Below, one piece after another: positions 1 through 64,000 of a stretch of 64,000 nt of DNA. Source of the stretch: Actinomycetota bacterium. GTDB taxonomy: Bacteria; Actinomycetota; JAHEXW01. The translations under genes and the position numbers were made by a program. Numbering within the stretch: position 1 is the stretch's first letter; each line of letters opens with the position of its first letter. The stretch spans positions 538,851 through 602,850 of the forward strand of contig JBAZZW010000002.1 in NCBI GenBank assembly GCA_041658625.1. The letters are read 5' to 3'. The notes below the pieces were generated by a model that was given only the letters and a program-made list of their open reading frames with translations, ran no database searches and had not been told where the DNA came from.

Positions 1-510
1 GCCGGCGCGCGTTTTTACGTCTCCTATGGCGACAACGGCGCTCGCTATCTCGATGCCGAATTCGCTCAAAAGTCTTTTAGCCACGGCTCCGACGGCTACC
101 CTGGCCGCTGTTTCACGCGCCGACGCCCTTTCCAGAACGTTTCTGATATCCCCGAAACCGTATTTGATCGCGCCCGCCAAATCGGCGTGACCCGGCCGTG
201 GTTGGGTAAGTATGTCTTCGCTGAGTGGTTTAACCTCGACGTTCATCAGGTCCTGCCAGTTTACCCAGTCCTTGTTTCTAATGATGAGAGAAATCGGGCT
301 GCCTAAAGTCGTTCCGCCGCGGATACCGCTTAAGATATCCACTTCATCGCGCTCGATCTTCATCCGACCGCCGCGACCGTAGCCAAGCTGCCGGCGAGCC
401 AGATCCTTGTTAATGTCGTCCGACGTGACCGGCAGGTTCGCGGGAACGCCGTCAATAACTGTTACCAGCGCCAAACCGTGAGATTCGCCGCCCGTCAAAA
501 ACCTCAACAT
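1..510 (-). CDS. aroC: chorismate synthase, N-terminal part (gene runs off the window start)
   Basis: Reverse-complement of 1..510 translates [26 protein letters not shown]..., the classic chorismate synthase N-terminus; ATG at 510..508 with GGAG upstream. Not in the ORF track because it is edge-truncated. Confidence 0.85.
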
Positions 511-543
511 CTTAAACTCCAGGGGGATAATTTACTTGTTTTG

Positions 544-1065
544 TCAGCCTACATTAATTGTTTCGCCAAGGTAAATCGTATATTGGTTGTCGCCGTACTG
601 AATGACGACGCTACCAGTGCCTATCGACAGCAGCTTAAAGTATTCCGCGAAGGTGTCGCCGACTCTCAAGCCCTCGTATAAAGTCCCGTTGACTTCGATC
701 GCCGCGGACGCCCCAAGCGGAATCGTTACCAGTTTTACCGTCGCGGACCCGGTTGGGGCAGCCCCGGTTGTGCTGGTTGTCCCGTCTTTATTTCTCCCTA
801 CATTGCTGGGACTACTGGACGATCCGCCAACCAACGGAGAAAAGGGGTCCTTGTTCTCATAAATCTCGTAGCCCTCGATCTTCCCGGCGGGCGTGGGCGT
901 TGTCTGTTGGGTTTCAGCTTTGGTTTTCGACGACGGTGTGGTTTCTTTTTGAAACTCGCTTCCGGTCGGCGTGGCGGCCAGGCACCCGCCCAGCGTAAAC
1001 GATATTCCCAGCAGGGCGCAAATCAACCATATCGAGACAGTTCGCTTTCCGTTAACCCTGATCAT
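544..1065 (-). CDS. PilP-like lipoprotein (type IV pilus assembly)
   Basis: 173 aa; signal peptide with lipobox LGGC, Thr/Pro/Ser-rich linker, C-terminal beta-domain; lies directly after pilM/N/O-like genes. Confidence 0.5.
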   Translation of the reverse strand: MIRVNGKRTVSIWLICALLGISFTLGGCLAATPTGSEFQKETTPSSKTKAETQQTTPTPAGKIEGYEIYENKDPFSPLVGGSSSSPSNVGRNKDGTTSTTGAAPTGSATVKLVTIPLGASAAIEVNGTLYEGLRVGDTFAEYFKLLSIGTGSVVIQYGDNQYTIYLGETINVG

Positions 1066-1715
1066 TGGGCGGCTCCTGTCGATGAACCGCCTGCGCTAGT
1101 CGCGGCGCCTTGAGCCGATCCTGTCTCCCCTGTAGTTCCGCTGGGGGCGGCGGTTTTCGCGCCGGTAACGCCGGGGGAAATTATATATGCGTTGGCTTTT
1201 ACCGTTACCTCGATGTTCGGCAACTTAGCCTTGCCTTCCTTGACGTCGATACCGGTTACGTTGATAATCCGCTGTAGCTTCTCCAGTCTGTAGATGAAGT
1301 CAAGGAGCGAGAAGAAGTATCCGTCTATCTGCATTTCCATCGTCACTTCTTTAAAGTCCGTCTTCTGGACCGGATTCGAAGGTTTAATCGATAACAGCGC
1401 GATACCGGATTTTACTGAGACATCTTCAATCTGGACGAGCAAGGCCGGTAGTTCCGCGCCGCTTTCCGGTGCCTTCTTGTCCAAGCGCAAGAGTTCGTTG
1501 TCGGTTTTGCGGCTGGCTTTCTTGAGCTCTTCCAGTTGGCTGTATGTAGCCTTTGAGCTGTTTAGCTCGGTCATCGCCGACTGTTCCTCGACTCCCAGCG
1601 TTCCCAGCCGTAGTATCTGCGGAACAACAAAGAAACCGATAAACAAGAGCAGTATCGCCGCTAAGATTACACCGATCAATGCTATTTGTTGTTTTGGAGT
1701 CAGCTTAAAACTCAT
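1062..1715 (-). CDS. pilO: type IV pilus assembly protein PilO-like
   Basis: 217 aa; N-terminal TM helix, coiled-coil, periplasmic domain; 4-nt overlap with pilN-like gene. Confidence 0.65.
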   Translation of the reverse strand: MSFKLTPKQQIALIGVILAAILLLFIGFFVVPQILRLGTLGVEEQSAMTELNSSKATYSQLEELKKASRKTDNELLRLDKKAPESGAELPALLVQIEDVSVKSGIALLSIKPSNPVQKTDFKEVTMEMQIDGYFFSLLDFIYRLEKLQRIINVTGIDVKEGKAKLPNIEVTVKANAYIISPGVTGAKTAAPSGTTGETGSAQGAATSAGGSSTGAAQ

Positions 1716-2380
1716 GGCGTCGCCTTGTTTGTGGTCGAGGTTTCTTTGAACTTGGTCAAATAAACCGTCGTCTGAAACTCAATGACCTTTACCGGCTGCG
1801 CGGCCACGGCCGTAGGCGCGGACGTGGTTTCAGCAGCCAGCGTCTGTTCCGTCGCATAATCCAGCCATACGCCCCGGAACTGGTTAATTTCGTTCAAATG
1901 AACCAGCCATCTCGCGACCGCCGCGTGGTTAAACGCGTAACCGATGATCGTAATCGGAGGCTTGGGCGCGGTTTTCGCCGCGGCGCCGGAAGCTTCCTTA
2001 GCTGTCAGAATCTCGCCCAGGTCCACCTTGACGCTCTTTAACCAGATGTCGTTTGGCACGACCATGCTGATATCGTTCAGGATGCTCGACCATTGAACCT
2101 GGTTCTCGGTCATCTTTACGATAATCGCCTGGCGTTCGTCCAAGGCCTTCTTTCTATCCTGGTACGGCTTTAACTTCTCTGTATATTGCTGAACTTTAAC
2201 GTTTTCGCTTTTGATTATATCGACGCGCTCGCTGGCCATCATGGCCTGGGCTAACGTGATTAAATATACCGCTAGGGCAACCCCGAAGACCGCGGCGAAG
2301 ACGATTCCCATGAGCGCGATAATCCGCCGCGATTTATGTTTCTCAACTACTTCAGGTGGGATTAGGTCTATGCGGGTCAT
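1712..2380 (-). CDS. pilN: type IV pilus assembly protein PilN-like
   Basis: 222 aa; N-terminus MTRIDLIPPE then single TM helix, typical PilN architecture; overlaps pilM stop. Confidence 0.7.
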   Translation of the reverse strand: MTRIDLIPPEVVEKHKSRRIIALMGIVFAAVFGVALAVYLITLAQAMMASERVDIIKSENVKVQQYTEKLKPYQDRKKALDERQAIIVKMTENQVQWSSILNDISMVVPNDIWLKSVKVDLGEILTAKEASGAAAKTAPKPPITIIGYAFNHAAVARWLVHLNEINQFRGVWLDYATEQTLAAETTSAPTAVAAQPVKVIEFQTTVYLTKFKETSTTNKATP

Positions 2381-3498
2381 TTCTCGGTCTCCCGTAACGC
2401 CAATCCTATCGGCACGGCCAACGCCGGCTCGATTTCCTGGAACTCGGTTTCAGTCAGCTGCATTTTCCCGACTTTCACGTTCTGTAGGGGCATGCCGTAC
2501 CTGACATTGATCTGCAAGGCTTTTTCCAGTTCGTCTCGTAGCCCGCCGATCTTCGCCCCACGCCCGCTAAGGACGATTGATTCCGGCGGCTTGCACCCTG
2601 TCTGGTCCAAACAGTAGTCTATGGACCGGCGGATTTCCCTGACAAACGATGCGATCCGGTTGCGCAGAATCTCCTGGGCCGCTTCTTTCTTCTCCAGCGA
2701 AGGCTTGGGAATCGCGGGGTTTTCGCTTTCCGCTAGCGAAATCTTCAACTCCTCCGCTTCTTCCTCGGTGATATTCATGTTATCGGCCAGGGCTCTCGTA
2801 AAGTCGTTCCCGCCGAACAGAAGAATTCTGACGAAGTATGGCAGACCTTCCTCGACGATAATCATGTTGCTGACGCCTGCGCCGATGTTCAACAAGCAAG
2901 ACGTTTCCAGAGCTTCCTTGGCTTGTTCGTCGGATGGAAAAGCCGGCAGACGCGGAATCAACGAGCGCATAAGCGCGAATGATTTGACATCTATGGAGGC
3001 CGGGTACAGACCGGCGCCCGACAATGCTTCCACAAACGATTGGATCATTTCCCTCTGCGCTGCGACCAAGAGCACTTTGATGTTTTTCTCGTCCTCTTTG
3101 ACTTGATATTCCTTAAGGATCTCGAAATCGATAATGGTTTCTTCCACCGGCATCGGGATGTAGTCGGCTGCCTGGAATTTGATCGCGCCCTTGAGCTCTT
3201 CATCGCTCATTTGCGGCATATCGATAACGCGCACGATTACTTTTTGGTTGGCCACGCCGAGGACGATGTTCTGTTTCGGGAACTTGTTCTTAGCCCAAAG
3301 GTCTTTGAGGATGGCCGAAACCGCTTTGGCGTCGGCTATTTCGCCGTCGACAACCAGGTTTTCGGGAATGCGGACGATTCCGACCTTGTCTAATACCGGC
3401 GGTTGCTTGCCTGTTTGAATCTCCACCACGCGAATCGACCTGGTCCCTATGTCAAGACCTATGGCCTGCGTCGGTTTGCCTAATGAGAAAAGCGCCAC
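2377..3498 (-). CDS. pilM: type IV pilus assembly ATPase-like protein PilM (actin-like fold)
   Basis: 373 aa; N-terminal IGLDIGTRSIRVVE sugar-kinase/actin-like motif, PilM-like length. Confidence 0.85.
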   Translation of the reverse strand: MALFSLGKPTQAIGLDIGTRSIRVVEIQTGKQPPVLDKVGIVRIPENLVVDGEIADAKAVSAILKDLWAKNKFPKQNIVLGVANQKVIVRVIDMPQMSDEELKGAIKFQAADYIPMPVEETIIDFEILKEYQVKEDEKNIKVLLVAAQREMIQSFVEALSGAGLYPASIDVKSFALMRSLIPRLPAFPSDEQAKEALETSCLLNIGAGVSNMIIVEEGLPYFVRILLFGGNDFTRALADNMNITEEEAEELKISLAESENPAIPKPSLEKKEAAQEILRNRIASFVREIRRSIDYCLDQTGCKPPESIVLSGRGAKIGGLRDELEKALQINVRYGMPLQNVKVGKMQLTETEFQEIEPALAVPIGLALRETEK

Positions 3499-3499
3499 G

Positions 3500-3682
3500 T
3501 TAACCTCCGCGGGCTGCGTTTGATTCTTTGGAGAGATACTTGTTGACGGCTAGGGATTTAATACGGTAGCCGCGACCGACGCGAACTGCCGGAAGCTGCC
3601 CCACTTTGATTAGCCGGTAGACCGTCATCTTTGAAACACGAAGATGTGTCGCGACCTCAGATACCGTCATCAGCGTCTTCAT
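3500..3682 (-). CDS. excisionase-family helix-turn-helix DNA-binding protein
   Basis: 60 aa; LMTVSEVATHLRVSKMTVYRLIKVGQLPAVRVGRGYRI matches HTH_17/excisionase-type domain; 2 nt upstream of pilM. Confidence 0.6.
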   Translation of the reverse strand: MKTLMTVSEVATHLRVSKMTVYRLIKVGQLPAVRVGRGYRIKSLAVNKYLSKESNAARGG

Positions 3683-3736
3683 TAAGCCACCTCATGTGTA
3701 TTGCCTGCTCAAGCTACACTTAGGAATATTATCACT

Positions 3737-3817
3737 AGTTAACATTAGTTGTCAATCGTTACCAGTTCTTAACAACTGTATTACCTCGTTAACACGAGTT
3801 AACATCAGTAACATCGG
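3737..3817. promoter_or_regulatory. cluster of GTTAACA direct repeats (three copies at 10-bp spacing) upstream of HTH-pilMNOP operon
   Basis: GTTAAC at 3738, 3788 and 3798, GTAACA at 3809, plus GTTACC/TTAACA variants; sits 55-135 bp upstream of the 3682 start codon. Confidence 0.35.
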
Positions 3818-4126
3818 GCAATGCAAGTGAACACTTTAGTGTTTTCTTGGTTTTTTTATGAGCATTGCGGGGACGCCATATTAGATAGTAAGAGCTAAAT
3901 TCTTTCCAGCGGCCGGTTACCGCTGACCGTTGTCTGATTATTCTTCTCTTAGAATATTCGACAGGGCTTCCGTTGGCTGCATGGTGGTTCTTGAATTGGT
4001 CTATAAAGCTTTCATTCGCACCTGGTAACCTTTGCATCCTTCGTCTTCGAGTTTAGGTTCGAGCATCCCTTTCAGTTTTCAGATGCGGAGGGCTCACAGT
4101 CTCTTCAAACTTGGCATATTGCCTGG

Positions 4127-4591
4127 TTAGCTGCCTGTTGGATAAACCTTTATCCGGCCGATGCTTGTGGTTCTGATTACCATAGAGCGCTTGTTGACGA
4201 GCGCAGAGAACAAAAGCGGCACCCGTGCCCGACTCTCCACCTCAACATATACTTCAGTGTTAACAACTTTGACGTCTAACAGCTCCGCACCGCACAAACC
4301 ATCCAGGTTCTTCTCTACCCATTCCATGGCATCTTCATCGGAGGCATAGTTGTTTCGCGACCCGGATTCCGCCGCCTCACGTAGATCGATTTCCTCAGCA
4401 ACCTCACGCGCCGCGACGTCACTTGCCTTATATAGTTCCGCCTTAGCCGCCATCACCCGCCCGGCATCAATGCTCCACCCCATAAACAACAAAACCACCG
4501 GCATTATCGCCACAATCAAAACCGTAATTGACCCTTCTTGTGGCTTATGTTCTAAGTTCGTTCTCTTTTTACATGCATCAATTATTTTCAT
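4127..4591 (-). CDS. TadE/TadG-like pilus assembly (pseudopilin-like) protein
   Basis: 154 aa; N-terminal GSITVLIVAIMPVVLLFMGWSIDAGR...AAREVA resembles the TadE-like N-terminal domain. Confidence 0.45.
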   Translation of the reverse strand: MKIIDACKKRTNLEHKPQEGSITVLIVAIMPVVLLFMGWSIDAGRVMAAKAELYKASDVAAREVAEEIDLREAAESGSRNNYASDEDAMEWVEKNLDGLCGAELLDVKVVNTEVYVEVESRARVPLLFSALVNKRSMVIRTTSIGRIKVYPTGS

Positions 4592-4610
4592 TTTACGTCC
4601 ATGATTTTAC

Positions 4611-4634
4611 GGACACATTCCCGGGAATGTGTCC
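4611..4634. promoter_or_regulatory. 24-bp perfect palindrome GGACACATTCCCGGGAATGTGTCC (copy 1), between arsR-like gene and TadE-like gene
   Basis: Read directly; identical to copy 2 at 5041..5064; candidate operator or RNA hairpin. Confidence 0.5.
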
Positions 4635-4639
4635 GTCGA

Positions 4640-5038
4640 CTAATGGAGATATTTCCTAAAGAGACTGCTAAGGTTGCCTAGCATCACGTCCGTGACCACC
4701 CGACTGTCTTTGTCTTCTATTTCTCTGTTAAAGGAGTGTATTACAAGAAATAGCAGCATTTCATTCCTTAACGACAATCTGACCTTGCGAACTCTATAAT
4801 AGATAAACGATCCCCTGTTTCTATAGGTAACAAATCCGGCTTTGTTCAGGTCGCTTAGATTCCGCGAAACTGTTTTAACAGGCCACCCGCCCCGAATGCT
4901 GATTTCACCAACAGTTAGCGGTCCTGTATTGTTGAGCATTTCAAGTATCTCCAAACGTTTTCTGAAGCCAAGGACTTTGAAAATATTCGCCAAATCATCA
5001 AGTTCGTTCTTCTTTGTCATTTTCTCCTTTGCAAACAT
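4640..5038 (-). CDS. ArsR/SmtB-family transcriptional regulator
   Basis: 132 aa; winged-HTH LEILEMLNNTGPLTVGEISIRGGWPVKTVSRNLSDLNKAGFV; alternative start at ATG 5020 with AGGAG RBS. Confidence 0.8.
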   Translation of the reverse strand: MFAKEKMTKKNELDDLANIFKVLGFRKRLEILEMLNNTGPLTVGEISIRGGWPVKTVSRNLSDLNKAGFVTYRNRGSFIYYRVRKVRLSLRNEMLLFLVIHSFNREIEDKDSRVVTDVMLGNLSSLFRKYLH

Positions 5039-5040
5039 CA

Positions 5041-5064
5041 GGACACATTCCCGGGAATGTGTCC
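5041..5064. promoter_or_regulatory. 24-bp perfect palindrome GGACACATTCCCGGGAATGTGTCC (copy 2), immediately upstream of arsR-like gene
   Basis: Read directly; exact duplicate of 4611..4634. Confidence 0.5.
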
Positions 5065-5070
5065 TTACTT

Positions 5071-5835
5071 TTAAAAACTTACACTTCCGGTGTCTTGGAG
5101 AGAACGTGCAAAAGGCAGTTCGGGGGCCTTCTGCCCGGTTTCATTTATGTTTACGCCACGGAATGAGTTAATCGGGATTTCAAAATAAACAGTTGCCGTT
5201 GAGCCGTCTATCGCGGTGATTTGGACATAGTGCGTGCCTTGACCGCCGAAATCATATTCGCCCCTGGCTGTTATGTTGTTTGATAGTTGCGGATCCGTGA
5301 ATTGTCCAGTCGCCAGCGTAACCGTGTAATGCGATCCGTTTCGATCCTGCCGCCCGACAACAGCGTACACTCGATAAGACTGGATTGGTTTGTTTGCGGA
5401 GAACGCGATATTTAGGTCTAGGTGGGCCGGTTCGTCATTTTGACTCTGCCGGCGCCCGTCTTCTGTTAAATAATGCCAGCGGGTAAAAACATACGGTGGC
5501 GACTTTGCCACAGAAACCGTCACCTGCAACGGTTCTGCCCAATACCCGCTGGCCGCCCACTCTTGATAGGTCTGCCAATATCCGCTTGCAACCCAGGTTG
5601 AATATGGCGCCCAAGCCCAGTAGCTTGTGTCCACCCACGTCCAGTAGCTCTTATCGTGCCATTGCCACCAAGCCCCGACCCAGCCGGCACCAGGGCAATA
5701 CACGTCGCTTCGATGCTTATGATACCCCCATGCATAAGCGAAATACATCGGCCCCCAATTCATGCCAATTAGGGAGTCATCCTGAGGAGCAGAAGAGATG
5801 ACTGGCGACGAGGGAACTCTCACGATTCTACTCAT
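5071..5835 (-). CDS. hypothetical protein with Trp/Tyr-rich repeats (SYW/GYW every ~8 residues) and a C-terminal beta-rich domain
   Basis: 254-aa longest ORF in the region; unusual composition; no family recognised. Confidence 0.4.
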   Translation of the reverse strand: MSRIVRVPSSPVISSAPQDDSLIGMNWGPMYFAYAWGYHKHRSDVYCPGAGWVGAWWQWHDKSYWTWVDTSYWAWAPYSTWVASGYWQTYQEWAASGYWAEPLQVTVSVAKSPPYVFTRWHYLTEDGRRQSQNDEPAHLDLNIAFSANKPIQSYRVYAVVGRQDRNGSHYTVTLATGQFTDPQLSNNITARGEYDFGGQGTHYVQITAIDGSTATVYFEIPINSFRGVNINETGQKAPELPFARSLQDTGSVSF

Positions 5836-6200
5836 TCAGCCACAATCGTGCCTTGAGAATCGCTGGACAGTGAGGCAATCGCTTATAGAATCATCCGAAT
5901 GCTTGCCGACAAGTTTAATCCGATGTTGGCTCCCCGGGTTGTATGTTTTTCGCACATTCCGAGCTTGCATAAGACAAACCGAGGTCGTCTTCGACGCATC
6001 TACGAAAAAGCATATCCTTAAAAATGCCAATTGCTGCTTCGTCAAAATACACGTTTTCACACCTTCTGCCCGATGCTGGGCAAGGAGGCAATAAAGAACT
6101 TGGACGCATTGATAAAAGAGAATAGCGAGAAATGCCTGGACGTTGCCTCATAGTAATTGGCTGCAAAATCGACAAACAGAACTTACATAATAATGCGAGG

Positions 6201-8945
6201 CTACTTGGGCGGTTTAGCTGCTTTCAGTCGTTGTACGGCCCACTCGTTTGAAAGATCAAGCGATTGGTTTAGCTCGAACGAGGTGTCAGCTCGTTTCTTC
6301 TCAGCATTTCGAACTTCTTTGACGGAATCGTAGAACTGTTTGCCAATCAGACGTTGTTTCTCAATTGGAATTACCGGTACTGGTATTGCTCCAAGATCAT
6401 CCCATTCAACGCGGTGTCTACTAATACCTGTGGATTGAGATAAAAGGCGGGCTCGGACTTCGGGGCTTCGAAGAAATCCCCATAAAAACCAAACATCGAA
6501 TCTTGCGTCCTTAAGTCGCATAATAGTAAACTCCGACGAGGCAATTACACCCGAGAGGTCAGCAGGAATCACGGCAATGGAACCGAGGGCAGCAGCAATG
6601 TTGCTTGCTACAATATCATTTTCTTTTGGGTTTTGAACTTTACTATATGTAAGTTCTTCTCCGAGCGCCTTATCGCCTTCCTCGGGGATTCCGTCATATC
6701 GAACACGCAGTAATGTGTTTAGTTTGCTAGGCTCGTTTTTCGGATTGAAGCCCTCATTTTCAATCTTGTCGACTATTGTGTGTAGGGGAACAACATTAAG
6801 GCCATCGGCACGCCATTTGTCAGAAATGTCATTTGGGCGGGGGAGACACGACTTAACATCAAGACGATCTCCAATAAGGCCGCTCCTGACCCGCCAAGGG
6901 CCCTTTATCCCCTGCATAAAAAGATTAAAAGCCTCAAAAAGGTCCCTAGTTTCGTCTTCAGCTGCGGTACGAGCTTCAGCTGCTTTACTAGGCCGTGTCT
7001 TCATGGGCACATCATCAAGGCCTACGTAGCGACATTCATACATAAAGGCATCCGGCTGACTTTGCTTTTTCGCGTCCCGCCGAATGAGGTATAGGACCGA
7101 TGTCTTTGCACGAGCTCCAACACGTTGAAATGCGTCCCCAGGGATACTGATTACGGCACGAACTATAAAGCGATCCCTTATAAAATCTCGTGCGAAACGA
7201 TTATTTGAGGAACTCAAGATTGAGTCGTCAATTACAGTTACGAGTTTACCGCCTGGCTTAAGAATGTCTGCATATCGTTCTAAGAACATAATGCTCGACT
7301 TTAATGATGGGCGTTGTCTATTTGTTTTCCCAAAGCCAAAGGTCCTTAGAGCGTACTGGTTGAGAATTAAAGCCTCGTCTGGCAGCGTCTCTGAGTAATC
7401 CATCGAGAATGGTGGATTTGTTAGAACGATATCGAAACCTCGTCTGCTTCCATTTGATATTTCGAAAATAAGTTTCTGAAGCTCTTCGAGCTCAAAACGC
7501 GATTGCTGATCATCTCCGACACCATGAGACACTGTCTTATCAAGGCTGTCCGCCGCATATATCCGGCTACCGCCGTCTCCATGGAGATACATGTTGATTC
7601 GTGAAATCTTTGCTAATGGTGGTTCTTTACCTGCATCAATGCCAAATATGGAATCGTTGGCGACCCTTTCTAACAAGGCGTTTTGTTCGCTGTCGCTCAG
7701 AGAAGTGTTAGATCGAATTTGATTCCGCATGTCGGTGAGGGCTTCAATAAGGAAGCCTCCTGAACCACAACAGGCATCAATTACATGGTCAATATGGTCT
7801 TTTGATGCAATTGGGGCAGCGAGTTGTTCCATCATTTTTACAATAGACCTGGGTGTAAAGTATTGCCCCAAGGCTTGTCCCCGCATGGTGGCACTTAAGA
7901 ACGTCTCAAACAAACGACCGTTAAGGTCCTCATCAATGCTGTACAAATCAAGTGATTCTAGTTTCGAGACAACTTGTCTGATTGTTCCTATCTGGAGTTC
8001 AATATGGTCATTTGGCCCAAATATCGGTTTCTTCTTTCCTCGGGCAACGTCCTCTCTAAGAACTTCATTAAGCCTGGCAAAAAGGGTCTCATCAACTGGA
8101 TTCTTTACCCCCTGTGACTGCAGAGCATCAATCCAATGCGTTGAGAAGATAACATTGTCCCGTGGTATTGGTTTCTCGTCTCGTAGTAAAGGCCCCATTA
8201 TGGGGTCATCGTGTAGTTTTCGATCCTCCCAAAGCTTTACGAACATTATTTTTACGAACTCAAAGAAAGCAGGTTGAGGATTCATCTTCTCAGCTTTCCA
8301 TATAAGTCTATGACAGCTGTTAAAAACCCTTTTGATCTCCTCAACAGAAGGCTTTTTCATTAGAAAGCGTGGCTTTTGTATCGAAGGCTTCAGGCCTTGC
8401 CTAATAGTAGTAGCCTGAAGTAACGAGCGTACCGAAAAGAAGCTTATGTTGTCATCAGCAAAGTCGGAAAATTCCAGGCTGATTATAGGCTTGCTCTCAT
8501 CCCATTTATAAAGGTCAAATGCGAGACCATTAGTTATTACGTAGTATGAACAGGGGTTTTGATTGCTAAACTCTTGATTAAGCCCTAACGCATATCCAGC
8601 ACCTTGAAAAGCCCACTTGTCGATATCTTCCCCTGGTGATTTTGCATCGATTAGCCACATAGGCTTCTCGTTACAGTAGATGACGTAATCTGGCCTATAG
8701 CCTTCTTTTTTTCTGCCTCTGGCTACAACAATCTCTTTAAGAGATACCTTTGGCCGGATTTCAGAGTCTTTGTAGCCGAGATCCTTTAGCAAACGATTTA
8801 TAAAGAATGTCTCGACTGAAGACTCATCAACTAAAACCGCTTTATCACAGTATTTGTTTGACTTCGCGTCCTTGCCAGCGCGACTCAAAGAGTCTAGGAG
8901 CGTAGGGCGAAGTAGGTCACTTTGCGGGGTTTTTGACTGTTTCAT
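6201..8945 (-). CDS. single-chain restriction-modification enzyme: PD-(D/E)xK nuclease + gamma-class N6-adenine methyltransferase + HsdS-like target-recognition domain (Type IIG-like)
   Basis: 914 aa; N-terminal RPDYVIYCNE...WLIDAKSPGE nuclease core; MTase motif I VIDACCGSGGFL then motif IV NPPF; C-terminal IPVPVIPIEKQRLI typical of HsdS TRD ends. Confidence 0.75.
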   Translation of the reverse strand: MKQSKTPQSDLLRPTLLDSLSRAGKDAKSNKYCDKAVLVDESSVETFFINRLLKDLGYKDSEIRPKVSLKEIVVARGRKKEGYRPDYVIYCNEKPMWLIDAKSPGEDIDKWAFQGAGYALGLNQEFSNQNPCSYYVITNGLAFDLYKWDESKPIISLEFSDFADDNISFFSVRSLLQATTIRQGLKPSIQKPRFLMKKPSVEEIKRVFNSCHRLIWKAEKMNPQPAFFEFVKIMFVKLWEDRKLHDDPIMGPLLRDEKPIPRDNVIFSTHWIDALQSQGVKNPVDETLFARLNEVLREDVARGKKKPIFGPNDHIELQIGTIRQVVSKLESLDLYSIDEDLNGRLFETFLSATMRGQALGQYFTPRSIVKMMEQLAAPIASKDHIDHVIDACCGSGGFLIEALTDMRNQIRSNTSLSDSEQNALLERVANDSIFGIDAGKEPPLAKISRINMYLHGDGGSRIYAADSLDKTVSHGVGDDQQSRFELEELQKLIFEISNGSRRGFDIVLTNPPFSMDYSETLPDEALILNQYALRTFGFGKTNRQRPSLKSSIMFLERYADILKPGGKLVTVIDDSILSSSNNRFARDFIRDRFIVRAVISIPGDAFQRVGARAKTSVLYLIRRDAKKQSQPDAFMYECRYVGLDDVPMKTRPSKAAEARTAAEDETRDLFEAFNLFMQGIKGPWRVRSGLIGDRLDVKSCLPRPNDISDKWRADGLNVVPLHTIVDKIENEGFNPKNEPSKLNTLLRVRYDGIPEEGDKALGEELTYSKVQNPKENDIVASNIAAALGSIAVIPADLSGVIASSEFTIMRLKDARFDVWFLWGFLRSPEVRARLLSQSTGISRHRVEWDDLGAIPVPVIPIEKQRLIGKQFYDSVKEVRNAEKKRADTSFELNQSLDLSNEWAVQRLKAAKPPK

Positions 8946-9354
8946 GTGTTCATTATCATTTGACGGAAGAACTGCGTCAAGGTTCGGCCAAACACTGTCC
9001 TATATAGCGGTCAAGTGACAGACAACTAGACAACCCATTGCTAGGCGCATTGTTCATAGAAAAGGTCAGCCAAGTAAGTTATTTAATTTCTATCTAATAA
9101 GCCATGGCAAAACCTCATCACTCTTCGGTAATCATAGAGAATGTTCGAAGACGCTCCGGCGGCCGCTGTCGCGTCACTGTAAAGTGTCAACAGAAACGGG
9201 GGAACTCCAACTCCAGTTTGTTGTTTATTGTAGCCGAGTGGGCTACGAGTCTTCTTCAAAAGAATATTCCATATACATAGCGTTTCCTCAGCTCTTGAGG
9301 TTTAGCACTTGAAAGTACATAATGAACCTAATCTTGTCTACTGGGGAGTTAATT

Positions 9355-11817
9355 ATGCCTTTGAAGATTAAGCTTAAGAATCAGTTTCGTGAGCCCCTCA
9401 ATACGGATGCGGGTTTCGTCGGTCGTGAAGACGAATTGGCGCGACTCATTACGATATTTCAGCAGAGGCAAGCCGCAACAGTCCTAGTCGCTGGACATCG
9501 AGGGGTAGGCAAGAGCGCACTGGTTGACGAGGCCTTAAAACGCTCGCAAGCCGACAAGAAAAAGCGCGTAGTTGCTCGATTGACGTTGCCCCATCTATCG
9601 CCCGGTAGTTCGGATATTCGAGATCAAATACTTCAATCGCTGGCGCGCTCGCTATATTTCTCTATCAAAGACGACAATAGCGTTCCAAAACCTCTTCGCG
9701 AAGTCAGCAAGGTTCTATATGATAAGACCTATTTGAAGGAACTACACGAGCAGACTGGGGTCGAGTCATTATTCGAAACCGAAGCTAAAGCCCGATCAGC
9801 GACAAAGACAAAGACTTCAATCGCTTTTGGCAAGATAGTTTCACTTATTGTCGGAACGTCGCTCTCTGGTGTGGTTGCTATCGGAGGAATCGCGGTTATT
9901 TCGAGAATCGTTACGGATCATGGCCTGAGTTGGGGAATAGTGGCTAGCGCTGTCGTGTTGGTTACGGTTGTGCTTTCAGCTTATCAACTTAATCTCGAAA
10001 AAGAGGATGAGAATACGACTATTGACAAGGCAACGGCTTCTAACAAGATAAACCGAATCGGTCTTTACGACGTATCTCCCGAGACCCTTGAATTTGAGCT
10101 TCGCGATCTTATAAAGGAGCTTGCAGCTAAAGGTCATCCTTGTGTCTTCGTGATTGACGAACTTGATAAGCTAGAGGCTTTTCCCAAAGGCGTTCAGCAG
10201 GACCCTGAAAGCGCTGGGCAGGATTTTAAAAAACACATCATATTCAGGATTTTGTCCAGTTTGAAAAACTTCTTTACATTGGGTTCTGGAATATTTGTGT
10301 TTATTTCAGGGGAAGATTTCTACGCCCAACTAAATGGACCCATTGAAACAGACATCTATTCGTTAGCTCATACCTTGTTCACTGATCAGGTTTTTGTTCA
10401 GGTTCTCTACTATCAGGACGTGGAGCGCTTGATTGAGCAGATTATTGCCGAAACGCCTGCGGACGAGGAGGAGTACCATCGCTTCAGGAACTATTTGTGT
10501 TGGCGCTCTCGAAATCATGTGTTTGATCTCTTATCACTCATCGGGGAATTTGTCAGATTTGATAATCGAGGCCAGCCATTTCTTTGGGGAGAGAAATCAG
10601 GAGCTCAGGACGGGCATTGGCATGAAGGCAATCTACCGACGAACTGGGAAGTTGCTGCTGCTCTGCAGAAAATAGTGGGGGCCGCTTATGATGAATCGGC
10701 GAGGCCGTCTGCTGGAGAGCAGCGTTTCAATCAAGCATTGTGGCTTACCCAACTGCGAACGGCCTATGATCTGTTCGCTGATATGCCCGTGAAGGTGCCA
10801 GAGGCTGGTTTTGAGTTGCCTGCTGCTTATGCCTGGGTAAAGAATCTAACGCCAAACGATCTTGATGACCTTGCTGGCGCAGTCGAGCGTCTGCTGGCTA
10901 AACTTGAGAGGTATGGTGCGGTAAGAGTAGTCTCGGAGACACTCACTCCCGAGACAGAAGGCCAGCCCGATGTCTCTGTGACTAGCTATACACTAGTTGA
11001 AAACCCACCTTATCCGCCCACGTCAGTCAACTCTGAAGTACAAAGAATCCCACTTGAGGATTATTATCTCGATATCGGGGCGAAAGCGGAGCACCTCGCA
11101 AAGAATCTATCCGTCTTGGGCATTGAGACACCGCAGTTATCCGATGAAATCAACGCTGTCGTCGATCTAATACTCGCAGTCAAGAACATTTCGCCACGAA
11201 ACACAGTACCGAGAAGCAGGGTCAAAGAAGGAATTAAACGAGCAGACGTTCTTGCCGAACAGATGGTCGAGACCGGCGTTAATGCAGTTATTACAAAATG
11301 GGCGGCGGATCACGGGATGCAGCTTAGTCAGGCACTTTCAGAAATTGAAAACAAAACTGGCACGCCCTGGCAAGACTCGCTTACCAGTGAGTTCCCAGAG
11401 TTTGTTGAGGCTTTGGACATAAGCGAGGTTGAATACTTCATCATCGGAGGTTCAACTTCCGAGAACCAGGTTTTAGTGCTGAATAATCGACGAGATCGTG
11501 ATTTGACGGCAGTAAGCGAGGCTTATTCAAAATCCTTGCCTGGTGAAAAGGGTCGCGATAGACGGAAACAACGTCTTCCGATAGTTGTAGTGAGCCAGTT
11601 GTCTCCCGGCAAAAATCCTCAGATTCCACGCGAAGTCGTTGAGGTTATCCAAGAAACCGAAGGTTGGTCTTTCTTCTCTGCCGTACTTGGACTTTTACCG
11701 AAAACGAAGAGAGTCAAAACGAATCTGGCAGGATGGACTGTCTTTTCTCTCGATCCTAGCTTGGATAATTTGGAAGACCTACCAGCTGAACTAGAAACGG
11801 TCTCATACATTACATAG
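9355..11817 (+). CDS. KAP-family-like P-loop NTPase with two TM helices inserted between Walker A and Walker B; ~550-aa uncharacterised C-terminal region
   Basis: Walker A VLVAGHRGVGKSAL (about 9484-9510), two hydrophobic helices (about 9814-9997), Walker B CVFVIDELDKLE (about 10135-10170). Start taken at ATG 9355 (GGGGAG RBS) rather than track start 9322. Confidence 0.65.
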   Translation: MPLKIKLKNQFREPLNTDAGFVGREDELARLITIFQQRQAATVLVAGHRGVGKSALVDEALKRSQADKKKRVVARLTLPHLSPGSSDIRDQILQSLARSLYFSIKDDNSVPKPLREVSKVLYDKTYLKELHEQTGVESLFETEAKARSATKTKTSIAFGKIVSLIVGTSLSGVVAIGGIAVISRIVTDHGLSWGIVASAVVLVTVVLSAYQLNLEKEDENTTIDKATASNKINRIGLYDVSPETLEFELRDLIKELAAKGHPCVFVIDELDKLEAFPKGVQQDPESAGQDFKKHIIFRILSSLKNFFTLGSGIFVFISGEDFYAQLNGPIETDIYSLAHTLFTDQVFVQVLYYQDVERLIEQIIAETPADEEEYHRFRNYLCWRSRNHVFDLLSLIGEFVRFDNRGQPFLWGEKSGAQDGHWHEGNLPTNWEVAAALQKIVGAAYDESARPSAGEQRFNQALWLTQLRTAYDLFADMPVKVPEAGFELPAAYAWVKNLTPNDLDDLAGAVERLLAKLERYGAVRVVSETLTPETEGQPDVSVTSYTLVENPPYPPTSVNSEVQRIPLEDYYLDIGAKAEHLAKNLSVLGIETPQLSDEINAVVDLILAVKNISPRNTVPRSRVKEGIKRADVLAEQMVETGVNAVITKWAADHGMQLSQALSEIENKTGTPWQDSLTSEFPEFVEALDISEVEYFIIGGSTSENQVLVLNNRRDRDLTAVSEAYSKSLPGEKGRDRRKQRLPIVVVSQLSPGKNPQIPREVVEVIQETEGWSFFSAVLGLLPKTKRVKTNLAGWTVFSLDPSLDNLEDLPAELETVSYIT

Positions 11818-11994
11818 CTATGTTGCCTAGCATTCTTACAACAGATTTCGAAACAGCAATGAAAACTATCGAGTGCATCTAATGTTCATCGAATAAGTCA
11901 CCGCAAAACTCCGCTACTCCTCGTTAATCACAGAGTACTCTCTTTAAAGACAATCCGCAGACAAGGACAGCCATCGGGTGATATAGTAATACAT

Positions 11995-12059
11995 TGTTGG
12001 TTGCGCTGGAGGGACTACGAATCCGTAGGTTGGAGGTTCGGCTCCTCTCGGGCGCGCCA
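11995..12059 (+). other. tRNA-like 3' fragment (T-arm-like GGAGG-TTCGGCT-CCTCT, acceptor-like CGGGCGC, G, CCA); no matching 5' acceptor strand
   Basis: Read directly; antisense ORF 11924..12130 translates to the RSRTSNLRIRSP-type peptide typical of tRNA-derived DNA. Possible degenerate tRNA or integration-site remnant. Confidence 0.25.
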
Positions 12060-12161
12060 CATCTCACCTGGGCAACAGATGATGATTTCTTTAATTGACA
12101 AGGTATTATCTGGGGCAATCTAATACTCATCTAATATTGATTGTCGCCGACAAGGAAGGCA

Positions 12162-13028
12162 ATGATATACAAAGGCTTGTACTCTCAGCGCAAGAAAATA
12201 AACCCTGATGAAGATGTTTTTTCATATTCGCTCCCTGCCCCAGTAAGAGCTGCAATATTTAATATTATTAAAAACACCAATCCGAATTGGTCATCTCACG
12301 GCAAAACCCGAAGGCCTTTAAAGGCCATTGTTAAGGATTTTTGTGAAAATCATTTATTTCACGGGATTACACCAAGAGCAGAAGACGCTTTTGCATCTGG
12401 GTACCAATACGCCGACCACCAACTTACCGATGACCTTAAGGCATGGATCCAAACGACTCCACAAGAATCTTTGTTTGATTTTATTGAAGTAGCAATTATT
12501 AATATGAGCGAGTCTAATTTAACGACGCTTGTTAAAGATATTAATGATTTGTTTCAAAGGGAAATGATTGGATTTGAGATTGTAAACGGAAACATTATTG
12601 ACAAGTCTGATGAATTCCTTCATCAAGAAGTTGTTCTGCAGCCAATTCTTGGGCTAAAAGCAGGAGGATTTGAAAAAGCCGAACAAGACTTCATGAAGGC
12701 ATTGCAGGAATATGCCCACAAAGATTATGCGGGAGCCCTTACAAGTGCTAATACTGCGCAGGAAAGCGTTATGAAGAGGATTCTTGGAGTCGAAAAAGGT
12801 GTGTCAAGTGATTTGGTTAAGACATTAGTTGAAAGGGGCATAATCCCTTCATATATGCAGAATAAAATGTTACTGCCCGTTTCGATAAGAAACAAAGATA
12901 GCGACGCACACGGCAGGCTTGATCCAATTGACGTCACGCCGGAACTAGCTCAATACGCGATTCATTGTGTCGGGGCTAATGTTGTGTTCTTGCTCAAAGT
13001 TACGAATATGGACGGCACCCAACAATAG
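12162..13028 (+). CDS. hypothetical protein with C-terminal HEPN-like Rx6H motif (candidate abortive-infection/RNase-type effector)
   Basis: ATG 12162 preceded by AAGGAAGG RBS (track start 12141 is TTG); C-terminal SIRNKDSDAHGRLD fits the HEPN Rx4-6H motif; AT-rich gene. Confidence 0.45.
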   Translation: MIYKGLYSQRKKINPDEDVFSYSLPAPVRAAIFNIIKNTNPNWSSHGKTRRPLKAIVKDFCENHLFHGITPRAEDAFASGYQYADHQLTDDLKAWIQTTPQESLFDFIEVAIINMSESNLTTLVKDINDLFQREMIGFEIVNGNIIDKSDEFLHQEVVLQPILGLKAGGFEKAEQDFMKALQEYAHKDYAGALTSANTAQESVMKRILGVEKGVSSDLVKTLVERGIIPSYMQNKMLLPVSIRNKDSDAHGRLDPIDVTPELAQYAIHCVGANVVFLLKVTNMDGTQQ

Positions 13029-13070
13029 CTGTTTATCGGTTTTGGGTTTCTCGTTTTTAGGAATAATTGC

Positions 13071-13118
13071 AACCAGACTCATAATCCGCGGCAAGTTCGA
13101 GTCCTGCTGTGTTCCCCA
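13071..13118 (+). other. second tRNA-like 3' fragment (CTCATAA loop-like segment, T-loop TTCGAGT, terminal CCCA); no 5' acceptor strand
   Basis: Read directly; GGCAAGTTCGAGTCCTGC resembles a T-arm; lies just downstream of the HEPN-motif gene. Confidence 0.25.
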
Positions 13119-13192
13119 AACAGGAGCTAATAAAAAGGCCGACTCCAATAAACAGACGTCTCTTCTCCTATTAGTTCATGTTTATCGCCTTG

Positions 13193-13591
13193 CTATTTCA
13201 AAGATCGCGCCCTTTGCGAGGCGACATATTCTTCTAGGTCGCTTTTCTGTACTCTCCACGACCCCGCTCCAGCGCCAATCCTGAAGCCTAGCAAGAGCTT
13301 CTTGTTTAGCATGTCGTAGACCTGCGCCTCAGAGAACCGCAACAGCTTGGCGACCTCGCTGACTGTCAGCAAACGATTAGGGTCAGCCATCTTGGCGGCT
13401 TCTTTTTCCGCCGCCTTTTCGTGATACTTTCTGGCGTCCTCGGCGTTAATGAACTTACGCCGGCCGAAGCGAGTGGTCCGGAATTCCCCGCGGCGCATCA
13501 TCTTGCGAACCGTGTTCGGCTCCATTTGTAAAATCTCCGCAACTTCCTCAACACTTATATATCCCGTTTTGTTAGACATATTCATGACCAC
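13193..13591 (-). CDS. DNA-binding protein with two tandem excisionase-type HTH domains
   Basis: 132 aa; YISVEEVAEILQMEPNTVRKMMRRGEF and LLTVSEVAKLLRFSEAQVYDMLNKK are both HTH_17-like. Confidence 0.6.
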   Translation of the reverse strand: MVMNMSNKTGYISVEEVAEILQMEPNTVRKMMRRGEFRTTRFGRRKFINAEDARKYHEKAAEKEAAKMADPNRLLTVSEVAKLLRFSEAQVYDMLNKKLLLGFRIGAGAGSWRVQKSDLEEYVASQRARSLK

Positions 13592-13650
13592 TTTCGTTTG
13601 CTTCAGTCTTCCGTTATCTTCATATATATCAACAATATATCATATTTCAT

Positions 13651-14472
13651 TTAACTTGTTACTAATCCGCCGTAGCCAACGACACTCGCCGTATCCATGC
13701 TGAAGTCGGCGCTGGTCGCGTACTTAATTAGCTCCGCCTTGGTGGCGCCCAGTTCTTTGGCCGCGTATAGCATGATCGCCACAGGTCCTACTCCGCACAT
13801 AGTGATGTCGTTTTCATAGACGGTCTGAAGCAGAAATTCCGGATCCAAGGCCAGAATCGCGTCTATCGCCAGCTTGTCCAATGATTCGGCAACCGATAAA
13901 GGCTCATAATGGGTGAAATCAGTCGATGCGACGATTAAGACGTCTTCTTTTTCCTGACGGATCGCCTCCGCGATGGCGTGCCCAACCTCCCGGTAGACGG
14001 TTATGTCAGGGAGTCCCTTAATAGCAACCGGCACGAAGGTAAAGTCATTACCGGTTATCACCTGCAGGAAGGGCAACTGAACTTCAACGGAATGCTCCAG
14101 CCGATGAGCGTCATAGCTGACTTTGATGTTCTTGCTGTTGGCCATCATACGCGCGGCCAGCGCTTCGTCTATGTCTGCGTTTCCCAGTGGGGTCTTCCAG
14201 GTCCCCGTGTCTTCGATTGAAATCGGGAAGCCGAACCCTGAGTGATTAGGCCCGATAACAATAAACCGTTTTGGAGGCTCGATCGCTCCATATACGCTGC
14301 CGGCAACCGGGCCGGAATATTCGTAACCCGCGTGAGGAACGACGATCCCTTTGGCTTTTACTTTCGACTCTCGCTCGGCTTGTGCCTTTAGAAGCTTCTT
14401 GACGTCCCTTGTCAGCCCTTCTTCGTAACCCAAGTAGAACAGTCCGGCCGCGTAAGGTGTCCGCTTATTCAT
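13651..14472 (-). CDS. AmmeMemoRadiSam system protein B (MEMO1-family)
   Basis: 273 aa; motifs VVPHAGYEYSG, HSVEVQLPFLQ, STDFTHY, CGVGP. Confidence 0.85.
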   Translation of the reverse strand: MNKRTPYAAGLFYLGYEEGLTRDVKKLLKAQAERESKVKAKGIVVPHAGYEYSGPVAGSVYGAIEPPKRFIVIGPNHSGFGFPISIEDTGTWKTPLGNADIDEALAARMMANSKNIKVSYDAHRLEHSVEVQLPFLQVITGNDFTFVPVAIKGLPDITVYREVGHAIAEAIRQEKEDVLIVASTDFTHYEPLSVAESLDKLAIDAILALDPEFLLQTVYENDITMCGVGPVAIMLYAAKELGATKAELIKYATSADFSMDTASVVGYGGLVTS

Positions 14473-15382
14473 TGGTTGGGTTCCCCCTCCCTACGTTCAT
14501 CATGGCAATATAGTCTCCGTCAATCGATTTGCTGACGAGTTTCGCCATTTCAAGTACCACCAAAATACTACTTACTTTTCCACATTGCAAGCCCGTTTCA
14601 TAAATAATTTTTGTTATCGCTTTTGGAGTTCCTTCTATCGCAGATAACACGGCATTTTCTTCTGCTGTTAGAGTTCCTCTAAAATGACTAATATCTACTT
14701 TGCCTTGTCCTTTTTCTGATTTGCTTGTAGGTATTTCAAGTTCTTCCAGGATGTCCTCGGCGGATTCAACTAAACAGGCTCCTGCTTTTAGAAGCTTGTT
14801 TGGAGTTGCGCTGTTCCGACTGGTAACTGATCCGGGTAGCGCGTAAACGTCTCGACCCTGCGACAAGGCCATATCAGCTGTAATTAGCGTCCCGCTTCTG
14901 GCCGCGCCCTCAACGACCAAAACGCCTATGGACAATCCGCTGATAATCCGGTTTCGCGAGGGAAAATGGTCGCCGCGAGGTTGGGTACCCGGGGGATGCT
15001 CACTTACAAGAGATCCGGCCGAAGCGATCGCTCTTTGCAGTTTCCGGTTGACTGCCGGGTAGTAAACGTCTGCTCCGCAGCCAAGGACGGCCACGGTTCC
15101 GCCTCCGCCGTCCAAGGCGCCCCGATGAGCGGCGGCGTCAACACCTTCTGCCAGACCACTAATTATCAACATTCCATTTTCGCTTAACTCTCGAGAGATT
15201 GAGTAGGCCATATCAAGCCCGTACTTAGTCGCCCTTCTGGAGCCCACAACAGCAAAACCGGCCCGATTGTCCCTGTTAACTGTGTTGATAAGATTCCCGA
15301 CAACATAGAGTTTCTCCGGCGGATCAGGAATCAGTCTCAGCATTTCCGGGTACCGCGTATCGGTTTTTCTAAGAATCATCAA
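14465..15382 (-). CDS. dprA: DNA-processing protein DprA (Smf family)
   Basis: 305 aa; Rossmann-like core VVGSRRATKYG...SGLAEGVDAAAHRGAL...VAVLGCG. Confidence 0.85.
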   Translation of the reverse strand: MMILRKTDTRYPEMLRLIPDPPEKLYVVGNLINTVNRDNRAGFAVVGSRRATKYGLDMAYSISRELSENGMLIISGLAEGVDAAAHRGALDGGGGTVAVLGCGADVYYPAVNRKLQRAIASAGSLVSEHPPGTQPRGDHFPSRNRIISGLSIGVLVVEGAARSGTLITADMALSQGRDVYALPGSVTSRNSATPNKLLKAGACLVESAEDILEELEIPTSKSEKGQGKVDISHFRGTLTAEENAVLSAIEGTPKAITKIIYETGLQCGKVSSILVVLEMAKLVSKSIDGDYIAMMNVGRGNPTNE

Positions 15383-16921
15383 CTAAATAATCCTTACCTC
15401 TCTATCAAGCGCCCGATATTGAACAGCCTCCGCGATATGTTCTATGCGTATGTCGTTTTCGCCAGCCAGATCCGCGATTGTCCGCGCGAGGCGCTTAACC
15501 TTTGAATAAGCCCGCGCAGTCATGCCGAACCGATCAATCGCTTGACCCAAGAACTCTTGTGCCTGAGAATCAAGACGGCAGAATTCACGCATCATTCTCG
15601 GTTTAAGGCGCGCGTTAACCCTAACGCCCGTTCCTTTCATTCTTTCAATCTGCCGCCGTCTGGCTTCGACCACCCGCGCCCTTATGCACCCAGAGGCTTC
15701 TCCATCCTGCTCAGACAACATTTGTTCCTTGCTGACCCTTCCGATCTGAACATGCATGTCAATCCGGTCTCTTAGCGGCCCGCTCATTTTTGAGCGGTAG
15801 TGTCTTATCTCTTGCGGCGTACAATCACAATCCCTAACGGTATCGCCAAGAAATCCGCACGGGCAAGGATTCATAGCGGCTATTAACATGAATTCGGTCG
15901 GGTAATCCACGATGCCTGCCGCGCGTGATACTGTTACCCGGCCGCTTTCAATCGGCTGCCTCATGACCTCTAGTACATGCCTTTTAAACTCGTTCACCTC
16001 GTCCAAGAAGAGAACTCCGTTATGACTTAAACTGACCTCGCCCGGCTTTGGCACTGTTCCGCCGCCGATTAATCCGATATCCGAAATCGTGTGGTGCGGG
16101 CTGCGGAACGGCCGTTCCGTAATTAGCGGACAATCCGCTGTAAGCATTCGCGCCGTACTGTAGACTTTTGTCGTCTCGATAGCCTCTTCGATGTCAAGTT
16201 CCGGCAGAATTCCTGGAAACGCTTCTGCCAGCATAGTTTTTCCAGATCCTGGCGGACCGAACATAAGAAGGTTATGTCCGCCGGCCGCGGCTATTTCCAT
16301 CGCCCGTTTGGCCTGGTCTTGACCGCGGATCTCGCACATATCTTGAGATTCCGTCGACATATCTTTCAACAGCCGTTCTACGTCAATCTTCACCGGCTTT
16401 ATGCTCGACTCGGCAGATAAAAACGTTGCGGCTTCTAAAAGATTGTTCACGGGGATAACATCGACTCCCCTGACAAGCGCGGCTTCCGGCGCGTTTTCTG
16501 CCGGGACGATAATCCCTGCGCGTCCGGACCCCCTGGCATATAGAGAAAAAGGCAAAGCTCCGGCAACTCGTCGTACAGATCCATCCAGAGCGAGTTCTCC
16601 GACAACAACATAGCTGTCAGGCTTTTTTTGCTTAATTTGCTTTGTGGCTATTAAGATTGACAAGGCGATCGGCAAATCGAAAGATGGTCCTTCCTTACGA
16701 AGATCAGCGGGTGCCAGGTTTACCGTTATTCGTCGCTTGGGAAATATAAACTCCGAATTTGTGATACCCGCCTTAACGCGCTCCCTTGATTCCCTAATTG
16801 CCGTGTCGGGTAGGCCGACAACGATAAATCCGGGAAGCCCGCCAACGACATGCGCCTCAACCTCTACCCCGCAAGCGTCTATCCCAATGACAGATGATGA
16901 TGTGATTCTAGCGATCATCAA
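15383..16921 (-). CDS. comM: YifB/ComM-family Mg-chelatase-like AAA+ ATPase
   Basis: 512 aa; N-terminal Lon-like domain, Walker A GPPGSGKT, Walker B VLFLDE, C-terminal ChlI-like region. Confidence 0.9.
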   Translation of the reverse strand: MMIARITSSSVIGIDACGVEVEAHVVGGLPGFIVVGLPDTAIRESRERVKAGITNSEFIFPKRRITVNLAPADLRKEGPSFDLPIALSILIATKQIKQKKPDSYVVVGELALDGSVRRVAGALPFSLYARGSGRAGIIVPAENAPEAALVRGVDVIPVNNLLEAATFLSAESSIKPVKIDVERLLKDMSTESQDMCEIRGQDQAKRAMEIAAAGGHNLLMFGPPGSGKTMLAEAFPGILPELDIEEAIETTKVYSTARMLTADCPLITERPFRSPHHTISDIGLIGGGTVPKPGEVSLSHNGVLFLDEVNEFKRHVLEVMRQPIESGRVTVSRAAGIVDYPTEFMLIAAMNPCPCGFLGDTVRDCDCTPQEIRHYRSKMSGPLRDRIDMHVQIGRVSKEQMLSEQDGEASGCIRARVVEARRRQIERMKGTGVRVNARLKPRMMREFCRLDSQAQEFLGQAIDRFGMTARAYSKVKRLARTIADLAGENDIRIEHIAEAVQYRALDREVRII

Positions 16922-17300
16922 TTACCGCGTTCCGGACGTGTTCGAGGTTTCTAATGCGGCCGTCATGTGACATCAAGATTGAGATAACGTCAATGCGCGT
17001 GTCTTCAAACATCGATCGAAGATTGTTTATCCCACCGTAAGTCAGATATCCATCCGCCAGCTTCAACAACTTTTTACGCTTCTTTTTATCTACGGCCTCG
17101 AATGGCTCGCCGACCGTGTTCCCGGATCTTGTTTTTACTTCAACGAAAACTAGAGTCTTGTCTTTGGCTGCGATTAAGTCGAGCTCGCCGACCTTAGTCC
17201 TATAATTACGTCCAAGAATTCGATAGCCTTTACGACGGAGATAGTCTGCGGCAAGAGATTCCCCTAGTCGTCCGAGGGCGTGGTCGTTTCTTTCATTCAT
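16908..17300 (-). CDS. yraN: YraN-family (UPF0102) endonuclease-like protein
   Basis: 130 aa; GESLAADYLRRKGYRILGRNYRTKVGELDLIA...VFVEVKTR motif. Confidence 0.8.
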   Translation of the reverse strand: MNERNDHALGRLGESLAADYLRRKGYRILGRNYRTKVGELDLIAAKDKTLVFVEVKTRSGNTVGEPFEAVDKKKRKKLLKLADGYLTYGGINNLRSMFEDTRIDVISILMSHDGRIRNLEHVRNAVIDDR

Positions 17301-17368
17301 ATTGATAATGTGTCAAATATTCTCTAATCTGTCAAGTTATATTTGACATTATTTGAGATATTGGAAAG

Positions 17369-17815
17369 TTAATTAAGTCTAGCGGCGTATTCCTCGAGGG
17401 TCATTATGTCGGTGAGACCGCGGACGACCCTGGCGAGCTTTTTATCCGCTGTTATAAGTCGGAGTCCTTCAAGGTCGGCTTGGGCGACGAAGTAGGCGTC
17501 ATAGACTGTTATGCCCGCCTGCATCGCTAACTCGATCGCTACGTGCAAAACATTTGAGTCAAATGCTATAGTTGGCAGGCCTTCGTCTTGAAGAGCTTGA
17601 ATCGCGCGATTAATCTCTCTTGGCTTGTCAATACTCGACCATCGCAAACCATTCGCGATTTCATAGAAAGAGAGCTCGGTAATAGCCGTTAGGATTCGGC
17701 CTTTGTTGATGGCCGCTTTAAGCCATAGGGCCTGATAAGAGTCTTCTTCCTCAAGGAACCATTTTATTAGTATGCTTGAATCCAAGAGAATAGGTGTGCT
17801 GCTTTTATTTGCCAA
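17369..17815 (-). CDS. vapC: PIN-domain toxin VapC-like
   Basis: 148 aa; N-terminal ILLDSSILI strand with conserved Asp, later acidic residues (DAYF, ITAD); overlaps upstream antitoxin by 11 nt. Confidence 0.7.
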   Translation of the reverse strand: MANKSSTPILLDSSILIKWFLEEEDSYQALWLKAAINKGRILTAITELSFYEIANGLRWSSIDKPREINRAIQALQDEGLPTIAFDSNVLHVAIELAMQAGITVYDAYFVAQADLEGLRLITADKKLARVVRGLTDIMTLEEYAARLN

Positions 17816-18068
17816 TAGGACCTCTCATCGCGCGGATAATCTCTGTGGAATCACCATGCCAATGGCCTTTTGTCGACTCTCGTATTTCATCCATTATCTT
17901 GCCTGCCTGTTTTCGGCGGGCTTTCAGTTCCTTTTCGTTCTTCCTCTCTTCTATCCCGGCGCGAATATACTCACGGATAATCTCGCTCCGCGATCTGGAT
18001 TCTTCTTTTGCCGTTTGATCGAGCTCATTAATATATGCGTCGGGCATGGTCAGAATAATCCTGGACAT
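17805..18068 (-). CDS. vapB: ribbon-helix-helix (CopG-like) antitoxin VapB-like
   Basis: 87 aa; N-terminal RIILTMPDAYINELDQTAKEESRSRSEIIREYI is a classic RHH fold signature. Confidence 0.65.
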   Translation of the reverse strand: MSRIILTMPDAYINELDQTAKEESRSRSEIIREYIRAGIEERKNEKELKARRKQAGKIMDEIRESTKGHWHGDSTEIIRAMRGPIGK

Positions 18069-18124
18069 TGTTACCTCCTCTTGAATGATATCTTTCTGGT
18101 ATCAATTGTATATCTCTTGTTTGT

Positions 18125-18146
18125 ATCAGGCAATACATTGCCTGAT
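18125..18146. promoter_or_regulatory. 10-2-10 inverted repeat ATCAGGCAAT-AC-ATTGCCTGAT about 57 nt upstream of vapB-like start; candidate TA operator
   Basis: Read directly; a second palindrome CCTCTCCCC-GGA-GGGGAGAGG lies at 18183..18203. Confidence 0.3.
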
Positions 18147-18471
18147 TATGATCAGCAAATATATTTGGCCCCTCACCTCAATCCTCTCCCCGGAGGGGAG
18201 AGGCAGTAACAAAACTCGAGCACCTATTCTGCGAGTCAAGACTGAGGGTGGGCGGGAGCCTCGAACATGGGTTTCCTTGAAGTTTTTCGCGCCGCCAGCC
18301 GCCGATTAATATAAAGGATCGAGCATGCGGACATTCCACGACTCGAGCGGAGAGCATTGTTTGCTCGCCGTGGCGACCTGAAACACGGGGTCAGGCCCTA
18401 TCTCATAAGAAGAAAGGGCCTGACCCCATAGCACTAACGATGGTAGGCCGCGAGCGGCATGCTCGTCTATT

Positions 18472-18933
18472 TTACCGGCGGGTTGTGCTTAGTGTTTTGT
18501 ATTCTTTTTGCGAGATGAGGCGGCGGGAGTGGGCTTCTTTGAGAATCCAGCGGGAGTCGTTGACTTCCAGGTCGGCGGACATTAGGTCTTCCCTCGCCCG
18601 CCGGTCGTCTGTGATAAGCGTGTATAGGTGGGTTAAGGCAAGAGCGGCGGAGTCGCGCTCGCCGGCGTGCATGAAATCGGTTTTGTATTCGGCAATCACG
18701 CGATCCTCGGCGGGGCTTACGTCAATTGTGCGGATCCTTCCGGCGGCGAGGTCGCGAGTGAAATCTTCTTTCCCGGGACCGAAGCCGTGGTACTCAAACT
18801 CTCGTTTGACCCGCTCGGCAACTGTTATGCCGCCTAATACGCGGTGGAGAATGTCAGGCCGGCCCAGATGGCAGTAGAACTTCATTAAGACGTCGGTATC
18901 GACGATATATCCGTTCTGAGTCATTTTACTCAA
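18472..18933 (-). CDS. PIN-like domain protein (putative nuclease/toxin)
   Basis: 153 aa; YIVDTDVLM N-terminal strand and GERDSAALALTH...LITDD acidic motifs. Confidence 0.45.
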   Translation of the reverse strand: MSKMTQNGYIVDTDVLMKFYCHLGRPDILHRVLGGITVAERVKREFEYHGFGPGKEDFTRDLAAGRIRTIDVSPAEDRVIAEYKTDFMHAGERDSAALALTHLYTLITDDRRAREDLMSADLEVNDSRWILKEAHSRRLISQKEYKTLSTTRR

Positions 18934-19495
18934 AAGGGCGTGCTTCTTTTTGCACTTCAGCCCACTCTTTATCTAGTTCCAATTCTGTAATCCAATGAGA
19001 AATATATTCTTCGTCCAAGTCACCGTACTGAACTTCGTAAACGCGTATTGCATCGACGATTTGTTTTCGGCTACCTGCGGATAGCTTTGACCATTGAAGC
19101 TTGACTAGAATCGTATCCTCCGGGCTGGCTACGCTAATGCCAACTCCCGCGAACTCTTCGAGCCGCCGACGCTTGAAACGTGAAAGATCAAAGGGTTTGT
19201 CGGTCAAGAGCCAGAAGTCGGCTTTGTCACCTGTTTCGGTATCTATCAGGTTGAACATCGTCGTTGCTTCGATGGCTTGGCTGATGGCTTCCGGATCAAG
19301 ATAAAACCGAGGTCCGGGAAAAGCTGTAACAAGCGAATCTATGTCGTTTTTCTTAATATTGACTACTACGTCCACGTCGTGGGTGGCCCTAGGCTCTCCG
19401 TAAAGGCTTGACGCAATCGATCCTGATACGAAATAGTTGATGCCTGCTTTATAAAGAGCGCTGCATATCTCTACTAGTAGTTGTTGTTGCGACAT
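18926..19495 (-). CDS. nucleotidyltransferase-fold protein (Pol-beta-type GS...DxD motif)
   Basis: 189 aa; GSIASSLYGEPRATHDVDVVV minimal NTase motif; 8-nt overlap with downstream PIN-like gene. Confidence 0.45.
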   Translation of the reverse strand: MSQQQLLVEICSALYKAGINYFVSGSIASSLYGEPRATHDVDVVVNIKKNDIDSLVTAFPGPRFYLDPEAISQAIEATTMFNLIDTETGDKADFWLLTDKPFDLSRFKRRRLEEFAGVGISVASPEDTILVKLQWSKLSAGSRKQIVDAIRVYEVQYGDLDEEYISHWITELELDKEWAEVQKEARPFE

Positions 19496-19691
19496 CGTTC
19501 GATAATCTCCCTCGAGCGGTTTGTCAGTTCTTCGTCAGAATACTGAGGATAGCGCCTTCTTAGCCCCTGCATGAGAAGCCTATCTGACAAATCTGTCAAC
19601 TCAAAAGCCTTGTCTAGTCTTTCTTGTGGAGTCATACGGCGAAGTGTTTTTATGTAAATTGCGTGATTGGGGCGCGGTTTTAATTCCATTT

Positions 19692-20030
19692 CTACCGGAC
19701 TTTTGTGAGTTCGCGGGCGGTGGTGCGCTGGCCGCAGTTGGGGCACTTAAGGTACTTCCAGCTTCCCGACTTGTTAACGCCTTGAAAACTAAAGAGGTCT
19801 TTGAGCATCGATATTTCAAAGTCTTCGTCGCAGTTGGCGCAGCGATAGCCGAAGGTTCTGGCATGCCAGCGGACCAGAAGTAACAAGCAGCCGGCGACGA
19901 GGATGCCTCCGGTCAGCATGTTTTCCGGCCAGGACATAGCCAAGATGGCGATGATACCGACGAGGAAAATGCCGACGAGGATGAAGGTTTGGATGGCGTC
20001 TGATTTGTTGGGTTCCCTTAGTTTAACCAT
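19692..20030 (-). CDS. small membrane protein with C-terminal zinc-ribbon (CxxC...CxxC)
   Basis: 112 aa; two TM helices then CANCDEDF...CPNCGQ. Confidence 0.45.
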   Translation of the reverse strand: MVKLREPNKSDAIQTFILVGIFLVGIIAILAMSWPENMLTGGILVAGCLLLLVRWHARTFGYRCANCDEDFEISMLKDLFSFQGVNKSGSWKYLKCPNCGQRTTARELTKVR

Positions 20031-20033
20031 AAC

Positions 20034-21074
20034 TTAGATTCTAAGGGTCAGGCCGCGCCGATTCAAGAAGTGCACGACAGTCCAGGTGATAACGATCAAA
20101 CCGCCGGCCACAATCGTGCCGTATTCCCAGGGTAGTCTGGCGCCATGCCGGTATAGGTCGTAGATAATGGGAGCAGCCAGGATATACTGCAGAATCCAGA
20201 CAGTCAACGCCGCGATACCGAAATCGCGCAGCGGTTTCATGATGCGTATCAACCACTTCCAGTGCAGCACTTCAATCAGACCGTATAGAAACATGAAGAC
20301 AAGCACCGACACGCCGGATGACAGCAGCGCGTAGCTGATTGACACCTCGTTCTTACTAAACGGCTCGAACGTATTGACGATGACTCCCAGCAACACGAGA
20401 GAGCAACCTACCTTGTACAGCCACCACTCGTAATCGACCGCCCCCACAACAAGGTGCTCGCCCGCTATCATGCCGAAGATTGAAATAACGGCCCAACCTA
20501 GAACCCCGAACGGGCTTCCGTGGGCAAAGGTGTTAAGGATATGAACATATGAATCCAGCTGGGACAACAGGAAATGCGTTGTCAGGAGGCCGGTGATCGC
20601 GGCAATGCGCCAGAATATGTTCAGCCTTAGCGCGAGATAGGTAATCAGATAGCTGACGCCGAGGGTTTCCAGAACACCCCAGCGCAATCCGAAATTCATC
20701 CCCACCAACATCGCTTTGGTCTCGTCCACCAGCAGCCCTATGACAATCAGCATGACAGCGCGATACAGAACCTGCTTTAATATTTCCCGCTCGGGGACGC
20801 CCTTACTGCGCCTGTTCGTCCAGGTAAACGCCAGCGACATGCCCATCGTAAAGAGGAAGAACGGGGCCACGAAGTCGCCGGGGAGAAGAAAATCGGTGCG
20901 GCCGTGCTGCAGAATCCGCGGCTCGTTGTAGGAAAAGAAAGGAACATAATCATAAATCAGCATGCCGAGAACGGCCAGGCCCCGGAATAAATCGACTACG
21001 AGCAGGCGCGGAATCTTGAGTGGCGCGAAGTTGTCTGCGAGCTGGGAGTTGTCTACACTCTGGATTTTAGCCAC
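20034..21074 (-). CDS. polytopic membrane protein, DUF1624/HGSNAT-like acyltransferase family (tentative)
   Basis: 346 aa; about 10 TM helices; family assignment from memory only. Confidence 0.45.
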   Translation of the reverse strand: MAKIQSVDNSQLADNFAPLKIPRLLVVDLFRGLAVLGMLIYDYVPFFSYNEPRILQHGRTDFLLPGDFVAPFFLFTMGMSLAFTWTNRRSKGVPEREILKQVLYRAVMLIVIGLLVDETKAMLVGMNFGLRWGVLETLGVSYLITYLALRLNIFWRIAAITGLLTTHFLLSQLDSYVHILNTFAHGSPFGVLGWAVISIFGMIAGEHLVVGAVDYEWWLYKVGCSLVLLGVIVNTFEPFSKNEVSISYALLSSGVSVLVFMFLYGLIEVLHWKWLIRIMKPLRDFGIAALTVWILQYILAAPIIYDLYRHGARLPWEYGTIVAGGLIVITWTVVHFLNRRGLTLRI

Positions 21075-22261
21075 ATCAACAGTATAGCAATCAGACTGGT
21101 TGACGTAACCAACAAATAGACCGAGGTGTAGCCGAAGGCGTCAATAATAGCGCCTCCCAACAAAGAGGCCGGCACTTGCGAGAGGGTGATCGAGATTGTG
21201 TCCAGGCCGTAGAACTCCCCTTCCCGGCCTTTGGGAACGAGCTCGGCGAGCAGCGCGAACGGTTCGTTGAAAAGAGGCGCGGCTCCGACGACGACAAAGA
21301 GCGCGGCCACGTAAAACATGGTCAGGTCGCGGAAGAAAAAGGCGATGACGCTGCCGATGGTAAGCGAGACCAAGCCGACCGTGACGATCTGGCGATGCCC
21401 CCACCTGTCGCCCAGCGCCCCAGCCGCGACGATGGCCCCGATTAAGAGAACGGCTCCGATAATGACGCCCGGGCCGAGCCGAAACAGTTCGGATACCTCG
21501 ACGCCGTATAGTTCTTTCAACATGATGGTCGCGAACGGCATCAGCGAGCCCAGGCCCAACCACCAGAAGAACTGCGCCGCGAAGAACAGAAGGATCTTCT
21601 TTTGCGATACCAGATCACGCATATACCGGCGAAAGTTTTTGAAGATTGAAATCTTGTCCTGGTCGGGAAGCTCCCCGCCCCTGTCTTCCCTAACCGATAT
21701 GAATGTGATGGCGGCCGTGAAGACGATAACGAAAGCCGTCAGGTAAAACAGCCAGGCCGGATTCTTAGCCCAGAACCAGCCGCCGAAACCAAGCACCAAG
21801 GCGGCTCCGAGCAGGCGCAGAAGTCCGGTGAACGTCGAATAAGCGCCGCGCCGGCCTTCCCCCGACATCTCCGGAATAAGGGCGTAGAATGGTATCTGGT
21901 AGGCGACCGAGAAGGTGAAAAACAGGCTTACCAGGAGCAGAAACACCCAGTAGTTAAGGGTGTGCGGCATGGCCGCGACGCATAGCGCCGCCAGAATAGA
22001 ACCTGCCAGTATATACGGCCGGCGCCGGCCCCACGGCGTCCAGGTGTTATCGGACAGCGTGCCCGCCAGCGGGGATAGGATGACGGAGATAACGTGCGAC
22101 AGGCTGGCCGCCACCCCGACCATAAAGTTGGACACGTTGATAAAGTCGTGCAGGTATAAGGTCGCGAAACCGAAGATAAGCGTTGTCGACATGGTGATAC
22201 CGACAACAGCGGAATTATGCCAGAGAAAACTAATAAGACGCGATGACTGTTTTTCCGCCAT
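21053..22261 (-). CDS. MFS transporter
   Basis: 402 aa; 12-TM topology with MFS-like loop motifs. Confidence 0.8.
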   Translation of the reverse strand: MAEKQSSRLISFLWHNSAVVGITMSTTLIFGFATLYLHDFINVSNFMVGVAASLSHVISVILSPLAGTLSDNTWTPWGRRRPYILAGSILAALCVAAMPHTLNYWVFLLLVSLFFTFSVAYQIPFYALIPEMSGEGRRGAYSTFTGLLRLLGAALVLGFGGWFWAKNPAWLFYLTAFVIVFTAAITFISVREDRGGELPDQDKISIFKNFRRYMRDLVSQKKILLFFAAQFFWWLGLGSLMPFATIMLKELYGVEVSELFRLGPGVIIGAVLLIGAIVAAGALGDRWGHRQIVTVGLVSLTIGSVIAFFFRDLTMFYVAALFVVVGAAPLFNEPFALLAELVPKGREGEFYGLDTISITLSQVPASLLGGAIIDAFGYTSVYLLVTSTSLIAILLMWLKSRV

Positions 22262-22934
22262 ACACTTGTTGGCCTTCCGTAATCTTGATTTCGATGTCGG
22301 TTTTGTAAATGATCAGGTCGACCTGGCTGCCGCGGTCTATAAATCCGACTTTGTCGCCGGTTTTAAGGTTCTGCCCCTCTTCCACGTAGCAGGTGATCTT
22401 GTTGACGAATTTGTCCGCTATCTCGATGACGGCGTAGTCGAAACCCGGGCCTTCGACCAGCAGACTGTTCCGCTCGTTCACCAGATGAAACTTGGCGCTG
22501 AAGTTGTCTATGGCCTGCCTTAGGTACGTAAACTTGATGTATTCCCACAAGTCGACCATGGGCACATTGGCCTTGGCTTTGGTGTAAGCGATTCGTTTTA
22601 TCTTGCCCGGCGCCGGCGCGTAGTTAAAGTGCACGTCGAAAGGCGACATGTAGATCCCGACGATCCAGCCGTCCGCGTGCTCCGGAAGATCAAGGTCGGT
22701 CAATTCGGTCAGCTTGATGTCTCGGCCAAGCTTGCTAGAAACAACCTTGCCGCCGGTGAACTTCTTGACATAGACGACCTGTCCGTCGGCGGGAGAGATG
22801 AAGACGTCGCCGGTGGCGTCGGCCGTCCGCGGCGGGTCGCGGTAGAACCAGACGAAGCGGTTCAGGAGGTATAGCGTCGTCAAAACGACTATAACCAGTA
22901 ATAAGACTATGAGGACAATATACAGTGGTTTCAT
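22230..22934 (-). CDS. psd: phosphatidylserine decarboxylase-family protein
   Basis: 234 aa; N-terminal TM anchor, PSD-like core, C-terminal region ending ...GGKTVIASY. Confidence 0.75.
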   Translation of the reverse strand: MKPLYIVLIVLLLVIVVLTTLYLLNRFVWFYRDPPRTADATGDVFISPADGQVVYVKKFTGGKVVSSKLGRDIKLTELTDLDLPEHADGWIVGIYMSPFDVHFNYAPAPGKIKRIAYTKAKANVPMVDLWEYIKFTYLRQAIDNFSAKFHLVNERNSLLVEGPGFDYAVIEIADKFVNKITCYVEEGQNLKTGDKVGFIDRGSQVDLIIYKTDIEIKITEGQQVYGGKTVIASY

Positions 22935-22941
22935 CTGCTAA

Positions 22942-22984
22942 CTTCTCGATTCCCTCGCTGCCACTCGCTCACTCGAAGAATATT
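22942..22984 (-). repeat. 43-bp conserved intergenic element (copy 1), 8 nt upstream of psd start
   Basis: CTTCTCGATTCCCTCGCTGCCACTCGCTCACTCGAAGAATATT; 41/43 identical to 24670..24712; shares AATATTCTTCGAG(T/C)GAGCG with 59915..59933. Confidence 0.5.
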
Positions 22985-23000
22985 CTTCCCTTATTCCCTG

Positions 23001-23981
23001 TTACTTTTCTTTAAGATACTTCCAGATAACGTACGGAAGTTTCGGAACGTAATACCCCGCCAACCCTGCCATCGATTTTAGCGCGGCGGCTTTGTTCTCC
23101 GGGATCGGACCTTGCTCGAAAACGCCGGTCCGGTAGCCGCTGTCCAGCGCCGTATAGGTCGCTTGGTACCCGAACTTTTCGTTAAAAGCTTTGACCTCGT
23201 CAGACGCCGTCCGTTTTATCAAATCTTCCGGGACATCGGCGATTGAGGATAACTCATTATACAGGGGAATAAGTTCTTCGACATAGCCTTTCGCGGCGAC
23301 GCCGGCGCGCACCTTGTTGTACCATTGCCGATCGAACGGCAAGCGCCTGTCCAGCTTGGCGATTGCCTCGACAGCGCGGGCCAGGACGGCGACGCGGTTT
23401 AAGTCCCAGACAGGATCTAGCACCCTTAGCTCGACCGTGCCGAGACGTTTGGCGATGATAATGTCCTGGAAGCGGTCCCGCGGATCTTCGCGCAGCTTGC
23501 CGATGGCGTAACTGTGGGCCATTCTGAAGGACTGCCCCATATATGTGCCACCCGCGTAAGGCGCGTTAATTGTCAGCAAGGTTAAAACGGGTAAGAAATA
23601 AGCCAGGTTGGCATAGGTAAGCTCTATGTCGGGGACCCCTCCGACGTGCAGCTGCAGCGCGCAGACGTTCGTCGGCGTACTTAGGTTGATCAAATGTCCG
23701 ATCGGCGCGATCAAGCCTTCCGAAACGCCGGCCAGTTCCCGCCGGCGCGCGGCCAGATCGTCCAGCAAAGAGGCGGCGTCGCCATGAACTTGCGTCGCTA
23801 CCTCCACCCCGCTCATCAACCCGTATTTTACGTCGGGACCCCGGCTGAAATTAGAGGCCGTCAGGCGGTAGTGCCGCCCCGGGTCACTCCACATAAGTTT
23901 GGACAGGTAATACAGGGATTTGAGAGAGGGCCTCTCCGGCTCGACAACGAAGACCTCTTCTTCCAGGCCGAAGGTAGCCAT
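23001..23981 (-). CDS. GCS2-family carboxylate-amine ligase-like protein (tentative)
   Basis: Start taken at ATG 23981 (MATFGLEEEVFVVEP), 1 nt after scpB stop; the track's 389-aa TTG-initiated form adds a Pro/Arg-rich extension overlapping scpB. LEEEVF and LQLHVGG motifs. Confidence 0.5.
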   Translation of the reverse strand: MATFGLEEEVFVVEPERPSLKSLYYLSKLMWSDPGRHYRLTASNFSRGPDVKYGLMSGVEVATQVHGDAASLLDDLAARRRELAGVSEGLIAPIGHLINLSTPTNVCALQLHVGGVPDIELTYANLAYFLPVLTLLTINAPYAGGTYMGQSFRMAHSYAIGKLREDPRDRFQDIIIAKRLGTVELRVLDPVWDLNRVAVLARAVEAIAKLDRRLPFDRQWYNKVRAGVAAKGYVEELIPLYNELSSIADVPEDLIKRTASDEVKAFNEKFGYQATYTALDSGYRTGVFEQGPIPENKAAALKSMAGLAGYYVPKLPYVIWKYLKEK

Positions 23982-23982
23982 C

Positions 23983-24654
23983 TTATTCCGCAGGCTTGTC
24001 CGCCGGAGCTTCAGCGGCGGCGGGCGTTTCGGCGGGCCTGCCCTCCGAAGCTTCAGCGGCGGAGGGTTCTTCCGTAGCGGCTTCCGCGGTTTCGCCGGCG
24101 AGCTTGAACCTGATCTTGCGCTGCGTCTCCTCGTCCGGTTCAAAACCTTCCAGTTCCGGCAGTTCGTCAAGGTTCTCCAACCCGAAGCTTTCTAAGAAAC
24201 GCTCGGTTGTGCCGTAGAGTGTCGGCCGGCCGATGACGTCGTCCTTGCCGATCTCTTTAACCAAGCCTTTGGCCAGCAGATTGGCCAGAACCGAATCGAC
24301 GCTGACGCCACGAATCGCCGCGATTTCAGCGCGGGTGATCGGTTGCCTATAGGCGATAATGGCCAGGGTTTCCAGACCGGCTTGGGTAAGCCTCCTGAAA
24401 TCTGATGAGAGAACCAGCTTCTCCACGTAGACGCGGTTCTTGGGATCGGTATAGAGCCGGTATCCGCCGGCGATCGCTTTCAATCTTATGCCCCGGCCGC
24501 CTTTGGCCATGTCTTCCTTAAGGTCGGCCAGCGCCTGCTTAACCTCATCTTCGTTTCTGCCGGTAAAGTCGGCCAGCTTCTTTAGAGGCAAAGGTTCATC
24601 GGTAACAAATAGTAGCGACTCTATAATTGATTTCAATTGTTGGTCATTGCCCAT
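23983..24654 (-). CDS. scpB: segregation and condensation protein B
   Basis: 223 aa; winged-helix ScpB core with Ala/Glu/Pro-rich acidic C-terminal tail. Confidence 0.85.
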   Translation of the reverse strand: MGNDQQLKSIIESLLFVTDEPLPLKKLADFTGRNEDEVKQALADLKEDMAKGGRGIRLKAIAGGYRLYTDPKNRVYVEKLVLSSDFRRLTQAGLETLAIIAYRQPITRAEIAAIRGVSVDSVLANLLAKGLVKEIGKDDVIGRPTLYGTTERFLESFGLENLDELPELEGFEPDEETQRKIRFKLAGETAEAATEEPSAAEASEGRPAETPAAAEAPADKPAE

Positions 24655-24669
24655 TTCTGATATCCTCAG

Positions 24670-24712
24670 CTTCTCGATTCCCTCGCTGACGCTCGCTCAC
24701 TCGAAGAATATT
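24670..24712 (-). repeat. 43-bp conserved intergenic element (copy 2), 16 nt upstream of scpB start
   Basis: CTTCTCGATTCCCTCGCTGACGCTCGCTCACTCGAAGAATATT; near-identical to 22942..22984. Confidence 0.5.
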
Positions 24713-24742
24713 TACTAACTACTAACCACTAACTGCTAACAG

Positions 24743-24784
24743 CTCTTGGCTCTTGGCTCTTGGCTCTTGGCTCTTGGCTCTTGG
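24743..24784. repeat. heptanucleotide tandem repeat (CTCTTGG)x6, preceded by TAAC-rich reiterations (24712..24740)
   Basis: Read directly in the 135-bp scpA-scpB spacer. Confidence 0.7.
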
Positions 24785-24789
24785 CTATT

Positions 24790-25569
24790 CTAGTCCTCAC
24801 TCCAGTGGTTTGAGTTAATCGCGGCCTCATCAACAAGCTTAACTTCGATGTCGCCGAACGTCTTGGCCTGACTGACGCCGATGACCCCGCGTTTGAAAAG
24901 CTCGAGGATGGTCAGAAAGACTACGATCTTCTCGATCCTGGACTCGGCTTTCCGGCAAAGGTAGCGGAAAGAACACGTTGGCTTCTTCTTAAGCTCTTTT
25001 AATAGGTCGACAGCCTTCTCGCCGACCGACAAGCTGTACAAAGCGATGTGGGAGGTATCAATCTCGAACGTCGGCTTAATCTGCAGAAGCTCCTGCGCCA
25101 TGATGGACAAATCGGTCAACCTTATGCCCTGCAGAAAATCGGGCGCCAGGTCGGCGAAATCCTCTTCCGGCGCCGCCACCCTCATGAAGTGATAGCTCTG
25201 CTCTTCGGCCCGCCCTGACAGTTCCGCCGACATCGCCTGGAAAGTCATGTATTCGATCAAGTGGTCTATCAGGCTTTCCCGCGACTCCATTTCCCCGCGG
25301 ATCTGTTCGATCTGGGCGGCTTCGTCGACCGGCAGCAGCGCGAAAGACTTAAGCTCCAGGAGCGTCGCCGCGATGACCAGGAACTCGCTGGTCAAATCCA
25401 GGTTAAGCTCCTTCATTTTGGTGACGTATTTCAGATAGTCGTCGGTGATCTTGGCGATGGGGACTTCGTAGATATCGACCTCTTGTTTGAGAATCAGGTC
25501 GAGCAGAAGGTCAAAAGGACCCGCGAAAACATCAAGTTTGATTTCGTAGGCCAGGGTGTCCGTGCTCAC
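24790..25569 (-). CDS. scpA: segregation and condensation protein A
   Basis: 259 aa; ScpA-like sequence; start overlaps trpS stop by 4 nt. Confidence 0.85.
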   Translation of the reverse strand: MSTDTLAYEIKLDVFAGPFDLLLDLILKQEVDIYEVPIAKITDDYLKYVTKMKELNLDLTSEFLVIAATLLELKSFALLPVDEAAQIEQIRGEMESRESLIDHLIEYMTFQAMSAELSGRAEEQSYHFMRVAAPEEDFADLAPDFLQGIRLTDLSIMAQELLQIKPTFEIDTSHIALYSLSVGEKAVDLLKELKKKPTCSFRYLCRKAESRIEKIVVFLTILELFKRGVIGVSQAKTFGDIEVKLVDEAAINSNHWSED

Positions 25570-26552
25570 TCTACATTCATCCGCCCGCGAACGTCGTGCA
25601 GTGTTTTCTGGGCTTCCGGCCGGGCTTTCGCCAAACCGGCCGCCAGGACTTCATCGATGAATCCTTTCTTGGCGAGGAGCTCCCGGCGTTTCTCGCGGAA
25701 GCTTGCCAGCTGATTGATGATGTTTTCCGCCAGCTTGTCTTTGCAGACGGTGCAGCCGATACTGCCCGCCCGGCACTGTTTGGCGACTTCCTTGACGTCT
25801 CCGGGCGAGAACACGCCATGGCCGGCGAACACGCTGCACACTTCGGGATGGCCCGGATCGGTCGCCCTGACGCGCGCCGGGTCGGTAATCATCGAGCGGA
25901 CCTTTTTGGTGATGACCTCCGGTTCGTCGCTTAAGTAGATGGCGTTGTCGTAGCTCTTGCTCATCTTCCTTCCGTCGAGGCCGATAACCTTGGGCGTCGC
26001 GGACAGAACGGCTTGCGGTTCGGTCAGGTTGGCTTTATACAGATGGTTGAAACGTCGGGCAATCTCCCTGGCCAGCTCGAGGTGCGGCAGTTGATCCTCG
26101 CCGACCGGAACCACGTTCGCGTGCATGATCAGAATGTCGGCCGCCTGCAAAACCGGATAGCCGAGGAAACCATAGGTAGCCACCAGCCTCTCGCCCAACT
26201 CCCTTAACTGATCTTTATAGGTGGTGTTGCGTTCCAGCCACCCCAGCGGGGTGATCATGGACAGATACAGATGGAACTCGGCGATTTCCGGGACGTCGGA
26301 TTGCCGGTAAATTAAGCATTTATTGGGGTCGAGACCCATGGCAACCCAGTCGATGACCATCTCTTTGGTGTCATCCTGGAGCCTGCTCGTGTCTTTATAC
26401 TTGGTCGTCAGGGCGTGCCAGTCGGCGATGAAGAAAAAGCAGTCGTACTTGTCCTGGGCGTCCAGCATGTTCTTAAGGTTGCCCTCGTAATGGCCGAGAT
26501 GCATCCGTCCTGTCGGACGGTAGCCCGTTAACAGCCGCTTCCTTGTCGTCAT
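25566..26552 (-). CDS. trpS: tryptophan--tRNA ligase
   Basis: 328 aa; class I HIGH-type TGYRPTGRMHLGHY and KMSKS motifs. Confidence 0.9.
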   Translation of the reverse strand: MTTRKRLLTGYRPTGRMHLGHYEGNLKNMLDAQDKYDCFFFIADWHALTTKYKDTSRLQDDTKEMVIDWVAMGLDPNKCLIYRQSDVPEIAEFHLYLSMITPLGWLERNTTYKDQLRELGERLVATYGFLGYPVLQAADILIMHANVVPVGEDQLPHLELAREIARRFNHLYKANLTEPQAVLSATPKVIGLDGRKMSKSYDNAIYLSDEPEVITKKVRSMITDPARVRATDPGHPEVCSVFAGHGVFSPGDVKEVAKQCRAGSIGCTVCKDKLAENIINQLASFREKRRELLAKKGFIDEVLAAGLAKARPEAQKTLHDVRGRMNVE

Positions 26553-26567
26553 GTTTGTCCTCTTTCG

Positions 26568-27068
26568 CTAGAAACGGTCGTCCGCGTCGCGCAAGACTCC
26601 GAGGTCGCGTTGCACGTCGGTCGGCGCTTCGCCGTTCTGGTGGAACCTGACCAAGCCGATAATATACGGATCCGCGGCCAACTCCTCGAGAATAGCCGCG
26701 CCAAGTTCCGGATGGTTCTTATGTACGTTGATCGCCCTGGCCAGCTTTCCTTTTCCCTTTTTGGCCAGCACGTCAGCCTCTTCGGGCTTATAGGCCTCGA
26801 TCGCTACGCAGACGCTTCGTCGGATCAGCGTCAGCTCCGGACAATTGGCCTTGCCGATATCGTGCAGCAAACCGGCCCTGATGAGCGGCAGACCGGCTCC
26901 GTGTCCGGCCAGATACCGGCCGACGTCCAGGGCGTGCTTGCGGTCGTATCTGGACATGGTTTTGAACAGGTCAAGCTCGTCTTTGGTCAGGTAATCCGCT
27001 ATGAAAGTATAGTCATTTTCGGTAAGCCTCGCAAACAGGCCCCGGATGAATTGTTTAACTCTTTTCAC
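26568..27068 (-). CDS. HD-domain phosphohydrolase
   Basis: 166 aa; H...HD motif LLHDIGK. Confidence 0.7.
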   Translation of the reverse strand: MKRVKQFIRGLFARLTENDYTFIADYLTKDELDLFKTMSRYDRKHALDVGRYLAGHGAGLPLIRAGLLHDIGKANCPELTLIRRSVCVAIEAYKPEEADVLAKKGKGKLARAINVHKNHPELGAAILEELAADPYIIGLVRFHQNGEAPTDVQRDLGVLRDADDRF

Positions 27069-27072
27069 GGCG

Positions 27073-27735
27073 TCACAGTCCGAAAAGCGACAGCAATCTC
27101 AGCGGCCAGGTCATAAAGAAAGTGGCCAAACCGTCCACAATCGGCAGAATAATCAAGTTGAAAAAGCCAGGTACCAAGAAGAACAGGCCGAAGATGATAA
27201 AGATGCCGAAAGGCTCGATGGACATGTAGCCCTTCAACCATTTGTCGGGCATATAAGCCTCGACCAGGCGACTGCCGTCCAAGGGCGGCAGCGGGATAAG
27301 GTTAAAAACGGCCAGCACGCAATTCACTATGACCATCCGCCCCATTATCATAACGATCGCTCCCGGCGCCCATGAGTATACGGCAGCCAGAATAATTCCG
27401 GAAACGAACGCGATGGCCAGGTTGGAAATCGGCCCGGCAATTCCGACCCAGAAGAAATCCCGCCGGCCCCGTTTGAAGAACATCGGATTGACCGGCACCG
27501 GCTTAGCGGCCGCGAATAAAATCGGGGACCCGGTCAGGATCAGTAAGATCGGCAAAAGGATTGAGCCGAAGGGATCCAAGTGCGGCAAGGGATTGAATGT
27601 CAACCGTCCGGCGTTGCGGGCCGTCGGATCGCCCATAAGCTCGGCGACGCGGCCGTGCGCGTATTCGTGGACTACCACGCCGACCAGAAGCGCCGGCAGA
27701 CTGTATAGCATGGCGGAAAGGCGCGTTAAATCCAC
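27073..27735 (-). CDS. site-2 protease family (M50) zinc metalloprotease
   Basis: 220 aa; HEYAH zinc-binding motif in a TM helix, polytopic. Confidence 0.8.
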   Translation of the reverse strand: MDLTRLSAMLYSLPALLVGVVVHEYAHGRVAELMGDPTARNAGRLTFNPLPHLDPFGSILLPILLILTGSPILFAAAKPVPVNPMFFKRGRRDFFWVGIAGPISNLAIAFVSGIILAAVYSWAPGAIVMIMGRMVIVNCVLAVFNLIPLPPLDGSRLVEAYMPDKWLKGYMSIEPFGIFIIFGLFFLVPGFFNLIILPIVDGLATFFMTWPLRLLSLFGL

Positions 27736-27736
27736 T

Positions 27737-29014
27737 CTACGCGTCCTTAAGAAGACTCGAGGCCATCTCCCGCTCAGCTTCGCGGGTGCTGACCTTGCCG
27801 TCCAACTGCGCTTTTAGAACCTCTTTCAGAACACCGGCGAACAAAGCAGAGGGCTGGTAGCCCATAGCCACCAGATCGTTCCCATTGATAAGCGGTTTAG
27901 TTTTTCGAATCTCCATGAACCGCTTGACGTTCCGCCTGACCTCCGCGCCATACATAGCGTAGACATAAACAAGCGTCTCATTGGTTTTTCCGTGCAGTTC
28001 TTCCCAGACGGCGCTGGCCGACAGGTCGGCGTTTTCTAGACGCCGGCACGCTTCCGGCGCCCAGGCCATAGCGGCCAGAATCTCTTTTTGGCGGGTTTGG
28101 CTTAAGTTGATAAGGCAACCGAAAGCCTCTGCTACATCTTTATCGGCCGGCGACAATAACGCTTTCAAAAAAGCGGCGCTCCTTTTGTAGACATGCGTAA
28201 GACCGGGTTTCAGTTCATTCTCAGCCTTAACGATCTCGCGGAACAGTTTCATCGTTCCCGTATCTGCGTGCAAGCCGGGCGCGAGCGCGTTCCAGACGCC
28301 GAATTCCTCGAGGCGTTCAACCGCGGCCGCGGCGTCCTTTTCGTCGAAAATAGCCATAATCTCGTTCCGGATGCGAGCCCCCGAGATCGTTCGTAGAAGG
28401 TCGTCCTCTACACCGGCTTTGACCAGCTTCTCCGTTTCCTTCGTCATCCGGAAACCGAACCTTTGCTCAAAGCGGACGGCGCGGAATATCCTGGTGGGAT
28501 CGTCAATGAAACTGCCGTGGTGAAGAACCCTGACGCGTTTCTTCTTGATGTCCTCGATACCTTCAAAATAGTCGAGCAACTCGCCGAAATTCCCTTTGTT
28601 TAAGGAAACGGCCATCGCGTTGATGCTGAAATCCCGGCGGTCCAAGTCGGCCTCGATGGGCCCGAACTCCACCTTCGGTAAAGCGCCGCCGGTCTCGTAA
28701 GTCTCGGTTCTGGCCGTGGCTACGTCGACGCGCCGCTTGCCCGGCAGCATCACCACAGACGTGCCGAAGCGATCGTGCATAACGACGTTGCCGTTTTTCC
28801 TGTCCGCCAGAAGGGCGGCGTAGGCCGGTCCATCGCCGTCGATGACCAAGTCGATATCCAGGTTCGGCCGGTCCATTAATAGGTCTCTGACGATTCCGCC
28901 GACCAGATAGACACGCACGCCGGCCTCTTCGGCCAGCGAACCAGATTCTTCAAGCAGTTCAAGGATTTCACGGGGCAACATGCCGCGGATGCGGTCGATT
29001 ATTTCCATAGACAA
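27737..29014 (-). CDS. cca: CCA tRNA nucleotidyltransferase / poly(A) polymerase-family protein
   Basis: 425 aa; RVYLVGGIVRDLLMDRPNLDIDLVIDGDG head-domain motif. Confidence 0.8.
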   Translation of the reverse strand: MSMEIIDRIRGMLPREILELLEESGSLAEEAGVRVYLVGGIVRDLLMDRPNLDIDLVIDGDGPAYAALLADRKNGNVVMHDRFGTSVVMLPGKRRVDVATARTETYETGGALPKVEFGPIEADLDRRDFSINAMAVSLNKGNFGELLDYFEGIEDIKKKRVRVLHHGSFIDDPTRIFRAVRFEQRFGFRMTKETEKLVKAGVEDDLLRTISGARIRNEIMAIFDEKDAAAAVERLEEFGVWNALAPGLHADTGTMKLFREIVKAENELKPGLTHVYKRSAAFLKALLSPADKDVAEAFGCLINLSQTRQKEILAAMAWAPEACRRLENADLSASAVWEELHGKTNETLVYVYAMYGAEVRRNVKRFMEIRKTKPLINGNDLVAMGYQPSALFAGVLKEVLKAQLDGKVSTREAEREMASSLLKDA

Positions 29015-29033
29015 CAGTTTAGCATTTAAGGGA

Positions 29034-30305
29034 TTAGGCGGGGGCGTTGACGGTTTCCAGGATGAGCGACCTGGGCTCCAAACGTTCCGGCCCGATCTCT
29101 ATAAAGAGGCTCAAGCCCTGGGCCGTCGCCTCCGCGCCGACCTGGGAATCGCTGAACGCGTAGGCGATTTGCTCGCCTTTCTTGACCTCGTCGCCAATTT
29201 TCTTTTCCAGCATCAGACCTTGGCTTCTCTTCGCCAGCCAGCCGATATGCTCGGTGTCCATGGAACGCACAAAGCCGTTCTCTCTGGCTGCTACGCCTTC
29301 GAATATAACCGGTGACGGCAGTCTGGCCGGTTCTTTTATCATTGCCGGATCGCCGCCTTGCGCTTGTACCATCTCCGCCAGCTTGGCCGTCGCTTTCCCG
29401 CTGGCAATCGCCTCATCTATTTGCGCAGACGCTTCTTCCTTGTTGTCGGCGTAGCCGGCTTTTATCAGCATCATCGAAACGATCTCGTGTGACAGTTTTG
29501 ACAAGTCGGCCGGTCCCCGACCGTTCAATGTCTGAATCGCCTCTCTGACTTCCAGAATACCCGTAACCGCGCGTCCGAGCGGCTGGCTCATATCGGTGAT
29601 CAGCGCCGATACGCCGCGGCCGGCCGCCGCGCCCAGTTTCACGCACAGCTCCGCCAACGCTCTTGCGTCTTCAGTCGACTTCATGAAAGCGCCGCTGCCG
29701 GCTTTGACGTCCAGAACTATGTAGTCCGCGCCGGCGGCGATTTTCTTACTCATCACGCTGGAGGCGATCAGGGGTAGGCTGGCAACGGTCTTTGTTTTGT
29801 CTCTCAAGGCGTAAATCTTCTTATCCGCCGGCGCCAGCGTTTCGCTCTGTCCCGTGATGGCGACCCCGATCTCGTTAATCTGGTCGATAAATCGCTCTCT
29901 GGTCAGCTCCACGGACAATCCCGGAATCGCCTCGAGTCTGTCCAATGTCCCTCCGGTATGTCCTAATGACCGGCCGCTCATTTTGGCCACTTTCAAACCG
30001 CACGCGGCCGCCAGCGGGGCCACAACAAGCGTTGTCTTGTCTCCGACGCCGCCCGTCGAATGCTTATCCACTTTGAACCCATCTATCCCGGACAGGTCGA
30101 CGGTCTCTCCCGACGCGACAAACGCGTGAGTCATCGCCAACGTTTCGTTGAAATCCATGCCTTTGGCAAAAACCGCTTTAAGCCAAGCTGTCATTTTCTC
30201 TTCGGAAATGATGTCCTTGGTGTATCCCAATACCACCCAGGCAATCTCTTTTGCCGTTAGCGCTTCCCCATTTATTTTCTTGTCGGTTATGTCGTCGATA
30301 TTCAC
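29034..30305 (-). CDS. pdp: pyrimidine-nucleoside (thymidine) phosphorylase
   Basis: 423 aa; HSTGGVGDKTTLVVAPL motif and length typical of the family. Confidence 0.85.
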   Translation of the reverse strand: MNIDDITDKKINGEALTAKEIAWVVLGYTKDIISEEKMTAWLKAVFAKGMDFNETLAMTHAFVASGETVDLSGIDGFKVDKHSTGGVGDKTTLVVAPLAAACGLKVAKMSGRSLGHTGGTLDRLEAIPGLSVELTRERFIDQINEIGVAITGQSETLAPADKKIYALRDKTKTVASLPLIASSVMSKKIAAGADYIVLDVKAGSGAFMKSTEDARALAELCVKLGAAAGRGVSALITDMSQPLGRAVTGILEVREAIQTLNGRGPADLSKLSHEIVSMMLIKAGYADNKEEASAQIDEAIASGKATAKLAEMVQAQGGDPAMIKEPARLPSPVIFEGVAARENGFVRSMDTEHIGWLAKRSQGLMLEKKIGDEVKKGEQIAYAFSDSQVGAEATAQGLSLFIEIGPERLEPRSLILETVNAPA

Positions 30306-30306
30306 T

Positions 30307-31512
30307 TTACGCCTCTTGTTCTATATATCTAATATCATTGTAGAAACTATTTCCCGCTACGGGCACCTTGAACCCCATCAGGTCTGAAATCGTCTTGCCG
30401 ACATCTGAGAAACTCGACCTTTCTCCCAAGGATACGCCCCTTCTTATGCCTTTTCCATAGACCATCAAAGGTACATATTCACGCGTATGATCTGTGCCAG
30501 GCATTGTCGGGTCGCAGCCGTGATCTGCGGTTATTATTAAGACGTCTGTTTGTCTCATCTCGCCCAGCAGTGTTTCCAGCATACTATCCGCCTCAAGTAA
30601 ACCTTTAGCATACCCCTCTACGTCGTTGCGGTGGCCCCAGACCGTGTCGAATTCTCCGAGTATGGTGAACACTATCCCCGGCTCCCCCTCCTTCAACAAT
30701 AAACCGGTTTGAGTAAACGCGTCGGCGTTGTTCTTGGTCTTAACCGCCTCAGTGATCCCGCGTCCGCTAAAAACGTCCCAGACCTTGCCGACCGACCACA
30801 CCTTGACGCCTGCTTCCTTGGCATAGTCCAAAACCATTTTCTCCGTCGGGGCCAAACCAAAATCCTTGCGCCTTTCCGTCCTGACGAAATGCCCTTGCTT
30901 GCCCTTAAACGGCCTCGCGATGACCCGGTCGACGCCCAACGATCCTGTTAGAATGTTCCGTGCCGTAAGGCACATCTCATATAACCGCGGCACAGGAACG
31001 ACGTCTTCGTGAGCCGCAATCTGCCAGACGCTGTCGGCCGATGTATAGACGATCGGAGAGCCGGTCGCCATATGCTCCGCGCCCAGTTCTTCGATGATTT
31101 CGGTGCCGCTGGCCGCTTTGTTTCCCAAAACGGGACAACCGATGCGGCGTTCGAACTCGGCCACGACTTCAGCTGGGAATCCGGCCGGAAAAACTGGAAA
31201 CGGATTCTCCGTAACCAAGCCCATCATCTCCCAAAGGCCGACCGTCGTGTCCTTGCCGTGAGACCGTTCGGCCATTTTCCCGAAACAACCCAAAGGTGCC
31301 TTGACCGGCGGGACTCCTTTGATATCGGTGATTAAGCCGAAACCAAGCTTTGTCAGCGCCGGCAGCCTTAAGCCCCCGACGGCCGCGGCTATGTTGGCGA
31401 TCGTATTGGCGCCGACGTCTCCGTATGCCGCCGCGTCGGGCAAAGCGCCGACGCCGAGACTATCGAAAACCAGGATTATTACTCGTGAAATAGGAGTCTT
31501 TTCTTCCCCCAT
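30307..31512 (-). CDS. deoB: phosphopentomutase
   Basis: 401 aa; alkaline-phosphatase-superfamily motifs (VLIITADHGCDPT). Confidence 0.85.
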   Translation of the reverse strand: MGEEKTPISRVIILVFDSLGVGALPDAAAYGDVGANTIANIAAAVGGLRLPALTKLGFGLITDIKGVPPVKAPLGCFGKMAERSHGKDTTVGLWEMMGLVTENPFPVFPAGFPAEVVAEFERRIGCPVLGNKAASGTEIIEELGAEHMATGSPIVYTSADSVWQIAAHEDVVPVPRLYEMCLTARNILTGSLGVDRVIARPFKGKQGHFVRTERRKDFGLAPTEKMVLDYAKEAGVKVWSVGKVWDVFSGRGITEAVKTKNNADAFTQTGLLLKEGEPGIVFTILGEFDTVWGHRNDVEGYAKGLLEADSMLETLLGEMRQTDVLIITADHGCDPTMPGTDHTREYVPLMVYGKGIRRGVSLGERSSFSDVGKTISDLMGFKVPVAGNSFYNDIRYIEQEA

Positions 31513-31516
31513 TCCC

Positions 31517-32482
31517 CTATTCCCTTCTTCCCTTGATGTTTGCTCTTGGATGCGTGCTCATGTATTCCTCTTTCAGGTGATCCTTGGCCACGTGCGTATA
31601 GACCTGCGTCGTCGAGATCGAGGCGTGGCCTAACATCTCCTGAACCGCGCGCAGGTCGGCGCCTCCTTTAAGCAGATGCGTAGCGAAACTGTGTCGCAGC
31701 GTATGTGGCGTCAACTCCGGAAACCCGGCTTTGCCTCCCTGATTCTTTATCGTCTTCCACATTGTCTGGCGGCTCAAGCCGCGCCCTTGTCTGTTCAGAA
31801 ACAGATGATCGTCGCGAGTCTTTCCGACGAGTTTTGGACGGCCGCTCATCAGGTATTTCTGCACCGCTCTGACCGCCGTTCCGCCGACCGGAACCAGACG
31901 TTCTTTTGAACCTTTGCCGAATACCCTCACGAACCCCTCTTCCGAGTCCAGGTCGCCCATTGTCAAGCCCGCCGCCTCGGAAACGCGTAAGCCGCTCGCG
32001 TACATAAGCTCCAGGATGGCCTTATCTCGCCAGCCCCGTGGCGTTTCCGGAAAGTCTCCGTCAAGCAGCTTGGCCACGTCCTCTATTGATAAAACCCTTG
32101 GCAGACGTTGGCTTTTTTTAACGTTAGCCACCGTTGCCATCGGATCGTTTGTTTGATAACCCTCTCTGACCAGGAACTTGAATAAGCCTCGGATAGCCGC
32201 GTGAGCCCTTCCGACCGACGCGGCGTTTAACGGAGTCCCTTCGGCCGTAAACGCTCCGTCGGCTAGTTCCCGGGAGTAGTCCAGGATATGCGTCTTAGTC
32301 ACGTCCGAGAAATCGGTTATGCCCGCGCGCCCCAACCAGCGCATGAAGTTATTCAAATCAAGGGCATACGCTGAGGCCGTATTCTTGGCCAGACCTTTCT
32401 CCACCGAAAGAAAATTAAGGTACTCTCCGGCTTGGGCGGCCAGCTCCGGCGGGACCGGCAATTCTTTATTTCTCCCGTCCAC
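31517..32482 (-). CDS. xerD: site-specific tyrosine recombinase XerD
   Basis: 321 aa; C-terminal HTLRHSFATHLL...LGHASISTTQVYTHV with catalytic Tyr; downstream of NUDIX gene as in Actinobacteria. Confidence 0.85.
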   Translation of the reverse strand: MDGRNKELPVPPELAAQAGEYLNFLSVEKGLAKNTASAYALDLNNFMRWLGRAGITDFSDVTKTHILDYSRELADGAFTAEGTPLNAASVGRAHAAIRGLFKFLVREGYQTNDPMATVANVKKSQRLPRVLSIEDVAKLLDGDFPETPRGWRDKAILELMYASGLRVSEAAGLTMGDLDSEEGFVRVFGKGSKERLVPVGGTAVRAVQKYLMSGRPKLVGKTRDDHLFLNRQGRGLSRQTMWKTIKNQGGKAGFPELTPHTLRHSFATHLLKGGADLRAVQEMLGHASISTTQVYTHVAKDHLKEEYMSTHPRANIKGRRE

Positions 32483-33020
32483 TTCCGCCGGCCTCCAGAT
32501 AAATCTTGATCATCCCGATGGCGGCTATTGTCTTGCCGTCCTCTATTCTGCCATCGTCGATCATTTTAATCGCTTCGGCCACGGTGACATCTACCGTACC
32601 GACGATTTCTTCCTCCGGTTCGTCCGCTACTTCAACAGACAGATCCTCGGCGGCATAGAGATGGAAAATCTCGTTGCTGTAGCCCGGAGAGGTGAAAAAC
32701 GACGATATCGGGATCAGGCGGCCAGGGGCTTGACCGGTTTCTTCGATAAGCTCGCGCCGGGCGCAATCCTCAGGAGTTTCACCCGGGTCGAGTTTGCCGG
32801 CCGGTATCTCCAACAGCATCTTGTCGACGGCGTGACGGTACTGCTCGACCAGGATAATCTTATTGTCATCTGTCACGGGGATGATTCCGACCGCGCCGCC
32901 GTGCGTAATCACCTCGCGCTCGACGATTTTGCCTGACGGCATCCTTACCTCGTCGACCCTTACTTTAAGAACTTCCCCGTTGAATACCGATTTAGACCCA
33001 ATAACCTCATAATCGTTCAA
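32466..33020 (-). CDS. NUDIX hydrolase (ADP-ribose pyrophosphatase-like)
   Basis: 184 aa; Nudix box GKLDPGETPEDCARRELIEETG. Confidence 0.8.
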   Translation of the reverse strand: MNDYEVIGSKSVFNGEVLKVRVDEVRMPSGKIVEREVITHGGAVGIIPVTDDNKIILVEQYRHAVDKMLLEIPAGKLDPGETPEDCARRELIEETGQAPGRLIPISSFFTSPGYSNEIFHLYAAEDLSVEVADEPEEEIVGTVDVTVAEAIKMIDDGRIEDGKTIAAIGMIKIYLEAGGSGREK

Positions 33021-33043
33021 AGTATACTCTCCGCTCTCTGGTC

Positions 33044-34132
33044 TTAGCTCTTAGCTCTTTTGATCATCTTCGCAGCGACATATCCCGCGGCGCCGGCCGC
33101 CCGGAAAAATTCAGGCTCTTCTTTAAACCCTCGCTTCATGGTCGATGGCTTCAGGTCGAACATGTCCAACGCTTCCTCGGTATTGTCGCCCGCAATTATG
33201 GCAATCCTGTGTTTAGCGGCCAGCCCCGACATATTCATTTTCATCATGACCGCTTCGTGTTTGGAAGTGTCCATCCTGGGAATCGGGACATCGCAGGTTA
33301 CCAGCGCCGCCAGCCCTAACGCGGCCACCGTTTGATCGCTAAGCCCTTGATGGCGGGCTCTTTTATCGGCAAAGTTGAGGCGCGGAATAGCGATCGGCCG
33401 GCCGCGCATCGCGGCCACCGCATTGACTATCTCGCCCTGTTCTATCCCTGAAAAACCCAAAAAGGTCTCTGTGCCCGCCACGCCGACGCCCATCGTCACA
33501 ATGGCCGCCTCCGCTCCGCCTATCGCCTTGGCGGCCGCCAGGCCGCTGAAGACGTTTACGGCCTCCAGGTCGCCGCCGAAGGCTTGTCCCGTTGTGACCG
33601 TAATATCGATCAGTTCTTTCCGTTTCAGATGCCGAACCTGTTCGCTCAAAGCCATCGGCAGAGCCGCGCGGTCAGTCATTATATAGGCGAGTTTTTTATT
33701 CATGCCCGCCTGTTTCTTGAAAACCGCGGCTGCCGGGCCGAGCTGGCTGTGGAGCGTACCGACTATTACCGGCATACCAAAAAGGTCTTTGAAATCGCGC
33801 AGCTTATCCATGTTGCCGGCGGTTTGTTCCTCAGCCGCCAGGACGTTTAACTGAAGGGGCGAGTAACGGAGCTTCATGATATGCCCGTCGGCAGGCAGGT
33901 CCAGGTCGCCATGCTTTAGGTTCCACACTACGAAATGCCAACCGCCGCTCCCCAGGGCAAGTTCGCCGGCGGTTGTATTTATGATAACCTCGTCGCCGGC
34001 GGCGACCGGTCCGGTAAGATCGGGATAGGCGATAGCTTTAGCCTCCTCGCCTGACGTCTCCACGACAAGTCTGATTATGCCTTTTTCGTCCGCGAGGATA
34101 TTCTTCACTGTCGCTTTGCGGTAAGAGGCCAT
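33044..34132 (-). CDS. conserved hypothetical protein (possibly DUF3866-like)
   Basis: 362 aa; continuous ORF, no motif I can name confidently. Confidence 0.5.
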   Translation of the reverse strand: MASYRKATVKNILADEKGIIRLVVETSGEEAKAIAYPDLTGPVAAGDEVIINTTAGELALGSGGWHFVVWNLKHGDLDLPADGHIMKLRYSPLQLNVLAAEEQTAGNMDKLRDFKDLFGMPVIVGTLHSQLGPAAAVFKKQAGMNKKLAYIMTDRAALPMALSEQVRHLKRKELIDITVTTGQAFGGDLEAVNVFSGLAAAKAIGGAEAAIVTMGVGVAGTETFLGFSGIEQGEIVNAVAAMRGRPIAIPRLNFADKRARHQGLSDQTVAALGLAALVTCDVPIPRMDTSKHEAVMMKMNMSGLAAKHRIAIIAGDNTEEALDMFDLKPSTMKRGFKEEPEFFRAAGAAGYVAAKMIKRAKS

Positions 34133-35091
34133 TATCTCAACTCCAGGTTGGCGCTCCGGATTGACAGCTTGGGCGCGTTCGCTCCCTTGCCCGTCAACAA
34201 GCCCTTATCCAGCTGAGTATAGTACATCCGCATCTTGCCCAGGCTGACCAGGACCACGTCCGGATCCAACACCATGATGGCTCCTTTGTCCGCGGATACC
34301 CGAGCGCCCTTTTCCACTTCCCAATCATATCCGTTGGTGCTGCGCGCGCTTATGATGACCGCGCCGGTCAGCTTCTCTTCCGATTCCGATTTTACAAAAT
34401 ACATCCTGAACACGCCATCAGACATGACGATGACGCTGGGGTCCAGGCAGGCGTTTGGAAGACCGCTTAGCGTCCGTTTGCGCCAACTCTCGCCTTCGTC
34501 ATCGGAAACCGCCAGTTTGATCGTGTCACCGTCCGAGTAATACATGTACCAGCTGCTGCCTCGCGGCTTTACGACGTCGGGCGTCGCGGCGATCTTCTGG
34601 TCAAAACGGTTGGTATCCTGCAGCCGGACGCCCTTTTCCTTCTTCCAGGTCGATCCGTCCGTGCTCACGGCGCTGAAGATGGCAAAGTTTTTCTGGGTGG
34701 CGTCGCTGCCTTCGTAAAGCATTCTGTAGCCGCCTTCTTTCAGTTTAATTATCGCGGGATTGTCGACCAACCTTTGGTCCTTGCTTTTCTTATTGGGATT
34801 TATCCTGACGCCCTCTTCTTTGCTCCACTTCAATCCATCCTGAGAAATGGCGCTTACTATCCCTTCCTCGACGGCGTAATACATTCGCCAACTGGCGTCT
34901 GGCAACCTGACGACGTCCGGAGAGATACCGACGTCTATACGGGCGCTTTCTTCCTTAGCCCAAACCTCTTCAGGCTCAGGGAAGGTTGTCTCGGCTTGCT
35001 TTAAGCCGAACTGGTAACCCGTATAGAAGAAAACGGAGAAGAGGACAACAGCCGAGGCTGCGACGGTCAGTTTAACCTTGTTGATTTTCAT
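34132..35091 (-). CDS. signal-anchored protein with BNR/Asp-box repeats (beta-propeller, sialidase/glycosidase-like)
   Basis: 319 aa; N-terminal TM/signal; repeated S-x-D-x-G-x-x-W motifs (SQDGLKWS, STDGSTWK, SDDEGESWR, STNGYDWE). Confidence 0.55.
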   Translation of the reverse strand: MKINKVKLTVAASAVVLFSVFFYTGYQFGLKQAETTFPEPEEVWAKEESARIDVGISPDVVRLPDASWRMYYAVEEGIVSAISQDGLKWSKEEGVRINPNKKSKDQRLVDNPAIIKLKEGGYRMLYEGSDATQKNFAIFSAVSTDGSTWKKEKGVRLQDTNRFDQKIAATPDVVKPRGSSWYMYYSDGDTIKLAVSDDEGESWRKRTLSGLPNACLDPSVIVMSDGVFRMYFVKSESEEKLTGAVIISARSTNGYDWEVEKGARVSADKGAIMVLDPDVVLVSLGKMRMYYTQLDKGLLTGKGANAPKLSIRSANLELR

Positions 35092-36717
<1,626 letters not shown>

Positions 36718-36964
36718 TCACCCTTCTGACCCCATTAAGGCCACAAACGGTTTTTTACATTATAGCCATAATTAGCTCTTAAATGTAGACATTTATTGCG
36801 TCATCCTGGGCTCGCGTCATGCGAACAGTCATCTTGGGGCTGCGGTTTGCAGCCGCAAGAACTAAGACGCTACTTACTTTACCAACTAAACTCGTGCCCT
36901 GTAGGACAGAAACATAATTCAGCTAAAATCGTGCATGGTGGATCGCTTTAACAAGAGATGCGTC

Positions 36965-37750
36965 TTATATTCGGCGGCCGGCTTCGTCGAGGCGTTTCAG
37001 AAAAGGCGTCGCCTCGATCACTTTGGAGAAAGACCAGCGTTCGCTAGCTAGGTTTAGGGCGACCAGAAGAACCGCCAGCGCGATCTTGAGCAAAGGCCCA
37101 GCCATCACCATCAGAATGAAACCTATAGAGGCGCCAAGTACGTTCGATCCGGCGTCGCCAAGCATATACCTTTCACGCAGGTCTCCGGCGAACAACCCGG
37201 CAGCTATGGCGACGAGCGGCATAGAAAACGGCCAGATAACAGTCTTTGACGCGTAAATGCCCCAGCCCGCCAAGGGCAATAAAGAGGTGAAGTACCCTTT
37301 AAAAGCACGTCCAGGACGCAGGTCCAACAAGTTGAAAACGTTTATTGCCAAGGCGACGACAAGGCCGTTCAATATAACCTCGGGCAGAGTTGGCTGGGTT
37401 GGCACCCACCAGCCGACCGCCAGACCGGCCAAGCCGCCGCCCACGGCTTTTATCAAACCGGTCGTGACGCGTCCTTTAAACAGTGCTGCTATATGGCCCT
37501 TGAAGCCCCTAGCCTGGCCGCCTCCGATTACGTCGTCAAGCAGCCCCAACAGACAGACGAAGACCACCAATCCGTAATAAGCCACCCACATCCGGTTATC
37601 TATGTTCTCGAAGTTTGTTATTCCGGACCATCCAAGGTCTGACAGGTTTATCAATAATGGTATGAATAAAAGAATCCCCGGAATGAAGACCACGCCTAGA
37701 CTTGTCGGAATAAGGCGGCCTTTGTAGTTCTCTTTTGTCGGCCAAAACAT
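36965..37750 (-). CDS. polytopic membrane protein (MraY/WecA-like fragment or related; tentative)
   Basis: 261 aa; many TM helices; NVFNLLDL resembles a glycosyl-phosphate transferase motif. Confidence 0.4.
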   Translation of the reverse strand: MFWPTKENYKGRLIPTSLGVVFIPGILLFIPLLINLSDLGWSGITNFENIDNRMWVAYYGLVVFVCLLGLLDDVIGGGQARGFKGHIAALFKGRVTTGLIKAVGGGLAGLAVGWWVPTQPTLPEVILNGLVVALAINVFNLLDLRPGRAFKGYFTSLLPLAGWGIYASKTVIWPFSMPLVAIAAGLFAGDLRERYMLGDAGSNVLGASIGFILMVMAGPLLKIALAVLLVALNLASERWSFSKVIEATPFLKRLDEAGRRI

Positions 37751-38416
37751 CTATTTTCTCCCCCTCAGGGCGACCTTGAGGATGGCAAGAAACTGCCGGC
37801 CGCGATGTATGAAGCCCCGGACGTTGCGATAAGTATAGCTATGCGCGAAGGCCGCCGGCACTTCCTTTACTTTTAAGCCCGACCGTAAAACATCGACGGT
37901 CATAGCCGTCTCCAGGCCGTAACCCTGGGCGAATGGATACGCCGCCTTGAAAGCCTTTTCATTCAAAGCCCGCTGTCCGCTAAGAGGCGCTTCCGCCTCG
38001 GATCCCGTCTTGCTCTTTATGACCCGCCTGGCCAACCCGAGCGCCAGTCCGAAGCCGCCGGTGCCCTCTTTCTTAGGCAGCACGGCCACGGTCATGTCCG
38101 TCTGTCCGCTGAGAATGGGGTCAAGCAGTTTGCCGGCCTCGGACGCGGTTTTTCCGGTATCACCGTCTATCAACAAGATCACGTCGAAGGGTACGCCGCC
38201 GCTTAGCGCTTTGTTGACGGCGCCGCCTTTTCCCAGATTGCGGCTCAACCGGACGACGTCGGCCCCGGCCGTTTCGGCAGCGTTCGCGGTGTCGTCCGTT
38301 GAAGCGTCGTCGACCACGATAACATTATTTATGCCGGGGACGGCGCGCAGAGCTTGAACCGTGGCGCCGATCCGGTCCGCCTCATTGTAAGCGGGTACGA
38401 GGGCAACGGTTTTCAC
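37751..38416 (-). CDS. family 2 glycosyltransferase (dolichyl/polyprenyl-phosphate sugar transferase-like)
   Basis: 221 aa; VALVPAYNEADRIGATV...VIVVDDASTDDT GT-A motifs. Confidence 0.8.
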   Translation of the reverse strand: MKTVALVPAYNEADRIGATVQALRAVPGINNVIVVDDASTDDTANAAETAGADVVRLSRNLGKGGAVNKALSGGVPFDVILLIDGDTGKTASEAGKLLDPILSGQTDMTVAVLPKKEGTGGFGLALGLARRVIKSKTGSEAEAPLSGQRALNEKAFKAAYPFAQGYGLETAMTVDVLRSGLKVKEVPAAFAHSYTYRNVRGFIHRGRQFLAILKVALRGRK

Positions 38417-39285
38417 TACTGGTTTTTGGTCGGTTCCGGCATCAGCGTGTCGGCGGTCGCCTTCTCGCCGAAATCGCCTGCTTGTCCGGCCAGGATGTAA
38501 ACGACAGCTATCTGGCCTGACGCTTTATCTATATTGTCAACCGTGTTTATGTTTAACCCCTGATACGTCTTCATATATGAGGTTTTGACATTCGACGTCT
38601 CGACGCCGGCCAGGGTAACCGGCAATTGCTTTAACGTTTTGATAATTTGCTCGTCCAGTTGTTCCGGAGGCAGATTCTTGCCGCCGTTTTGCGAGCCGCC
38701 GATGACGATAACCGCTTGCACGGTCTTATCGAAGGTGCCGCTGGTCTGCATAAAGCCCGCATCGACAAGATCGTTAATCCCCTTCGGGTTCAGTCCGTCG
38801 GCAATCCAGCGGGCTGTTTCCTCCAGCGCCTTATTCCGCGTCGCGGCCTGGCCTTGGGGGTTACCGCCGACGATGGCGGCAACCTTCTCCGCCGTGTTCT
38901 TGTTGTCCAAACCAAGCTTGCCGGAGAAAGTGGTCACCGATTGCTGCGTCGCGCCGGCCTGTTCCAAAGAAGCCTTTAGGTTCTTCAACGTCGTAGCGTC
39001 GACATCACCCGTTACGATGACTGCAACATTTTGTTGAGCCAGTTTGCCTTCGGTAAGAAGCGCGATGGCCCCTTCCTGAAATCTCGTCGCTACCGCCAGC
39101 TGACTGTTTAATTCGGCATTCGACGAGCGGAGTTTCTCGAAATCCTTTTCCATGGTGGCGATCAAAGCACGCTCCTGCTCGCTGACGACGCCGCGCTCGG
39201 CGCTCATTGAGCCCATGACGACGCCTATGCCCAGGGCCAGAAAAACGGCCACCAGCGATACGATATGGTATTTGAAATCGAACAT
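38416..39285 (-). CDS. SteB/MctB-like protein (actinobacterial copper-transporter/DUF3186 family)
   Basis: 289 aa; N-terminus MFDFKYHIVSLVAVFLALGIGVVMGS typical of this family; directly downstream of steA-like gene. Confidence 0.55.
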   Translation of the reverse strand: MFDFKYHIVSLVAVFLALGIGVVMGSMSAERGVVSEQERALIATMEKDFEKLRSSNAELNSQLAVATRFQEGAIALLTEGKLAQQNVAVIVTGDVDATTLKNLKASLEQAGATQQSVTTFSGKLGLDNKNTAEKVAAIVGGNPQGQAATRNKALEETARWIADGLNPKGINDLVDAGFMQTSGTFDKTVQAVIVIGGSQNGGKNLPPEQLDEQIIKTLKQLPVTLAGVETSNVKTSYMKTYQGLNINTVDNIDKASGQIAVVYILAGQAGDFGEKATADTLMPEPTKNQ

Positions 39286-39294
39286 TATGTCCTC

Positions 39295-40413
39295 CTAGAT
39301 CCCCAAAAGCAATCTTATTTTCAATATTATGAGCCTTGTGAAATCACGCAGCGGCGGCGAACTCTGAACTATCAACAATAGCGTGAAGACAGCCGCCAGG
39401 ATAACCACCAACAGATAGGACGGCTTTACCGTCGCCCGATACAACTTGTTGACGCCCTTGGCGTCGACCAGCGCCGGCCCGATCCGCAACCGGACCAGGA
39501 ACGTACTGGCCATCCCCTTTCGACCTTTGTCCAGGAACTCAACCATATTGGCGTGGCTGCCGACCGCCACGATCAGTTCGGCCCCCTGCTCGTAGGCCAA
39601 CAGCATAGCTATGTCTTCGCTGGTGCCCGGACTCTTAAAAACCAGGTGAGTCAAACCCAGCGTCTCAAGACGCTTGACGCCCGGCGCTCTTCCGTCCGGA
39701 TATGCGTGCACGACAAGTTCTTTGGCGCTCCGCAGCGCTTTCTCGGTGACGCTGTCCATGTCGCCGATTACGACATCCGGGGTATAATTCGCGTCCAGCA
39801 GCGCGTCGGCTCCGCCGTCTACGCCGATAAGCACCGGTTTGAATTCACCTATATACGCCTTAAGCGTTTTTAAGTCCTCTTTGTAATCATAGCCGCGGGC
39901 GACGACCAAAGCGTGGCGGCCCCGAAAACCAACCTTTGTCTCGGGCACCAAAACGCCTTCGAAAAAATGTTTTTCCTTCTCGATGAATTCCAAAGTGTTT
40001 TGGGCAAACTTCTCAAGCTCGTTGCCCATATTGGCCTGGGCTGCCTCCATCGCTTCCTCGACTTTGGCTCTGGTCAGGATAACGCCCCGGCAGACCGCTT
40101 TATGGTTCAGGACGACCGTGTCCTTGCTTATTTGGACTATGTCGCCCTCCTTGATTTGCGACATAGCTTCCTTGCCGACGTTGTCCAGAAGGTATATCCC
40201 GGCGTCGGTCAGGATTAACGGGCCCAGGTTCGGATAACGGCCGCTGATACTCTTGGCCGCGTTCACAACGACGTCGACACGGCTGTCGACCAGACTTTCG
40301 GCTGTGACGCGATCGATGTCCTCATGATCGATAAAAGCGATATCCCCCGGCTTGAGACGCTTCACCAGGTTCTTGGTTTTCTTATCTAATTTCGCCGTCC
40401 CCTTGTACTTCAT
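39295..40413 (-). CDS. steA: putative cytokinetic ring protein SteA-like
   Basis: 372 aa; GDIAFIDHEDIDRVTAESLV...SISGRYPNLGP matches the SteA N-terminal region as I recall it; C-terminal TM helix. Confidence 0.6.
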   Translation of the reverse strand: MKYKGTAKLDKKTKNLVKRLKPGDIAFIDHEDIDRVTAESLVDSRVDVVVNAAKSISGRYPNLGPLILTDAGIYLLDNVGKEAMSQIKEGDIVQISKDTVVLNHKAVCRGVILTRAKVEEAMEAAQANMGNELEKFAQNTLEFIEKEKHFFEGVLVPETKVGFRGRHALVVARGYDYKEDLKTLKAYIGEFKPVLIGVDGGADALLDANYTPDVVIGDMDSVTEKALRSAKELVVHAYPDGRAPGVKRLETLGLTHLVFKSPGTSEDIAMLLAYEQGAELIVAVGSHANMVEFLDKGRKGMASTFLVRLRIGPALVDAKGVNKLYRATVKPSYLLVVILAAVFTLLLIVQSSPPLRDFTRLIILKIRLLLGI

Positions 40414-40443
40414 TACTCTCTGCTCTCCGCTCTTTGCTCTCGG

Positions 40444-41229
40444 CTATTGCCCCGGTTCCGGCGTGTTCACTTGTACGTGAACGTGCGGCGTCGGAGGTTT
40501 CACGTAATCGTCAAGCTCCGAGGCAAAATACGGGCGCCAGTCACGAGGAATCCCCATAACGGTTTTCCCCTGCTTCACCTTATCGCCCGGTTTGACCTTG
40601 ATTTGATCTATATGCAAGAACGCCACCCGGACGTTTGGCAATCCGTCCGGCACCACTTCCACTTGCAGGTCCTCGAATTCTTCGTAGATGACTTTCGATT
40701 CGATTTTTATGACCGTCCCGCTGACCGGGGCCAAAACCGGTGTGCCCGGGTCCATGGCGATGTCGGCCACGGTCGTGCCGTACGCATATTCGCCGCGAGT
40801 CTCCATTATATAATACGTCGGAAGTTGAGCCTTACTATCGAGCGACACGTCTACGTCCGAGCCGTTGTCGTTTATAAGACACTGCCCGATCGGCGTCAGG
40901 GAATAAGCCCGCAAATGGCTTGATTCATGGTACCCGATGCCCCGAATGTTCTTATACGGGGCATATAGGTATAACGTCAGCCCGAGTTCCGGCACGGTCG
41001 CGAACGGTAGAATCAGTTTTGATGTCCGCTTTTTAGCGGTGTCGGTGGCCGTTTCTATGGTGTCTGAGGCCGGCTTGATCGTCATGGCCGATTTGACCGC
41101 TTTGGCGGCCCAGGCGGAACGGGCGACTCTGGTCACCGTCCAGGCTCCGGCAACCAGCGCAAGCACGACGACCGCGCCTAGTGCCCAATACAACGACCAG
41201 ATCCGGAAGTGTTCTCTGACGGGGTTCAT
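40444..41229 (-). CDS. hypothetical membrane-anchored protein (possibly metallopeptidase-like)
   Basis: 261 aa; N-terminal TM helix, extracytoplasmic domain; no confident family. Confidence 0.45.
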   Translation of the reverse strand: MNPVREHFRIWSLYWALGAVVVLALVAGAWTVTRVARSAWAAKAVKSAMTIKPASDTIETATDTAKKRTSKLILPFATVPELGLTLYLYAPYKNIRGIGYHESSHLRAYSLTPIGQCLINDNGSDVDVSLDSKAQLPTYYIMETRGEYAYGTTVADIAMDPGTPVLAPVSGTVIKIESKVIYEEFEDLQVEVVPDGLPNVRVAFLHIDQIKVKPGDKVKQGKTVMGIPRDWRPYFASELDDYVKPPTPHVHVQVNTPEPGQ

Positions 41230-42881
41230 TCGCTTTCTTGGCGCGCGGTTTTCGCGCGCGCGGCGGTTAAGAGTTCTCGCGCATGCTGTTTTGACGTCTC
41301 TGCTGTAGCTTCTCCTCCGGTCAGCATCCTGGCCAGCTCGTTTACCCGGCCTTCCTCGCTAAGAACCTTGACTGAAGTATAGGTCGCGCCGTCCCTCACG
41401 GATTTTGAGACAAATAAATGCGTCCCCCCGTAGGCGGCGATTTGCGGTAGATGGGTAATACAGATTACTTGGTGATTCGCGGAAAGCTGTTTTAATTTGG
41501 CGCCGACCGCCGCGGCGGTTTCCCCGCCGATGCCTGAGTCGATCTCGTCAAAAATCAGAATCGGCACAGGGTCCGCTTGGATGAAAGCGATCTTGAGCGC
41601 CAGCATGATACGTGAGACCTCGCCGCCGGAGGCCACCTTGGCGAGCGGTTTCAGACCTTGCCCCACGTTCGGGCTTAACAGAAACTCGATTCTGTCTTTG
41701 CCGGCTGGGGTCAAATCCAAAGTCTCCCCGAAGCCCACCTTGAACCTGCACCCTTTGAGGTTTAATTCGGCCAGCTCCGCCTCTACCCGTTTTTCCAGGA
41801 CGCCAGCCGCTTGCCGCCTTTTGGCGGTCATGTCCTCGGATAGAGCGTACAGGGACGCTTCCAGCTCGCGCCGGCGCGCGTTTAGCTCGTCCATCCGGGC
41901 GCTGCTATCTTCTATTTTCTCAAGCTCTGCTTTAGCCTTATCTTTGTATTTAAGTACTGCCTCTATCGTGTCGCCGTATTTCTTCTTTAGTATTTTGATG
42001 TACTCGAGCCGGGCCTCCGCTTCGTTTAACCTGGCCGCGTCGTACTGGATGCCGGCGCGATAACCGTATAAATCCCGCGCGATCTCGTCGGCCTCAATGG
42101 CCAGGCTTTCCAGCTTCTCGGCTTGGTTTTTTAGGTTCTCCTCGATCTGGGCGACCGGTTGGATTTCCCTGGCCGCCGTGTTTAAAGCGTCGACTCCTCC
42201 CGCCGTTTCATCCTCGCCCCTTAAGGCTTCAATGGCTCCGGAGACTGCTTTAGCCAGTGTCCCGGCGCTTCTTTGAATCAGCAACTCCTTCTCCAGCGTC
42301 TCGTCCTCGCCCAGTTCAGGCGCTGTCCGCTCGATCTCTTCCACCTGGAAACGCATCAGGTCCAGCTGGCTCAAACGACTGCGCTCGGCCGCCGATATCG
42401 CGTTCAGCTCGTCTTCAATCCCGGAGAACTCCGCGTAAGCCTCTTCGTAATTGGCTCTCACGCCTAACAGCTCTTCCCCGCCAAAACCGTCTAAATAGTT
42501 CAGGTGCGTGGAGACCTTCAAAAGCGCCTGGTGTTCGTGTTGCCCATGAAAATCGACCAGTCCGTCGGCTATTTCGGCGAGCATGCCGACGTTGGCCAAC
42601 TGCCTGTTTATAAAGCACTTGTTCTTGCCGGCGGCGGTCACGGACCGCGCCAGGACCGTCTCCTTGCCGTTTACGTTAATCAACGCCTCTACTTCAGCCT
42701 CGTCACCCGCAGCCCCGATCAAAACGGGGTCGGCCCTTTTTCCCAGAAGCAGATTCATCGCCTCAAGGACGATGGTCTTGCCCGCGCCGGTCTCTCCGGT
42801 CATTATGTTCAGGCCGGCCTCGAACTTTATATGCGCTTCGTCAATCAACGCGAAGTTTTTTATGCGCAGGTCTGTTAGCAT
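41226..42881 (-). CDS. recN: DNA repair protein RecN
   Basis: 551 aa; N-terminal Walker A GETGAGKT, long coiled coil, C-terminal SMC-like signature/Walker B. Confidence 0.9.
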   Translation of the reverse strand: MLTDLRIKNFALIDEAHIKFEAGLNIMTGETGAGKTIVLEAMNLLLGKRADPVLIGAAGDEAEVEALINVNGKETVLARSVTAAGKNKCFINRQLANVGMLAEIADGLVDFHGQHEHQALLKVSTHLNYLDGFGGEELLGVRANYEEAYAEFSGIEDELNAISAAERSRLSQLDLMRFQVEEIERTAPELGEDETLEKELLIQRSAGTLAKAVSGAIEALRGEDETAGGVDALNTAAREIQPVAQIEENLKNQAEKLESLAIEADEIARDLYGYRAGIQYDAARLNEAEARLEYIKILKKKYGDTIEAVLKYKDKAKAELEKIEDSSARMDELNARRRELEASLYALSEDMTAKRRQAAGVLEKRVEAELAELNLKGCRFKVGFGETLDLTPAGKDRIEFLLSPNVGQGLKPLAKVASGGEVSRIMLALKIAFIQADPVPILIFDEIDSGIGGETAAAVGAKLKQLSANHQVICITHLPQIAAYGGTHLFVSKSVRDGATYTSVKVLSEEGRVNELARMLTGGEATAETSKQHARELLTAARAKTARQESE

Positions 42882-43706
42882 TTACTTCTTCTCCAGCGCC
42901 TCATGCGCCTCATCAACAACCTTTTTGATACGAGTCTCGATTTCCAGCTCTTTGCTCTCCGCTCTCCGCTCTCCGCTACTTTGCTTCATCCAGGCCAAGA
43001 ATTCTATGTTCCCCTCGGCCCCGGTCACGGGCGAATAGGTCAATCCCATAAGCCTTAATCCGCGGCCGTTCAAACGCGAAATCACGTCCGCGAGTATCTC
43101 TTCGTGCCGGGAAGCCTCCCTTATTATACCGCCTTTGCCGACCTTGCCTTTACCGGCTTCGAACTGGGGTTTTATTAGAAAAATAAAATCCGCGTCTGGC
43201 TCGCTTAGACTAACCAAAGCCTCCGCGACCGTAACCAAAGATATGAACGACAGATCGGCCGTTATAACCTCGGCTTTGGCGGGCAGGTCTTCGGATGTAA
43301 GGTGACGGACGTTGGTCCTTTCCAGAACCAGCACGCGCGGGTCTTGCCTGAGCTTCCAGGCCAGCTGGCCGTAACCGACGTCTACGGCCATGACGCTGGC
43401 AGCCCCGCGCTCAAGCAGGACTTCGGTGAAGCCTCCCGTTGAGGCGCCGGCGTCCAGAGCGACGCGTCCCTTAACCTCAAGGTCGAAAACATCCAGCGCC
43501 CTGTTTAGTTTGTCCGCGCCTCGCGACACATACGCGTTATCAGGCTCGACATAAACAGAAGCCCGGTTATCCGTAGCGGCTCCGGGCTTATCGGCGATAT
43601 TGTTTTCGATTCTAACCCGCCCGGCCATGATGGCCCGGCGCGCTTTCTCCCTGCTCTCAAAGATGCCCCGCTCGACCAGCAGGGCATCCAGCCTCATCTT
43701 AGTCAT
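42882..43706 (-). CDS. tlyA: TlyA-family rRNA (cytidine-2'-O)-methyltransferase
   Basis: 274 aa; N-terminal S4 domain (RLDALLVERG) and FtsJ-like MTase domain (LDAGASTGGFT). Confidence 0.85.
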   Translation of the reverse strand: MTKMRLDALLVERGIFESREKARRAIMAGRVRIENNIADKPGAATDNRASVYVEPDNAYVSRGADKLNRALDVFDLEVKGRVALDAGASTGGFTEVLLERGAASVMAVDVGYGQLAWKLRQDPRVLVLERTNVRHLTSEDLPAKAEVITADLSFISLVTVAEALVSLSEPDADFIFLIKPQFEAGKGKVGKGGIIREASRHEEILADVISRLNGRGLRLMGLTYSPVTGAEGNIEFLAWMKQSSGERRAESKELEIETRIKKVVDEAHEALEKK

Positions 43707-45678
43707 TCACTCCGTTTATCCTGGACAAAAAGACTTTGCGGATACCTTTCATGAGCCGGCCGTTGCCGCCTGAAGCAACCGCGGCGCGGGGCGTCTGCGC
43801 GTGGATAAAACGCTCCTCGATGGCGTCGGCTATTTTCTTCGGGCTTAAGCCCAGTTTATCCAGGAGTTTGTCGATCGCGCCGTGTTCGATAAAACCATCG
43901 GGCAGGCCCAGCGTCAACGCGTCGACTTCAATACCGCGCTTAGCCAGCGCGCCTAGAACGCTTTCTCCGAAACCCCCGCTTAAAGCGTTTTCCTCGATAG
44001 TTACCAGCAACTTATGGCGGGTGGCGGTCGCGGCGATCAAGTCTTCGTCAATAGGTTTGGCGAATCTGGCGTTGATAATGCTCGCCGAAATACCGCGTTT
44101 GTCTAACAACTCCGCGGCGCGTTTCGCCGCTTCGACCATAGTGCCTATGGCGACTATGGAGACATCATCGCCTTCTTTTTCGATTTGAGCCCTTCCCGGC
44201 TCCAACGGCACGATCGGCCCGGAAATATCGACGCCGATACCGTTGCGCCTCGGATAGCGGATGGCCACCGGGCCGGACAGCTCGAAAGCCGTTTTGAGCA
44301 TCCGCCTTAGTTCGTTTTCATCCTTTGGCGCCATAACGGTCATGCCCGGCACGACTGCCAGATAAGTTAAGTCGAACACGCCGTGATGCGTCGGCCCGTC
44401 CTCGCCGACCACGCCCGCGCGGTCTACAGCCAAGACAACGGGTTGGCCTTGAAGACAGACATCGTGAATCACTTGATCATAAGCGCGCTGTAAGAAGGTG
44501 GAATAGATGGCGGCCACCGGTTTCAGCCCGCCCAGCGCCAGCGCCGAGGCGAAAGCGACCGCATGCTGTTCGGCAATACCTACATCATAGAATCGGTCAG
44601 GAAACTCGTCAGCAAATTTGTCCAAGCCGGTACCACTCTTCATAGCCGCCGTTATGGCGACTATGCTGTCGTCCTCGCGCGCCAGCTCGACTAAGGCCTC
44701 GCCGAAAACCTTGGTGTATGACGGCGGAGTCGACTTGCCCTTGATGGGCTCTCCGGTGGCGATATCGAAAGGAGTAGTCCCGTGAAACTTGTCGGGAAAA
44801 TTCTCGGCCGGTGGGTAGCCCTTGCCTTTCTTGGTGACTACGTGCAGCAAGACCGGCGTATTTAATTCCTTGGCCAGCCTAAGGTTCTTAGCCAGGAGTT
44901 CGATATTGTGTCCGTCGATGGGGCCGACATAGGTGAACCCGAGTTCTTCAAAAATCATACTAGGCACAACCATCTGCTTAATGCTGCTCTTAACATGCTT
45001 CCCGAACTCGTAGACTTTCTCGCCGACACGCGGGATCTTCTTCAAATCGTCCTCAAAACCCTCTTCAGCGCGACGATAGCGGCGATCCAGCCGTATCCTG
45101 CCCAAATAGCTGGCGAAAGCGCCGACGCTCGGGGATATAGACATCTCGTTGTCGTTCAAGACTACCAGGACGTTGCTTTTGATATGGCCGGCGTGATTCA
45201 GCGCCTCGTAAGCCAAGCCCGCTTGAATCGAACCATCGCCGATAACCGCGATGGCCTTCCCTTCCACGCCGCGTTGGCGCATCGCTTCGGCCAAGCCGAC
45301 GGCGAAACTGATGGACGTCGAACTATGCCCGGTGTCGACGATATCGTGCTCGCTTTCGGCCCGTTTCGGAAATCCGCTTATCCCCCCGAACTGGCGGAGG
45401 TTGTCGAACGCGTCATTCCGTCCAGTGATCATTTTATGGACGTAACACTGGTGTCCCACGTCCCAGATGATCTTGTCTTTCGGACTGTCGAAAACGTAGT
45501 GGAGGGCTAAGGTAAGTTCGACGACGCCTAAACTCGGCGCGAGATGCCCGCCGGTCTTGGATACGTCCTCGATCATCTTGGTTCGAATCTCACCGGCCAG
45601 GACATCCAGCTCTTCAGCTGATAGGTCCTTAATGTCGGCGGGGGATTTTACCTTATCCAAAAGTTGTGTGTCGGCCAT
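43699..45678 (-). CDS. dxs: 1-deoxy-D-xylulose-5-phosphate synthase
   Basis: 659 aa; TPP-binding GDG motif region and transketolase-like domains. Confidence 0.9.
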   Translation of the reverse strand: MADTQLLDKVKSPADIKDLSAEELDVLAGEIRTKMIEDVSKTGGHLAPSLGVVELTLALHYVFDSPKDKIIWDVGHQCYVHKMITGRNDAFDNLRQFGGISGFPKRAESEHDIVDTGHSSTSISFAVGLAEAMRQRGVEGKAIAVIGDGSIQAGLAYEALNHAGHIKSNVLVVLNDNEMSISPSVGAFASYLGRIRLDRRYRRAEEGFEDDLKKIPRVGEKVYEFGKHVKSSIKQMVVPSMIFEELGFTYVGPIDGHNIELLAKNLRLAKELNTPVLLHVVTKKGKGYPPAENFPDKFHGTTPFDIATGEPIKGKSTPPSYTKVFGEALVELAREDDSIVAITAAMKSGTGLDKFADEFPDRFYDVGIAEQHAVAFASALALGGLKPVAAIYSTFLQRAYDQVIHDVCLQGQPVVLAVDRAGVVGEDGPTHHGVFDLTYLAVVPGMTVMAPKDENELRRMLKTAFELSGPVAIRYPRRNGIGVDISGPIVPLEPGRAQIEKEGDDVSIVAIGTMVEAAKRAAELLDKRGISASIINARFAKPIDEDLIAATATRHKLLVTIEENALSGGFGESVLGALAKRGIEVDALTLGLPDGFIEHGAIDKLLDKLGLSPKKIADAIEERFIHAQTPRAAVASGGNGRLMKGIRKVFLSRINGVND

Positions 45679-45685
45679 CTTAAGA

Positions 45686-46564
45686 TCAACCTGTTCTTTC
45701 TACCACAAAAGCGGCTAGATTTCTGAGCGGCCCTGTTTCCAAGTCAATATCTTCCACGGCGGCCACGGCGGCTTTAGCCTCCTCGGCGGCCTTTTGCCTG
45801 GCCGCGTCAAGACCCGCTACGGCCGGATACGTCGCCTTATGTTTGGCTCGATCCTGACCCGGCCTTTTTCCTAATTCCTCAACGCTCCCGGTCTCGTCTA
45901 AAATATCGTCTGTAATCTGAAAAGCCAGACCTAAGTGGTTCCCGTATTCGGTCAGCGCATTGAGGTCTTTGTCTCCAGCTCCGGCCAGTATGGCTCCCGC
46001 CCTAACCGAGGCCCGGATCAGCCGGCCGGTTTTGTGGGTGTGGATATATAGAACGGTATCCAGATCTACGTGCCGCCCGGTCGACTCCATGTCGACAAAC
46101 TGTCCGCCGACCATGCCTCCCGGTCCGGCCGCTTCGGCCAGCTCGTTGATTGTCTTTATAATACTACGCTGTTCAGATGCCTTCTGCAACCTGCTTACAA
46201 GGGCAAACGCCTCGGCGAACAGGGCATCTCCGGCCAGAATCGCGATGTCCTCGCTGAATTTCCGATGGCATGTAGGCAGACCCCTTCTTAAGTCATCGTT
46301 ATCGATAGCCGGTAGGTCGTCATGAATGAGCGAGTATGTGTGGATATACTCGATCGCGCAAGCGGTTGGCATGACCGACTCGCCCTCGGCGCCGCAGGCT
46401 TCGGCTGCCAGGATGGTGAGTATGGGCCGGAATCTTTTGCCTCCGGCAAAAAGGCTGTAGCGCATAGCGCGATAGATTATCTCAGGGTAGGTATCGGCCG
46501 GCGGAAAGAAGGTTTCCAGCGCTTCCTCAACCAGCTCGCGTATATCATCCGGGTATCGGGGCAT
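45686..46564 (-). CDS. ispA: polyprenyl (farnesyl/geranyl) diphosphate synthase
   Basis: 292 aa; first Asp-rich motif LIHDDLPAIDNDDLRRG and second FQITDDILD. Confidence 0.85.
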   Translation of the reverse strand: MPRYPDDIRELVEEALETFFPPADTYPEIIYRAMRYSLFAGGKRFRPILTILAAEACGAEGESVMPTACAIEYIHTYSLIHDDLPAIDNDDLRRGLPTCHRKFSEDIAILAGDALFAEAFALVSRLQKASEQRSIIKTINELAEAAGPGGMVGGQFVDMESTGRHVDLDTVLYIHTHKTGRLIRASVRAGAILAGAGDKDLNALTEYGNHLGLAFQITDDILDETGSVEELGKRPGQDRAKHKATYPAVAGLDAARQKAAEEAKAAVAAVEDIDLETGPLRNLAAFVVERTG

Positions 46565-46570
46565 TAAAAT

Positions 46571-46711
46571 TTAAGCGCACTCCCCGGCAAGTCTGATGCA
46601 CTCGTCGATCAGTTCGAGCGCTTCGTCGTCGCCGATTTCGCCGGCCTCCAATATGGCCAACTTCTGTCGCAGTTCTTGCATGATGTCTTCGCGCTCGTCC
46701 TTGGCTTTCAT
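46571..46711 (-). CDS. small ORF (46 aa) translationally coupled to nusB; possibly a short XseB-like protein (uncertain)
   Basis: ATGA overlap with nusB stop; translates MKAKDEREDIMQELRQKLAILEAGEIGDDEALELIDECIRLAGECA; below the ORF-track length cutoff. Confidence 0.3.
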   Translation of the reverse strand: MKAKDEREDIMQELRQKLAILEAGEIGDDEALELIDECIRLAGECA

Positions 46712-47121
46712 TTCGCGCCGACCTCCGTATCCTTTACGATATGGCCTAAAATGCCGTTGACGAAACGGCCGGAATCGTCCGTGCTGTACGCGTTCGCCAG
46801 CTCAACCGCCTCGTTAATGGTTACGCTCGCCGGCACGTCGTCTTCGTTCTCCAATTCGTATATGCTCATCCTCAAGATGTTCCGGTCGAGGATAGGCATT
46901 CTGTTCAAAGACCATCTATCCGCGTATTTGTCTATGGTCGCGTCGAGTTTCGGTTTCTCCCTCATAACGCCGTTGATTATCCGTTCGACAAAAGGGCGGA
47001 TGTCCTTGCCCGCCAAAACATCGTTATAACGTTCCAGCGCCACCGCCGGTTCACAGCCTTCGATTTCCAGCCGGTATAAGACTTCGATGATTATCTCGCG
47101 CGCCCGATGCCGGCGGTTCAA
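46708..47121 (-). CDS. nusB: transcription antitermination factor NusB
   Basis: 137 aa; NusB-like helical protein beginning MNRRHRAREIIIEVLY. Confidence 0.85.
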   Translation of the reverse strand: MNRRHRAREIIIEVLYRLEIEGCEPAVALERYNDVLAGKDIRPFVERIINGVMREKPKLDATIDKYADRWSLNRMPILDRNILRMSIYELENEDDVPASVTINEAVELANAYSTDDSGRFVNGILGHIVKDTEVGAK

Positions 47122-47124
47122 AAT

Positions 47125-47427
47125 CTATTCCCCGCTAAAGTCGAGGCGTTCGATCATGATATTGACTTCCTCGACTTTTGCCCCGGTCATGCAGTTTACA
47201 TCGTTTGAGACAGCTTTTTGGGCCACCTCGGCAACTTCGGGGTAGACCGTATTATGGTGGACGACTAAGTTGATATCGAATGTCAGCGCGTCGTTCTTGG
47301 GGGTGATTGTTATGGATTTAATCTGGGAGACGCCGCTAACGCGCCCAATGCTCTCCCTGACCATTCTCTCCAGCGCGCTGCCGGCGATCTGTATCTCGCC
47401 GATCGTAATCTCGTCGGTATCGGCCAT
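47125..47427 (-). CDS. Asp23/Gls24-family envelope stress response protein
   Basis: 100 aa; typical position between accC and nusB. Confidence 0.8.
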   Translation of the reverse strand: MADTDEITIGEIQIAGSALERMVRESIGRVSGVSQIKSITITPKNDALTFDINLVVHHNTVYPEVAEVAQKAVSNDVNCMTGAKVEEVNIMIERLDFSGE

Positions 47428-47429
47428 CT

Positions 47430-48776
47430 TTACGCCCCCTTATAATTCTCTTCCACAAAATTAGTGTACGCTTTCCCAGTCAGGAATTCACGGTTCGTTA
47501 GGATCCATTTGTGAAACGGGATGGTTGTTTTAAGCCCGTCGATGCGCAGCTCGTCAAGCGCCCGCAAACCCCGGGCGACCGCTTCGTCCCGGTCTCGGCC
47601 CCAGACGATGAGCTTCGCCAGCATCGAGTCGTACTGCGCGGGCACTTTATATCCCGAGTACAGGTGGGTGTCGACGCGAACGCCCGGTCCACCCGGCGGG
47701 CTGTAAAAGTCTACCGTGCCTCCGGCGGGCTTAAACCCGTTCTCGGCGTCTTCGGCGTTAATCCTGAACTCTATGGCGTGGCCCTTTAGCTCTATATCCC
47801 GCTGCGACACCGACAATGTCTGCCCGGCCGCTATGCGCAATTGTTCTTTGATTATATCCACGCCTGACACCATTTCGGTCACGGAGTGCTCAACCTGCAC
47901 GCGCGTATTGGCCTCTATGAAATAGAAATCTCCGTGCGGATCTACCAGGAACTCGATCGTTCCCGCCCCGACATAGTCGGCCACCCTGGCGGCCTTTATG
48001 GCGATCTTTCCCATCGTGTTCCTCAACCTGTCTTCAATATACGGACAAGGCGCTTCCTCCAGAAGTTTCTGATGACGCCTTTGAATGCTGCAGTCGCGGT
48101 CCCCGACGTGAACGATATTGCCGTGCTCGTCGGCGAGTATCTGAAATTCAATATGACGGGGTTCCAGGATATATTTCTCGATATATACGTCCGGGTTGCT
48201 GAAATACGCGCCGGCCTCGGCCTGGGCTGTCTGGAGCGCCTGCCTGAGTTCTTTGTCCGTATAACAGATGCGCATGCCGCGCCCGCCGCCGCCGCCCGCC
48301 GCTTTAACGATAACCGGGTAGCCGGCTCCAGCGGCGAACGAGAGCGCGTGTCGTTCTTTCTCGACAGCCTCGCCCGTTCCGGGGATTACGGGTATCCCGG
48401 CCTTCGCCATTATGGAGCGCGCCGATACCTTGTCACCCAAGGTATCTATGACCTTATGGGACGGACCGATAAAGGTGATGCCGCAGGTCGCGCAGACGTC
48501 GCTGAACTTCGCGTTTTCCGACAGGAAGCCGTAGCCCGGGTGGATAGCGTCTACGCCGGTGACTTCGGCGGCGCTAATAATATTCGGGATGTTCAAATAA
48601 CTCTTGTCGGCCGGAGGAGGCCCGATACAAACCGCGACGTCAGCCTCGGTTACGTGCAGAGAATACTTGTCGGCTTCCGAGTAGACGGCGACGGATTCGA
48701 TACCCATCTCGCGGCAAGCCCTTATTATTCTGACGGCGATTTCGCCCCGGTTGGCGATAAGGATACGTTTAAACAC
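47430..48776 (-). CDS. accC: acetyl-CoA carboxylase, biotin carboxylase subunit
   Basis: 448 aa; MFKRILIANRGEIAVRIIRACREMGI N-terminus and ATP-grasp motifs. Confidence 0.9.
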   Translation of the reverse strand: MFKRILIANRGEIAVRIIRACREMGIESVAVYSEADKYSLHVTEADVAVCIGPPPADKSYLNIPNIISAAEVTGVDAIHPGYGFLSENAKFSDVCATCGITFIGPSHKVIDTLGDKVSARSIMAKAGIPVIPGTGEAVEKERHALSFAAGAGYPVIVKAAGGGGGRGMRICYTDKELRQALQTAQAEAGAYFSNPDVYIEKYILEPRHIEFQILADEHGNIVHVGDRDCSIQRRHQKLLEEAPCPYIEDRLRNTMGKIAIKAARVADYVGAGTIEFLVDPHGDFYFIEANTRVQVEHSVTEMVSGVDIIKEQLRIAAGQTLSVSQRDIELKGHAIEFRINAEDAENGFKPAGGTVDFYSPPGGPGVRVDTHLYSGYKVPAQYDSMLAKLIVWGRDRDEAVARGLRALDELRIDGLKTTIPFHKWILTNREFLTGKAYTNFVEENYKGA

Positions 48777-48798
48777 GCTTTTTGTTTCTCCCGGTCTG

Positions 48799-49263
48799 CT
48801 AGGTGACCGGCTCGTAGAAAAACAAAGGCTGGCCGAATTCTACGGCTTCCCCGTTCTCGGCGGAGATCTTGACGATTCTTCCCTTTTCCTCGGCTTGGAT
48901 TTCGTTCATGAGTTTCATCGCCTCGATAACGCAAAGGGTTTGTCCCTTGTCGAAGACGTCTCCTTCCTCGACAAAAAAGTCCGCGTCCGGCGAGGGCGAG
49001 CGATAGAACGTTCCCACCATCGGGCTGTCGATCTTGCAGTAAGAAGCCTCAAGCTTCTGCAGTTCTTTATCTTCCGCGTGGCCGGGGATGTCCATCGCGG
49101 GTGGCGAACTTAACCCGACGGCAGGCGCCGTCCCACCCTCGACAATGGTGATATCGCCCCGGCGGACCGTTATCTTAACGCCCTTCTCCTCCACCGTGAC
49201 TTCGCTTAAATCATTGTTTTTTAGTATTTTTATTAGTTCATCAATCTTCTTTTTGTCCATCAA
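48799..49263 (-). CDS. accB: acetyl-CoA carboxylase, biotin carboxyl carrier protein
   Basis: 154 aa; biotinylation motif EAMKLMN. Confidence 0.85.
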
Positions 49264-49271
49264 GCCCCTCG

Positions 49272-50993
49272 CTAAAGAACTTTGTCCTTAACCGCCGACT
49301 GGACTTCGCTTATAAAATCGGCCAGTTTAACGCCGCGGTGATCCTTGCCTTCTTTGTCGCGCACGGCGACGGTGCCATCCTTTTCTTCGTTATCGCCGAC
49401 GACCAGCGCAAATGGAATCTTCTTCATTCTGGAGTCGCGAATTTTCGCGGAAACCGTCTCGTTCCTGTCATCCAGCTCGACTCGTAAGCCGGCGTTTTTC
49501 ATAATCCGCGTGGTCGAAGCGGCATAGTCGGCGTGTTTCTCCGATATCGGCAGGACGGCCGCCTGGACCGGCGCCAGCCATAACGGAAATTCGCCGCCGT
49601 AGTGCTCGATCAAGGCCCCGATGAACCTTTCCATACTGCCCAGAACTACGCGGTGTATCATAACCGGCCTGTGCTGGGCATTGTCCGCCCCGTAGTAGAC
49701 CGCGTCGAAGCTTTCCGGCAGATTGAAGTCTACCTGCACAGTCGGGCCTTGCCAGAGACGGCCCAGCGCGTCCTTCAATTTGATATCGATCTTCGGGCCA
49801 TAGAATACACCTTCGCCCGGGTCGACCTGATAGTTTATCTTGTGATGCTCCAGGGCTTTGATCAAAGCGTTTGTCGCCTTCTCCCAGTTCTCGTCGGAGC
49901 CGACCGACTTTTCGGGACGCGTCGAGAGCATAACCTCGTAATCCTCAAACCCGAATGTTTTTAAGCAGAAAAAGGCGAAATCCAGGACACCCAGTATTTC
50001 TTCCTCCGCCTGTTCGGGCAGGCAGAATATGTGAGCGTCGTCCTGGGTGAAACCGCGCACCCTGAGCAGGCCGTGCAGCACGCCGCTTCTTTCGTGCCGG
50101 TAGACGGTTCCCAGTTCAAAATACCTGATCGGTAAGGTCCGGTAGCTCCGAGGCTCCGACTTATAGACCATTATGTGGGCCGGGCAATTCATCGGTTTTA
50201 TGCCGTATTCCTGGCCTTCGATCTCAAAGAAATACATCGGGTACCGCATCTCGAGATGTCCGCTCGTCTTCCAGACGCTCGTCTTCATGATGTGCGGCCC
50301 GACGACAAAATCGTAGCCCCGCTTGCGATGCTCCTCTTTTAAAAAGTCCTCGATCAACCCGCGAAGGATCGCGCCTTTGGGGTGATAGACGACCAAACCC
50401 GGGCCTAATTCTTCCGGCAGGTCGAACAGACCGAGTTCTCGCCCGAGTTTACGGTGATCGCGCTTGGCGATCTCCTCCAGCTTGATCATGTACTCGGCCA
50501 GTTCGTCGGCCTTGCCCCAGGCTGTTCCGTAAATCCTCTGCAGCATCGGTCTGTGTTCGTCTCCCCGCCAGTAGGCCCCGGCAAGACTTAGCAGTTTGAA
50601 GTGCTTAACCTTCTTGGTATACGAACAATGAGGACCGCGGCAAAGGTCGATGAAGTCTCCCTGGCGGAAAACGGTGACGGTTTCGTCGGCCATGGCGTTT
50701 AGCAGCTCGACTTTATACGGCTGATGAAGCTCTTCAAAAAGGGCGACGGCGTCGGCTTTGGCCAGCTCCGCCCGGGTAATCGGCAAGTTTCGCTTGGCGA
50801 TCTCCCGCATCTTAACCTCGATCTTCTCAAGGTCGTCGGGCGCGAAGGTGTGCGGAAGTTCAAAATCGTAGTAGAAGCCGTCTTCAATGGTCGGGCCGAT
50901 ACCCAGCTTGACGTCTCCGAACAACTCGGTGACCGCTTGAGCCATGACATGCGCCGTAGAATGCCGGAGAATATCCAGTTCTGTCGCGTCCAC
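49272..50993 (-). CDS. thrS: threonine--tRNA ligase
   Basis: 573 aa; class II synthetase core and C-terminal anticodon-binding domain; GTG start at 50993. Confidence 0.9.
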
Positions 50994-51110
50994 GTTATTT
51001 ACGGTGATAGTAGATTTGCAGGCAATTTAGCACGATCGGCGGGATCATCAGGCCGACCAGCAACACAATATATATCGGTTTCATTTGTAGAATTATACTA
51101 TACTTTCCCT

Positions 51111-51914
51111 ATGTTCATAGACACACACGTGCATCTAGATTTTGCTGATTTCCAGCGCGACCGGTCGGAGACCGTAGCGCGGGCCGAGGCGGCCGGCGTA
51201 AGCAAGATGATCAACGTCGGTTCCAGCCTGCAGGGTTCCCGGGATTCCATTAAATTGTCTAAAGAATTTCCAGGCGTTTACGCGACCGTCGGCATCCATC
51301 CCCATGACGCCGGAGAGGCTACTCAGCGGAATCTGGCCGAACTGTTACTCCTGGCATCTAAGCCCAAGGTCGTCGCCATCGGAGAGATCGGTCTGGATTA
51401 CTTCAAATCCAAGACCAGCCCTCAGCTGCAAAAGGAAGCCTTTCTTCGTCAGCTGGATATGGCCATAAGGTTAAATAAGCCGGTCATCATACACTCGCGA
51501 GACGCCGAGGAAGACATGTTAGATGTCTTCTGGCAATTCCAAGGCGTGCGCGGCGTCCTGCACTTTTTCTCCGGCTCTCCGGATTTTGCCAAAGCCGCGG
51601 TTTCATACGGTTTATACGTGTCGTTTACGGGTGTTATCACTTACAAACCCCGCCAGCCCGGCCGCGGCAGCGGAGCCGAATACGACGCTCTCCGCGAGGA
51701 GATTATTAACAGCATTCCTGCCGACCGGCTGATGATTGAGACGGATTGTCCCTTCGCCGCGCCCGAACCTTACCGCGGGAAAAGATGCGAACCGGCCTAC
51801 GTCGTCGAGGTTGCCAGGAGGCTGGCCGAAGTCCGCGGTATTTCCCTGGATGAGATCGAACGTGTGACCACCGAGAACGCCGAAAGGTTTTTCGGACTCT
51901 CCGACCAGCCTTAG
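51111..51914 (+). CDS. tatD: TatD-family metal-dependent hydrolase
   Basis: Start at ATG 51111 (MFIDTHVHLDF); the track's 50724 start is an antisense-overlap extension into thrS. Confidence 0.85.
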   Translation: MFIDTHVHLDFADFQRDRSETVARAEAAGVSKMINVGSSLQGSRDSIKLSKEFPGVYATVGIHPHDAGEATQRNLAELLLLASKPKVVAIGEIGLDYFKSKTSPQLQKEAFLRQLDMAIRLNKPVIIHSRDAEEDMLDVFWQFQGVRGVLHFFSGSPDFAKAAVSYGLYVSFTGVITYKPRQPGRGSGAEYDALREEIINSIPADRLMIETDCPFAAPEPYRGKRCEPAYVVEVARRLAEVRGISLDEIERVTTENAERFFGLSDQP

Positions 51915-51915
51915 A

Positions 51916-52737
51916 CTAACGGCCGACCTCGGCGTAAACGTCTTCGTCGCTCGTTAACCTCAAAAACGCTCCCAAGAATACGAACACATAACAGCCCATC
52001 CAGAATACGTCAATTACGTTTGAAACCAGCGTGCCGGGCTGGTAAGCGTCAGCTACGGAAAAGAACGTAAAAGCCATGTCTCCGACCGCATATAACGCGA
52101 TCCCCGTAATGACAGCCGTGACCCACGACGGCCACTTGGAGACGTTTGAAAAGATTGCGGTCGATATGAACCCGACCAGCAGGGCTACGTCAAAGACCGG
52201 GTATAAGGCGTTGATCAGCTCGTCATACATCTGTTGCTGGATATAGGTCGAATAGATTGCCAGGTACTGGAAGAACCAAACCGCGGCCGCCGTCGTTATC
52301 ATTAAGGCTATTATTACGATTACACCGAACAGATGTTGGTTCTTTTTGCGCGAAATCCGCCAGAAGGCGAATTAGAGACAGAAACATAAACGCATAACCG
52401 GTTAGAAACGCGTACGTCCCGAATGAGGACGAAGCGGGCTGGCTTAAGCCCTTGAATATCTGAAGATAAACCCAGTATAATTCCGCGGCCGTCAGCGCAA
52501 TCATTGACAAAGCCAAGGACCCCCAAAAGAATCCTTCGTAGGCGCGCTTCTTAATGAACGCGGCGGTCGTTCCGATTACAGCGATAACCGGCGGAAACAC
52601 ATACGCGACGCCGAGGACTTTGTTTTTCGCATCTAAAGAGACCGGCCAAAAGGCCGCGCCCACATACATAAGAATATAAAATATGTGAAACACTAAAATT
52701 GCACTGATTCTTTTCGGGTCTATCCATTTATGCATAA
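51916..52737 (-). pseudogene. polytopic membrane protein gene interrupted by a frameshift at a homopolymer run (two ORFs 52223..52870 and 51916..52302)
   Basis: Both ORF halves are TM-helix-rich in different frames; frames cross between about 52302 and 52374, with a T5/A5 run at 52343..52347; sequence after the shift in the upstream frame is non-membrane-like. Confidence 0.4.
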
Positions 52738-52806
52738 TGTATTTATAATAGGATGTTATTATCGGCAAGCCAATAAGAATTTGGCAATCGAACGGAAGGA
52801 GAGAAA

Positions 52807-53745
52807 TTGGAAGCGACAGTCGAAGCCGGTCAGAGACCGCCTCTGGCCAAAGTGTTGTTCCTGGAGACAAGGCCGCAGTTCTTAACTCTTATCCCCTGCG
52901 TGCTAACCCCGGGCGTCGCGCTGGCTTATGCCGGCGGGCATTTTAACTGGGCGCATTTAATTCTTGCGCTGATCGGTTCGTTGTTGGTACACATATCGGT
53001 TAACGTACTGAATGACTATACCGACTGGGTGCGCGGTACTGACAAACTGGTCCAAAGGACGCCTTTCTCGGGCGGCAGCGGATTAATCAAGGCCGGCATG
53101 ATTTCCCCGCGAATGGTGCTTATTGAAGGCGTTGCTGCTTTATGTTTGTCCCTTGTAATCGGCATCTATTTTGTGTATCTGTATCCGGTCCTCTTATGGT
53201 TCGTGGTAGGCGGTGCATTGCTGACCGTGTTCTACACGCCGGTGTTGACCAAGACTGTCATCACGGAGATCTTCCCGGGCTTAGGTTTCGGCGTCATCCC
53301 CGTTATCGGCGCTTACATCGTAATGCAGCCGGTCGGCAAGGTCGCGATTACCCCGGAAGTCATCTGGCTTAGCATCCCCGCCACCATCCTCGTGTCGGGA
53401 CTCCTTTGGATAAACGAGATTCCCGACATCCAGGCGGACAAGGCCACCGGTCGGCGTCACGCGGTCCTGTTGATGGGCACACAGAAAGCCGCTTGGGGTT
53501 ACGTCGCTTTGTTGGTCATGACCTACGTCTCGATAGTAACGCCGATCGCCCTGGGCATCCTGCCTGTCTGGTGTCTGGCAGGCTTATTGACCATACCCCT
53601 GGCCGTAAAAGCCGGAACCGGCGCGGTCAAGAACCACGACAGCATCGAGGGCATAACCCCGGCGCTCGGCCAGAACATTTTAACCGTTCTCGCCACTCCG
53701 GTGCTATTGGCCATCGGCTTGGTTGTCTCCAAACTGGTCGGATAA
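52807..53745 (+). CDS. UbiA-family prenyltransferase (MenA-like)
   Basis: 312 aa; NVLNDYTDWVRGTD Asp-rich motif, about 8 TM helices. Confidence 0.8.
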   Translation: MEATVEAGQRPPLAKVLFLETRPQFLTLIPCVLTPGVALAYAGGHFNWAHLILALIGSLLVHISVNVLNDYTDWVRGTDKLVQRTPFSGGSGLIKAGMISPRMVLIEGVAALCLSLVIGIYFVYLYPVLLWFVVGGALLTVFYTPVLTKTVITEIFPGLGFGVIPVIGAYIVMQPVGKVAITPEVIWLSIPATILVSGLLWINEIPDIQADKATGRRHAVLLMGTQKAAWGYVALLVMTYVSIVTPIALGILPVWCLAGLLTIPLAVKAGTGAVKNHDSIEGITPALGQNILTVLATPVLLAIGLVVSKLVG

Positions 53746-53845
53746 GTTTCACAGTATATTCACAAACGGTTCACGGGATATTCTTGTGAGCCCTTGATAA
53801 TGGGCATTAGAGGTAGCCAAGGCTACCCCGCCCATCAGACAAAAG

Positions 53846-53886
53846 AAAAAGAGCAGGATAACAGACCACCTGCTCTTTTTCTTTTA
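53846..53886 (+). terminator. rho-independent terminator candidate after UbiA-family gene
   Basis: AAAAAGAGCAGG / CCTGCTCTTTTT inverted repeat with 12-nt loop, followed by CTTTT. Confidence 0.5.
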
Positions 53887-53955
53887 GCTGAAACTCCTAC
53901 TATGATACAATCATTACAAACATTTCGACCTTACCCGAATATCGAGAGACGGCAA

Positions 53956-56172
53956 ATGCCAAAAGTCAGTATAGTCATAACGTGTCATAACCATGGACGG
54001 TTTTTACCATTTGCGATAAAGAGCGCGATCTCGCAGACATATAAGGACTTTGAAGTTATTGCCGTGGATGATGGGTCCACCGACAATACAGCCGCTGTTT
54101 TAGTGAAATATGAAAACGACCCGCGATTCACAATAATACACCAGGAAAGAAAAGGACCTGCGTCGGCTCGTAACCTCGCCATTGAGCAGGCAAACGGCGA
54201 TTTCATCCTGCCCCTGGACGCAGACGATATTATAGAAAAGAACATGCTCGAAGAAACCGTGCCGGTTCTGGAGAAGAATCCAGATCTTGGTGTTGCATAC
54301 ACCCAATGGAAGACTTTTGGCGATGTCATCAAATTGGTTTTGCCAATCGAGTACAACTTTTTGGTCCTCGCCTATCATGCCAACTTCATTCCCGGGTGCT
54401 CGCTTTATCGTAAACAAGCCTGGAAAGAAGCTGGCGGATACAACACTGATATGGAATATGGAGGTGAGGCCTGGGATCTATTTGTCAGAATGGGCGAAAA
54501 AGGTTGGTGTGGTGGGTTAGTGTCTAAGACACTATTAATGACTAGAATCCATTCAGAATCAATGCAGGGTTTATCTGACAAGCATAAACAAGACATAATC
54601 AACCAGGTTGTCGCGAATAACAAAGACGTATACTCAAAGAATGTCGAAGCGAAAGACTGGTTTGAGGCAAAGCAACTAGCCCGTGAAAACAGATATCCAT
54701 TTTCTGATGTACCAATACCCGAGCTTAACGATGTATTAATAAAAAACTTGGCTTGGCCGAAACCTGCGAGTGCTCCAAAGGTCAGCATTATTATCCCCTG
54801 TTATAACCAGGCCGACCTGCTTGATGAGGCAGTTAATAGCGCTCTATGCCAAACCTATCAGTCGTTTGAGATCGTGATCGTCAATGACGGCTCAACGGAT
54901 AACATTGGTGAAGCGCTAAAGAAACATGCAAATAATCCAAAAATACATATCATCAACCAGGAGAATCAAGGAGTGGCAAGTGCAAGAAACAATGCAATTC
55001 TGACAGCTGGGGGCGAGTATATTTTGCCTCTTGATGCCGACGATATGATTGAACCTACATACCTCGAAAAGACAGTTGCCTCCCTCGACGCAGAAGAAAA
55101 AGCTGGAATTGCGTATACATACATTAAGTTCTTTGGCAACGCAGAAAGAGAAATACAACAAATTGACTTTGATTTCATGGTTCTGGCCTATCATGGTAAT
55201 TTTATGACATGCACATCTTTGTTTAGAAAGACAGCCTGGGAAGATGCGGGTGGCTATAACCCAAACATGAGGTATGGATATGAAGATTGGGATCTATGGC
55301 TTGGAATTTCCGAACGGGGTTGGGGTGTTACATTTGTGAAGGAACCACTGATCCACTATCGCCAGACTGAAACATCCAGGTCTGATGAAGCACACAGACA
55401 TCTCCCTGAGCTATACCGCCAGCTGATTGCGAATCACCCTATCACGTACGCTCAACCTCTTGCCGAGAAGAAATGGCTACGCTTTGTGAAACAGGTTAGT
55501 GATGAGACGCGTTTTCCTATCGGAAATGCGACATCTCCATGTTTTCAGACCTATATAGATAACATCATTTTTGAACCAGTCGACAAGCCGGATGTAAGCG
55601 TCATCATCACTTGCGATCACCGTGCCAATACAATTATGGAGAGTGTCAGGAGCATCCTTTTCCAGGATTACCGCAGCTTCGAGATAATAATCGTTGATCT
55701 AGGAATAGCTGGAGACGCTAAGGGTGAGCTTGAAAAGCTAAAAGCAAATCCACGTGTTGCGATCATTGATGCGACTTTTTCGAGAGACTTGATATCATCT
55801 ACCAGCAAAGCAGTTTCAGGAGCGCGAGGTAAGTATATATTGATGCTGAGTAATGGTGATGTAGTACACAAAACATTGCTTAGTAAAGCAACGCGAGAGT
55901 TCAATAAAAGAACCAAACTAGGCATTGTCTATGCGAATGAACAAGAACGCAATGGAGAAGAGGCTGCAAGAAAAATCCAGTATAGCTACGCTGCCCTAAA
56001 GCGCCAAAATTATATTGGGCGACACGCAGTTTTTAGCAAGCATGCCTGGCTGGAAGCGGGCGGCTTTAAGAAGGAGACTCTGAATCCTGACATTCTATGG
56101 GGCCTATGGCTAAGAATGGGCGACCTTGGCTGGGCGGGGAAATTGATTGATGAACCCCTGGTGCTTCAATAA
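53956..56172 (+). CDS. multi-domain family 2 glycosyltransferase (three tandem GT-A domains)
   Basis: Start at ATG 53956 (MPKVSIVITCHNHGRFL), downstream of the terminator; GT2 signatures at SIVITCHN...VIAVDDGSTD, SIIIPCYN...IVIVNDGSTD and SVIITCDH...IIIVDLG. Confidence 0.8.
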   Translation: MPKVSIVITCHNHGRFLPFAIKSAISQTYKDFEVIAVDDGSTDNTAAVLVKYENDPRFTIIHQERKGPASARNLAIEQANGDFILPLDADDIIEKNMLEETVPVLEKNPDLGVAYTQWKTFGDVIKLVLPIEYNFLVLAYHANFIPGCSLYRKQAWKEAGGYNTDMEYGGEAWDLFVRMGEKGWCGGLVSKTLLMTRIHSESMQGLSDKHKQDIINQVVANNKDVYSKNVEAKDWFEAKQLARENRYPFSDVPIPELNDVLIKNLAWPKPASAPKVSIIIPCYNQADLLDEAVNSALCQTYQSFEIVIVNDGSTDNIGEALKKHANNPKIHIINQENQGVASARNNAILTAGGEYILPLDADDMIEPTYLEKTVASLDAEEKAGIAYTYIKFFGNAEREIQQIDFDFMVLAYHGNFMTCTSLFRKTAWEDAGGYNPNMRYGYEDWDLWLGISERGWGVTFVKEPLIHYRQTETSRSDEAHRHLPELYRQLIANHPITYAQPLAEKKWLRFVKQVSDETRFPIGNATSPCFQTYIDNIIFEPVDKPDVSVIITCDHRANTIMESVRSILFQDYRSFEIIIVDLGIAGDAKGELEKLKANPRVAIIDATFSRDLISSTSKAVSGARGKYILMLSNGDVVHKTLLSKATREFNKRTKLGIVYANEQERNGEEAARKIQYSYAALKRQNYIGRHAVFSKHAWLEAGGFKKETLNPDILWGLWLRMGDLGWAGKLIDEPLVLQ

Positions 56173-56175
56173 CTA

Positions 56176-56838
56176 TTACTTTCGTACTTTTCGTGCAACA
56201 ATGCAGGCTACAGCTTGGACATAGCCATTTGAAACAGAATCAATATCGAGCAAGTCTGTTTTTGTTGCCGGAATCCAGTGGAGCCTTTCTAGGCCTTTAA
56301 AATACTTTTCTTTTTCTATTGTGAATCCATCAAGCAACGATACCAGCGCTTCATCGTCATATACTCTATACCAACTTGATTGCATCCTTCTCCCAAACGG
56401 GATAGTCAGAATGAACATACCATCGTTTGTTAAAACTCGGCTTATCTCTTGAACTACCTTAAAGTCACCATTGCTAAGAGGCTCTTCTCCATAGGCGCCA
56501 AGTCCGCAGTGCTCAATTGCTGAAACTGCACTTACAACGTCGAAAGAACCGCTTTGAAAGGAGTCTTTCAGAAAATCGCCTTTTACGAATTCGAAGTTTG
56601 GATGCTTAAGATCGTAATCTGTTAAGTCAACTCCTACTACTCTATGCCCCAGACTTGCTAGTTCAATAGGAAGTCGGCTTCTAGCGCAACCAAAGTCAAG
56701 AATCCGCAATTCCTGATTGCTCGGAATATTTTGAAAAACGAATGGAATCTCGACAATTCTTTCATTTGTAAGAAGTTGATCTGAAGGACCATCGTAATAT
56801 ATTGACTCTTCAAAAAGGGATTTTAGGTCTTTATCCAT
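56176..56838 (-). CDS. class I SAM-dependent methyltransferase
   Basis: 220 aa; motif I ILDFGCARSRLPIELASLGHRVVGVD. Confidence 0.75.
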   Translation of the reverse strand: MDKDLKSLFEESIYYDGPSDQLLTNERIVEIPFVFQNIPSNQELRILDFGCARSRLPIELASLGHRVVGVDLTDYDLKHPNFEFVKGDFLKDSFQSGSFDVVSAVSAIEHCGLGAYGEEPLSNGDFKVVQEISRVLTNDGMFILTIPFGRRMQSSWYRVYDDEALVSLLDGFTIEKEKYFKGLERLHWIPATKTDLLDIDSVSNGYVQAVACIVARKVRK

Positions 56839-56958
56839 GCTCCAAACTTAATATAGCAAACAGTGGCTGTCAACATAGCTTGTAAGAAATGTTACTTTTA
56901 TGGATAATTGAAAGTAATTTCATGTCAGCGCGTTGATCTCTTTATTTGGGTATGTTCA

Positions 56959-59355
56959 ATGACGAGAAAAGGAAAAAAGAGGCTAAATCTTGGGTGTGGG
57001 CCGGATATCAGAGAGGGCTTTATAAATGTTGACGCACGGTCACTTCCCGGCGTCGATCTAGTTTCTGATGTAAGGAAGCTGCCTTTCCCTAAATCAAGTA
57101 TTTCGGAAATTGTCGCTATCGATGTACTTGAACATTTGTCTAGACTTGAAGCGCCTGAGGCGCTTAGATATTGGGTTTCACTTCTAACCAAAGAAGGATC
57201 GATCTTTGTTCAATCACCAGATATCCGATTGCTAGCAGAGGTTATTGAAGATGACGATGAGCTTTCGCGAAGACTATACGGGGATCAGGATTATCCCGAG
57301 AATCTCCATAAAAGTGGGTTCACTTTATCGCGTCTTAGGGAATTATTAGAAGCTGAAGGCTTGAAGATCGTAAAAGGAACTTATATTAATGGGAATTTTA
57401 GAATTTGGGCTACCTATCCACGCTCAAGAATAAAAAAATGTCTTTGTCTCGGCAAAACCGATCCATACCCATCAGGTCAGATTCCAGATGAAACGCTAAT
57501 AGTTGAAGGACTAAAAGATAATGGGATCGATGTTGATTTCTATGATTATAAAGATTTCGACCCAGAATTAACTGATATCTACGATTTTGCACTACTAATT
57601 TATCATTACGACATTCCTCTTCAAGGGTATCGTTATCTTCTGGATCAAGTCGTTGCTGACAAGACCGCACTAATGACATTTGACTGGGTTCTATCTGAGG
57701 CGAGAAGAACTGGGTTTCTAGAGGTGGCGAGACTCTTCGACATTGTTTTTACAACAGACGATGTTGTTGACTGGCGTTCCTTGGGAGTGAACCAGGCAAC
57801 AATTCGACAAGGAGTTAGTTCACCTCATAAGCGCGGTCACAAGAGAAACGATCTCGATTTTGATATAGCGTTCATCGGCGGCCTAAATGACTCAAGCAGG
57901 GTTGAAAACCTTAGAACGATTATGAAGAAATATAAGGTCGCTCATTTTGATAATCAGGTAAATCAAGAATTTAGTTCCATCTATATGGGGCCTGCTCACA
58001 ATGAAAGGTTCTGTGATATATGCAGTTCAGCAAAAATCATTCTGGGCGGCGGTTTCCCTGAAACTACGAAGGGTTACTGGTCAAATCGTGTTTACATGGT
58101 CCTTGGATGTGGGGGATTCTTCCTTTCGCCATATGTTGAAGGTATGGAGAGCGAATTTGAAGATAAAAAGCACCTGGTTTTTTTTCGCTCAGAATCTGAA
58201 CTAGAAAAGAATGTTCAGTACTATCTAAAGAATGATGCCGAAAGGGAAAACATAGCTAGAAACGGAAGAGCGCTTGTGCATCAAGAGTATTCATACAAAA
58301 AGCGAACTAGAAGTTTGGTTAAAGAGATAAACGAAATGCGGCGCAAAATCGGTCTTGTGTCATACACTGAACGACAAAGCGGATTAGGCATTATGGCAAA
58401 TGAGCTAGTTGACAGCTTGAATATAACAAACATCCTATCGATAGACTCTGCCAAGGGGAAACGAGAAACTTGGAGAGAAAACCAAGTTAATGCCAACAAT
58501 CCACCGGATCAAGAATCCATATTTGAGTTTTTGTCACAGAATTTTAAGGTCCTACTCTTGCTGGAGACGCCGTTTAATCAACATATTCCGTATGTGGCAA
58601 AAAAAGCAGGCAAAAAGGTAGTCTGCTATGTTCACCATGAGTGGTTGCCACTAGATGCACCGTGGCTGCAATACGTTGATCTATTCTTGTGTCCAAATAG
58701 TATTGCCGAAGAGAAAATGAATAGTTATGTAAGAAAACAAGTCAATTGGCCAATCAATCTTTCCCAATATGAGTTTAAAAAAAGAGAGGGTCATGTCTTT
58801 ATACATAATGCTGGATATATTGGACCCTTTAATAGAAAAGGAACAGCTGATGTAATACAAGCTTTCTGTGCATCAAAGGCAGGAAAGCTGATTCTAAGAA
58901 GCCAAATCCCTCTAGAACAAGAGATTGATTTGGATCTTGTAAAAATGGCAAGAGATGATAGTCGTATAGATATCAGAATTGGCGCGCTTGATAACTATCA
59001 GGACTTGTTTAGCGAAGGTGACATTGCGTTACAGCCTAGCCGTTTTGAAGGATATGGGAGAGCAATAGCTGAGGCTATGGCTTCAGGCTTGGTAGTTGTA
59101 ACAACAGATGCTCCACCCATGAAGGACTTTGTCGGAGATTCTAAGCTTCTAGTCAAAGTGTCTTCAGAACAACCATTAAGATCCGGCCCATTTGACGCTA
59201 TATCATATGTACCAGACATAGATTCGATGACAGAGATAATTGATTCTTTGTCAAGATCAAGTGATATTGGAAAGTTTAGTCTCGAGGCCAGAGAGAGAAT
59301 TGAGTCAGGATATAGCCGGTGGGACAAAATAATTGAAATACTACAAAATGTCTAG
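56959..59355 (+). CDS. fusion protein: N-terminal SAM-dependent methyltransferase + central and C-terminal glycosyltransferase (GT1/GT4-like) domains
   Basis: Start at ATG 56959 (MTRKGKKRLNLGCGPD); MTase motif LNLGCGPD...AIDVLEHL; C-terminal EGYGRAIAEAMASGLVVVTTD typical of GT4. Confidence 0.7.
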   Translation: MTRKGKKRLNLGCGPDIREGFINVDARSLPGVDLVSDVRKLPFPKSSISEIVAIDVLEHLSRLEAPEALRYWVSLLTKEGSIFVQSPDIRLLAEVIEDDDELSRRLYGDQDYPENLHKSGFTLSRLRELLEAEGLKIVKGTYINGNFRIWATYPRSRIKKCLCLGKTDPYPSGQIPDETLIVEGLKDNGIDVDFYDYKDFDPELTDIYDFALLIYHYDIPLQGYRYLLDQVVADKTALMTFDWVLSEARRTGFLEVARLFDIVFTTDDVVDWRSLGVNQATIRQGVSSPHKRGHKRNDLDFDIAFIGGLNDSSRVENLRTIMKKYKVAHFDNQVNQEFSSIYMGPAHNERFCDICSSAKIILGGGFPETTKGYWSNRVYMVLGCGGFFLSPYVEGMESEFEDKKHLVFFRSESELEKNVQYYLKNDAERENIARNGRALVHQEYSYKKRTRSLVKEINEMRRKIGLVSYTERQSGLGIMANELVDSLNITNILSIDSAKGKRETWRENQVNANNPPDQESIFEFLSQNFKVLLLLETPFNQHIPYVAKKAGKKVVCYVHHEWLPLDAPWLQYVDLFLCPNSIAEEKMNSYVRKQVNWPINLSQYEFKKREGHVFIHNAGYIGPFNRKGTADVIQAFCASKAGKLILRSQIPLEQEIDLDLVKMARDDSRIDIRIGALDNYQDLFSEGDIALQPSRFEGYGRAIAEAMASGLVVVTTDAPPMKDFVGDSKLLVKVSSEQPLRSGPFDAISYVPDIDSMTEIIDSLSRSSDIGKFSLEARERIESGYSRWDKIIEILQNV

Positions 59356-59392
59356 AAACTCACCGGTATTTAAAAGCCAAGTTCTCTTGTTG

Positions 59393-59402
59393 CCCCCCCC
59401 CC
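59393..59402. repeat. homopolymeric C10 tract about 40 bp upstream of the hicB -10 box (TATAAT at 59441..59446)
   Basis: Read directly; a second tract C8T8 at 59889..59904 follows hicA. Confidence 0.6.
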
Positions 59403-59453
59403 GTTCTCTGATTTTGGTGTTCTTATCTGCTGTCTTCTGATATAATAACGACT

Positions 59454-59675
59454 ATGAAGAGCACATTTACTGCTGTTTTCGAGAAAACGGACGATTGGTA
59501 TATCGGCTATGTCGAAGAACTTCCTGGTGCCAACTCACAGGGAAAAACTCTTAACGAGGCGCGCGAAAACCTAAAGGAAGCTATAGAGCTTACCCTCAAA
59601 TCTAACCGCGAGATTGCCGAACGCGGCCTAACGGGCAAAAAGGTAATCAGGGAATCCATTCAGATAGCCGTCTAA
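59454..59675 (+). CDS. hicB: HicB-family antitoxin
   Basis: 73 aa; FEKTDDWYIGYVEELPGANSQGKTLNEARENLKEAIEL resembles HicB/UPF0150; -10 box only 7 nt upstream of ATG (leaderless-like). Confidence 0.65.
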   Translation: MKSTFTAVFEKTDDWYIGYVEELPGANSQGKTLNEARENLKEAIELTLKSNREIAERGLTGKKVIRESIQIAV

Positions 59676-59864
59676 ATGAAAAGGCGCGCTCTGCTAGCCC
59701 ATCTTAAGAAGCACAACTGCGTCCTGTTAAGACAAGGCGCACGTCATTCTGTGTTCATCAACACCGCGAACAATAAAGTCTCGACCGTCCCCCGACATTC
59801 TGAGATTGTCGATCTTCTTGCTAAGAAGATTTGTCGCGACCTCGAAATCCCCGCCCCTCTATAA
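59676..59864 (+). CDS. hicA: HicA-family toxin (mRNA interferase)
   Basis: 62 aa; LKKHNCVLLRQGARHSVFIN...HSEIVDLLAKKICRDL fits HicA/YcfA-like fold; start abuts hicB stop. Confidence 0.7.
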   Translation: MKRRALLAHLKKHNCVLLRQGARHSVFINTANNKVSTVPRHSEIVDLLAKKICRDLEIPAPL

Positions 59865-59988
59865 AAACATACCCTCTCCACTCAAGAACCCCCCCCTTTT
59901 TTTTGAGCTCGCAAAATATTCTTCGAGCGAGCGCTAATTACGAGCTTGCCCTGAGCTAGTCGAAGGGTCGAGAAGGGAGGGCGCCGCT

Positions 59989-60159
59989 CGCTGGACAAAC
60001 CCGGCTATGCTCTTTAATATTGTTTAAGTGCGAATACGGGTGATTAGCTCAGGGGGGAGAGCGCTTCCCCTGACACGAAACTCGTGTACCATGCCCAAGC
60101 CCCATCTCATCTGCAGGTATAACACTCTTTTGGAATCCGCCGTCGCTATGTAAGTGCAC
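59989..60159 (+). repeat. ~170-bp direct repeat, copy 1 (contains tRNA D-arm-like TAGCTCAGGGGGGAGAGCGC)
   Basis: Aligned by eye with copy 2 at 62542..62710; high identity over most of its length with a few indels. Confidence 0.6.
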
Positions 60160-60333
60160 AAAAAGCGAGCAATTGGAAGTTTGTCAATTGGAAGATTCCG
60201 AATCAGGCTTCTTTTTCGTTGCCGCTTCTTCTTCCTCGCGTTCCCATTTGGGCTTGATTCAATTCGGGACCTTGAACATCGTGAAGATTGCTAGGAAGAC
60301 GACAACTTGCCAATCTTAGTCTTGGATATTGCC

Positions 60334-60657
60334 TTAGACTACACGCTTGTAATATTTGAAACTCCCTCCAGTTGAAAGTATTGACCCCATCCAAGTACGT
60401 CGGTCGATTCCTGCTAATTCTTCATCACTTCTTGATGCCAAGTCGTCATACATCGCATAACCGAACAAAAATAGATACGATAACCCAAAACCGGCTGTAA
60501 ACGCAAACAAAGTAAAGAAAAGTGTTTCTATTGCGTCAGTTTTGTTCATCGCCATGAGAATTAAGACCACAGCAGCAATAATTGATGCTACGATGAGCGA
60601 GATTGTTCTCACGCGCTTTTGGAGTTTGCTGATTTTCATATTCGTATCATATTTCAT
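60334..60657 (-). CDS. small two-TM membrane protein, immunity-like (downstream of RHS remnant)
   Basis: 107 aa; start overlaps the RHS-fragment stop by 4 nt; two hydrophobic helices. Confidence 0.45.
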   Translation of the reverse strand: MKYDTNMKISKLQKRVRTISLIVASIIAAVVLILMAMNKTDAIETLFFTLFAFTAGFGLSYLFLFGYAMYDDLASRSDEELAGIDRRTWMGSILSTGGSFKYYKRVV

Positions 60658-61023
60658 ATTGCCCTAGTCTTCCCTTTATAATCCACACCTCGGCCGTTAC
60701 CGTGAATTGCAGAGGAGTTATTCCCGCAATAGAGATAAGGATTGAGCGCCAACCTGTCCGTCGCCTGCTGCGGCATAGCGTCCCGGGAGATGAACCTGCC
60801 GGTCGCAGGATTGTAATACCTGGCGTTTAAGTAATACATCCCGGTCTTGTTACCTGGGGTCAGGCCCTGTCGCTTAAGAGGAGAGGGCCTGACCCCAAAG
60901 CCGACCCAATGGATTCCCGAAGGTGCCTGTCGCAACGATATTCTTGGCTGTCAAGTTGCTTCCGTCCCAGACCCAGGCATATTCCGTCGGGTTCCCCCGG
61001 GCGTCATAAGCCCAGCTCCGTCA
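60654..61023 (-). pseudogene. RHS/YD-repeat protein C-terminal remnant (frameshifted), ending in a short C-terminal tip
   Basis: ORF 60654..60935 encodes MYYLNARYYNPATGRFISRD...NPYLYCGNN (RHS core end); upstream a different frame encodes YDARGNPTEYAWVWDGSNLTAKNIVATG; no intact N-terminal RHS body. Confidence 0.55.
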
Positions 61024-61202
61024 TGGCGTCATCCTGGGCTCCGTGTCTTCTAGGAGCGCAGGAACTCAGACGCTGCTATTCATTCAAGTATAATCGTGCC
61101 CTGAGAGTCAAGACCTTGCCGCCAAGACATCCCCATGATTATTCAAAACACAATAATGAGTGATCCAGTACTTGACTTTTCACATGCAATATTGCATTAT
61201 GA

Positions 61203-62453
61203 ATGCAATGCTGTAAAAAGGAGACGCGCGTGCCTAAGCATTATATAGAACGAACAATTGAGCCTTTACTGTTGCGATCGTCGCAAGAGTCACCCGCCAT
61301 CGTTCTGACCGGCCCCAGACAGTCAGGCAAAACGACGCTCCTTAAGCATGTCTTCTCCAAAACTCATCGATATATTTCCCTTGATCTGCCGGACGTCGCA
61401 GCGTCGGCGACCGCCGACCCGCGAGGTTTCCTCGATATAAATCGTCCGCCGGTAATCTTCGACGAGATCCAGTATGTACCCGGACTCCTTCCTTATATAA
61501 AAGAGCTTGTCGACGCAGACAGGCAGAGTATGGGCCGGTTCATTCTTACGGGTTCACAGAACTTGATGTTGCTCAACAGCGTGACCGAGACTCTAGCCGG
61601 GCGAGCCGCACTCTTGCGTCTCCTGCCTCTCTCATATAACGAGGCGCTCGGTCGTCCGTTGACTTCTCTGCCGTGGGAGTCGAAAAAGAGCCATGAGATC
61701 TTGCCTGAGCTTACGCATTCCAACCTCTACCAGAAGCTCATCATCGGGTCTTTTCCGGAACTCGTTGCCACTCCTAAATCCGATCCGACAATCTGGCAAG
61801 GCAGCTATATCCAAACATATCTTGAACGCGACGTGAGAAGCTTAAGACATATCGGCGATTTGTCGACCTTCCAGAACTTCTTGCGGGTCATCGCAGCGCG
61901 CTCGGGTCAGCTGTTCCAGCTTGCTGATGTATCTCGCGACCTGGGTGTCGCTTTCAACACGGCTAAGCAATGGCTCTCCATTCTGGAAGCCACCTACCAG
62001 GTCGTGGTCGTACGACCGTATTTCGAGAACGTAGGTAAACGGCTTGTCAAAACGCCGAAGGTTTACTACCTCGATACAGGGCTCTTGGCATATCTAGCGC
62101 AGATACGCGACGCGGATCAAGCATCTACAGGCCCTTTCAGCGGTGCGTTCTTTGAGACTGCGGTCTTGGCCGAGCTTACCAAGAGCTATGTTCACAGAGG
62201 GAAAGAGGCCCGGATCTTCTTCTGGCGCACAGCGGCCGGCAAAGAAGTCGATTTCGTGATAGAGGTCGGCGGGACATTGATTCCGATTGAGGTCAAAGCA
62301 TCAGCAACCCCGCGCCCAGAGATGACGACTGGCTTGCGTTCATTTATGGAAGACTACAGCCCTAGGGCAAACAAAGGTTATGTCGTACACCCGGGCAATA
62401 TCCGACTACCGCTCGCGCCGGACATCGAAGCCTTACCGTTCGCCCTTCTGTGA
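61203..62453 (+). CDS. AAA+ ATPase with C-terminal DUF4143-like domain
   Basis: 416 aa; Walker A LTGPRQSGKTTLL, Walker B VIFDEIQ, C-terminal region typical of this ATPase family. Confidence 0.7.
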   Translation: MQCCKKETRVPKHYIERTIEPLLLRSSQESPAIVLTGPRQSGKTTLLKHVFSKTHRYISLDLPDVAASATADPRGFLDINRPPVIFDEIQYVPGLLPYIKELVDADRQSMGRFILTGSQNLMLLNSVTETLAGRAALLRLLPLSYNEALGRPLTSLPWESKKSHEILPELTHSNLYQKLIIGSFPELVATPKSDPTIWQGSYIQTYLERDVRSLRHIGDLSTFQNFLRVIAARSGQLFQLADVSRDLGVAFNTAKQWLSILEATYQVVVVRPYFENVGKRLVKTPKVYYLDTGLLAYLAQIRDADQASTGPFSGAFFETAVLAELTKSYVHRGKEARIFFWRTAAGKEVDFVIEVGGTLIPIEVKASATPRPEMTTGLRSFMEDYSPRANKGYVVHPGNIRLPLAPDIEALPFALL

Positions 62454-62541
62454 CGACTCTTTGGCTTATCTTAAAAGTTCACTTCGATTTGGGGAATATC
62501 TTATAGATTTCTGACACCGCTATGTTCGCGAAGGATTTGCC

Positions 62542-62710
62542 CGCTGGACAAACAAGCCTATGCTCTTTAATATTGTTTAAGTGCGATTACGGGTGATTAG
62601 CTCAGGGGGAGAGCGCTTCCCTGACACGGAATTCGTACACTGACTTCATTCCCCTTCCCATCTGCAGGTATAACACTCTCTGGGAATATATAGCGCGTCC
62701 GTAAGTGCAC
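62542..62710 (+). repeat. ~170-bp direct repeat, copy 2
   Basis: Aligned by eye with 59989..60159; followed at 62738..62793 by a tail element that also occurs at about 5925..5980. Confidence 0.6.
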
Positions 62711-62909
62711 CGTAAGTGCTATTGAGGTAACAAAAAAGCTGGCTTCCCGGGTTATACGTTTTTCGCACACTTAGGATTTTGCATAAAGCCAGCTGAGAGT
62801 GGCTTCTTGTTGCATACGGGGGCGTAGATCACGCAAATCCGGGCGCCGACGCCGTAAAAACCTTACGCTTCACAACCTGGCCTTATAGGCAAGAAAGGGC
62901 ATTTAAACG

Positions 62910-63887
62910 TTACTGTGACTTCTTGATAAATTCTCGAATTGGCTCAAACTGTTGATAGTCAAAAGCCGCAATATGATAAGGCAATGCGCTCAAGGAGCTA
63001 CATGAATCGTCTAAATGGTTCTCCACATAAGAATTTATTAACATATCTAAAGTGTCATCCATGTTGACGACATCCATGTAGTACGGATCAAGTTCCTTAC
63101 CCGTTTCATAGATATTCAAAAACCGCCCCTTCGAGTCAACGTGATTAGCGTAGAAAGCACCTATACCTATTTTGGCAGCTGAAATCTTCTCGTAACGGTC
63201 CTTGAATCCTCCGAACACCCGTGGCTCCAGATGCCGAAACTTCCATATTCGAAATTCCCCGGTTTTCATTGTTAAATCTCTCAATTCTGCAACTATTTTG
63301 AGGAATCCTTCGCGAGTCCTTTCTGAAAAAGCCTTAATAATAGTTCCCGATTCTTCTCTTTTGACAATATCATCCGGAGCAATAACGTTCGTCCTTGAAA
63401 AGACAGATTGTGTAATATCATCTATCAATAGACAACACGTTTTCAGGTATTCCGGATTGTCAGTCGAGTGTCGAAAAACATCTGAGATTCCTGGGATCAA
63501 ATCATATATATATCCAAGCTCCTCACTTTTCTCAACACAAGCATCGATCAATTCAAGCATATTTGTGTCGCTTAGGTTTGAATGAATGACTAGCTTCATA
63601 GCGTCCCAATGACCTTCGTAGTCTGAAAAAAGACAGAGTCCACGTAAGAACCAAGACTCCTTGATGTTTGGATTTTCATCAATGATTTCTTCCAAGATCG
63701 CATTGGCCTTTTTGAAGTCTCCGAACGACATATAGGTTCTGGCTATATCAATATTCCTGCCACCCTTTTTTGTGGCCGAGTCAAACTCAAGTGCTGAATC
63801 ACAATAGGGGCATCTTGTTATACTGGCATTCGATGCTGGATCGAGTTGACCACCACAGCTGGGGCAGGAAAGCTTTCGTACCTCCAT
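62910..63887 (-). CDS. hypothetical protein with N-terminal zinc-ribbon (CPSCGG...CPYC) and helical (TPR-like) region
   Basis: 325 aa; AT-rich gene; no family recognised. Confidence 0.5.
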   Translation of the reverse strand: MEVRKLSCPSCGGQLDPASNASITRCPYCDSALEFDSATKKGGRNIDIARTYMSFGDFKKANAILEEIIDENPNIKESWFLRGLCLFSDYEGHWDAMKLVIHSNLSDTNMLELIDACVEKSEELGYIYDLIPGISDVFRHSTDNPEYLKTCCLLIDDITQSVFSRTNVIAPDDIVKREESGTIIKAFSERTREGFLKIVAELRDLTMKTGEFRIWKFRHLEPRVFGGFKDRYEKISAAKIGIGAFYANHVDSKGRFLNIYETGKELDPYYMDVVNMDDTLDMLINSYVENHLDDSCSSLSALPYHIAAFDYQQFEPIREFIKKSQ

Positions 63888-64000
63888 TGTCGTCTCCTAT
63901 CACAACCCACTTCACGGGAATCCGGACTTCTGGCTTATCCCCTTTTGGGGAATCTCACCTTAAGAGCCGATTAAGCTGGCTCCGCAATCATTGCAGAACT

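Follow-up and report, generated by a model that had tools for sequence, protein, structure and literature searches.

How might a tRNA-like 3' end without a 5' partner have come to stand between a defence gene and the conserved part of a chromosome? This question is raised by a short sequence after an AbiJ/HEPN gene in the window analysed herein (the whole stretch of DNA, 64 kb in length). The initial annotation described it as the second of two different tRNA-like ends in direct orientation around that gene, and suggested successive integration or decay events at a tRNA cluster. Such remnants have an established source. Tyrosine integrases of many islands and phages recombine the tRNA 3' part carried by an element with a tRNA gene, often crossing in the anticodon loop, and the tRNA gene is regenerated at one end of the element while the displaced 3' part is left at the other (PMC4383910). 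In the Islander collection, a 3' tDNA fragment was left by 3,760 of 3,919 islands, and the site used is anticodon-centred in 2,083; an anticodon-centred class is defined in the same work (PMC4383910). Fragments of tRNA genes of the attR type are pervasive (PMC9897764, van der Gulik et al. 2023). Moreover, hotspots without mobility genes and elements with extra target sites have been described, and homologous recombination in the flanks has been proposed for integrase-less hotspots (PMC10250203).

Results

The sequence under study (fragment 2, 43 bases) lies in a 164-nt spacer at the island edge, and the letters of 13071-13118 can be divided as caacca-GA-CTCATAA-TCCGC-G-GCAAG-TTCGAGT-CCTGC-TGTGTTC-C-CCA, with similarity to tRNA beginning at 13076 (GA), two bases 5' of CTCATAA (Table 1). 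The anticodon-loop-like and T-loop motifs and the terminal CCCA that were initially annotated are all present, the last being composed of a discriminator C and CCA. A 5' partner of the acceptor strand (GRRYRYR) was sought upstream by reading the sequence and none was found, as the initial annotation had also stated. As for an intact tRNA spanning the region, the contrary outcome that the annotation had named, there were no ARAGORN calls in the whole 64 kb and none by an Rfam gathering search. The distance from the anticodon loop to the T loop is 11 nt, compared with a canonical 14-15, an anomaly missing from the initial annotation; because the spacing is only 11 nt, the variable loop is considered to have been cut to a single base. 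Folding of fragment 2 showed no excess over shuffled sequences on either strand (z = -0.47, +0.06, +0.19), and no terminator or promoter consensus sites overlap it. Public gene callers lay a 67-aa ORF across fragment 2.

Table 1. Coordinates of the features discussed in the text, numbered from the first base of the window
Feature	Position	Strand	Basis or remark
Left-boundary gene, conserved, N-terminally truncated	5071..5835	-	alignment to P0005
Imported low-GC variable segment (defence island)	5935..13192	.	L005 breakpoints, GC dip, ancestral gene order
Restriction-modification fusion, 914 aa (HSDR_N, N6_Mtase, specificity-like C-terminus)	6201..8945	-	Pfam
STAND/AAA_16 NTPase, 831 aa, defence-type cargo	9322..11817	+	Pfam
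Fragment 1, 3' part of tRNA-Arg(ACG) gene	12004..12059	+	covariance model, Rfam, BLAST
AbiJ_NTD4 + DUF7014/Abi_C (HEPN) gene, between the scars	12162..13028	+	Pfam
Fragment 2, degraded 3' part of CAU-anticodon tRNA gene	13076..13118	+	sequence, consensus alignment, BLAST
Anticodon loop CTCATAA of fragment 2	13078-13084	+	anticodon CAT 13080-13082
Anticodon-stem 3' strand TCCGC	13085-13089	+	
Variable loop, one base left	13090	+	
T arm GCAAG/TTCGAGT/CCTGC	13091-13107	+	one A.C mismatch in T stem
T loop TTCGAGT	13096-13102	+	
Acceptor 3' strand TGTGTTC	13108-13114	+	
Discriminator C, then CCA	13115, then 13116-13118	+	
Right-boundary gene, two HTH_17 (excisionase-family DNA-binding) domains	13193..13591	-	Pfam, NCBIfam TIGR01764

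General covariance models did not recognise this piece. With Rfam cmscan, no tRNA match was obtained at E<=10 when fragment 2 was embedded in 3.5 kb or trimmed, with truncated alignments allowed, and the only suggestive match at fragment 2 was on the minus strand to the plastid ycf2 5'UTR family, which abuts trnI-CAU. A custom covariance model of the tRNA 3' part, from the anticodon stem to the discriminator, was built from 34 class-I tRNAs of fetched loci, excluding all CAU and ACG tRNAs and with N placeholders in the alignment. With filters off, fragment 2 reached 8.4 bits with this model, at an E value of 3.4, and came sixth of 21 in the window. The model itself is sound, judged by its intact and orphan controls: an intact tRNA-Ala scored 45 bits, undegraded orphan CAU pieces 25-32 bits, and the tRNA-Arg-like 47-nt site of phage Dolphis 28.2 bits. 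Thus, fragment 2 was missed by generic models because it is degraded, its loops being 11 nt apart, whereas undegraded copies reach 25-32 bits. The initial annotation had treated a failure of covariance models to find tRNA homology as evidence against it; for fragment 2 this failure was formally observed, and the test is too strict for a degraded fragment, as the tRNA origin was restored by comparison with sequences of att fragments.

In a BLAST search of 2.3 Gb of phage records, all annotated best matches of fragment 2 were tRNA-Met or tRNA-Ile (CAU), with 77% identity over 49-55 nt and E=0.1. Pattern scans revealed a natural family with the consensus GACTCATAATCCGC-GTGTC-GCAGG-TTCGAGT-CCTGC-TGGGCCC-A-CCA (in other notation GACTCATAATCCGC-GTGTC-GCAGGTTCGAGTCCTGC-TGGGCCC-A-CCA), which corresponds to a CAU tRNA from the anticodon loop to CCA. 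The family sequence lies within intact CAU tRNAs in three viral contigs (L051, L054, L059), and five others (L048, L052, L056, L057, L058) carry 3'-only copies that start exactly at CTCATAA. An ORF beside the L048 fragment was considered as an integrase and rejected, having no Pfam match; that locus ends about 100 nt past the fragment. In a metagenome scan, 84 of the at least 122 matches listed lie within intact tRNAs, and at least 34 are internal orphan copies in which similarity to tRNA begins at CTCATAA and the upstream sequence is unrelated; a 5-nt variable loop and GCAGG were seen in all 122 of the 122 matches listed. One orphan CAU copy (L078) stands 124 nt from a tyrosine integrase, and in two contigs (L153, L113) two CAU copies flank integrase-less cargo, including a TIR-cyclase-STAND-TPR gene. 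By these sequences, the part of the CAU tRNA between the anticodon loop and CCA is a heavily used, recurrent natural att site.

Smith-Waterman alignment of fragment 2 with the consensus of this family gave a score of 50, compared with a mean best score of 23.5 and a maximum of 32 in 200 shuffled windows, and the second-best site in the real window scored 28. The Gumbel P value is about 4e-8 against this single CAU reference and, since the family was retrieved by a pattern taken from fragment 2, needs correction for multiple choice; if as many as 1e5 other tRNA families that could implicitly have been chosen are roughly allowed for, P of about 4e-3 remains. Over 13076-13109, 33 of 34 aligned bases are identical to the consensus, plus one 4-nt gap, and 29 identities lie in contiguous blocks shared by fragment 2 and the real att family. 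The differences consist of a 4-nt deletion in the variable loop and five substitutions, of which one (G to A) lies in the T stem, three affect the acceptor strand, and the last is the discriminator base. A blastn-short comparison of the window with 56 independently collected tRNAs had no power for fragment 2, and in the same comparison the score of fragment 1 was equalled by 1 of 100 shuffles. Taken as sequence evidence, these alignments identify fragment 2 as tRNA-derived and degraded. Furthermore, the 5' limit of fragment 2 coincides with the start point of the natural orphan copies and thus with the anticodon loop, which is a known crossover sublocation of integrases, as are the T loop and the T/acceptor junction.

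An exact-pattern scan for a parent with the acceptor strand TGTGTTC found none in viral contigs, and no CAU tRNA with the exact T arm of fragment 2 and TGTGTTC was found in the metagenome collection, which evidently does not contain the organism's own contig. The TGTGTTC acceptor strand together with the same T arm is present in a viral tRNA-Arg(TCT), and fragment 2 may therefore be of chimeric origin. Comparison of the island with about 130 att-bearing loci showed no flank similarity outside the tRNA part and pointed to no source element family.

The other tRNA-like end, fragment 1, is better preserved and comprises a D-stem remnant, the anticodon arm, the T arm, the acceptor 3' strand CGGGCGC, a G and CCA, with no 5' partner; its anticodon and T arms are nearly intact, and it folds somewhat better than shuffled sequences (z=-2.5). 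The custom model ranked 12010-12056 as the best site in the window (25.4 bits, E=1.2e-4), and a 5'-truncated Rfam tRNA match gave 12 bits. By BLAST against phage records, fragment 1 matches actinophage tRNA-Arg(ACG) at 83-87% (E=7e-5) and, at 83% over 47 nt, a site of Pseudomonas phage Dolphis (L046) about 230 nt from an integrase gene; this tRNA-Arg-like site beside the integrase is unannotated. A viral scan for the exact T arm and acceptor of fragment 1 returned no matches, and neither fragment has a repeat partner, direct or inverted, in 3-14 kb. In agreement with the initial annotation, the two pieces are different tRNA 3' parts that flank the HEPN gene in direct orientation; one stems from tRNA-Arg(ACG) and the other from a CAU tRNA. 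Both have their 5' limits at or near the anticodon stem-loop, the crossover region of the anticodon-centred class of tyrosine integrases, the degree of decay differs between them, and the modules follow the order STAND, Arg scar, AbiJ, CAU scar, core, with the scars exactly at the junctions. The fragments are best read as integration scars that decayed afterwards, and because they stem from different tRNAs, at least two different elements are recorded.

The segment that these scars punctuate has a GC content of 39-47%, against 51-55% in the flanks, and the AbiJ/HEPN gene is the lowest in the region (39-40%). In PADLOC, the restriction-modification fusion gave MTase_II, MTase_I, Specificity_I and type IIG matches, the STAND NTPase only weak PDC-S27 matches, and the AbiJ/HEPN protein matched the candidate system PDC-S32. 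Only two homologues of the latter, at about 50% identity, were found among 5.8 billion clusters. The homologue P0002 is the terminal gene of an element with an integrase, HTH_17 and a small terminase, and this element directly adjoins an intact tRNA-Ala at the 3' end of the tRNA gene, from which it follows that this gene family does ride at the att-proximal end of tRNA-integrating elements. No integrase is encoded among the three Pfam-annotated genes of the segment, and tblastn with three integrases revealed no remnants in or beside it. The sole tyrosine recombinase of the window, 18 kb away, is XerD.

Comparison with seven relatives defined the boundaries of the segment. A sister lineage (L005) is colinear on both sides with 85% DNA identity, and the interval of the break extends from the stop codon of the HTH_17 gene (13193) to about 5880-5935; at the same place, L005 carries a different defence cargo of 6.4 kb, with DUF3800, a PglX-like methylase and a KAP/PifA-like NTPase. 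Conserved flanks with variable defence content, in two occupied variants, are thus observed between the window and L005. The six other relatives have a Tad pilus operon at the locus. In the gene tables of four of them (L185, L187, L188, L189), TadE and a CpaE-like ATPase precede the HTH_17 gene, and an RcpC-like gene, TadA, TadB, TadC, a Flp-sized ORF and a DUF5666 protein follow it; the other two (L006, L007) were assessed by DNA alignment only, and their spacing matches that of the relatives with the Tad operon. This operon is the ancestral content of the locus. By synteny, every relative has the HTH_17 gene within the ancestral Tad locus, which rules it out as an excisionase of the island, and a four-genome alignment holds up to its stop codon. 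On the left, the boundary gene encodes 254 aa here, compared with 331-376 aa at full length in relatives, about 95 N-terminal residues having been lost; its residues 27-254 align with residues 122-349 of P0005 at 79% identity. Fragment 2 is the last recognisable feature of the segment, 75 nt from the right breakpoint at the HTH_17 stop, and none of the seven relatives shares these 75 nt. The GC dip and the breakpoints against both L005 and the Tad-bearing relatives place a boundary of horizontally acquired DNA at fragment 2. No tRNA or tRNA-like piece was found at the homologous locus in any of the seven relatives. The region belongs to an uncultured Actinomycetota genome, and several metagenomes contain identical copies of it.

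Discussion

Herein, we propose that fragment 2 is an inert, decayed att scar of a CAU tRNA that was imported together with defence cargo and was not made at this locus, a reading to which we assign a probability of about 0.78. A tyrosine-integrase element would have integrated into a CAU-anticodon tRNA gene with the crossover in the anticodon loop. Under the standard integration model, the displaced 3' piece (loop to CCA) would then mark the distal end of the element and be oriented with CCA away from the cargo, which is the geometry observed here. We infer the displaced (attR-type) half because the similarity starts at the crossover point of the family, the 3' end points away from the cargo, and the piece lies at the segment edge. 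Later decay has removed 4 nt of the variable loop and introduced the five substitutions; with these changes, fragment 2 can no longer specify the tRNA part, and efficient recombination at it is improbable. As none of the relatives examined has a tRNA at this place, we consider that the scar formed elsewhere and came in with the DNA by which the Tad genes were displaced. The recombination would then have taken place at another locus, and the scar would have arrived within foreign DNA along with about 75 nt of downstream flank and the AbiJ/HEPN gene, accompanied by the methylase fusion, the STAND NTPase and the Arg(ACG) scar. This foreign DNA would have taken the place of the Tad pilus genes between two conserved genes, and it would consist of remains of at least two elements joined by deletion. 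The order of these events and the route of import are inferred, and the difference in cargo between the window and L005, which share their junctions, would fit a subsequent swap through homologous recombination in the flanking DNA.

A tRNA cluster (Arg-ACG, then CAU) might instead have stood at this very locus and received successive integrations, with the tRNAs and integrases deleted afterwards. The direct orientation of the fragments, the fact that each closes, on the right, a module of distinct GC content, the position of fragment 2 at the very edge of the segment adjoining core genes, and the tandem accretion known at tDNAs (PMC4383910, PMC10250203) are consistent with this history, which is also that suggested by the initial annotation. 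The decayed integration scars are retained from that suggestion and the cluster at the locus is not, as there are no tRNA calls in 64 kb and none at the locus in seven relatives, the Tad operon is ancestral there, and neither an integrase nor an att repeat was found. In addition, the relatives do not share the sequence that follows fragment 2, and the loss of two tRNA genes, one possibly the sole tRNA-Ile2 or elongator Met, would presumably need compensation elsewhere. A scar formed in place is thus unlikely. Step (ii) of the hotspot model (PMC10250203) suggests a different role, in which scars inside the island served as pseudo-attB targets for further tRNA-specific integrases, through which cargo accreted at a locus lacking a tRNA gene. 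The scars do lie exactly at module junctions, the anticodon and T arms of fragment 1 are nearly intact, and natural contigs with two or more CAU att copies and cargo between them exist. However, an element that entered a scar should have produced an additional cognate copy, which was not found; with no integrase, a degraded fragment 2 and two heterologous scars, a portable landing pad is improbable.

Ordinary intergenic sequence might also hold CTCATAA and TTCGAGT by coincidence. The covariance models placed fragment 2 in the noise, with E=3.4 at rank 6 of 21 and no Rfam tRNA match, its loop-to-loop spacing is non-canonical, and the T-loop-like 11-mer, taken by itself, should turn up by chance about once in a window. 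Against such a coincidence stand the alignment score of 50, where shuffled windows did not exceed 32 (P of about 4e-8 before the correction given above), the 29 identities in contiguous blocks, a similarity that starts at the family's crossover point, and a location in an island-edge spacer 1 kb away from a similarly oriented tRNA fragment that is significant in its own right; chance resemblance is accordingly judged very unlikely. HEPN domains are often RNases, and some are anticodon nucleases. The pieces might then be transcribed with the AbiJ mRNA as a decoy, an antitoxin-like regulator or a processing signal, or might act as RNA partners (decoy, inhibitor or sensor bait) of a tRNA-directed HEPN nuclease and not be scars at all. 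Both pieces are on the AbiJ coding strand, in putative 5' and 3' untranslated regions, and fragment 1 folds better than shuffles. On the other hand, no tRNA-like piece lies beside the homologue in L043, and in L042 there is only the intact tRNA-Ala on the opposite strand; fragment 2 has no excess folding, has lost its variable loop and has neither terminator nor promoter consensus, and the two pieces come from different tRNAs and have decayed unequally. Both a functional tRNA-like RNA and, equally, a partnership with the nuclease therefore seem extremely improbable.

Under the proposed import of a decayed scar, fragment 2 provides provenance: the AbiJ/HEPN module would once have been the terminal cargo of a tRNA-integrating element, as the L042 homologue still is. 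The two heterologous scars may be used as markers of module boundaries in a composite island, and defence cargo, scars included, might reach a chromosomal site that has neither a tRNA gene nor a recombinase. The cognate intact tRNA and the integrase, by which islands are usually defined, are both missing within the 64-kb window, because the scar is orphaned, degraded and relocated. For annotation, fragment 2 is an example of a real tRNA-derived piece that standard tRNA covariance models miss. The kind of feature, a tDNA 3' fragment from site-specific integration, is already well known; these results bear on the assembly of integrase-less defence islands and reveal no new mechanism.

Comparison with known systems

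Like the attR-type tDNA scars described previously (Williams 2002; PMC4383910; PMC9897764), fragment 2 covers the tRNA gene between anticodon loop and CCA, lacks a 5' partner and lies at the edge of low-GC acquired cargo with its 3' end outward. It differs from them in being degraded and in having no cognate intact tRNA in the 64 kb and no integrase, and further in that no tRNA is present at the locus in relatives and the scar on the opposite side comes from another tRNA. The attP sites of phage Dolphis and of the metagenome contig L078 resemble the fragments of the window in consisting of an orphan tRNA 3' part with the 5' strand of the anticodon stem broken, and the Dolphis site is 83% identical to fragment 1 over 47 nt, with model scores of 28.2 and 25.4 bits, respectively. 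These sites are intact and stand beside an integrase, whereas the fragments of the window have none, and fragment 2, unlike them, could not regenerate a functional tRNA.

Cis-mobilizable elements (CIMEs), known from the Streptococcus ICE literature, consist of integrase-less cargo between two cognate att sites that is mobilised in trans, and the two contigs with paired CAU copies (L153, L113) look like natural CIMEs for the CAU att site. The window is similar in that a single integrase-less defence gene lies between tRNA-derived att pieces in direct orientation; it differs in that these pieces are non-cognate (Arg-ACG and CAU) and share no repeat. Because of this, the segment could not be excised by a single integrase, and a CIME-like cassette was ruled out. 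A similar setting is offered by the core defence hotspots (Johnson et al. 2023, PMC10250203; Hochhauser et al. 2023, PMC10121019), in which conserved flanks and swapped defence cargo are likewise found, and the segment of the window, with foreign GC and without a mobility gene, is similar to them. In contrast to the cDHS of P. aeruginosa, the flank of this site contains no tRNA or tmRNA target gene; the site was made by replacement of the Tad operon and truncation of a flanking gene, and two occupied variants of it have been seen.

Results and discussion

Defence cargo is found in the window (positions 5071-13650) and in L005, a contig of the sister lineage, at the position where the relatives L185, L187, L188 and L189 carry Tad pilus assembly genes, comprising RcpC-like, TadA/CpaF, TadB and TadC genes, a Flp-sized open reading frame (ORF) and DUF5666. 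TadE and the CpaE-like ATPase, which lie between Memo and HTH_17 in these relatives, are absent from the window lineage and L005, and a flanking gene is truncated from 349 aa to 254 aa in the window lineage. Phage-defence genes have therefore taken the place of a pilus operon. Because pili commonly serve as phage receptors, the loss of the pilus and the gain of defence genes could each lower phage susceptibility. The 8-kb L005 contig (JBBAAE010000029.1) is colinear with the Actinomycetota genome of the window at 85% DNA identity despite its record label, Candidatus Paceibacterota, and was thus probably mis-binned.

In both cargo variants, a methylase and a large P-loop NTPase adjoin the conserved HTH_17 gene at the island boundary. 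In PADLOC, the protein encoded by this gene matches MAD1, a component of the methylation-associated defence system (E=8.6e-11), whereas its NCBIfam score of 44 bits falls short of the cutoff, which is 80. The model mad2 is one among many methylase models matched by the methylases of the window and L005. These are probably generic domain matches.

Coordinates of the features discussed
Feature	Sequence	Positions	Strand
21-nt direct repeat TTATCACTAGTTAACATTAGT	window	3729-3749	
21-nt direct repeat TTAACACGAGTTAACATCAGT	window	3789-3809	
Palindrome GGACACATTCCCGGGAATGTGTCC, copy 1	window	4611-4634	
ArsR-family gene	window	4640-5038	
Palindrome GGACACATTCCCGGGAATGTGTCC, copy 2	window	5041-5064	
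Methylase	window	6201-8945	
Fragment 1 region, folded	window	11996-12060	
67-aa gene call	window	12945-13148	-
HTH_17 boundary gene	window	13193-13591	-
Nuclease-family gene and toxin-antitoxin pair	window	16908-18209	
Methylase	L005	2785-5298	
Paired attachment pieces with cargo	L153	3176-8660	

To the left of the island, an ArsR-family gene is flanked on both sides by two copies of a perfect 24-bp palindrome, which probably serve as operator sites. The two 21-nt direct repeats, spaced by 60 nt, adjoin a small HTH_17 gene (60 aa) neighbouring PilM. A NERD/UPF0102 nuclease-family gene and a PIN/RHH toxin-antitoxin pair were observed in the conserved region, a few kilobases beyond the island's right edge.

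The T arm and acceptor strand of tRNA-Arg(TCT) from the viral contigs L049 and L060, GCAGGTTCGAGTCCTGCTGTGTTC, are identical to those of fragment 2, the degraded 3' part of a CAU-tRNA, except for one T-stem base; the acceptor end of fragment 2 is therefore nearer in sequence to this viral tRNA than to any CAU-tRNA found. A 67-aa gene called here in public assemblies, without a family match, covers the 3' end of AbiJ and all of fragment 2, and is almost certainly a spurious ORF overlying the tRNA scar. The region of fragment 1, the 3' part of a tRNA-Arg(ACG), folds at -31 kcal/mol, more stably than shuffled controls (z=-2.5), and the acceptor 3' strand is predicted to pair with a D-stem remnant, GCGC. 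This stability may be incidental.

The CAU-tRNA attachment piece, extending from the anticodon loop to CCA, also occurs in metagenome contigs. A conserved arm, CTGAGGCTAACCAAGCAAAACACT..GAAACAA, lies directly 5' of CTCATAA, upstream of the attachment piece, in at least nine contigs (L064, L089, L100, L110, L129, L145, L156, L162 and L169), and this common sequence suggests a single widespread element family at the CAU-tRNA site. Two copies of the attachment piece, 2.8-5.4 kb apart, surround apparently integrase-less cargo in L153, L113 and L169. The L153 cargo includes a TIR-cyclase-AAA_16-TPR protein (1214 aa) and a 400-aa ORF; in L113, an AAA_14/DUF4143 ATPase is accompanied by a 271-aa ORF. 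These paired segments look like CIME-type cassettes.

Follow-up and report, generated by a model that had tools for sequence, protein, structure and literature searches.

Near-identical 43-mers 5' of psd and scpB are probably units of a dispersed hairpin repeat cognate to a small GIY-YIG nuclease

Results

Two near-identical 43-mers and a longer relative

The window analysed here, a 64-kb stretch of an Actinomycetota genome, carries psd and scpB in a co-directional operon, with a 43-bp sequence just 5' of each start codon (Table 1). As the initial annotation had it, the copies stand on the 5' side of the coding strand. Both genes and both copies are on the - strand, and the copies share 41 of their 43 bases. 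Between element and ATG there are 7 nt at psd and 15 nt at scpB, where 8 and 16 nt had been given. Copy 2 differs from copy 1 at unit position 22 (C for T, which gives a C-G closing pair) and at position 24 (a loop base), and nowhere else. Identity stops exactly at the 43-mer borders, and the flanking DNA of the two copies is unrelated (GGGAAG and TTAGCAG on either side of one copy, TTAGTA and CTGAGG on either side of the other). A degenerate pattern for the 43-mer finds these two exact sites in the window and no third even with up to three mismatches, and none of 100 dinucleotide shuffles gave a match. Three independent assemblies (two ENA samples, one JGI sample) contain this sequence, so the elements are not an assembly artefact.

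A third, expanded relative had been reported to span 59915 to 59933. It does exist, but the complete unit is longer, ending at 59975. It has the AATATT tail, and its 5' box TTCGAGCG and 3' box TCGAGAAG are as in the other copies, with a 38-nt insert between them. It equals a unit in a MAG labelled Paceibacterota (L026) at 57 of 61 positions. The nested hairpin module inside copy 3 obeys the grammar of the main unit (WC / G.A / A.G / WC) and recurs, in either orientation, inside units of other genomes. Unit density in the window is three per 64 kb.

Table 1. Genes and repeat features in the window, with strand and description.
Feature	Position	Strand	Description
psd	22230-22934	-	PF02666 match at 8e-39
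Copy 1, solo unit	22942-22984	-	7 nt 5' of psd ATG; exact pattern match
Copy 1, as read		-	AATATT-C-TTCGAGTG-AGCGAGTGGCAGCGAGGGAA-TCGAGAA-G
Copy 1, unpaired 5' tail	22979-22984	-	AATATT
scpB	23983-24654	-	PF04079 match at 8e-56
Copy 2, solo unit	24670-24712	-	15 nt 5' of scpB ATG, then GAGGA Shine-Dalgarno
Copy 2, unpaired 5' tail	24707-24712	-	AATATT
Copy 3, unit	59915-59975	+	3' of hicBA-like pair; regex census
Copy 3, unpaired 5' tail	59915-59920	+	AATATT
Copy 3, nested hairpin module	59949-59967	+	CCCTGAG-CTAGT-CGAAGGG, read from sequence

A repeat family found in many genomes

Among the readings first offered, that of a small dispersed repeat has proved correct, and the 43-mer belongs as a single unit to a large family. 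When GTDB species genomes were scanned with a 19-mer, 103 loci were returned, against roughly 10 expected by chance on our own estimate, and 74 of them hold complete units. The MAGs with complete units are labelled Omnitrophota, Patescibacteria, Actinomycetota, Planctomycetota or Gammaproteobacteria (taxon labels of MAGs and loci are the depositors' own throughout). One 34-mer, AATATTCTTCGAGCGAGCGAAGCGAGTCGAGAAG, recurs unchanged in loci labelled Omnitrophota (13), Patescibacteria (3), Planctomycetota (2) and Actinomycetota (2). A covariance model, R1, built from other genomes only and without any window sequence, detects 195 units, most of them intergenic, across 559 kb of loci. In the window it recovers both 43-mers with exactly the boundaries originally drawn (copy 1 at 41.6 bits, E = 1.6e-7), and it matches copy 3 partially (16.4 bits, E = 0.16).

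The gene context of the family is mostly co-directional (49 of 55 clusters, with 5 convergent and 1 divergent). Units occur in both orientations, about 30% of them antisense, and paired copies lie on opposite strands; the C..G-type unit is sense in 28 of ~40 informative cases. Outside loci labelled Gammaproteobacteria there are 26 head-to-head dyads, 6 tail-to-tail dyads and 53 singlets. In one MAG labelled Gammaproteobacteria (CAZTFV01), a tail-to-tail dyad lies within a true MITE whose terminal inverted repeats are 23 bp and whose target-site duplications are 8 bp long. The genes downstream of units are unrelated housekeeping genes, as are all ORFs between closely spaced units, and the protein families that recur beside units across phyla are glycosyltransferases and ABC ATPases, not transposases. 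A full dyad had no match in plasmid and phage collections, the single match among viral contigs was not confirmed by R1, and metagenome pattern scans for the window copies' own subfamily returned none. Searching the literature with unit sequence strings gave irrelevant matches only, and nothing on repeats in Omnitrophota or candidate-phyla-radiation (CPR) bacteria.

Compensatory changes support a hairpin fold

Each unit consists of a 5' AATATT tail followed by a hairpin in which a CTTC/GAAG clamp encloses stacked CGAG/CGAG modules with tandem G.A mismatches, a single bulged T and an apical hairpin; its ends read CTTC...GAAG or GTTC...GAAC. Of 174 units, 118 have AATATT as the hexamer 5' of the first stem base, and TATT ends most of the remaining variants listed. 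Copy 1 is a three-module variant in which T.G closes the apical loop. The apical hairpin varies and usually ends in a GNA triloop, most loops being of the form C-GNA-G. Conserved G.A modules, GNA loops and G.T intermediates are all found on the purine-rich strand.

Compensatory base changes support this fold. Standard pairs fill 98.9-99.3% of the cells, and four of the eight pairs show compensatory change, including pair 1-28 (CG 60, GC 25), pair 8-20 (CG 75, UA 8) and pair 11-17 (GC 49, AU 9, GU 7). The observed fold score was attained by 0 of 500 shuffles, and slid registers of the stem are only 25-66% paired. For the outer helix there is an alternative TCGA/TCGA register, against which only the covariation at pair 1-28 and the T-to-C variation of the bulge argue. 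The variable inserts fold better than their shuffles (mean z = -1.9; z < -2 in 31 of 67).

Nearest-neighbour models do not rate the covariation-supported fold as especially stable (with RNA parameters -4.4 versus -5.4 kcal/mol for the minimum-free-energy fold, and with DNA parameters +0.9). When the 43-mers and the whole spacers were folded as RNA or as DNA, their energies were no better than those of shuffles, and thermodynamic prediction by itself was therefore given no weight as evidence. A simple hairpin finder did not separate real inserts from shuffles, and register-anchored and z-score tests were used instead. The d(GCGNAGC) mini-hairpin is extraordinarily stable in DNA (PMC13037366), and in canonical units the apex reads exactly GCGAAGC, GCGTAGC, GCGGAGC or GCGCAGC, with longer apices of the CC-GAA-GG type. 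The mini-hairpin is a structural motif rather than a genetic element, and in the unit it caps a longer conserved stem.

Units bracket a small GIY-YIG nuclease gene

At one family locus (L059), a unit ends 1 nt before the ATG of a 91-aa GIY-YIG ORF that matches PF01541 only (E = 1.7e-13), and a dyad starts 4 nt past its stop codon. The encoded protein has 102 homologues, almost all of 82-108 aa (range 68-121) and all annotated with PF01541. Four of these were picked by protein similarity alone from four different neighbourhoods, labelled Omnitrophica, Parcubacteria and Patescibacteria, with one unlabelled; units abut the gene in all four. In about 21 kb of distinct DNA, 15 of 15 R1 matches lie within 260 nt of the nuclease gene. 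Units flank the gene on both sides in four of the five neighbourhoods examined, ending 1-32 nt before the ATG and beginning 1-87 nt past the stop, while the fifth (L121) has units downstream only, 33 nt past the stop. The unit family is associated with a GIY-YIG gene.

The nearest PDB chains to the nuclease clade are the UPF0213 proteins 1zg2 and 1ywl, and no NCBIfam model fits it. Its C-terminal RE.QIK.W...KK..LI motif presumably resembles that of the Ssn (cd10448) family, which we take as a lead only. Neither the 64-kb window nor the loci of relatives contain a GIY-YIG ORF, and among the 8-kb family loci L059 alone has one, so the window copies may be orphans.

The psd and scpB copies as insertions into operon junctions

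Both junctions were compared with their counterparts in related genomes. The closest relative, with 88-92% amino-acid identity across the operon, has neither element: its scpA and scpB overlap by 4 nt, and only 11 nt precede psd. An element was found at the psd junction in none of L108, L109, L110, L111, L112/113, L114 and L115, and at the scpB junction in none of L108, L109, L110, L114 and L115. The scpB junction of L111 does carry a unit of the same family (46.7 bits), and L112 and L113 have a different hairpin element immediately 5' of scpB. Orthologous junctions in other relatives carry other hairpin elements, indicating rapid turnover, and the relatives' spacers are too diverged for a clean comparison of empty and filled sites. 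Because the closest relatives' junctions lack it, the element is not a conserved promoter, operator or leader.

The psd and scpB copies are insertions into operon junctions and are polymorphic among relatives. The ancestral Shine-Dalgarno sequence of psd, of the AAGG type, has come to lie 5' of the element. The 41/43 identity of the two copies argues for a recent copying event, and the psd copy probably arose recently from the scpB copy within this genome. The L111 unit keeps the fold through compensatory differences (T..A versus C..G modules), which suggests continued constraint.

Discussion

We consider it likely that the two 43-mers are units of a dispersed, strand-specific hairpin repeat that is cognate to a clade of ~90-aa GIY-YIG nucleases. 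Since units bracket the tiny nuclease gene elsewhere, they are better read as selfish or nuclease-target repeats than as a shared gene switch. In the mechanism that we propose, the unit presents an unpaired AATATT tail followed by a CTTC/GAAG-clamped stem with two or three self-pairing N-GA-N modules. An IS-like module, consisting of a unit, the GIY-YIG gene and an inverted unit, occupies various gene neighbourhoods, and tail-to-tail dyads, head-to-head dyads and solo units would be its gene-less derivatives. The nuclease may bind the folded purine-rich strand only in single-stranded DNA, as arises in replication, transformation or repair, and may cut in or near the 5' tail, as Ssn would suggest with its NTS/SRM repeats. 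By the same analogy (PMC11893778), the AATATT tail is a candidate cleavage region. Family membership, the fold, the insertion polymorphism and the link to the GIY-YIG gene are shown here. Cleavage of single-stranded DNA, the cut position, the spread of units and a cognate nuclease in the source genome are all inferred. The psd and scpB copies would simply ride in the operon mRNA and not act as gene-specific regulators.

Ssn nucleases and their hairpin repeats (NTS/dRS3 of Neisseria, and SRM motifs) were described by Chenal et al. 2025 (PMC11893778). They have an NTS-ssnA-NTS architecture, the repeat often standing on both sides of the gene, with a directional logic of conserved upstream sequence plus hairpin, and cleavage is strand-specific, restricted to ssDNA and 5' of the hairpin (PMC11893778). 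The family described here has the same IS-like layout, with hairpin repeats of 20-50 nt bracketing the gene of a small single-domain GIY-YIG protein, and likewise many more intergenic copies and a spread over several phyla (PMC11893778). The proteins are of similar size (about 90-100 aa, single domain, as in the 91-aa ORF of L059), and both repeats have a direction, given by a conserved unpaired stretch 5' of the hairpin. The motifs, however, are unrelated: AATATT plus CTTCGAGCG...CGAGTCGAGAAG here, and CGTCATTCCCGCG...GCGGGAATC in the published system. A regular expression for the published SRM consensus, HGTCWYN(0-2)YYVSBRHN(0-5)WNVSBRGN(0-2)RNCYNB, matches the NTS consensus but neither the canonical unit, nor the three window copies, nor anything else in the window. 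The stem of tandem G.A modules with a bulged T also differs, the hosts include CPR, Omnitrophota and others absent from that paper (PMC11893778), and the window itself has no nuclease gene.

Other small elements share some of these features. MITEs such as Correia/CREE and RUP are also small, gene-less, intergenic and multicopy, but the window copies and most others lack terminal inverted repeats beyond the hairpin and lack target-site duplications. Integron attC sites resemble the units in having a folded single strand, conserved boxes, an extrahelical base, internal unpaired positions and a variable terminal structure. However, the units lack RYYYAAC...GTTRRRY boxes and have the opposite polarity (GTTC...GAAC or CTTC...GAAG), and they come with housekeeping neighbours rather than with cassette arrays or an intI gene.

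It is possible, though we think it doubtful, that the three copies in the source genome are inert relics, orphan units without a cognate nuclease that persist as tolerated short intergenic hairpins. Their low density, the atypical form with three modules and a G.G mismatch, the lack of a GIY-YIG ORF in the window and the rapid turnover of different hairpin elements at the same junctions in relatives would all fit, as would the named homologues of the L059 nuclease, which come only from CPR or Omnitrophica and never from Actinomycetota. Against this stand the recent copying that the near-identity of the two 43-mers argues for and the continued constraint suggested by the L111 unit, and the visible DNA is only 64 kb of the genome.

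A bolder extension, which we offer tentatively and regard as unlikely, is that the unit-GIY-YIG-unit module is an autonomous IS-like element. Its ~90-aa ssDNA nuclease would mobilise the hairpin ends, spawn gene-less dyads and solo units, nest into its own loops and cross phyla among co-occurring groundwater lineages (CPR, Omnitrophota, Actinomycetota, Planctomycetota).

That the units act as RNA seems improbable. As leader or intercistronic hairpins they would set the processing, stability or translation of the next cistron, for example if an RNase E-type cut in AAUAUU left a protective 5' hairpin, or if the hairpin bridged the displaced Shine-Dalgarno sequence to the start codon. Both window copies are indeed sense and close to start codons, the C..G-type unit is mostly sense, there are G.U intermediates among the covariation, and the ancestral Shine-Dalgarno of psd is now on the far side of the element. 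However, the antisense units, the dyads with units on both strands, the unrelated housekeeping genes downstream and the orthologous junctions without the element do not suit this reading, and identical 34-mers across phyla are unexpected for host-specific RNA signals. C-GNA-G triloops are a hallmark of DNA rather than RNA (PMC13037366). Rfam 15 gave no gathering-threshold match in the window, and permissive searches of the elements and of four full dyads returned nothing of relevance. The 5'-UTR RNA element of the initial annotation may survive as a side effect of co-transcribed sense copies, but it does not explain the family.

We give still less credence to REP/REPIN-type units mobilised by an HUH tyrosine transposase (RAYT or IS200/IS605 TnpA) in place of a GIY-YIG enzyme. 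These too are short extragenic palindromes that bear an unpaired tag at one of their ends, often come in inverted pairs and sit where the neighbouring ORFs are unidirectional or convergent, as the context counts show for the units, and they are probably non-autonomous, dependent on a single-copy enzyme gene flanked by repeats (PMC3733652, PMC3116915). Yet the REP tag is GTAG or CGTC, unpaired and at one end (PMC3733652), whereas that of the units is (A)ATATT, and the gene beside the units in all five neighbourhoods is GIY-YIG rather than HUH/Y1. REP families are usually lineage-specific, in contrast to the near-identical units across phyla. A phmmer search with IS200 TnpA and E. coli RAYT queries of limited sensitivity found no such ORF among 4,700 (about 750 kb of loci plus the window).

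Finally, a shared promoter or operator co-regulating psd and scpB, first suggested by near-identical sequences just 5' of two start codons, is very improbable: a consensus scan found no sigma-70-like -35/-10 hexamers in the elements, the genes lie inside a co-directional operon whose overlapping and 11-nt junctions in the closest relative are without the element, covarying pairs indicate single-strand folding and not duplex recognition, units lie in both orientations, and a divergent promoter region holds only 1 of 55 family clusters. Reading the sequence as a sigma-54 or sigma-70 site was rejected both by eye and by scan.

The preferred reading, a strand-specific hairpin repeat cognate to a GIY-YIG nuclease, carries a warning for annotation, since a motif that recurs almost unchanged 5' of two start codons can turn out to be no regulator but a selfish or nuclease-target repeat; such repeats fill operon junctions and give rise to spurious ORFs. 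The unit offers a concrete, testable structure of tandem G.A modules, a bulged T and a GNA mini-hairpin, and its recognition motif, unrelated to the published one, is a new candidate specificity for ssDNA tools. The recently described pairing of a tiny GIY-YIG ssDNA nuclease with a genomic hairpin repeat is extended to CPR bacteria, Omnitrophota and other uncultivated lineages. With identical 34-mers common to several phyla, the unit is a possible marker of DNA exchange in ultra-small groundwater bacteria, and an autonomous GIY-YIG element, if it proved true, would count as a bacterial ssDNA transposon of a new class and not as a host system that had been domesticated.

A dispersed repeat before psd and scpB

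The pattern CTTCTCGATTCCCTCGCTGMCRCTCGCTCACTCGAAGAATATT has exactly two exact matches in the window, just upstream of the ATGs of psd and scpB, with 41 of 43 positions identical between them; there is no third match in the window with up to three mismatches, and no match in 100 dinucleotide shuffles. The near-identical 43-bp element that the initial annotation placed before these genes is therefore real, although the distances to ATG are 7 nt at psd and 15 nt at scpB rather than 8 and 16. The 43-mers are best read on the - strand, since the neighbouring genes lie there, as AATATTCTTCGAGTGAGCGAG[T/C]G[G/T]CAGCGAGGGAATCGAGAAG. The likeness of the copies ceases precisely at the 43-mer borders, and the sequence is identical across three independent assemblies. 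The expanded relative noted further along also exists, but is longer than described: it is a complete 61-nt unit with the ends of the 43-mers and a 38-nt insert, and it agrees at 57 of 61 positions with a unit of a Paceibacterota-labelled MAG. The source MAG of the window carries the NCBI label Actinomycetota.

A scan with the query AATATTCTTCGAGYGAGCG of one genome per GTDB species returned 103 loci (~10 expected by chance, by our own estimate), 74 of them with a complete unit; the remainder, mostly from Bacteroidota, Ignavibacteriota and Acidobacteriota, are coding-sequence coincidences. Loci outside the window are 8-kb genome slices, with taxon labels as deposited. The unit reads (W)ATATT - S - TTCGAGCG - variable part of 3-60 nt - (G)AG - TCGAGAA - S', and occurs as singlets, head-to-head dyads with a palindromic AATATT common to both units, tail-to-tail dyads and arrays of the 5' half. 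The 34-mer AATATTCTTCGAGCGAGCGAAGCGAGTCGAGAAG is identical in loci labelled Omnitrophota (13, including one single-cell genome), Patescibacteria (3), Planctomycetota (2) and Actinomycetota (2), several of them on contigs of 119-527 kb. Of the options first proposed for the 43-mers, the small dispersed repeat prevails: R1, a covariance model seeded with 19 distinct 34-nt units, all from other genomes and with the window sequence excluded, recovers both at their exact borders (41.6 bits, E = 1.6e-7) and the third copy at 16.4 bits, with no further match in the 64-kb window.

Coordinates of the repeats and neighbouring features (window positions unless a locus of another genome is named)
Feature	Position	Strand	Remark
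Copy 1 (43-mer)	22942-22984	-	before psd
Copy 2 (43-mer)	24670-24712	-	before scpB
Copy 3 (61-nt unit)	59915-59975	+	
scpA	24790-25569	-	first of four neighbouring genes
scpB	23983-24654	-	second
GCS2/YbdK-like gene	23001-23981	-	third
psd	22230-22934	-	fourth
scpB 3'-end duplication	23986-24066		42-bp imperfect tandem
7-mer array	24713-24789	-	(CCAAGAG)x6 then (NNGTTAG)x4, between scpA stop and copy 2
Other 7-mer arrays	33021-33060, 40414-40446, 42934-42992		
Second hairpin-repeat family	~18165-18210	-	CCTCTCCCC-TCC-GGGGAGAGG-ATTGAGGTGAGGGG
NTS-like hairpins	L115:2375-2410, L112:1820-1870		
Direct repeat, ~150-170 bp	59986-60136, 62539-62687		77-93% identity
Integrase-sized ORF	62910-63887		
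26-bp palindrome GGACACATTCCCGGGAATGTGTCC	4608-4634, 5041-5067		near-perfect
GC-rich hairpin GGGGTCAGGCCCT...AGGGCCTGACCCC	18387-18432, 60856-60901		87% identity
~90-nt intergenic segment GTCATCYTGGGG...GCGCARGAACTMAGACGCT...TCGTGCCCTG	~36800-36900, 61020-61110		
Unit-GIY-YIG-unit modules	L117:2464-2800, L130:2379-2818, L116:2365-3029, L121:2822-2884, L059:45-520		

Fold of the unit

On its purine-rich strand the unit is proposed to form a clamp (C1-G28, T2-A27, T3-A26, C4-G25), followed inwards by a tandem G.A/A.G mismatch, a G7-C22 pair, a bulged T21 and a C8-G20 pair. Beyond C8-G20 come another tandem G.A/A.G mismatch, the base pairs G11-C17 and C12-G16, and a GNA loop. In the seed alignment of 19 sequences, pairing holds for 99.3% of cells, with compensatory change at four of eight pairs, a pairing score reached by 0 of 500 shuffles. 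Across 88 distinct units, in an alignment fitted to the model and so somewhat favouring the structure, 98.9% of cells are standard pairs and 53 are compensatory against 11.6 in shuffles (pair 1-28: CG 60, GC 25; pair 8-20: CG 75, UA 8, UG 3; pair 11-17: GC 49, AU 9, GU 7, UA 4), and slid registers are only 25-66% paired. The variable part folds as a hairpin in its own right; across 67 distinct inserts 13 nt or longer, the folding z averages -1.9 and is below -2 in 31. G.A modules, GNA loops and G.T intermediates all lie on one strand.

The proposed fold does not stand out in nearest-neighbour energies, which is consistent with its apex: the loops are mostly C-GNA-G, matching the d(GCGNAGC) mini-hairpin, whose extraordinary stability in DNA is missed by standard models (PMC13037366). 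The outer helix may instead adopt a TCGA/TCGA register, and energy alone does not separate the two. Because 5'-CGAG-3' self-pairs through tandem G.A, the arms count as direct repeats and as 'inverted' repeats alike. The window variant has three N-GA-N modules against two in the usual unit, and its two copies differ at the apical closing pair (T.G vs C-G) and the loop.

Operon junctions and the regulatory reading

We compared the operon with the related contigs L108, L111, L112/113, L114, L115, L109 and L110, of which L108 is closest on every shared gene (83-92% amino-acid identity). The scpA/scpB junction lacks an element in L108 (4-nt gene overlap), L114 (stop and start overlap) and L109 and L110 (11-nt spacer), holds an AATATT-family unit in L111 and the window, and holds a GTCATTGCGAG...GCAATCTC hairpin in L115; the DNA just upstream of scpB, the stretch compared in L112/113, has a GGGGAGAGG...GGTGAGGGG element. 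The junction of the GCS2-like gene and psd is 11 nt without element in L108, and none of the relatives with junction DNA compared has an AATATT-family unit there. The junctions are hot spots at which various small hairpin elements replace one another rapidly, and the psd copy is specific to the lineage of the window; given the 41/43 identity, it is most simply explained as having been copied recently from the one at scpB.

A shared promoter or operator, as first suggested, is not supported, given the psd junction without an AATATT-family unit in the compared relatives, the lack of a sigma-70-like site in the 43-mers and the single divergent cluster among unit clusters between genes (49 co-directional, 5 convergent); nor are the 43-mers a conserved regulator. 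These context counts exclude Gammaproteobacteria-labelled loci and use crude ORF calls. Solo units are sense in 16 cases and antisense in 11, head-to-head dyads have the C..G-type unit in sense and closest to the downstream gene in 12 of 15, and the genes beside units are ordinary housekeeping genes. The 43-mer hairpins are transcribed within the operon as a side effect. At psd the ancestral AAGG-type Shine-Dalgarno now lies upstream of copy 1, and hairpin folding might, speculatively, keep it near the start codon. The 43-mers are repeats, not regulators, a fairly ordinary outcome. Their folding strand is the G-rich, gene-rich - strand, here the presumptive lagging-strand template; this placement is compatible with a single-stranded DNA mechanism but weak as evidence, skew and gene orientation being confounded.

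Other repeats and features

Short tandem 7-mer arrays fill spacers between co-directional genes of the window, and relatives have 8-9-mer arrays (GGAAGATT, GGGATTATA, GGAGTATAG) at these junctions, in many cases immediately before a hairpin element; both kinds are purine-rich and Shine-Dalgarno-like. The second hairpin-repeat family recurs upstream of scpB in L112/L113 and between the GCS2-like gene and psd in L114, and it lies right beside AATATT units in L016 and L026. NTS-like hairpins (that of L115 and GTCATTCCCGCGAAAGCGGGAATC), which do not match the strict SRM regex, lie at the same operon junctions in relatives and adjoin AATATT units in L009, L043 and L052. Several small hairpin families seem to share insertion hot spots.

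The scpB duplication lengthens an acidic, alanine-rich C-terminal tail, bringing it to 223 aa; most relatives have 194-210 aa. The ~150-170 bp direct repeats may be what is left of the attachment sites of an integrated element, because their 5' part is degenerate and tRNA-like (Rfam tRNA 23.6 bits, below threshold; no tRNA by ARAGORN) and an integrase-sized ORF lies nearby. The palindromes, each in the short spacer that precedes a small - strand gene, look like operators, and the GC-rich hairpin looks like a terminator. In the Gammaproteobacteria-labelled MAG CAZTFV01 many contigs (L008, L041, L045, L070, L085, L091, L092, L105 and others) carry a true MITE that has the tail-to-tail dyad at its core, with ~23-bp terminal inverted repeats (GTAATNNNTCAGGATTTGACAAA or GTAACAGGTCA...) and 8-bp target-site duplications; L045 also holds a group I intron.

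A probable GIY-YIG partner gene

A sequence-based literature search on the other junction hairpins led to Ssn (cd10448), ~94-aa single-domain GIY-YIG proteins that are site-specific nucleases. Their target is a genomic hairpin repeat (NTS or SRM), which they bind exclusively as ssDNA and on just one of its strands, with the cut falling upstream of the repeat. Ssn genes usually have the repeat alongside (at least one copy 71%, both sides 42%), an architecture that the authors call IS-like (Chenal et al. 2025, PMC11893778). One family locus, L059, encodes a 91-aa GIY-YIG ORF (PF01541, E = 1.7e-13), with a unit that ends 1 nt before the ATG; 4 nt past the stop comes a tail-to-tail dyad. A protein search gave 102 homologues, almost all of 82-108 aa and all but six 58-100% identical; the named ones come from Patescibacteria groups and Omnitrophica, with none from Actinomycetota. 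Four homologues, selected only by protein similarity and contig size, lie in different neighbourhoods (GT2/epimerase, hisS/EamA, clpB/mnmA, tyrS/purH), and R1 matches adjoin the gene in all four: the best unit 3-32 nt upstream in sense, an inverted unit or dyad right after the stop, or both. The R1 matches in ~21 kb of distinct sequence number 15, every one within 260 nt of a GIY-YIG gene, which is very unlikely by chance (order of 1e-6, a rough estimate).

Units and gene are tightly associated in five unrelated neighbourhoods, as inserted modules of AATATT-unit, GIY-YIG gene and inverted unit-AATA. This layout makes the common gene-less tail-to-tail dyads look like deletion derivatives of the module; solo units such as the window's, where the 64 kb hold no GIY-YIG nuclease gene, look like its single ends. 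In L117 the called HisRS ORF extends across the upstream unit and into the start of the nuclease gene, showing how these repeats can distort gene calls.

Ssn/SRM is the closest known system: architecture and logic agree, whereas the motif differs and the published SRM pattern matches none of the units. The solved structures nearest to the L059-type clade are UPF0213 proteins. The units resemble REP/REPIN elements in size, tag-plus-hairpin design, dyads and location (PMC3733652), but lack a GTAG or CGTC tag, and a search of the loci and the window found no RAYT gene. They are not attC sites, classical MITEs or an Rfam family, and our literature search found no published description of the motif. 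What the sequence comparisons establish is the family and its fold, the asymmetry between its strands, the polymorphism of its insertions and its close link with a GIY-YIG gene. By analogy with Ssn, the nuclease would recognise the folded purine-rich strand while the DNA is single-stranded and cut in or near the conserved AATATT tail, and the repeat-gene-repeat module may be, or have been, mobile and seed gene-less copies. As a lead of moderate interest, this is a new candidate nuclease/hairpin pair common to several phyla.

Follow-up and report, generated by a model that had tools for sequence, protein, structure and literature searches.

The spacer between scpA and scpB in this uncultured Actinomycetota genome is best explained as a slippage-generated pair of intergenic heptanucleotide repeats and a duplicated leader module, wedged into a formerly compact gene junction. 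We assign this reading a probability of about 60%. The heptamer array itself is unexceptional and falls into a class of bacterial simple-sequence repeats that has already been described. The spacer is a lineage-specific mosaic, in which the 5' two-thirds, (CCAAGAG)6 and (NNGTTAG)4, would have been made and resized by replication slippage. The 3' third consists of a 43-nt leader module common to the region upstream of psd, after which scpB has a new ribosome-binding site, independent of scpA.

The scpA-scpB spacer and its two heptamer arrays

In the window (the whole 64-kb stretch of DNA that was analysed), trpS, scpA, scpB, a conserved gene of 326 aa and psd are part of a long minus-strand gene block, as judged from the list of open reading frames (ORFs) and from Pfam. 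In the order of transcription, the features of the locus are as follows.

25566..26552, minus strand: trpS, the gene directly upstream of scpA
24790..25569, minus strand: scpA, 259 aa (ORF list; Pfam PF02616 SMC_ScpA, E 2.2e-36), with the stop codon TAG at 24792..24790
24743..24784, minus strand: array A, six perfect heptamers, CCAAGAG in the mRNA and CTCTTGG on the plus strand (Tandem Repeats Finder and sequence reading)
24715..24742, minus strand: array B, the degenerate units CTGTTAG CAGTTAG TGGTTAG TAGTTAG (Tandem Repeats Finder and frame analysis)
24670..24712, minus strand: module C, a 43-nt dispersed segment, AATATTCTTCGAGTGAGCGAGCGTCAGCGAGGGAATCGAGAAG (repeat family D7; pattern searches and alignment)
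24663..24667, minus strand: Shine-Dalgarno sequence GAGGA, 8 nt before the scpB ATG
23983..24654, minus strand: scpB, 223 aa (Pfam PF04079 SMC_ScpB, E 7.8e-56)
23001..23981, minus strand: conserved gene of 326 aa, after scpB
22230..22934, minus strand: psd, after the 326-aa gene, with a 66-nt spacer upstream of it

The spacer covers 24655..24789, and the 135 nt that the first-pass annotation had given for it are borne out by the Pfam-supported gene coordinates. In the mRNA sense the junction reads TAG AATAG (CCAAGAG)x6 CTGTTAG CAGTTAG TGGTTAG TAGTTAG TAAATATTCTTCGAGTGAGCGAGCGTCAGCGAGGGAATCGAGAAG CT GAGGA TATCAGAA ATG. Tandem Repeats Finder reports array A at 24742-24786 (period 7, 6.4 copies, 100% matches, score 90) and array B at 24713-24740 (period 7, 4.0 copies, 85% matches). 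Array A starts 5 nt past the scpA stop codon, 88 nt upstream of the scpB ribosome-binding site and 93 nt upstream of the start codon. Array B shares its 7-nt register and ends 60 nt before the scpB ATG; counted in one register, the two arrays hold 10-11 NNNN(G/U)AG units. The heptamer tract is non-coding and lies near the upstream ORF, between co-directional genes.

The six perfect copies of CTCTTGG on the plus strand had been placed and counted correctly in the first-pass annotation. It had also described TAAC-containing reiterations in front of them. These repeats are present, but their order was read on the wrong strand: the genes are on the minus strand, so the TAAC array follows the perfect array in the transcript. 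A further remark, that a change in heptamer copy number would not shift a reading frame at this spacer, was right; the array lies outside any ORF. In the frame analysis, array B puts a UAG stop codon into each of the three frames. A search for small ORFs in the window spacer gave none with a start codon, the three frames being closed by UAG or UAA in array B.

Period-7 arrays are in excess in the window. With 16 matches in 21 required at the given lag, four were found against 0.05 expected, and each other period from 4 to 12 gave 0 or 1. The expectation comes from 100 shuffles by a custom-script Markov chain, which was built to keep the dinucleotide counts of the window but does not preserve them exactly. 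Of all periods, only 7 had perfect arrays in the window.

The probability that the tract is an assembly or sequencing artefact is negligible. A Logan contig (SRR8449812, L006) terminates inside the array, as an artefact might lead one to expect; however, three other assemblies (k141 and JGI) cross the array with identical sequence, which effectively refutes this explanation already. A break inside the array is expected if the assembly was made with k-mers that do not reach the 45-nt length of the period-7 tract, and the Logan assembly uses a k of 31. For the same reason the break was rejected as a sign of heterogeneity. The three assemblies that span the array come from different samples (ENA ERZ27247322, ENA ERZ27249422 and JGI 3300028032); they match the window over the complete spacer, and exactly six copies were counted in each. 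This is a weak test of stability, since all four other assemblies showed 0 SNPs against the window over the 2.1-6.8 kb compared and represent one clone, and consensus assemblies hide minor variants.

The promoter and terminator scan gave no sigma-70-like promoter in the spacer and no terminator in or beside it, so that the upstream element whose spacing to scpB had earlier been supposed to matter was not found. Rfam gave 0 matches at the gathering score in the whole window and 0 at E<=1 in 22800..25000, and the spacer RNA folds no better than shuffled sequences (z = +0.38). The duplex energy of array A with the anti-Shine-Dalgarno sequence is -2.1 kcal/mol, compared with a mean of -2.3 for random coding 12-mers, and a role of array A as a Shine-Dalgarno-like pad was rejected on this value. 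The -20..-1 region of scpB reaches -7.3 kcal/mol, the median for the upstream regions of 40 genes being -6.2; GAGGA is a good ribosome-binding site that belongs to scpB itself. Most likely, the translational coupling of scpA and scpB has been replaced by independent initiation at this GAGGA (-8). The arrays are probably near-neutral, unstructured spacer RNA.

The junction in relatives and the dynamics of the repeats

The comparative loci came mostly from exact-protein look-ups. No more than three useful relatives came from a metagenome scan for ScpA, and a ScpB scan of genome contigs was swamped by a conserved peptide pattern, returned distant phyla only and served as background only. The closest ScpB homologues are in uncultured 'Actinomycetota bacterium' MAGs, and the nearest named taxon by ScpB, Candidatus Aquicultor, is only 49% identical. 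Among 98 loci from many phyla, most estimated scpA-scpB spacers range from -35 to +20 nt and about ten exceed 40 nt, in agreement with the initial remark that this spacer is usually a few bases. The junctions of the relatives, with the identity of their ScpB to that of the window, are as follows.

L153, 92%, the closest: 0 nt, with TTGAGAG CGGAGAG CAGAG as the first scpB codons
L157, 90%: 100 nt, an octamer array (AAGATTGG)x4 and then module C
L087, 85%: TAATG overlap
L152, 82-84%: 25 nt, AGTGAAG x3
L147, 79-81%: 11 nt
L150, 75-77%: 11 nt
L158, L162 and L164, one clade, 76-79%: 376-479 nt, starting with (NNNNGAG)n (CAGTTAG)n TGGTTAG TCGTTGG

In six relatives the genes overlap or are 0-25 nt apart. 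The compact junction in these relatives indicates that the long spacer of the window is derived and lineage-specific. Across the relatives, the junction is found with no repeat, with 2-3 heptamers, with an 8-mer array and with more than 20 heptamers. On these comparisons, it is a hot spot for the gain and loss of different short tandem repeats.

The arrays in the L158 clade allow a closer view of these changes. The CAGTTAG and TGGTTAG units of array B are also present in L158, L162 and L164. L158 (one clone with the other loci of L158-L161) carries CCATGAG GCGTGAG CCGAGAG CAAAGAG CAGAGAG CAAAGAG CAGAGAG and then three NNGTTAG units. In L162 the array reads TTGGTAG GCACGAG GCGTGAG CCATGAG CCGCGAG CAAAGAG CAGAGAG CCAAGAG CCGAGAG and is followed by two NNGTTAG units. 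Between these two, whose DNA from scpA to the gene after scpB is 90.8% identical, one sub-array has gained a heptamer and the other has lost one, in addition to substitutions. There are 11 in-register units in the window, 11 in L162 and 10 in L158 (for L158 and L162, every in-register unit ending in (G/T)AG was counted). Both L164 copies have more than 20 units each and a 47-nt higher-order duplication. Such changes in the number and type of units between species and between copies are of the kind that slippage predicts, and the perfect six-unit tract of the window is probably a recent slippage expansion.

The first-pass annotation had proposed the array as a possible site of slipped-strand variation. 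This holds on the evolutionary time scale, as the number and type of units differ between relatives. No copy-number variation was seen among the assemblies of the same organism, all of one clone, and the phase-variation reading is only partly supported. It is improbable that gain and loss of heptamers tune the expression of scpB in the manner of the contingency repeats of hmw1A and hmw2A in Haemophilus influenzae. A perfect 42-nt run is the kind most prone to slippage, and the differences in unit number and unit length (7 versus 8 nt) at the scpA-scpB junction mirror those at hmw (PMC2651432). Against such tuning stand the six copies in all three spanning assemblies, with the reservation that one clone makes this a weak test, and the position of the array after a stop codon and well upstream of the ribosome-binding site, where no promoter was detected. 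The repeats of contingency loci lie in an ORF or between promoter elements, and their genes are of the surface, restriction-modification or another contingency type; the scpA-scpB array lies in neither place, and the gene downstream, scpB, encodes a condensin subunit. In addition, scpB is a housekeeping gene, arrays of the same family occur at unrelated junctions, and the comparable heptamers of Xanthomonas and Nostoc showed neither a regulatory role nor a link to surface genes (PMC4692102).

A leader module shared with psd

Two further copies of module C are present in the window.

22942..22984, minus strand: second copy, in the 66-nt spacer upstream of psd, preceded by GGGAATAA GGGAAG
59914..59935, plus strand: third, partial copy, of the 5' end of the module (AAATATTCTTCGAGCGAGCGCT), with TCGAGAAG about 50 nt downstream (repeat match I24)

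The copies upstream of scpB and psd are 95% identical and 1.7 kb apart. In the alignment, six copies, drawn from four genomes, have the 5' motif AATATTCTTCGA without any change, and the psd copy of the window contains a perfect 14-nt palindrome, GAAGAATATTCTTC. Between the window and L157, module C taken together with the ribosome-binding region has 81% identity, compared with 45-59% at 4-fold sites in the genes on either side. The corresponding core of the L158 clade measures about 260 nt and has a 26-nt perfect palindrome; it is about 98% identical between species, the flanking 4-fold sites being 81% identical. No match to module C was found among viral sequences.

In L164 the entire composite is found at both the scpB and the psd junction. 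The copies at the scpB junction in L158, L162 and L164 have kept the first psd codons as a truncated mini-ORF (MKTGFAILVILVIIVI-stop in L158 and L162). These truncated codons and the composite at both junctions indicate that the scpA-scpB insert and the psd leader have a common origin, through segmental duplication. The hypervariable 5' fringe of this duplicated composite is formed by the heptamer arrays. The composite as a whole is not junk, since conservation outside the repeats is well above that of synonymous sites, and a contribution of the arrays to its putative role is conceivable.

A stronger proposal is that the arrays are the variable 5' fringe of a cis-regulatory leader with an operator, promoter or RNA element for psd, a copy of which was placed before scpB and brings both genes under common regulation; the leader would be module C in the window and the core of about 260 nt in the L158 clade. 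We consider this proposal unlikely. The conservation of module C and of the L158-clade core above the neutral expectation, the invariant AATATTCTTCGA, the palindrome of the psd copy and the presence of the composite at both junctions in L164 are all what it would predict. However, gene conversion among the copies could make the conservation look higher than it is. Neither locus has a predicted sigma-70-like promoter, and in both L164 cassettes the promoter and terminator scan gave no site inside the elements. There was no Rfam match, and at E<=1 Rfam gave nothing credible in L158. RNAalifold on the six module C copies gave only 5 pairs, one of them covarying, at -0.8 kcal/mol, which is too weak to claim a hairpin. 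Moreover, none of the evidence for such a leader gives a role to the repeats themselves. Under the slippage and duplication reading that we prefer, any regulatory content would reside in the conserved module C and not in the repeats.

The heptamer family and known repeat systems

Array A has relatives elsewhere in the window. The repeat-family grouping of the window places all four of its arrays in one family, and the three sister arrays lie at or beside junctions of co-directional genes.

33027..33060, minus strand: AAGAGCT AAGAGCT AAGACCA GAGAGCG GAGAG, at the DUF3866-NUDIX junction (repeat family D1)
40414..40443, minus strand: CCGAGAG CAAAGAG CGGAGAG CAGAGAG TA, between the M23-peptidase and SteA-like genes, occupying the entire 30-nt spacer
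42944..42982, minus strand: CGGAGAG x3 and CAAAGAG, in the C-terminal tail of the TlyA-like FtsJ methyltransferase ORF, 62 nt before the stop of this ORF and the start of recN

On the coding strand, the units of the sister arrays are CTAAGAG, CAGAGAG, CGGAGAG, CCGAGAG and CAAAGAG, and the consensus of the family at operon junctions is C-N-R-A-G-A-G. A purine-rich 8-mer array (AAGGGAAG AAGGGAAT AGGGGAAT GGGGGAAG) extends across another junction at 31503-31537. The DUF3866 and NUDIX genes share a 4-nt ATGA/GTGA overlap in five relatives and are separated by about 35 nt of heptamers in the window only. This is a second junction split in the same way as that of scpA and scpB. The presence of arrays of one family at unrelated junctions indicates that the phenomenon is genome-wide and not a dedicated scpB switch.

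The CGGAGAG-containing arrays at 33, 40 and 42 kb differ from array A in that they are Shine-Dalgarno-like pads: their duplex energies range from -9.1 to -9.2 kcal/mol, and the genes downstream take their ribosome-binding sites from them. This fits a plausible origin of the family by tandem duplication of Shine-Dalgarno segments at junctions. Heptamer arrays are also frequent in other phyla: 37 were counted across 1.36 Mb of unrelated loci, 12 of them within 20 kb of one Omnitrophota MAG. A special or mobile character of the CCAAGAG unit was rejected: (CCAAGAG)3 occurs in 21 viral contigs, and scrambled heptamers of the same composition are about equally frequent there (15, 19 and 4).

The units vary more at some positions than at others. 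Of 17 distinct unit types of the family, 16 have AG at positions 6-7; position 3 is always a purine and position 5 is G or T, and positions 1, 2 and 4 vary freely. This pattern hints that the units are constrained, beyond what would be expected of purely neutral slippage. The pattern could alternatively come from shared descent of the units and from purine loading of the coding strand. Every array seen falls in one co-directional block, so that orientation to transcription is inseparable from orientation to replication.

The AG pattern is an argument for a platform on which an oligomeric protein would read XAG motifs 7 nt apart, with the geometry of HutP, and control the translation of scpB or the fate of its mRNA. 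That the scpA-scpB arrays act in this way is very improbable. The two arrays stand in one register, AG is nearly invariant next to variable positions, and the RNA is unstructured. In Bacillus subtilis, HutP reads XAG motifs 4 nt apart in the hut leader, with specific contacts to A and G, and uses two sites of three such motifs that flank a terminator stem (PMC2425495). The window resembles such a site in having at least three XAG motifs at 4-nt spacing in single-stranded RNA. It differs in its 10-11 contiguous units and in the lack of a flanking terminator hairpin, no terminator-like site being found in or beside the spacer. The number of units is also not conserved, with 10-11 in the window, L158 and L162 versus more than 20 in both L164 copies, and other units occupy the same site in relatives (8-mers in L157, AGTGAAG in L152). 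The shared register is itself expected if array B came from a mutated unit of array A. No HutP or TRAP gene is known from this lineage, of whose genome the analysis covered the 64 kb of the window. A TRAP site consists of 9-11 (G/U)AG triplets separated by 2-3 nt. A TRAP-like ring site, suggested by the 11 (G/U)AG triplets and the adjacent trpS, was rejected because the spacers are of 4 nt and both L164 copies exceed 20 units.

In its widest form, this proposal would make the CNRAGAG and NNGTTAG arrays more than debris of slippage: across the genome, operon junctions would carry platforms of single-stranded RNA with an invariant AG every 7 nt, to which an oligomeric XAG-binding protein of HutP-like geometry binds. 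We consider this very improbable. If it were true, there would be an added layer of post-transcriptional control over scpB, recN, steA and the NUDIX hydrolase gene.

The comparison with known systems returns the array to a described class, as the slippage and duplication reading would have it. In the summaries of Mrazek 2007 given by PMC4679880 and PMC4692102, heptanucleotides are the most abundant class of long simple-sequence repeats in prokaryotes and are ascribed to polymerase slippage. The GGGAATC heptamers of Xanthomonas and the GGGGA(C/T)T heptamers of Nostoc are 89-93% intergenic and nearer to the 3' end of the upstream ORF (Rehm et al. 2015, PMC4692102). They lie mostly between co-directional ORFs, typically have four units, vary between close relatives and are associated with housekeeping genes, and no regulatory role was found for them (PMC4692102). 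The array in the window is likewise a 7-nt repeat of few units, intergenic, near the upstream ORF, between co-directional genes, variable between relatives and beside housekeeping genes. Unlike these heptamers, its units (CCAAGAG and GTTAGNN; family consensus CNRAGAG) have no G-tract and so form no G-quadruplex, the array is fused to a duplicated leader module, and the host belongs to an uncultured Actinomycetota lineage.

Adjoining arrays of different heptamers have a cyanobacterial precedent. In the STRR, which Mazel et al. are said to have described in 1990, different heptamer arrays reportedly abut in intergenic or intra-operon positions and form a genome-wide family of unknown function. 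The window shares the adjoining arrays and the genome-wide family and differs in the unit sequences and the phylum. For Calothrix PCC 7601, the citing account in PMC4692102 mentions three tandemly repeated heptanucleotides among the STRR.

Array B also recalls the TAACTGA direct repeats of marine Beggiatoaceae, Cyanobacteria and Bacteroidetes, which occur in 2-6 copies in intergenic regions of operons (MacGregor 2015, PMC4679880). A post-transcriptional protein-binding role has been proposed for these repeats, not demonstrated (PMC4679880). Both consist of heptamers with TAAC and have stop codons that close all three frames. However, the units in the window are TAACTAC, TAACCAC, TAACTGC and TAACAGC, their TAAC is on the strand opposite to the mRNA (which has GTTAGNN), and the array does not abut the start codon.

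The hmw repeats, already mentioned, resemble the window array in their 7-nt unit, in their distance of about 100 bp from the start codon downstream and in the swaps of unit length among relatives. As Dawid et al. 1999 is relayed by PMC2651432, heptamers lie about 100 bp upstream of hmw1A and hmw2A, with repeats of 7, 8 or 9 nt depending on the strain. The same account places 13-38 units in the mapped promoters of these surface adhesin genes and describes copy-number variation and its effect on expression as demonstrated (PMC2651432). In contrast, the window array has six units, no promoter was found in the spacer, and its gene is a housekeeping gene. The mycobacterial interspersed repetitive units (MIRU), reportedly described by Supply et al. 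in 1997, are said to be units of about 46-100 bp with small ORFs that maintain translational coupling. They are like the window arrays in being tandem repeats of variable number in operons of Actinobacteria, in one orientation to transcription; unlike them, the window units are of 7 nt and non-coding.

As an isolated feature, the heptamer array carries little weight, being a repeat of a described class with a housekeeping gene downstream. The comparative series is of modest value, since it presents one junction in every state, from overlap to more than 20 units with a higher-order duplication. Nature has left here a clean record of the way in which translationally coupled genes may be pried apart by short tandem repeats together with duplicated leader segments. 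The series is suited to testing whether wedges of this kind are neutral, adjust the ratio of ScpA to ScpB, or act as protein-binding RNA.

Non-coding core and mini-ORF ahead of scpB in the distant clade

In the more distant clade represented by loci L158, L162 and L164, the region upstream of scpB carries two features.

L158 926-1301, L162 9622-10000, L164 9522-10000 and 11631-12037: conserved non-coding core, about 260 nt
L158 1239-1289 (also in L162 and L164): mini-ORF directly upstream of scpB

The core is about 98% identical between species that share 81% identity at 4-fold sites, and L164 holds it in two copies, one at the scpB and one at the psd junction. It matched no Rfam family. Its sequence includes the perfect 26-nt palindrome GGTTCCATGGTCTAGACCATGGAACC and three copies of the motif ATTCTTC, as well as one hairpin for which two alternative sequences exist. 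The second cassette copy in L164 identifies the mini-ORF as the start of psd, copied in truncated form. Its product is MKTGFAILVILVIIVI* in L158 and L162 and a shorter version, MKTG..., in L164; 9-nt repeats make up part of it.

Palindromes, repeated elements and a putative toxin-antitoxin pair in the window

Elsewhere in the window, several palindromic, hairpin and direct repeats were observed, together with a PIN-domain gene preceded by a long "spacer".

4608-4634 and 5041-5067: palindrome GGACACATTCCCGGGAATGTGTCC, two copies, either side of an ArsR-family HTH gene (4640..5038)
18387-18432 and 60856-60901: GC-rich hairpin element GGGGTCAGGCCC...GGGCCTGACCCC, two copies with 87% identity
About 18.1 kb, in spacer 17816-18471: element CCGGGGAGAGGATTGAGGTGAGGGG
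59986-60136 and 62539-62687: direct repeats, each about 150 nt long, with 77-93% identity
17369-17815: PIN-domain gene, preceded by a 656-nt "spacer" (17816-18471)

The palindromes around the ArsR-family gene are probably paired operators. Three Logan contigs (L154-L156) begin with a near-identical copy of CCGGGGAGAGGATTGAGGTGAGGGG at positions 1-30; there the element precedes scpB by 63 nt, in a relative with 89% identity. Its presence both in the window and at these contig starts suggests that it is a dispersed repeat at which those assemblies break. The direct repeats flank a DUF4143/AAA_14 ATPase gene (61203..62453) and may be attachment-site remnants; they carry an apparent 5' half of a tRNA, GGGTGATTAGCTCAGGGGGAGAGCGCTTCCCTGACACGGAA, and ARAGORN called no tRNA. 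The 656-nt "spacer" contains a small ORF, MSRIILTMPDAYINELDQ..., absent from the ORF listing. Judged from its own sequence, it is read as a putative ribbon-helix-helix antitoxin, which would make a toxin-antitoxin pair with the PIN-domain gene.

Short tandem repeats at other gene junctions

Two further junctions of the window carry arrays.

31503-31537, minus strand: purine-rich 8-mer array, AAGGGAAG AAGGGAAT AGGGGAAT GGGGGAAG
33021-33060, minus strand: heptamers AAGAGCT (twice), AAGACCA, GAGAGCG and GAGAG

The 8-mer array runs from the final codons and stop of one gene (31517..32482) across a gap of 4 nt to the ATG of the next (30307..31512), and looks like a tandemly duplicated junction Shine-Dalgarno segment. 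The heptamers encode the terminal residues of a DUF3866 protein and make up the 23-nt spacer ahead of a TTG-start NUDIX gene, whereas in 5 relatives the same junction is a 4-nt ATGA/GTGA overlap.

Relatives carry repeats at other places in their operons.

L164 8541-8610: four tandem 18-nt units, AGAAACAGGNNNGRGGAM, and after them inverted copies of the motif CCTGTTTCT
L147 11614-11648, L150 11678-11716, L152 706-753 and 11582-11641, L154 1724-1874: purine-rich 9-nt repeats

The 18-nt units lie within a 180-nt trpS-scpA spacer, whereas the two genes overlap in the window. The 9-nt repeats (GGATTATAG, GGGAGTATA, GGAGACGGA) differ among relatives and lie at other junctions of the same operon. The ScpB homologue P0017 has an N-terminal extension, KEYKDYEDYKEYKE, with a repeated three-residue pattern, which probably derives from such 9-nt repeats.

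In L012 (3161-14115), an Omnitrophota MAG, 12 separate heptamer arrays occur in 20 kb, several adjoining one another with differing units. This locus is a far denser instance of the same heptamer-array phenomenon, in another phylum.

Follow-up and report, generated by a model that had tools for sequence, protein, structure and literature searches.

A three-gene, AT-rich cassette from an uncultivated Actinomycetota bacterium, found within the 64-kb stretch of DNA analysed here (the window), is most likely an ordinary, species-variable cassette whose product is a methylated cell-surface sugar chain. It occupies a fixed chromosomal position (53956-59355), directly 3′ of a conserved DXS...ThrRS-TatD-UbiA block, and encodes three soluble proteins that together carry seven enzyme-type modules: two GT2 domains with intact motifs, one degenerate GT2 domain, two complete GT-B (GT4-like) modules and two class-I SAM methyltransferases (Table 1). 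Only four of the transferase modules look active, the third GT2 domain being excluded. The fuller reading that we favour, tentatively and with a little less than even confidence, is that this species-variable glycan-assembly cassette at a fixed site serves the assembly or decoration of a methylated surface glycan at the cytoplasmic face.

Table 1. Features of the cassette and its left border (positions in the window).
Feature	Positions	Strand	Evidence
Terminator-like hairpin, between UbiA stop and GT2 start	53835..53891		23-nt arms, 91% complementary; A-tract 5′, T-tract 3′
GT2 gene, 738-aa soluble protein, three tandem GT2 (GT-A) domains	53956..56172	+	Pfam PF00535, three stretches
GT2 domain 1 core, aa 1-200	53956..54555	+	PF00535 122.7 bits; VDDGSTD, LDADD, GEAWDL intact; 76% identity to P0002
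GT2 domain 2 core, aa 273-472	54772..55371	+	PF00535 122.0 bits; VNDGSTD, LDADD, YEDWDL intact; 72% identity to P0002
GT2 domain 3, aa 546-738, degenerate and C-terminally truncated	55591..56172	+	PF00535 42.7 bits; VDLGIAGD, LSNGD, DILWGL
Stand-alone class-I SAM-dependent methyltransferase, 220 aa	56176..56838	-	Methyltransf_11 44.4 bits (cutoff 21.2)
Divergent intergenic region, AT-rich, 120 nt	56839..56958		Between methyltransferase and fusion genes
Fusion gene, 798-aa soluble protein: methyltransferase + GT-B (PF13524) + GT-B (GT4-like)	56959..59355	+	Pfam
Fusion module 1, small class-I SAM methyltransferase	56959..57408	+	Methyltransf_11 22.8 bits (cutoff 21.2)
Fusion module 2, complete GT-B fold, Glyco_trans_1_2	57433..58344	+	PF13524 81.6 bits; confident AlphaFold model
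Fusion module 3, complete GT-B fold, GT4-like	58345..59355	+	PF13692/PF00534 45.5/37.8 bits; AlphaFold2 pLDDT 96.6

Domain content of the three proteins

The initial annotation had described the first gene product as a 739-aa, three-domain GT2 enzyme with tandem GT-A domains. Indeed, PF00535 matches in three stretches, each above the cutoff (23.3 bits) when the domains are scanned one by one, in a protein of 738 aa. The start codon at 53956 is backed by the N-termini of two orthologue-like homologues, P0002 (GCA_040960625.1, 1174 aa, 57% full-length identity) and P0003 (777 aa, 48%); an alternative NCBI model of 790 aa would read through the terminator-like hairpin. The tandem domains account for a triplet repeat in the DNA (spacing 816 and 810 nt), and domain 2 is 42% identical to domain 1. 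Although domain 3 matches the family profile, it is devoid of the DXD and catalytic-base motifs; the canonical (D/N)DGSTD, LDADD and EDWD are kept by its sister domains and by the third domains of P0002, P0003 and P0004. It shares 32-33% identity with the third domains of P0002 and P0003, and stops about 60 residues early, 4 nt before the convergent methyltransferase gene. Sequencing error was rejected as the cause of this degeneracy, since an independent assembly, L003 (99.9% nucleotide identity), carries the same sequence. Because the motifs kept by these other domains are lost, the three-domain description holds for fold and homology and probably not for catalysis: domain 3 is predicted to be non-catalytic. 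In the PDB search, K4CP (2z86), a chondroitin polymerase with two domains, is the best solved relative of the protein and is matched in two stretches (E 2e-29); further PDB matches include the wall-teichoic-acid glycosyltransferases TarS and TarP, and GalT1.

The stand-alone methyltransferase was correctly recognised from the start, and the NCBI annotation is likewise "class I SAM-dependent methyltransferase". The PDB search returned generic SAM methyltransferases for it and, weakly, a D-glucose O-methyltransferase (6uv6). Its gene is convergent with the GT2 gene and divergent from the fusion gene, and the region between the latter two presumably holds the promoters of both; one sigma-70-like match lies there at 56880-56908(+), sigma-70-like matches not being enriched compared to shuffles.

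The proposed methyltransferase-glycosyltransferase fusion also stands, at 798 aa rather than 799, a length equal to that of NCBI MFA5867867.1 and counted from the ATG at 56959. Its N-terminal module carries an intact motif I (LNLGCG) followed by NVD and DVLEH, has stand-alone homologues of about 150 aa (45-56% identity), and its family profile matches PDB SAM methyltransferases (E 1.5e-8). Modelling confirmed both transferase modules as complete GT-B folds. Module 3 has an intact E-x7-E motif (FEGYGRAIAE) and an RKG motif, and its Foldseek matches are BshA, PBCV B736L, GlgM and PimA; GtfC/Gtf3 also appears among the GT-B structural matches. The MMP mannosyltransferase 7qsg is found for both GT-B modules; it is one among many GT4 structures that match equally well, at 12-16% identity. 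Apart from the fusion itself, the search of 1.84 billion representative proteins found no full-length homologue, and every pair of its modules occurs together elsewhere.

Base composition and variability of the site

The locus is clearly AT-richer than the core, as first proposed: its GC content averages 0.421 (range 0.40-0.45), about 8 standard deviations below the core (mean 0.556, sd 0.017, in 1-kb windows over 20-51 kb). Neither a uniform GC nor a single glycosyltransferase domain, the two observations named at the outset as contrary to the proposal, was found. Within the cassette there is a step in composition, from a GC3 of 0.445 in the GT2 gene to 0.33 in the methyltransferase and 0.35 in the fusion gene, the flanking housekeeping genes lying at 0.61-0.71. 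The low-GC cassette begins on its left side at the hairpin, which presumably acts as a terminator; a simple terminator scan misses it because its 11-nt loop exceeds the limit of the scan. No integrase, tRNA or IS was found at the cassette borders; the neighbourhood does contain an Rhs fragment, a toxin-antitoxin pair and a strain-level 2.55-kb indel.

The initial annotation took the low GC to suggest horizontal acquisition, but a simple recent import does not fit the comparison with related species. At the same UbiA-adjacent site, the related species L001 (flank 83% nucleotide identity) also has a low-GC cassette. Both loci share the UbiA-GT2 junction and ~1370 nt from the start of the GT2 gene (77% nucleotide identity), and the downstream genes of L001 form a different low-GC cassette, non-orthologous to the genes described here. 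L005, which is more distantly related, shows the DXS..ThrRS-TatD-UbiA synteny too and lacks the cassette. A shared 5′ part with swapped downstream genes is what one expects of a variable glycan locus of long standing in which cassettes are exchanged. In general terms the proposal of a methylating, glycan-modifying locus is retained, and "horizontally acquired" is too simple.

The genomic contexts of the relatives are diverse. The cluster around P0003 is large and glycan-related, and contains epimerases, DegT and NeuB. A polysaccharide locus of the Wzz/Wzy/Wzx kind harbours a remote methyltransferase+PF13524 homologue along with a stand-alone methyltransferase, a GT1 and a GT2-methyltransferase. 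Both contexts support a surface-glycan reading. A remote methyltransferase+PF13524+TPR relative directly follows FliW-CsrA, other multi-domain GT2/GT4/methyltransferase relatives adjoin nonulosonic-acid genes (NeuB/CTP_transf_3/DegT) without an exporter, and some remote relatives are located in phage-like contigs; these last three contexts point away from a surface-glycan reading.

Possible assembly pathway and alternative readings

A cell-surface polysaccharide or glycoprotein, as originally suggested, is a plausible product. The surface-glycan reading is supported by the matches of the GT2 protein to a polysaccharide polymerase, K4CP, and to TarS and TarP. None of the three proteins has a transmembrane segment, and the enzymes would work on the cytoplasmic side, with priming and export of the acceptor left to genes in other parts of the genome; the likeliest acceptor is a wall or surface glycan linked to polyprenyl diphosphate. 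As no sugar-precursor genes are found in the cassette, common nucleotide sugars are presumed to be the donors. The two intact GT2 modules would form inverting (beta-type) linkages and the two GT4-like modules retaining (alpha-type) ones, the methyltransferases acting in sugar O-methylation. The fused N-terminal methyltransferase probably methylates the residue installed by its two transferase modules; WsaE and Klebsiella O7 ORF6 share this layout. The degenerate GT2 domain could be a remnant that has been decaying since a cassette was replaced, or could serve for binding or as a scaffold without catalysis, and the low GC and swapped downstream genes would result from recombination that diversifies the locus, as it does O-antigen, capsule and S-layer-glycan loci.

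The 64-kb window contains no phosphoglycosyl priming transferase, Wzx flippase, Wzy polymerase, Wzm/Wzt ABC exporter or oligosaccharyltransferase, and none was found in the alternative L001 cassette either, which weighs against the reading that we favour. This shared lack of a primer and an exporter speaks for direct protein O-glycosylation, in which a methylated glycan is built on a cytoplasmic protein (flagellin, an adhesin, an S-layer or other surface protein) before export, so that no lipid carrier, flippase or exporter is needed. The relative that follows FliW-CsrA and those beside the nonulosonic-acid genes speak in the same direction, nonulosonic-acid genes without an exporter being a layout typical of flagellin glycosylation islands, as do the matches to GalT1, which acts in serine-rich-repeat adhesin glycosylation, and to GtfC/Gtf3 of the same adhesin pathways. 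However, the relatives found in these contexts are distant homologues (28-39% identity over 18-27% of the query), the window has no flagellar, S-layer or serine-rich-adhesin gene next to the locus, and Pfam finds no TPR or other protein-recognition domain in the three proteins. We consider this route unlikely.

The same soluble proteins without nearby export genes could instead make an intracellular polymethylated polysaccharide (MMP/MGLP-like), or attach sugars to a lipid or metabolite. In mycobacteria, GT4 enzymes and methyltransferases together make MMP and MGLP; the host is an actinomycetote, the four transferase modules of the cassette are accompanied by two methyltransferases, and both GT-B modules match 7qsg structurally. 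Against this, 7qsg does not stand out among the GT4 matches, the PDB searches gave no specific sequence match to MMP/MGLP methyltransferases, and an MMP-type hydrolase is absent. GT2 polymerase-like domains are not known from MMP or MGLP clusters. Strong cassette variability between close species also suits surface antigens better than housekeeping storage glycans, and we find an intracellular product improbable.

A partly decayed, non-functional recombination leftover at a hypervariable site, making no defined glycan, would account for the lost motifs and abrupt end of domain 3, the GC3 step, the nearby Rhs, toxin-antitoxin and indel features and the seemingly incomplete pathway, but appears equally improbable given that all three ORFs (738, 220 and 798 aa) are long and intact in AT-rich DNA where stops arise easily, are identical in two independent assemblies, and retain GT2 domains 1 and 2, E-x7-E and SAM motif I.

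Comparison with known systems

For the methylated surface glycan that we favour, the closest parallels to the fusion are found in module layout. WsaE of the Geobacillus stearothermophilus NRS 2004/3a S-layer glycan is a soluble protein with an N-terminal methyltransferase followed by two glycosyltransferase domains, the module order of the fusion, and forms repeat-unit linkages and a chain-terminating 2-O-methyl cap (PMC2943079). Its gene lies in the slg cluster with wzm/wzt, rml genes, the primer WsaP and the oligosaccharyltransferase WsaB, none of which is present in our window. ORF6 of Klebsiella pneumoniae O7, the polymerase-terminator of an O-antigen cluster of the ABC-transporter-dependent pathway, likewise has a methyltransferase at the N-terminus and two transferase modules at the C-terminus of one polypeptide, coupling polymerisation to termination (PMC11231755). 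In ORF6 a kinase, a CBM-like domain and a coiled-coil ruler separate methyltransferase and transferases, whereas in the fusion the methyltransferase abuts the first GT-B module and three globular modules fill residues 1-798, leaving no space for such a ruler, a point against the reading that we favour. The ORF6 transferases are GT2 enzymes in a cluster with wzm/wzt; those of the fusion are both GT-B/GT4-like, without an ABC transporter nearby.

The MMP system of mycobacteria (ManT, MeT1, MeT3 and a hydrolase) belongs to the same phylum and also combines a GT4 transferase with SAM methyltransferases, without an exporter. ManT (7qsg) is a fold match; the PDB searches showed no specific sequence relationship, and the cassette differs by its GT2 domains and the missing hydrolase.

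Like the 738-aa protein, K4CP/KfoC is soluble with tandem GT2 domains, two instead of three, each with a DXD motif. There is no sign of a glycosaminoglycan product here, and all NCBIfam equivalog scores of the 738-aa protein are far below their cutoffs. The nearest relatives, P0002 and P0003, are uncharacterised triple-GT2 proteins with the same domain order, and unlike the 738-aa protein they have a third GT2 domain with canonical motifs and a full C-terminus. Their downstream genes are non-orthologous to the cassette genes described here, and P0002, with one additional GT1 domain, is encoded next to UbiA at the site that corresponds to that of the 738-aa protein.

Domain organization of the three proteins

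The locus encodes three proteins, none with a transmembrane segment, which NCBI names 'glycosyltransferase family A protein', 'class I SAM-dependent methyltransferase' and 'glycosyltransferase' (here the GT2 protein, the methyltransferase and the fusion, respectively). The initial annotation had described the first as a three-domain GT2 enzyme. Three separate stretches, D1, D2 and D3, indeed match PF00535 when scanned singly, with 122.7, 122.0 and 42.7 bits (curated cutoff 23.3). D1 and D2, which are 42% identical to each other, hold the full GT2 set of nucleotide-binding, DXD metal-binding and acidic catalytic base motifs (VDDGSTD, LDADD and GEAWDL in D1; VNDGSTD, LDADD and YEDWDL in D2), and these motifs are also kept in the three closest multi-domain relatives (P0002, P0003 and P0004). 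D3 reads VDLGIAGD, LSNGD and DILWGL at the corresponding places, without the catalytic motifs, and its C-terminus is about 60 residues short, ending ahead of the YR(K/Q)xxxS segment. In the same three relatives, the third domain keeps canonical motifs. Compared with P0002, a triple-GT2 protein encoded next to UbiA in GCA_040960625.1, D1 and D2 show 72-76% identity and D3 only 32%. The degeneracy of D3 is real, since the same sequence is found in an independent assembly (99.9% nucleotide identity). By its motifs, D3 is thus a degenerate GT2 domain. As its motif loss and truncation stand against conservation in the relatives, the protein most likely has two active sites; the count of three domains holds, that of three catalytic units probably does not.

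The domain repeat also shows at the DNA level: a 26-nt segment occurs three times in the GT2 gene, at spacings of 816 and 810 nt. The start used here (Table) agrees with the N-termini of the nearest homologues; the NCBI model is longer (790 aa) and would cross a terminator-like hairpin. Among solved structures, the protein is closest to K4CP (E 2e-29), a chondroitin polymerase with tandem GT2 domains; the teichoic-acid glycosyltransferases TarS and TarP are also among the matches. All three are enzymes that work at the cytoplasmic face, on polymers. Proteins with several GT2 domains are abundant: the homologue search returned 4269 matches at E <= 0.001, including, from several phyla, triple-GT2 proteins and GT2/GT1/methyltransferase/TPR fusions. 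A separate small GT2 of 221 aa (37751-38416, minus strand), of core GC, belongs to a conserved RecN-SteA-MctB-GT2 housekeeping block and is unrelated to the cassette.

The stand-alone methyltransferase foreseen in the initial annotation was recovered as a Methyltransf_11 match of 44.4 bits (cutoff 21.2) with a variant motif I, ILDFGCARS. Its gene is convergent with the GT2 gene, their stops lying 4 nt apart, and divergent from the fusion gene.

Positions of the genes and other features of the locus and its surroundings
Feature	Position	Strand	Remarks
Terminator-like hairpin	53835-53891		from sequence
GT2 protein gene	53956-56172	+	738 aa; PF00535 in three separate stretches
Class-I SAM methyltransferase gene	56176-56838	-	220 aa; Methyltransf_11
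Fusion gene	56959-59355	+	798 aa; ATG at 56959
128-aa ORF	51916-52302	-	between TatD and UbiA; no family match
Small TM 'immunity-like' ORF	60334-60657	-	inside 2.55-kb segment
Rhs-core C-terminal fragment	60654-60935	-	inside 2.55-kb segment
DUF4143/AAA_14 ATPase	61203-62453	+	inside 2.55-kb segment
N6_Mtase/Eco57I-type restriction-modification fusion	within 6201-13028	-	914 aa
AAA_16/STAND NTPase	within 6201-13028	+	831 aa
AbiJ_NTD4 protein	within 6201-13028	+	295 aa

The existence of a methyltransferase-glycosyltransferase fusion was likewise borne out by HMMER and Pfam. Word-indexed searches gave only 7-8 weak partial matches to this protein, and its homologues were collected by searching 1.84 billion representative proteins exhaustively with HMMER, which resolves it into three modules, each with stand-alone relatives of its own; conserved residues were taken from the alignments of each module. 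Module 1 (about aa 1-150; homologues of about 150 aa, 45-56% identity) matches Methyltransf_11 at 22.8 bits (cutoff 21.2) and carries the motif I LNLGCG, whose G12 and G14 do not vary among 22 homologues; its family profile matches SAM methyltransferases of the PDB (E 1.5e-8). It is recognizable from these features as a small class-I SAM methyltransferase. Module 2 (aa 160-461) has homologues of about 310 aa (identity up to 42%) and module 3 (aa 464-798) homologues of about 340 aa (up to 43%), and both are predicted by modelling to adopt the two-Rossmann GT-B fold. The sequence of the fusion found no match in the PDB, and the fold relatives came from fold searches. Module 3 carries the E-x7-E motif of GT4-type enzymes (Pfam PF00534/PF13692) in its C-terminal Rossmann domain (FEGYGRAIAE, fusion aa ~697-705), the second E being invariant in 45 homologues. 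Module 2 has no E-x7-E and matches PF13524 instead (81.6 bits), hence it is only putatively GT4. The models contain no long helix that could act as a coiled-coil ruler, and three globular modules make up the whole chain.

No full-length counterpart of the fusion was found among the searched representatives. Partial fusions exist, with the methyltransferase joined to module 2 in P0144, P0149, P0150 and P0152, and module 2 joined to module 3 in P0147 and P0151. Judged by its parts, the fusion is a new shuffle of known modules. Together, the three soluble proteins comprise four apparently intact transferases (two GT2 and two GT-B) and two methyltransferases. Remote relatives, both methyltransferase/GT4/GT2 multi-domain and PF13524 proteins, were also seen in phage-like contigs (L017 8498-11686; L015 10001-15124), one adjoining a tail tape-measure gene and the other among DnaB, RusA, HNH and CHAP genes, which suggests that phages carry glycan-modifying modules of the same families.

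Composition and origin of the cassette

The locus is clearly richer in AT than the core, as first noted: its GC is 0.421, against 0.556 (sd 0.017, 1-kb windows) for the 20-51 kb core of the window. GC3 is 0.445 in the GT2 gene, 0.33 in the methyltransferase gene and 0.35 in the fusion gene, against 0.61-0.71 in the flanking housekeeping genes. The content of the site is also polymorphic among relatives. A related-species genome (L001, GCA_040960625.1), 83% identical in nucleotides over 8.8 kb of housekeeping flank, has a low-GC cassette (GC 0.40-0.44) behind genes in the same DXS...ThrRS-TatD-UbiA order. Our sequence aligns with it at 77% identity across the UbiA-GT2 junction and over the initial ~1370 nt of the GT2 gene; the similarity then ends, and the downstream genes in L001 encode two methyltransferases with an epimerase between them, then a hexapeptide acyltransferase and a GT1. 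Beyond the GT2 gene we found no orthology between our cassette and those of L001 and L002. In a more distant Actinomycetes MAG (L005), the housekeeping synteny, UbiA included, is kept and the cassette is absent.

These two features, deviating composition and polymorphism, agree with the horizontal acquisition first proposed. However, the cassette borders show no tRNA, integrase or IS, no direct repeats flank 53.8-59.4 kb, and the left junction is conserved in the sister species. The sole integrase-family gene of the window is XerC/D-like and lies ~21 kb away. Scans of the window for tRNAs and Rfam families found nothing, and matches to promoter and terminator consensus did not exceed the shuffled expectation. 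The locus has long been a variable site and is no simple recent import. The truncation of D3 and the drop in GC3 from the GT2 gene to the methyltransferase and fusion genes suggest that a cassette was replaced, the breakpoint lying within the GT2 gene or immediately behind it; among the breakpoints of recombination at this site, one is expected near 55.3 kb, within that gene.

We considered UbiA (52807-53745) as a functional partner and rejected it, because the conserved DXS..ThrRS-TatD-UbiA block to which it belongs persists in L005 without the cassette. This protein is MenA-like, yet under every NCBIfam cutoff, and the homologue scan returned one bacterial relative (55% identity) and otherwise archaeal UbiA proteins. 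Between TatD and UbiA, ~840 bp (~51900-52740) have no counterpart in L001.

On the other side, a toxin-antitoxin pair (59454-59864), HicB-like (UPF0150, 73 aa) and HicA-like (62 aa), immediately follows the glycan genes; neither has an NCBIfam match. An imperfect ~150-bp direct repeat (59986-60136 and 62539-62687; two blocks, 93% and 77% identical) bounds a 2.55-kb segment (60137-62687), a strain-level indel since it is absent whole from L003, a 99.9%-identical contig of another assembly. Further right (62910-63887, minus strand, and at least 17 kb past the window end; L018 1-10000, L003 16402-22217), GC is still low (0.40-0.52) and at least 12 same-strand paralogues encode proteins of 135-548 aa, each with a zinc ribbon (MFCPKCGAQNEEDAKFCxKCG) at the N-terminus and one hydrophobic helix behind it (Pfam Zn_Ribbon_1/DZR/DUF7577). 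The variable low-GC region therefore spans at least 25 kb, with the glycan cassette at its left edge. A second low-GC island (6201-13028, GC 0.41-0.47) carries defence-type genes.

Possible function of the cassette

The pathway is locally incomplete. Among the ORFs annotated across the 64-kb window there is no priming transferase, flippase, polymerase, ABC exporter, oligosaccharyltransferase or sugar-nucleotide gene, nor is there one in the 10 kb to its right, and walking rightward for export genes or targets met only the array of zinc-ribbon membrane proteins. The reading we tentatively prefer is that the enzymes could elongate or decorate a lipid-linked surface or wall glycan at the cytoplasmic face and O-methylate it, priming and export being encoded elsewhere. 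It draws on the K4CP, TarS and TarP relatives, on the precedents of WsaE and Klebsiella O7 ORF6, and on a remote methyltransferase-PF13524 relative that sits in a classical Wzz/Wzy/Wzx polysaccharide locus, along with a stand-alone methyltransferase, a GT1 and a GT2-methyltransferase. With respect to anomeric configuration, GT2 modules are inverting and GT4-type modules retaining, and up to four different linkages could thus come from the two GT2 and two GT-B modules. The donors would be common nucleotide sugars, as precursor genes are absent, and the methyltransferase modules would act on the lipid-linked glycan.

The absence of primer and exporter from both this cassette and that of L001 would also fit direct O-glycosylation of a protein, as would one remote relative placed after FliW-CsrA and others beside nonulosonic-acid genes without exporters. 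However, no target gene adjoins the locus and the homologies behind this argument from context are remote, and we consider it unlikely, if worth keeping in mind. An intracellular polymethylated polysaccharide or small-molecule glycoside is compatible with the host phylum, the solubility of the enzymes and the combination of GT4 and methyltransferase modules, but it is improbable: when we considered a mycobacterial MMP/MGLP-like assignment, the similarity to the MMP mannosyltransferase was a generic GT4 fold likeness, with neither a specific match for the methyltransferases nor a hydrolase. Equally improbable is a decaying remnant, for although D3 is degenerate and the neighbourhood unstable, the AT-rich DNA keeps three long intact ORFs, which do not differ between two assemblies.

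We can speculate further, at a clearly lower level of confidence, that the fusion may be an enzyme of undescribed type, a polymerase-capping protein complete in itself and without a ruler. Its partner would be a tandem-GT2 polymerase in which D3 has taken on a new, non-catalytic role in acceptor binding or docking, and the product a methylated heteroglycan without a dedicated exporter, in a deep uncultivated Actinomycetota lineage.

Significance and comparison with known systems

The locus adds a case of glycan diversity through the swapping of low-GC cassettes at a fixed site, in poorly known uncultivated Actinomycetota, with enzymes that pack several catalytic modules per chain. It leaves current understanding unchallenged, and generic annotation of its products as glycosyltransferases and a methyltransferase already exists at NCBI. 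Only the pseudo-GT domain and the methyltransferase-transferase-transferase architecture without a ruler are mildly unusual; D3 and the unique fusion may be of interest for work on pseudo-glycosyltransferase domains or on methyl capping without a ruler.

The characterised enzymes closest to the fusion belong to polymerase-terminator systems that depend on an ABC transporter. In the S-layer glycan pathway of Geobacillus, WsaE makes two linkages and adds the 2-O-methyl cap that ends the chain (PMC2943079), and Klebsiella O7 ORF6 joins a methyltransferase with two transferase modules (PMC11231755). Systems of this kind (WsaE, WbdD-WbdA, O7 ORF6) halt elongation by capping the non-reducing end with methyl or methyl-phosphate. 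They have wzm/wzt and a priming transferase in the locus, whereas the annotated ORFs of the 64-kb window and the next 10 kb to the right have none of these; in particular, the WsaE and ORF6 loci have wzm/wzt and that of the fusion does not. ORF6 has in addition a coiled-coil ruler, a kinase and a CBM, all three of which appear to be missing from the modelled fusion. The coupling of methyltransferase and transferase on one chain is common to these systems and the fusion, and WsaE and ORF6 share its layout, a likeness of module order: an N-terminal methyltransferase, then two transferase modules.
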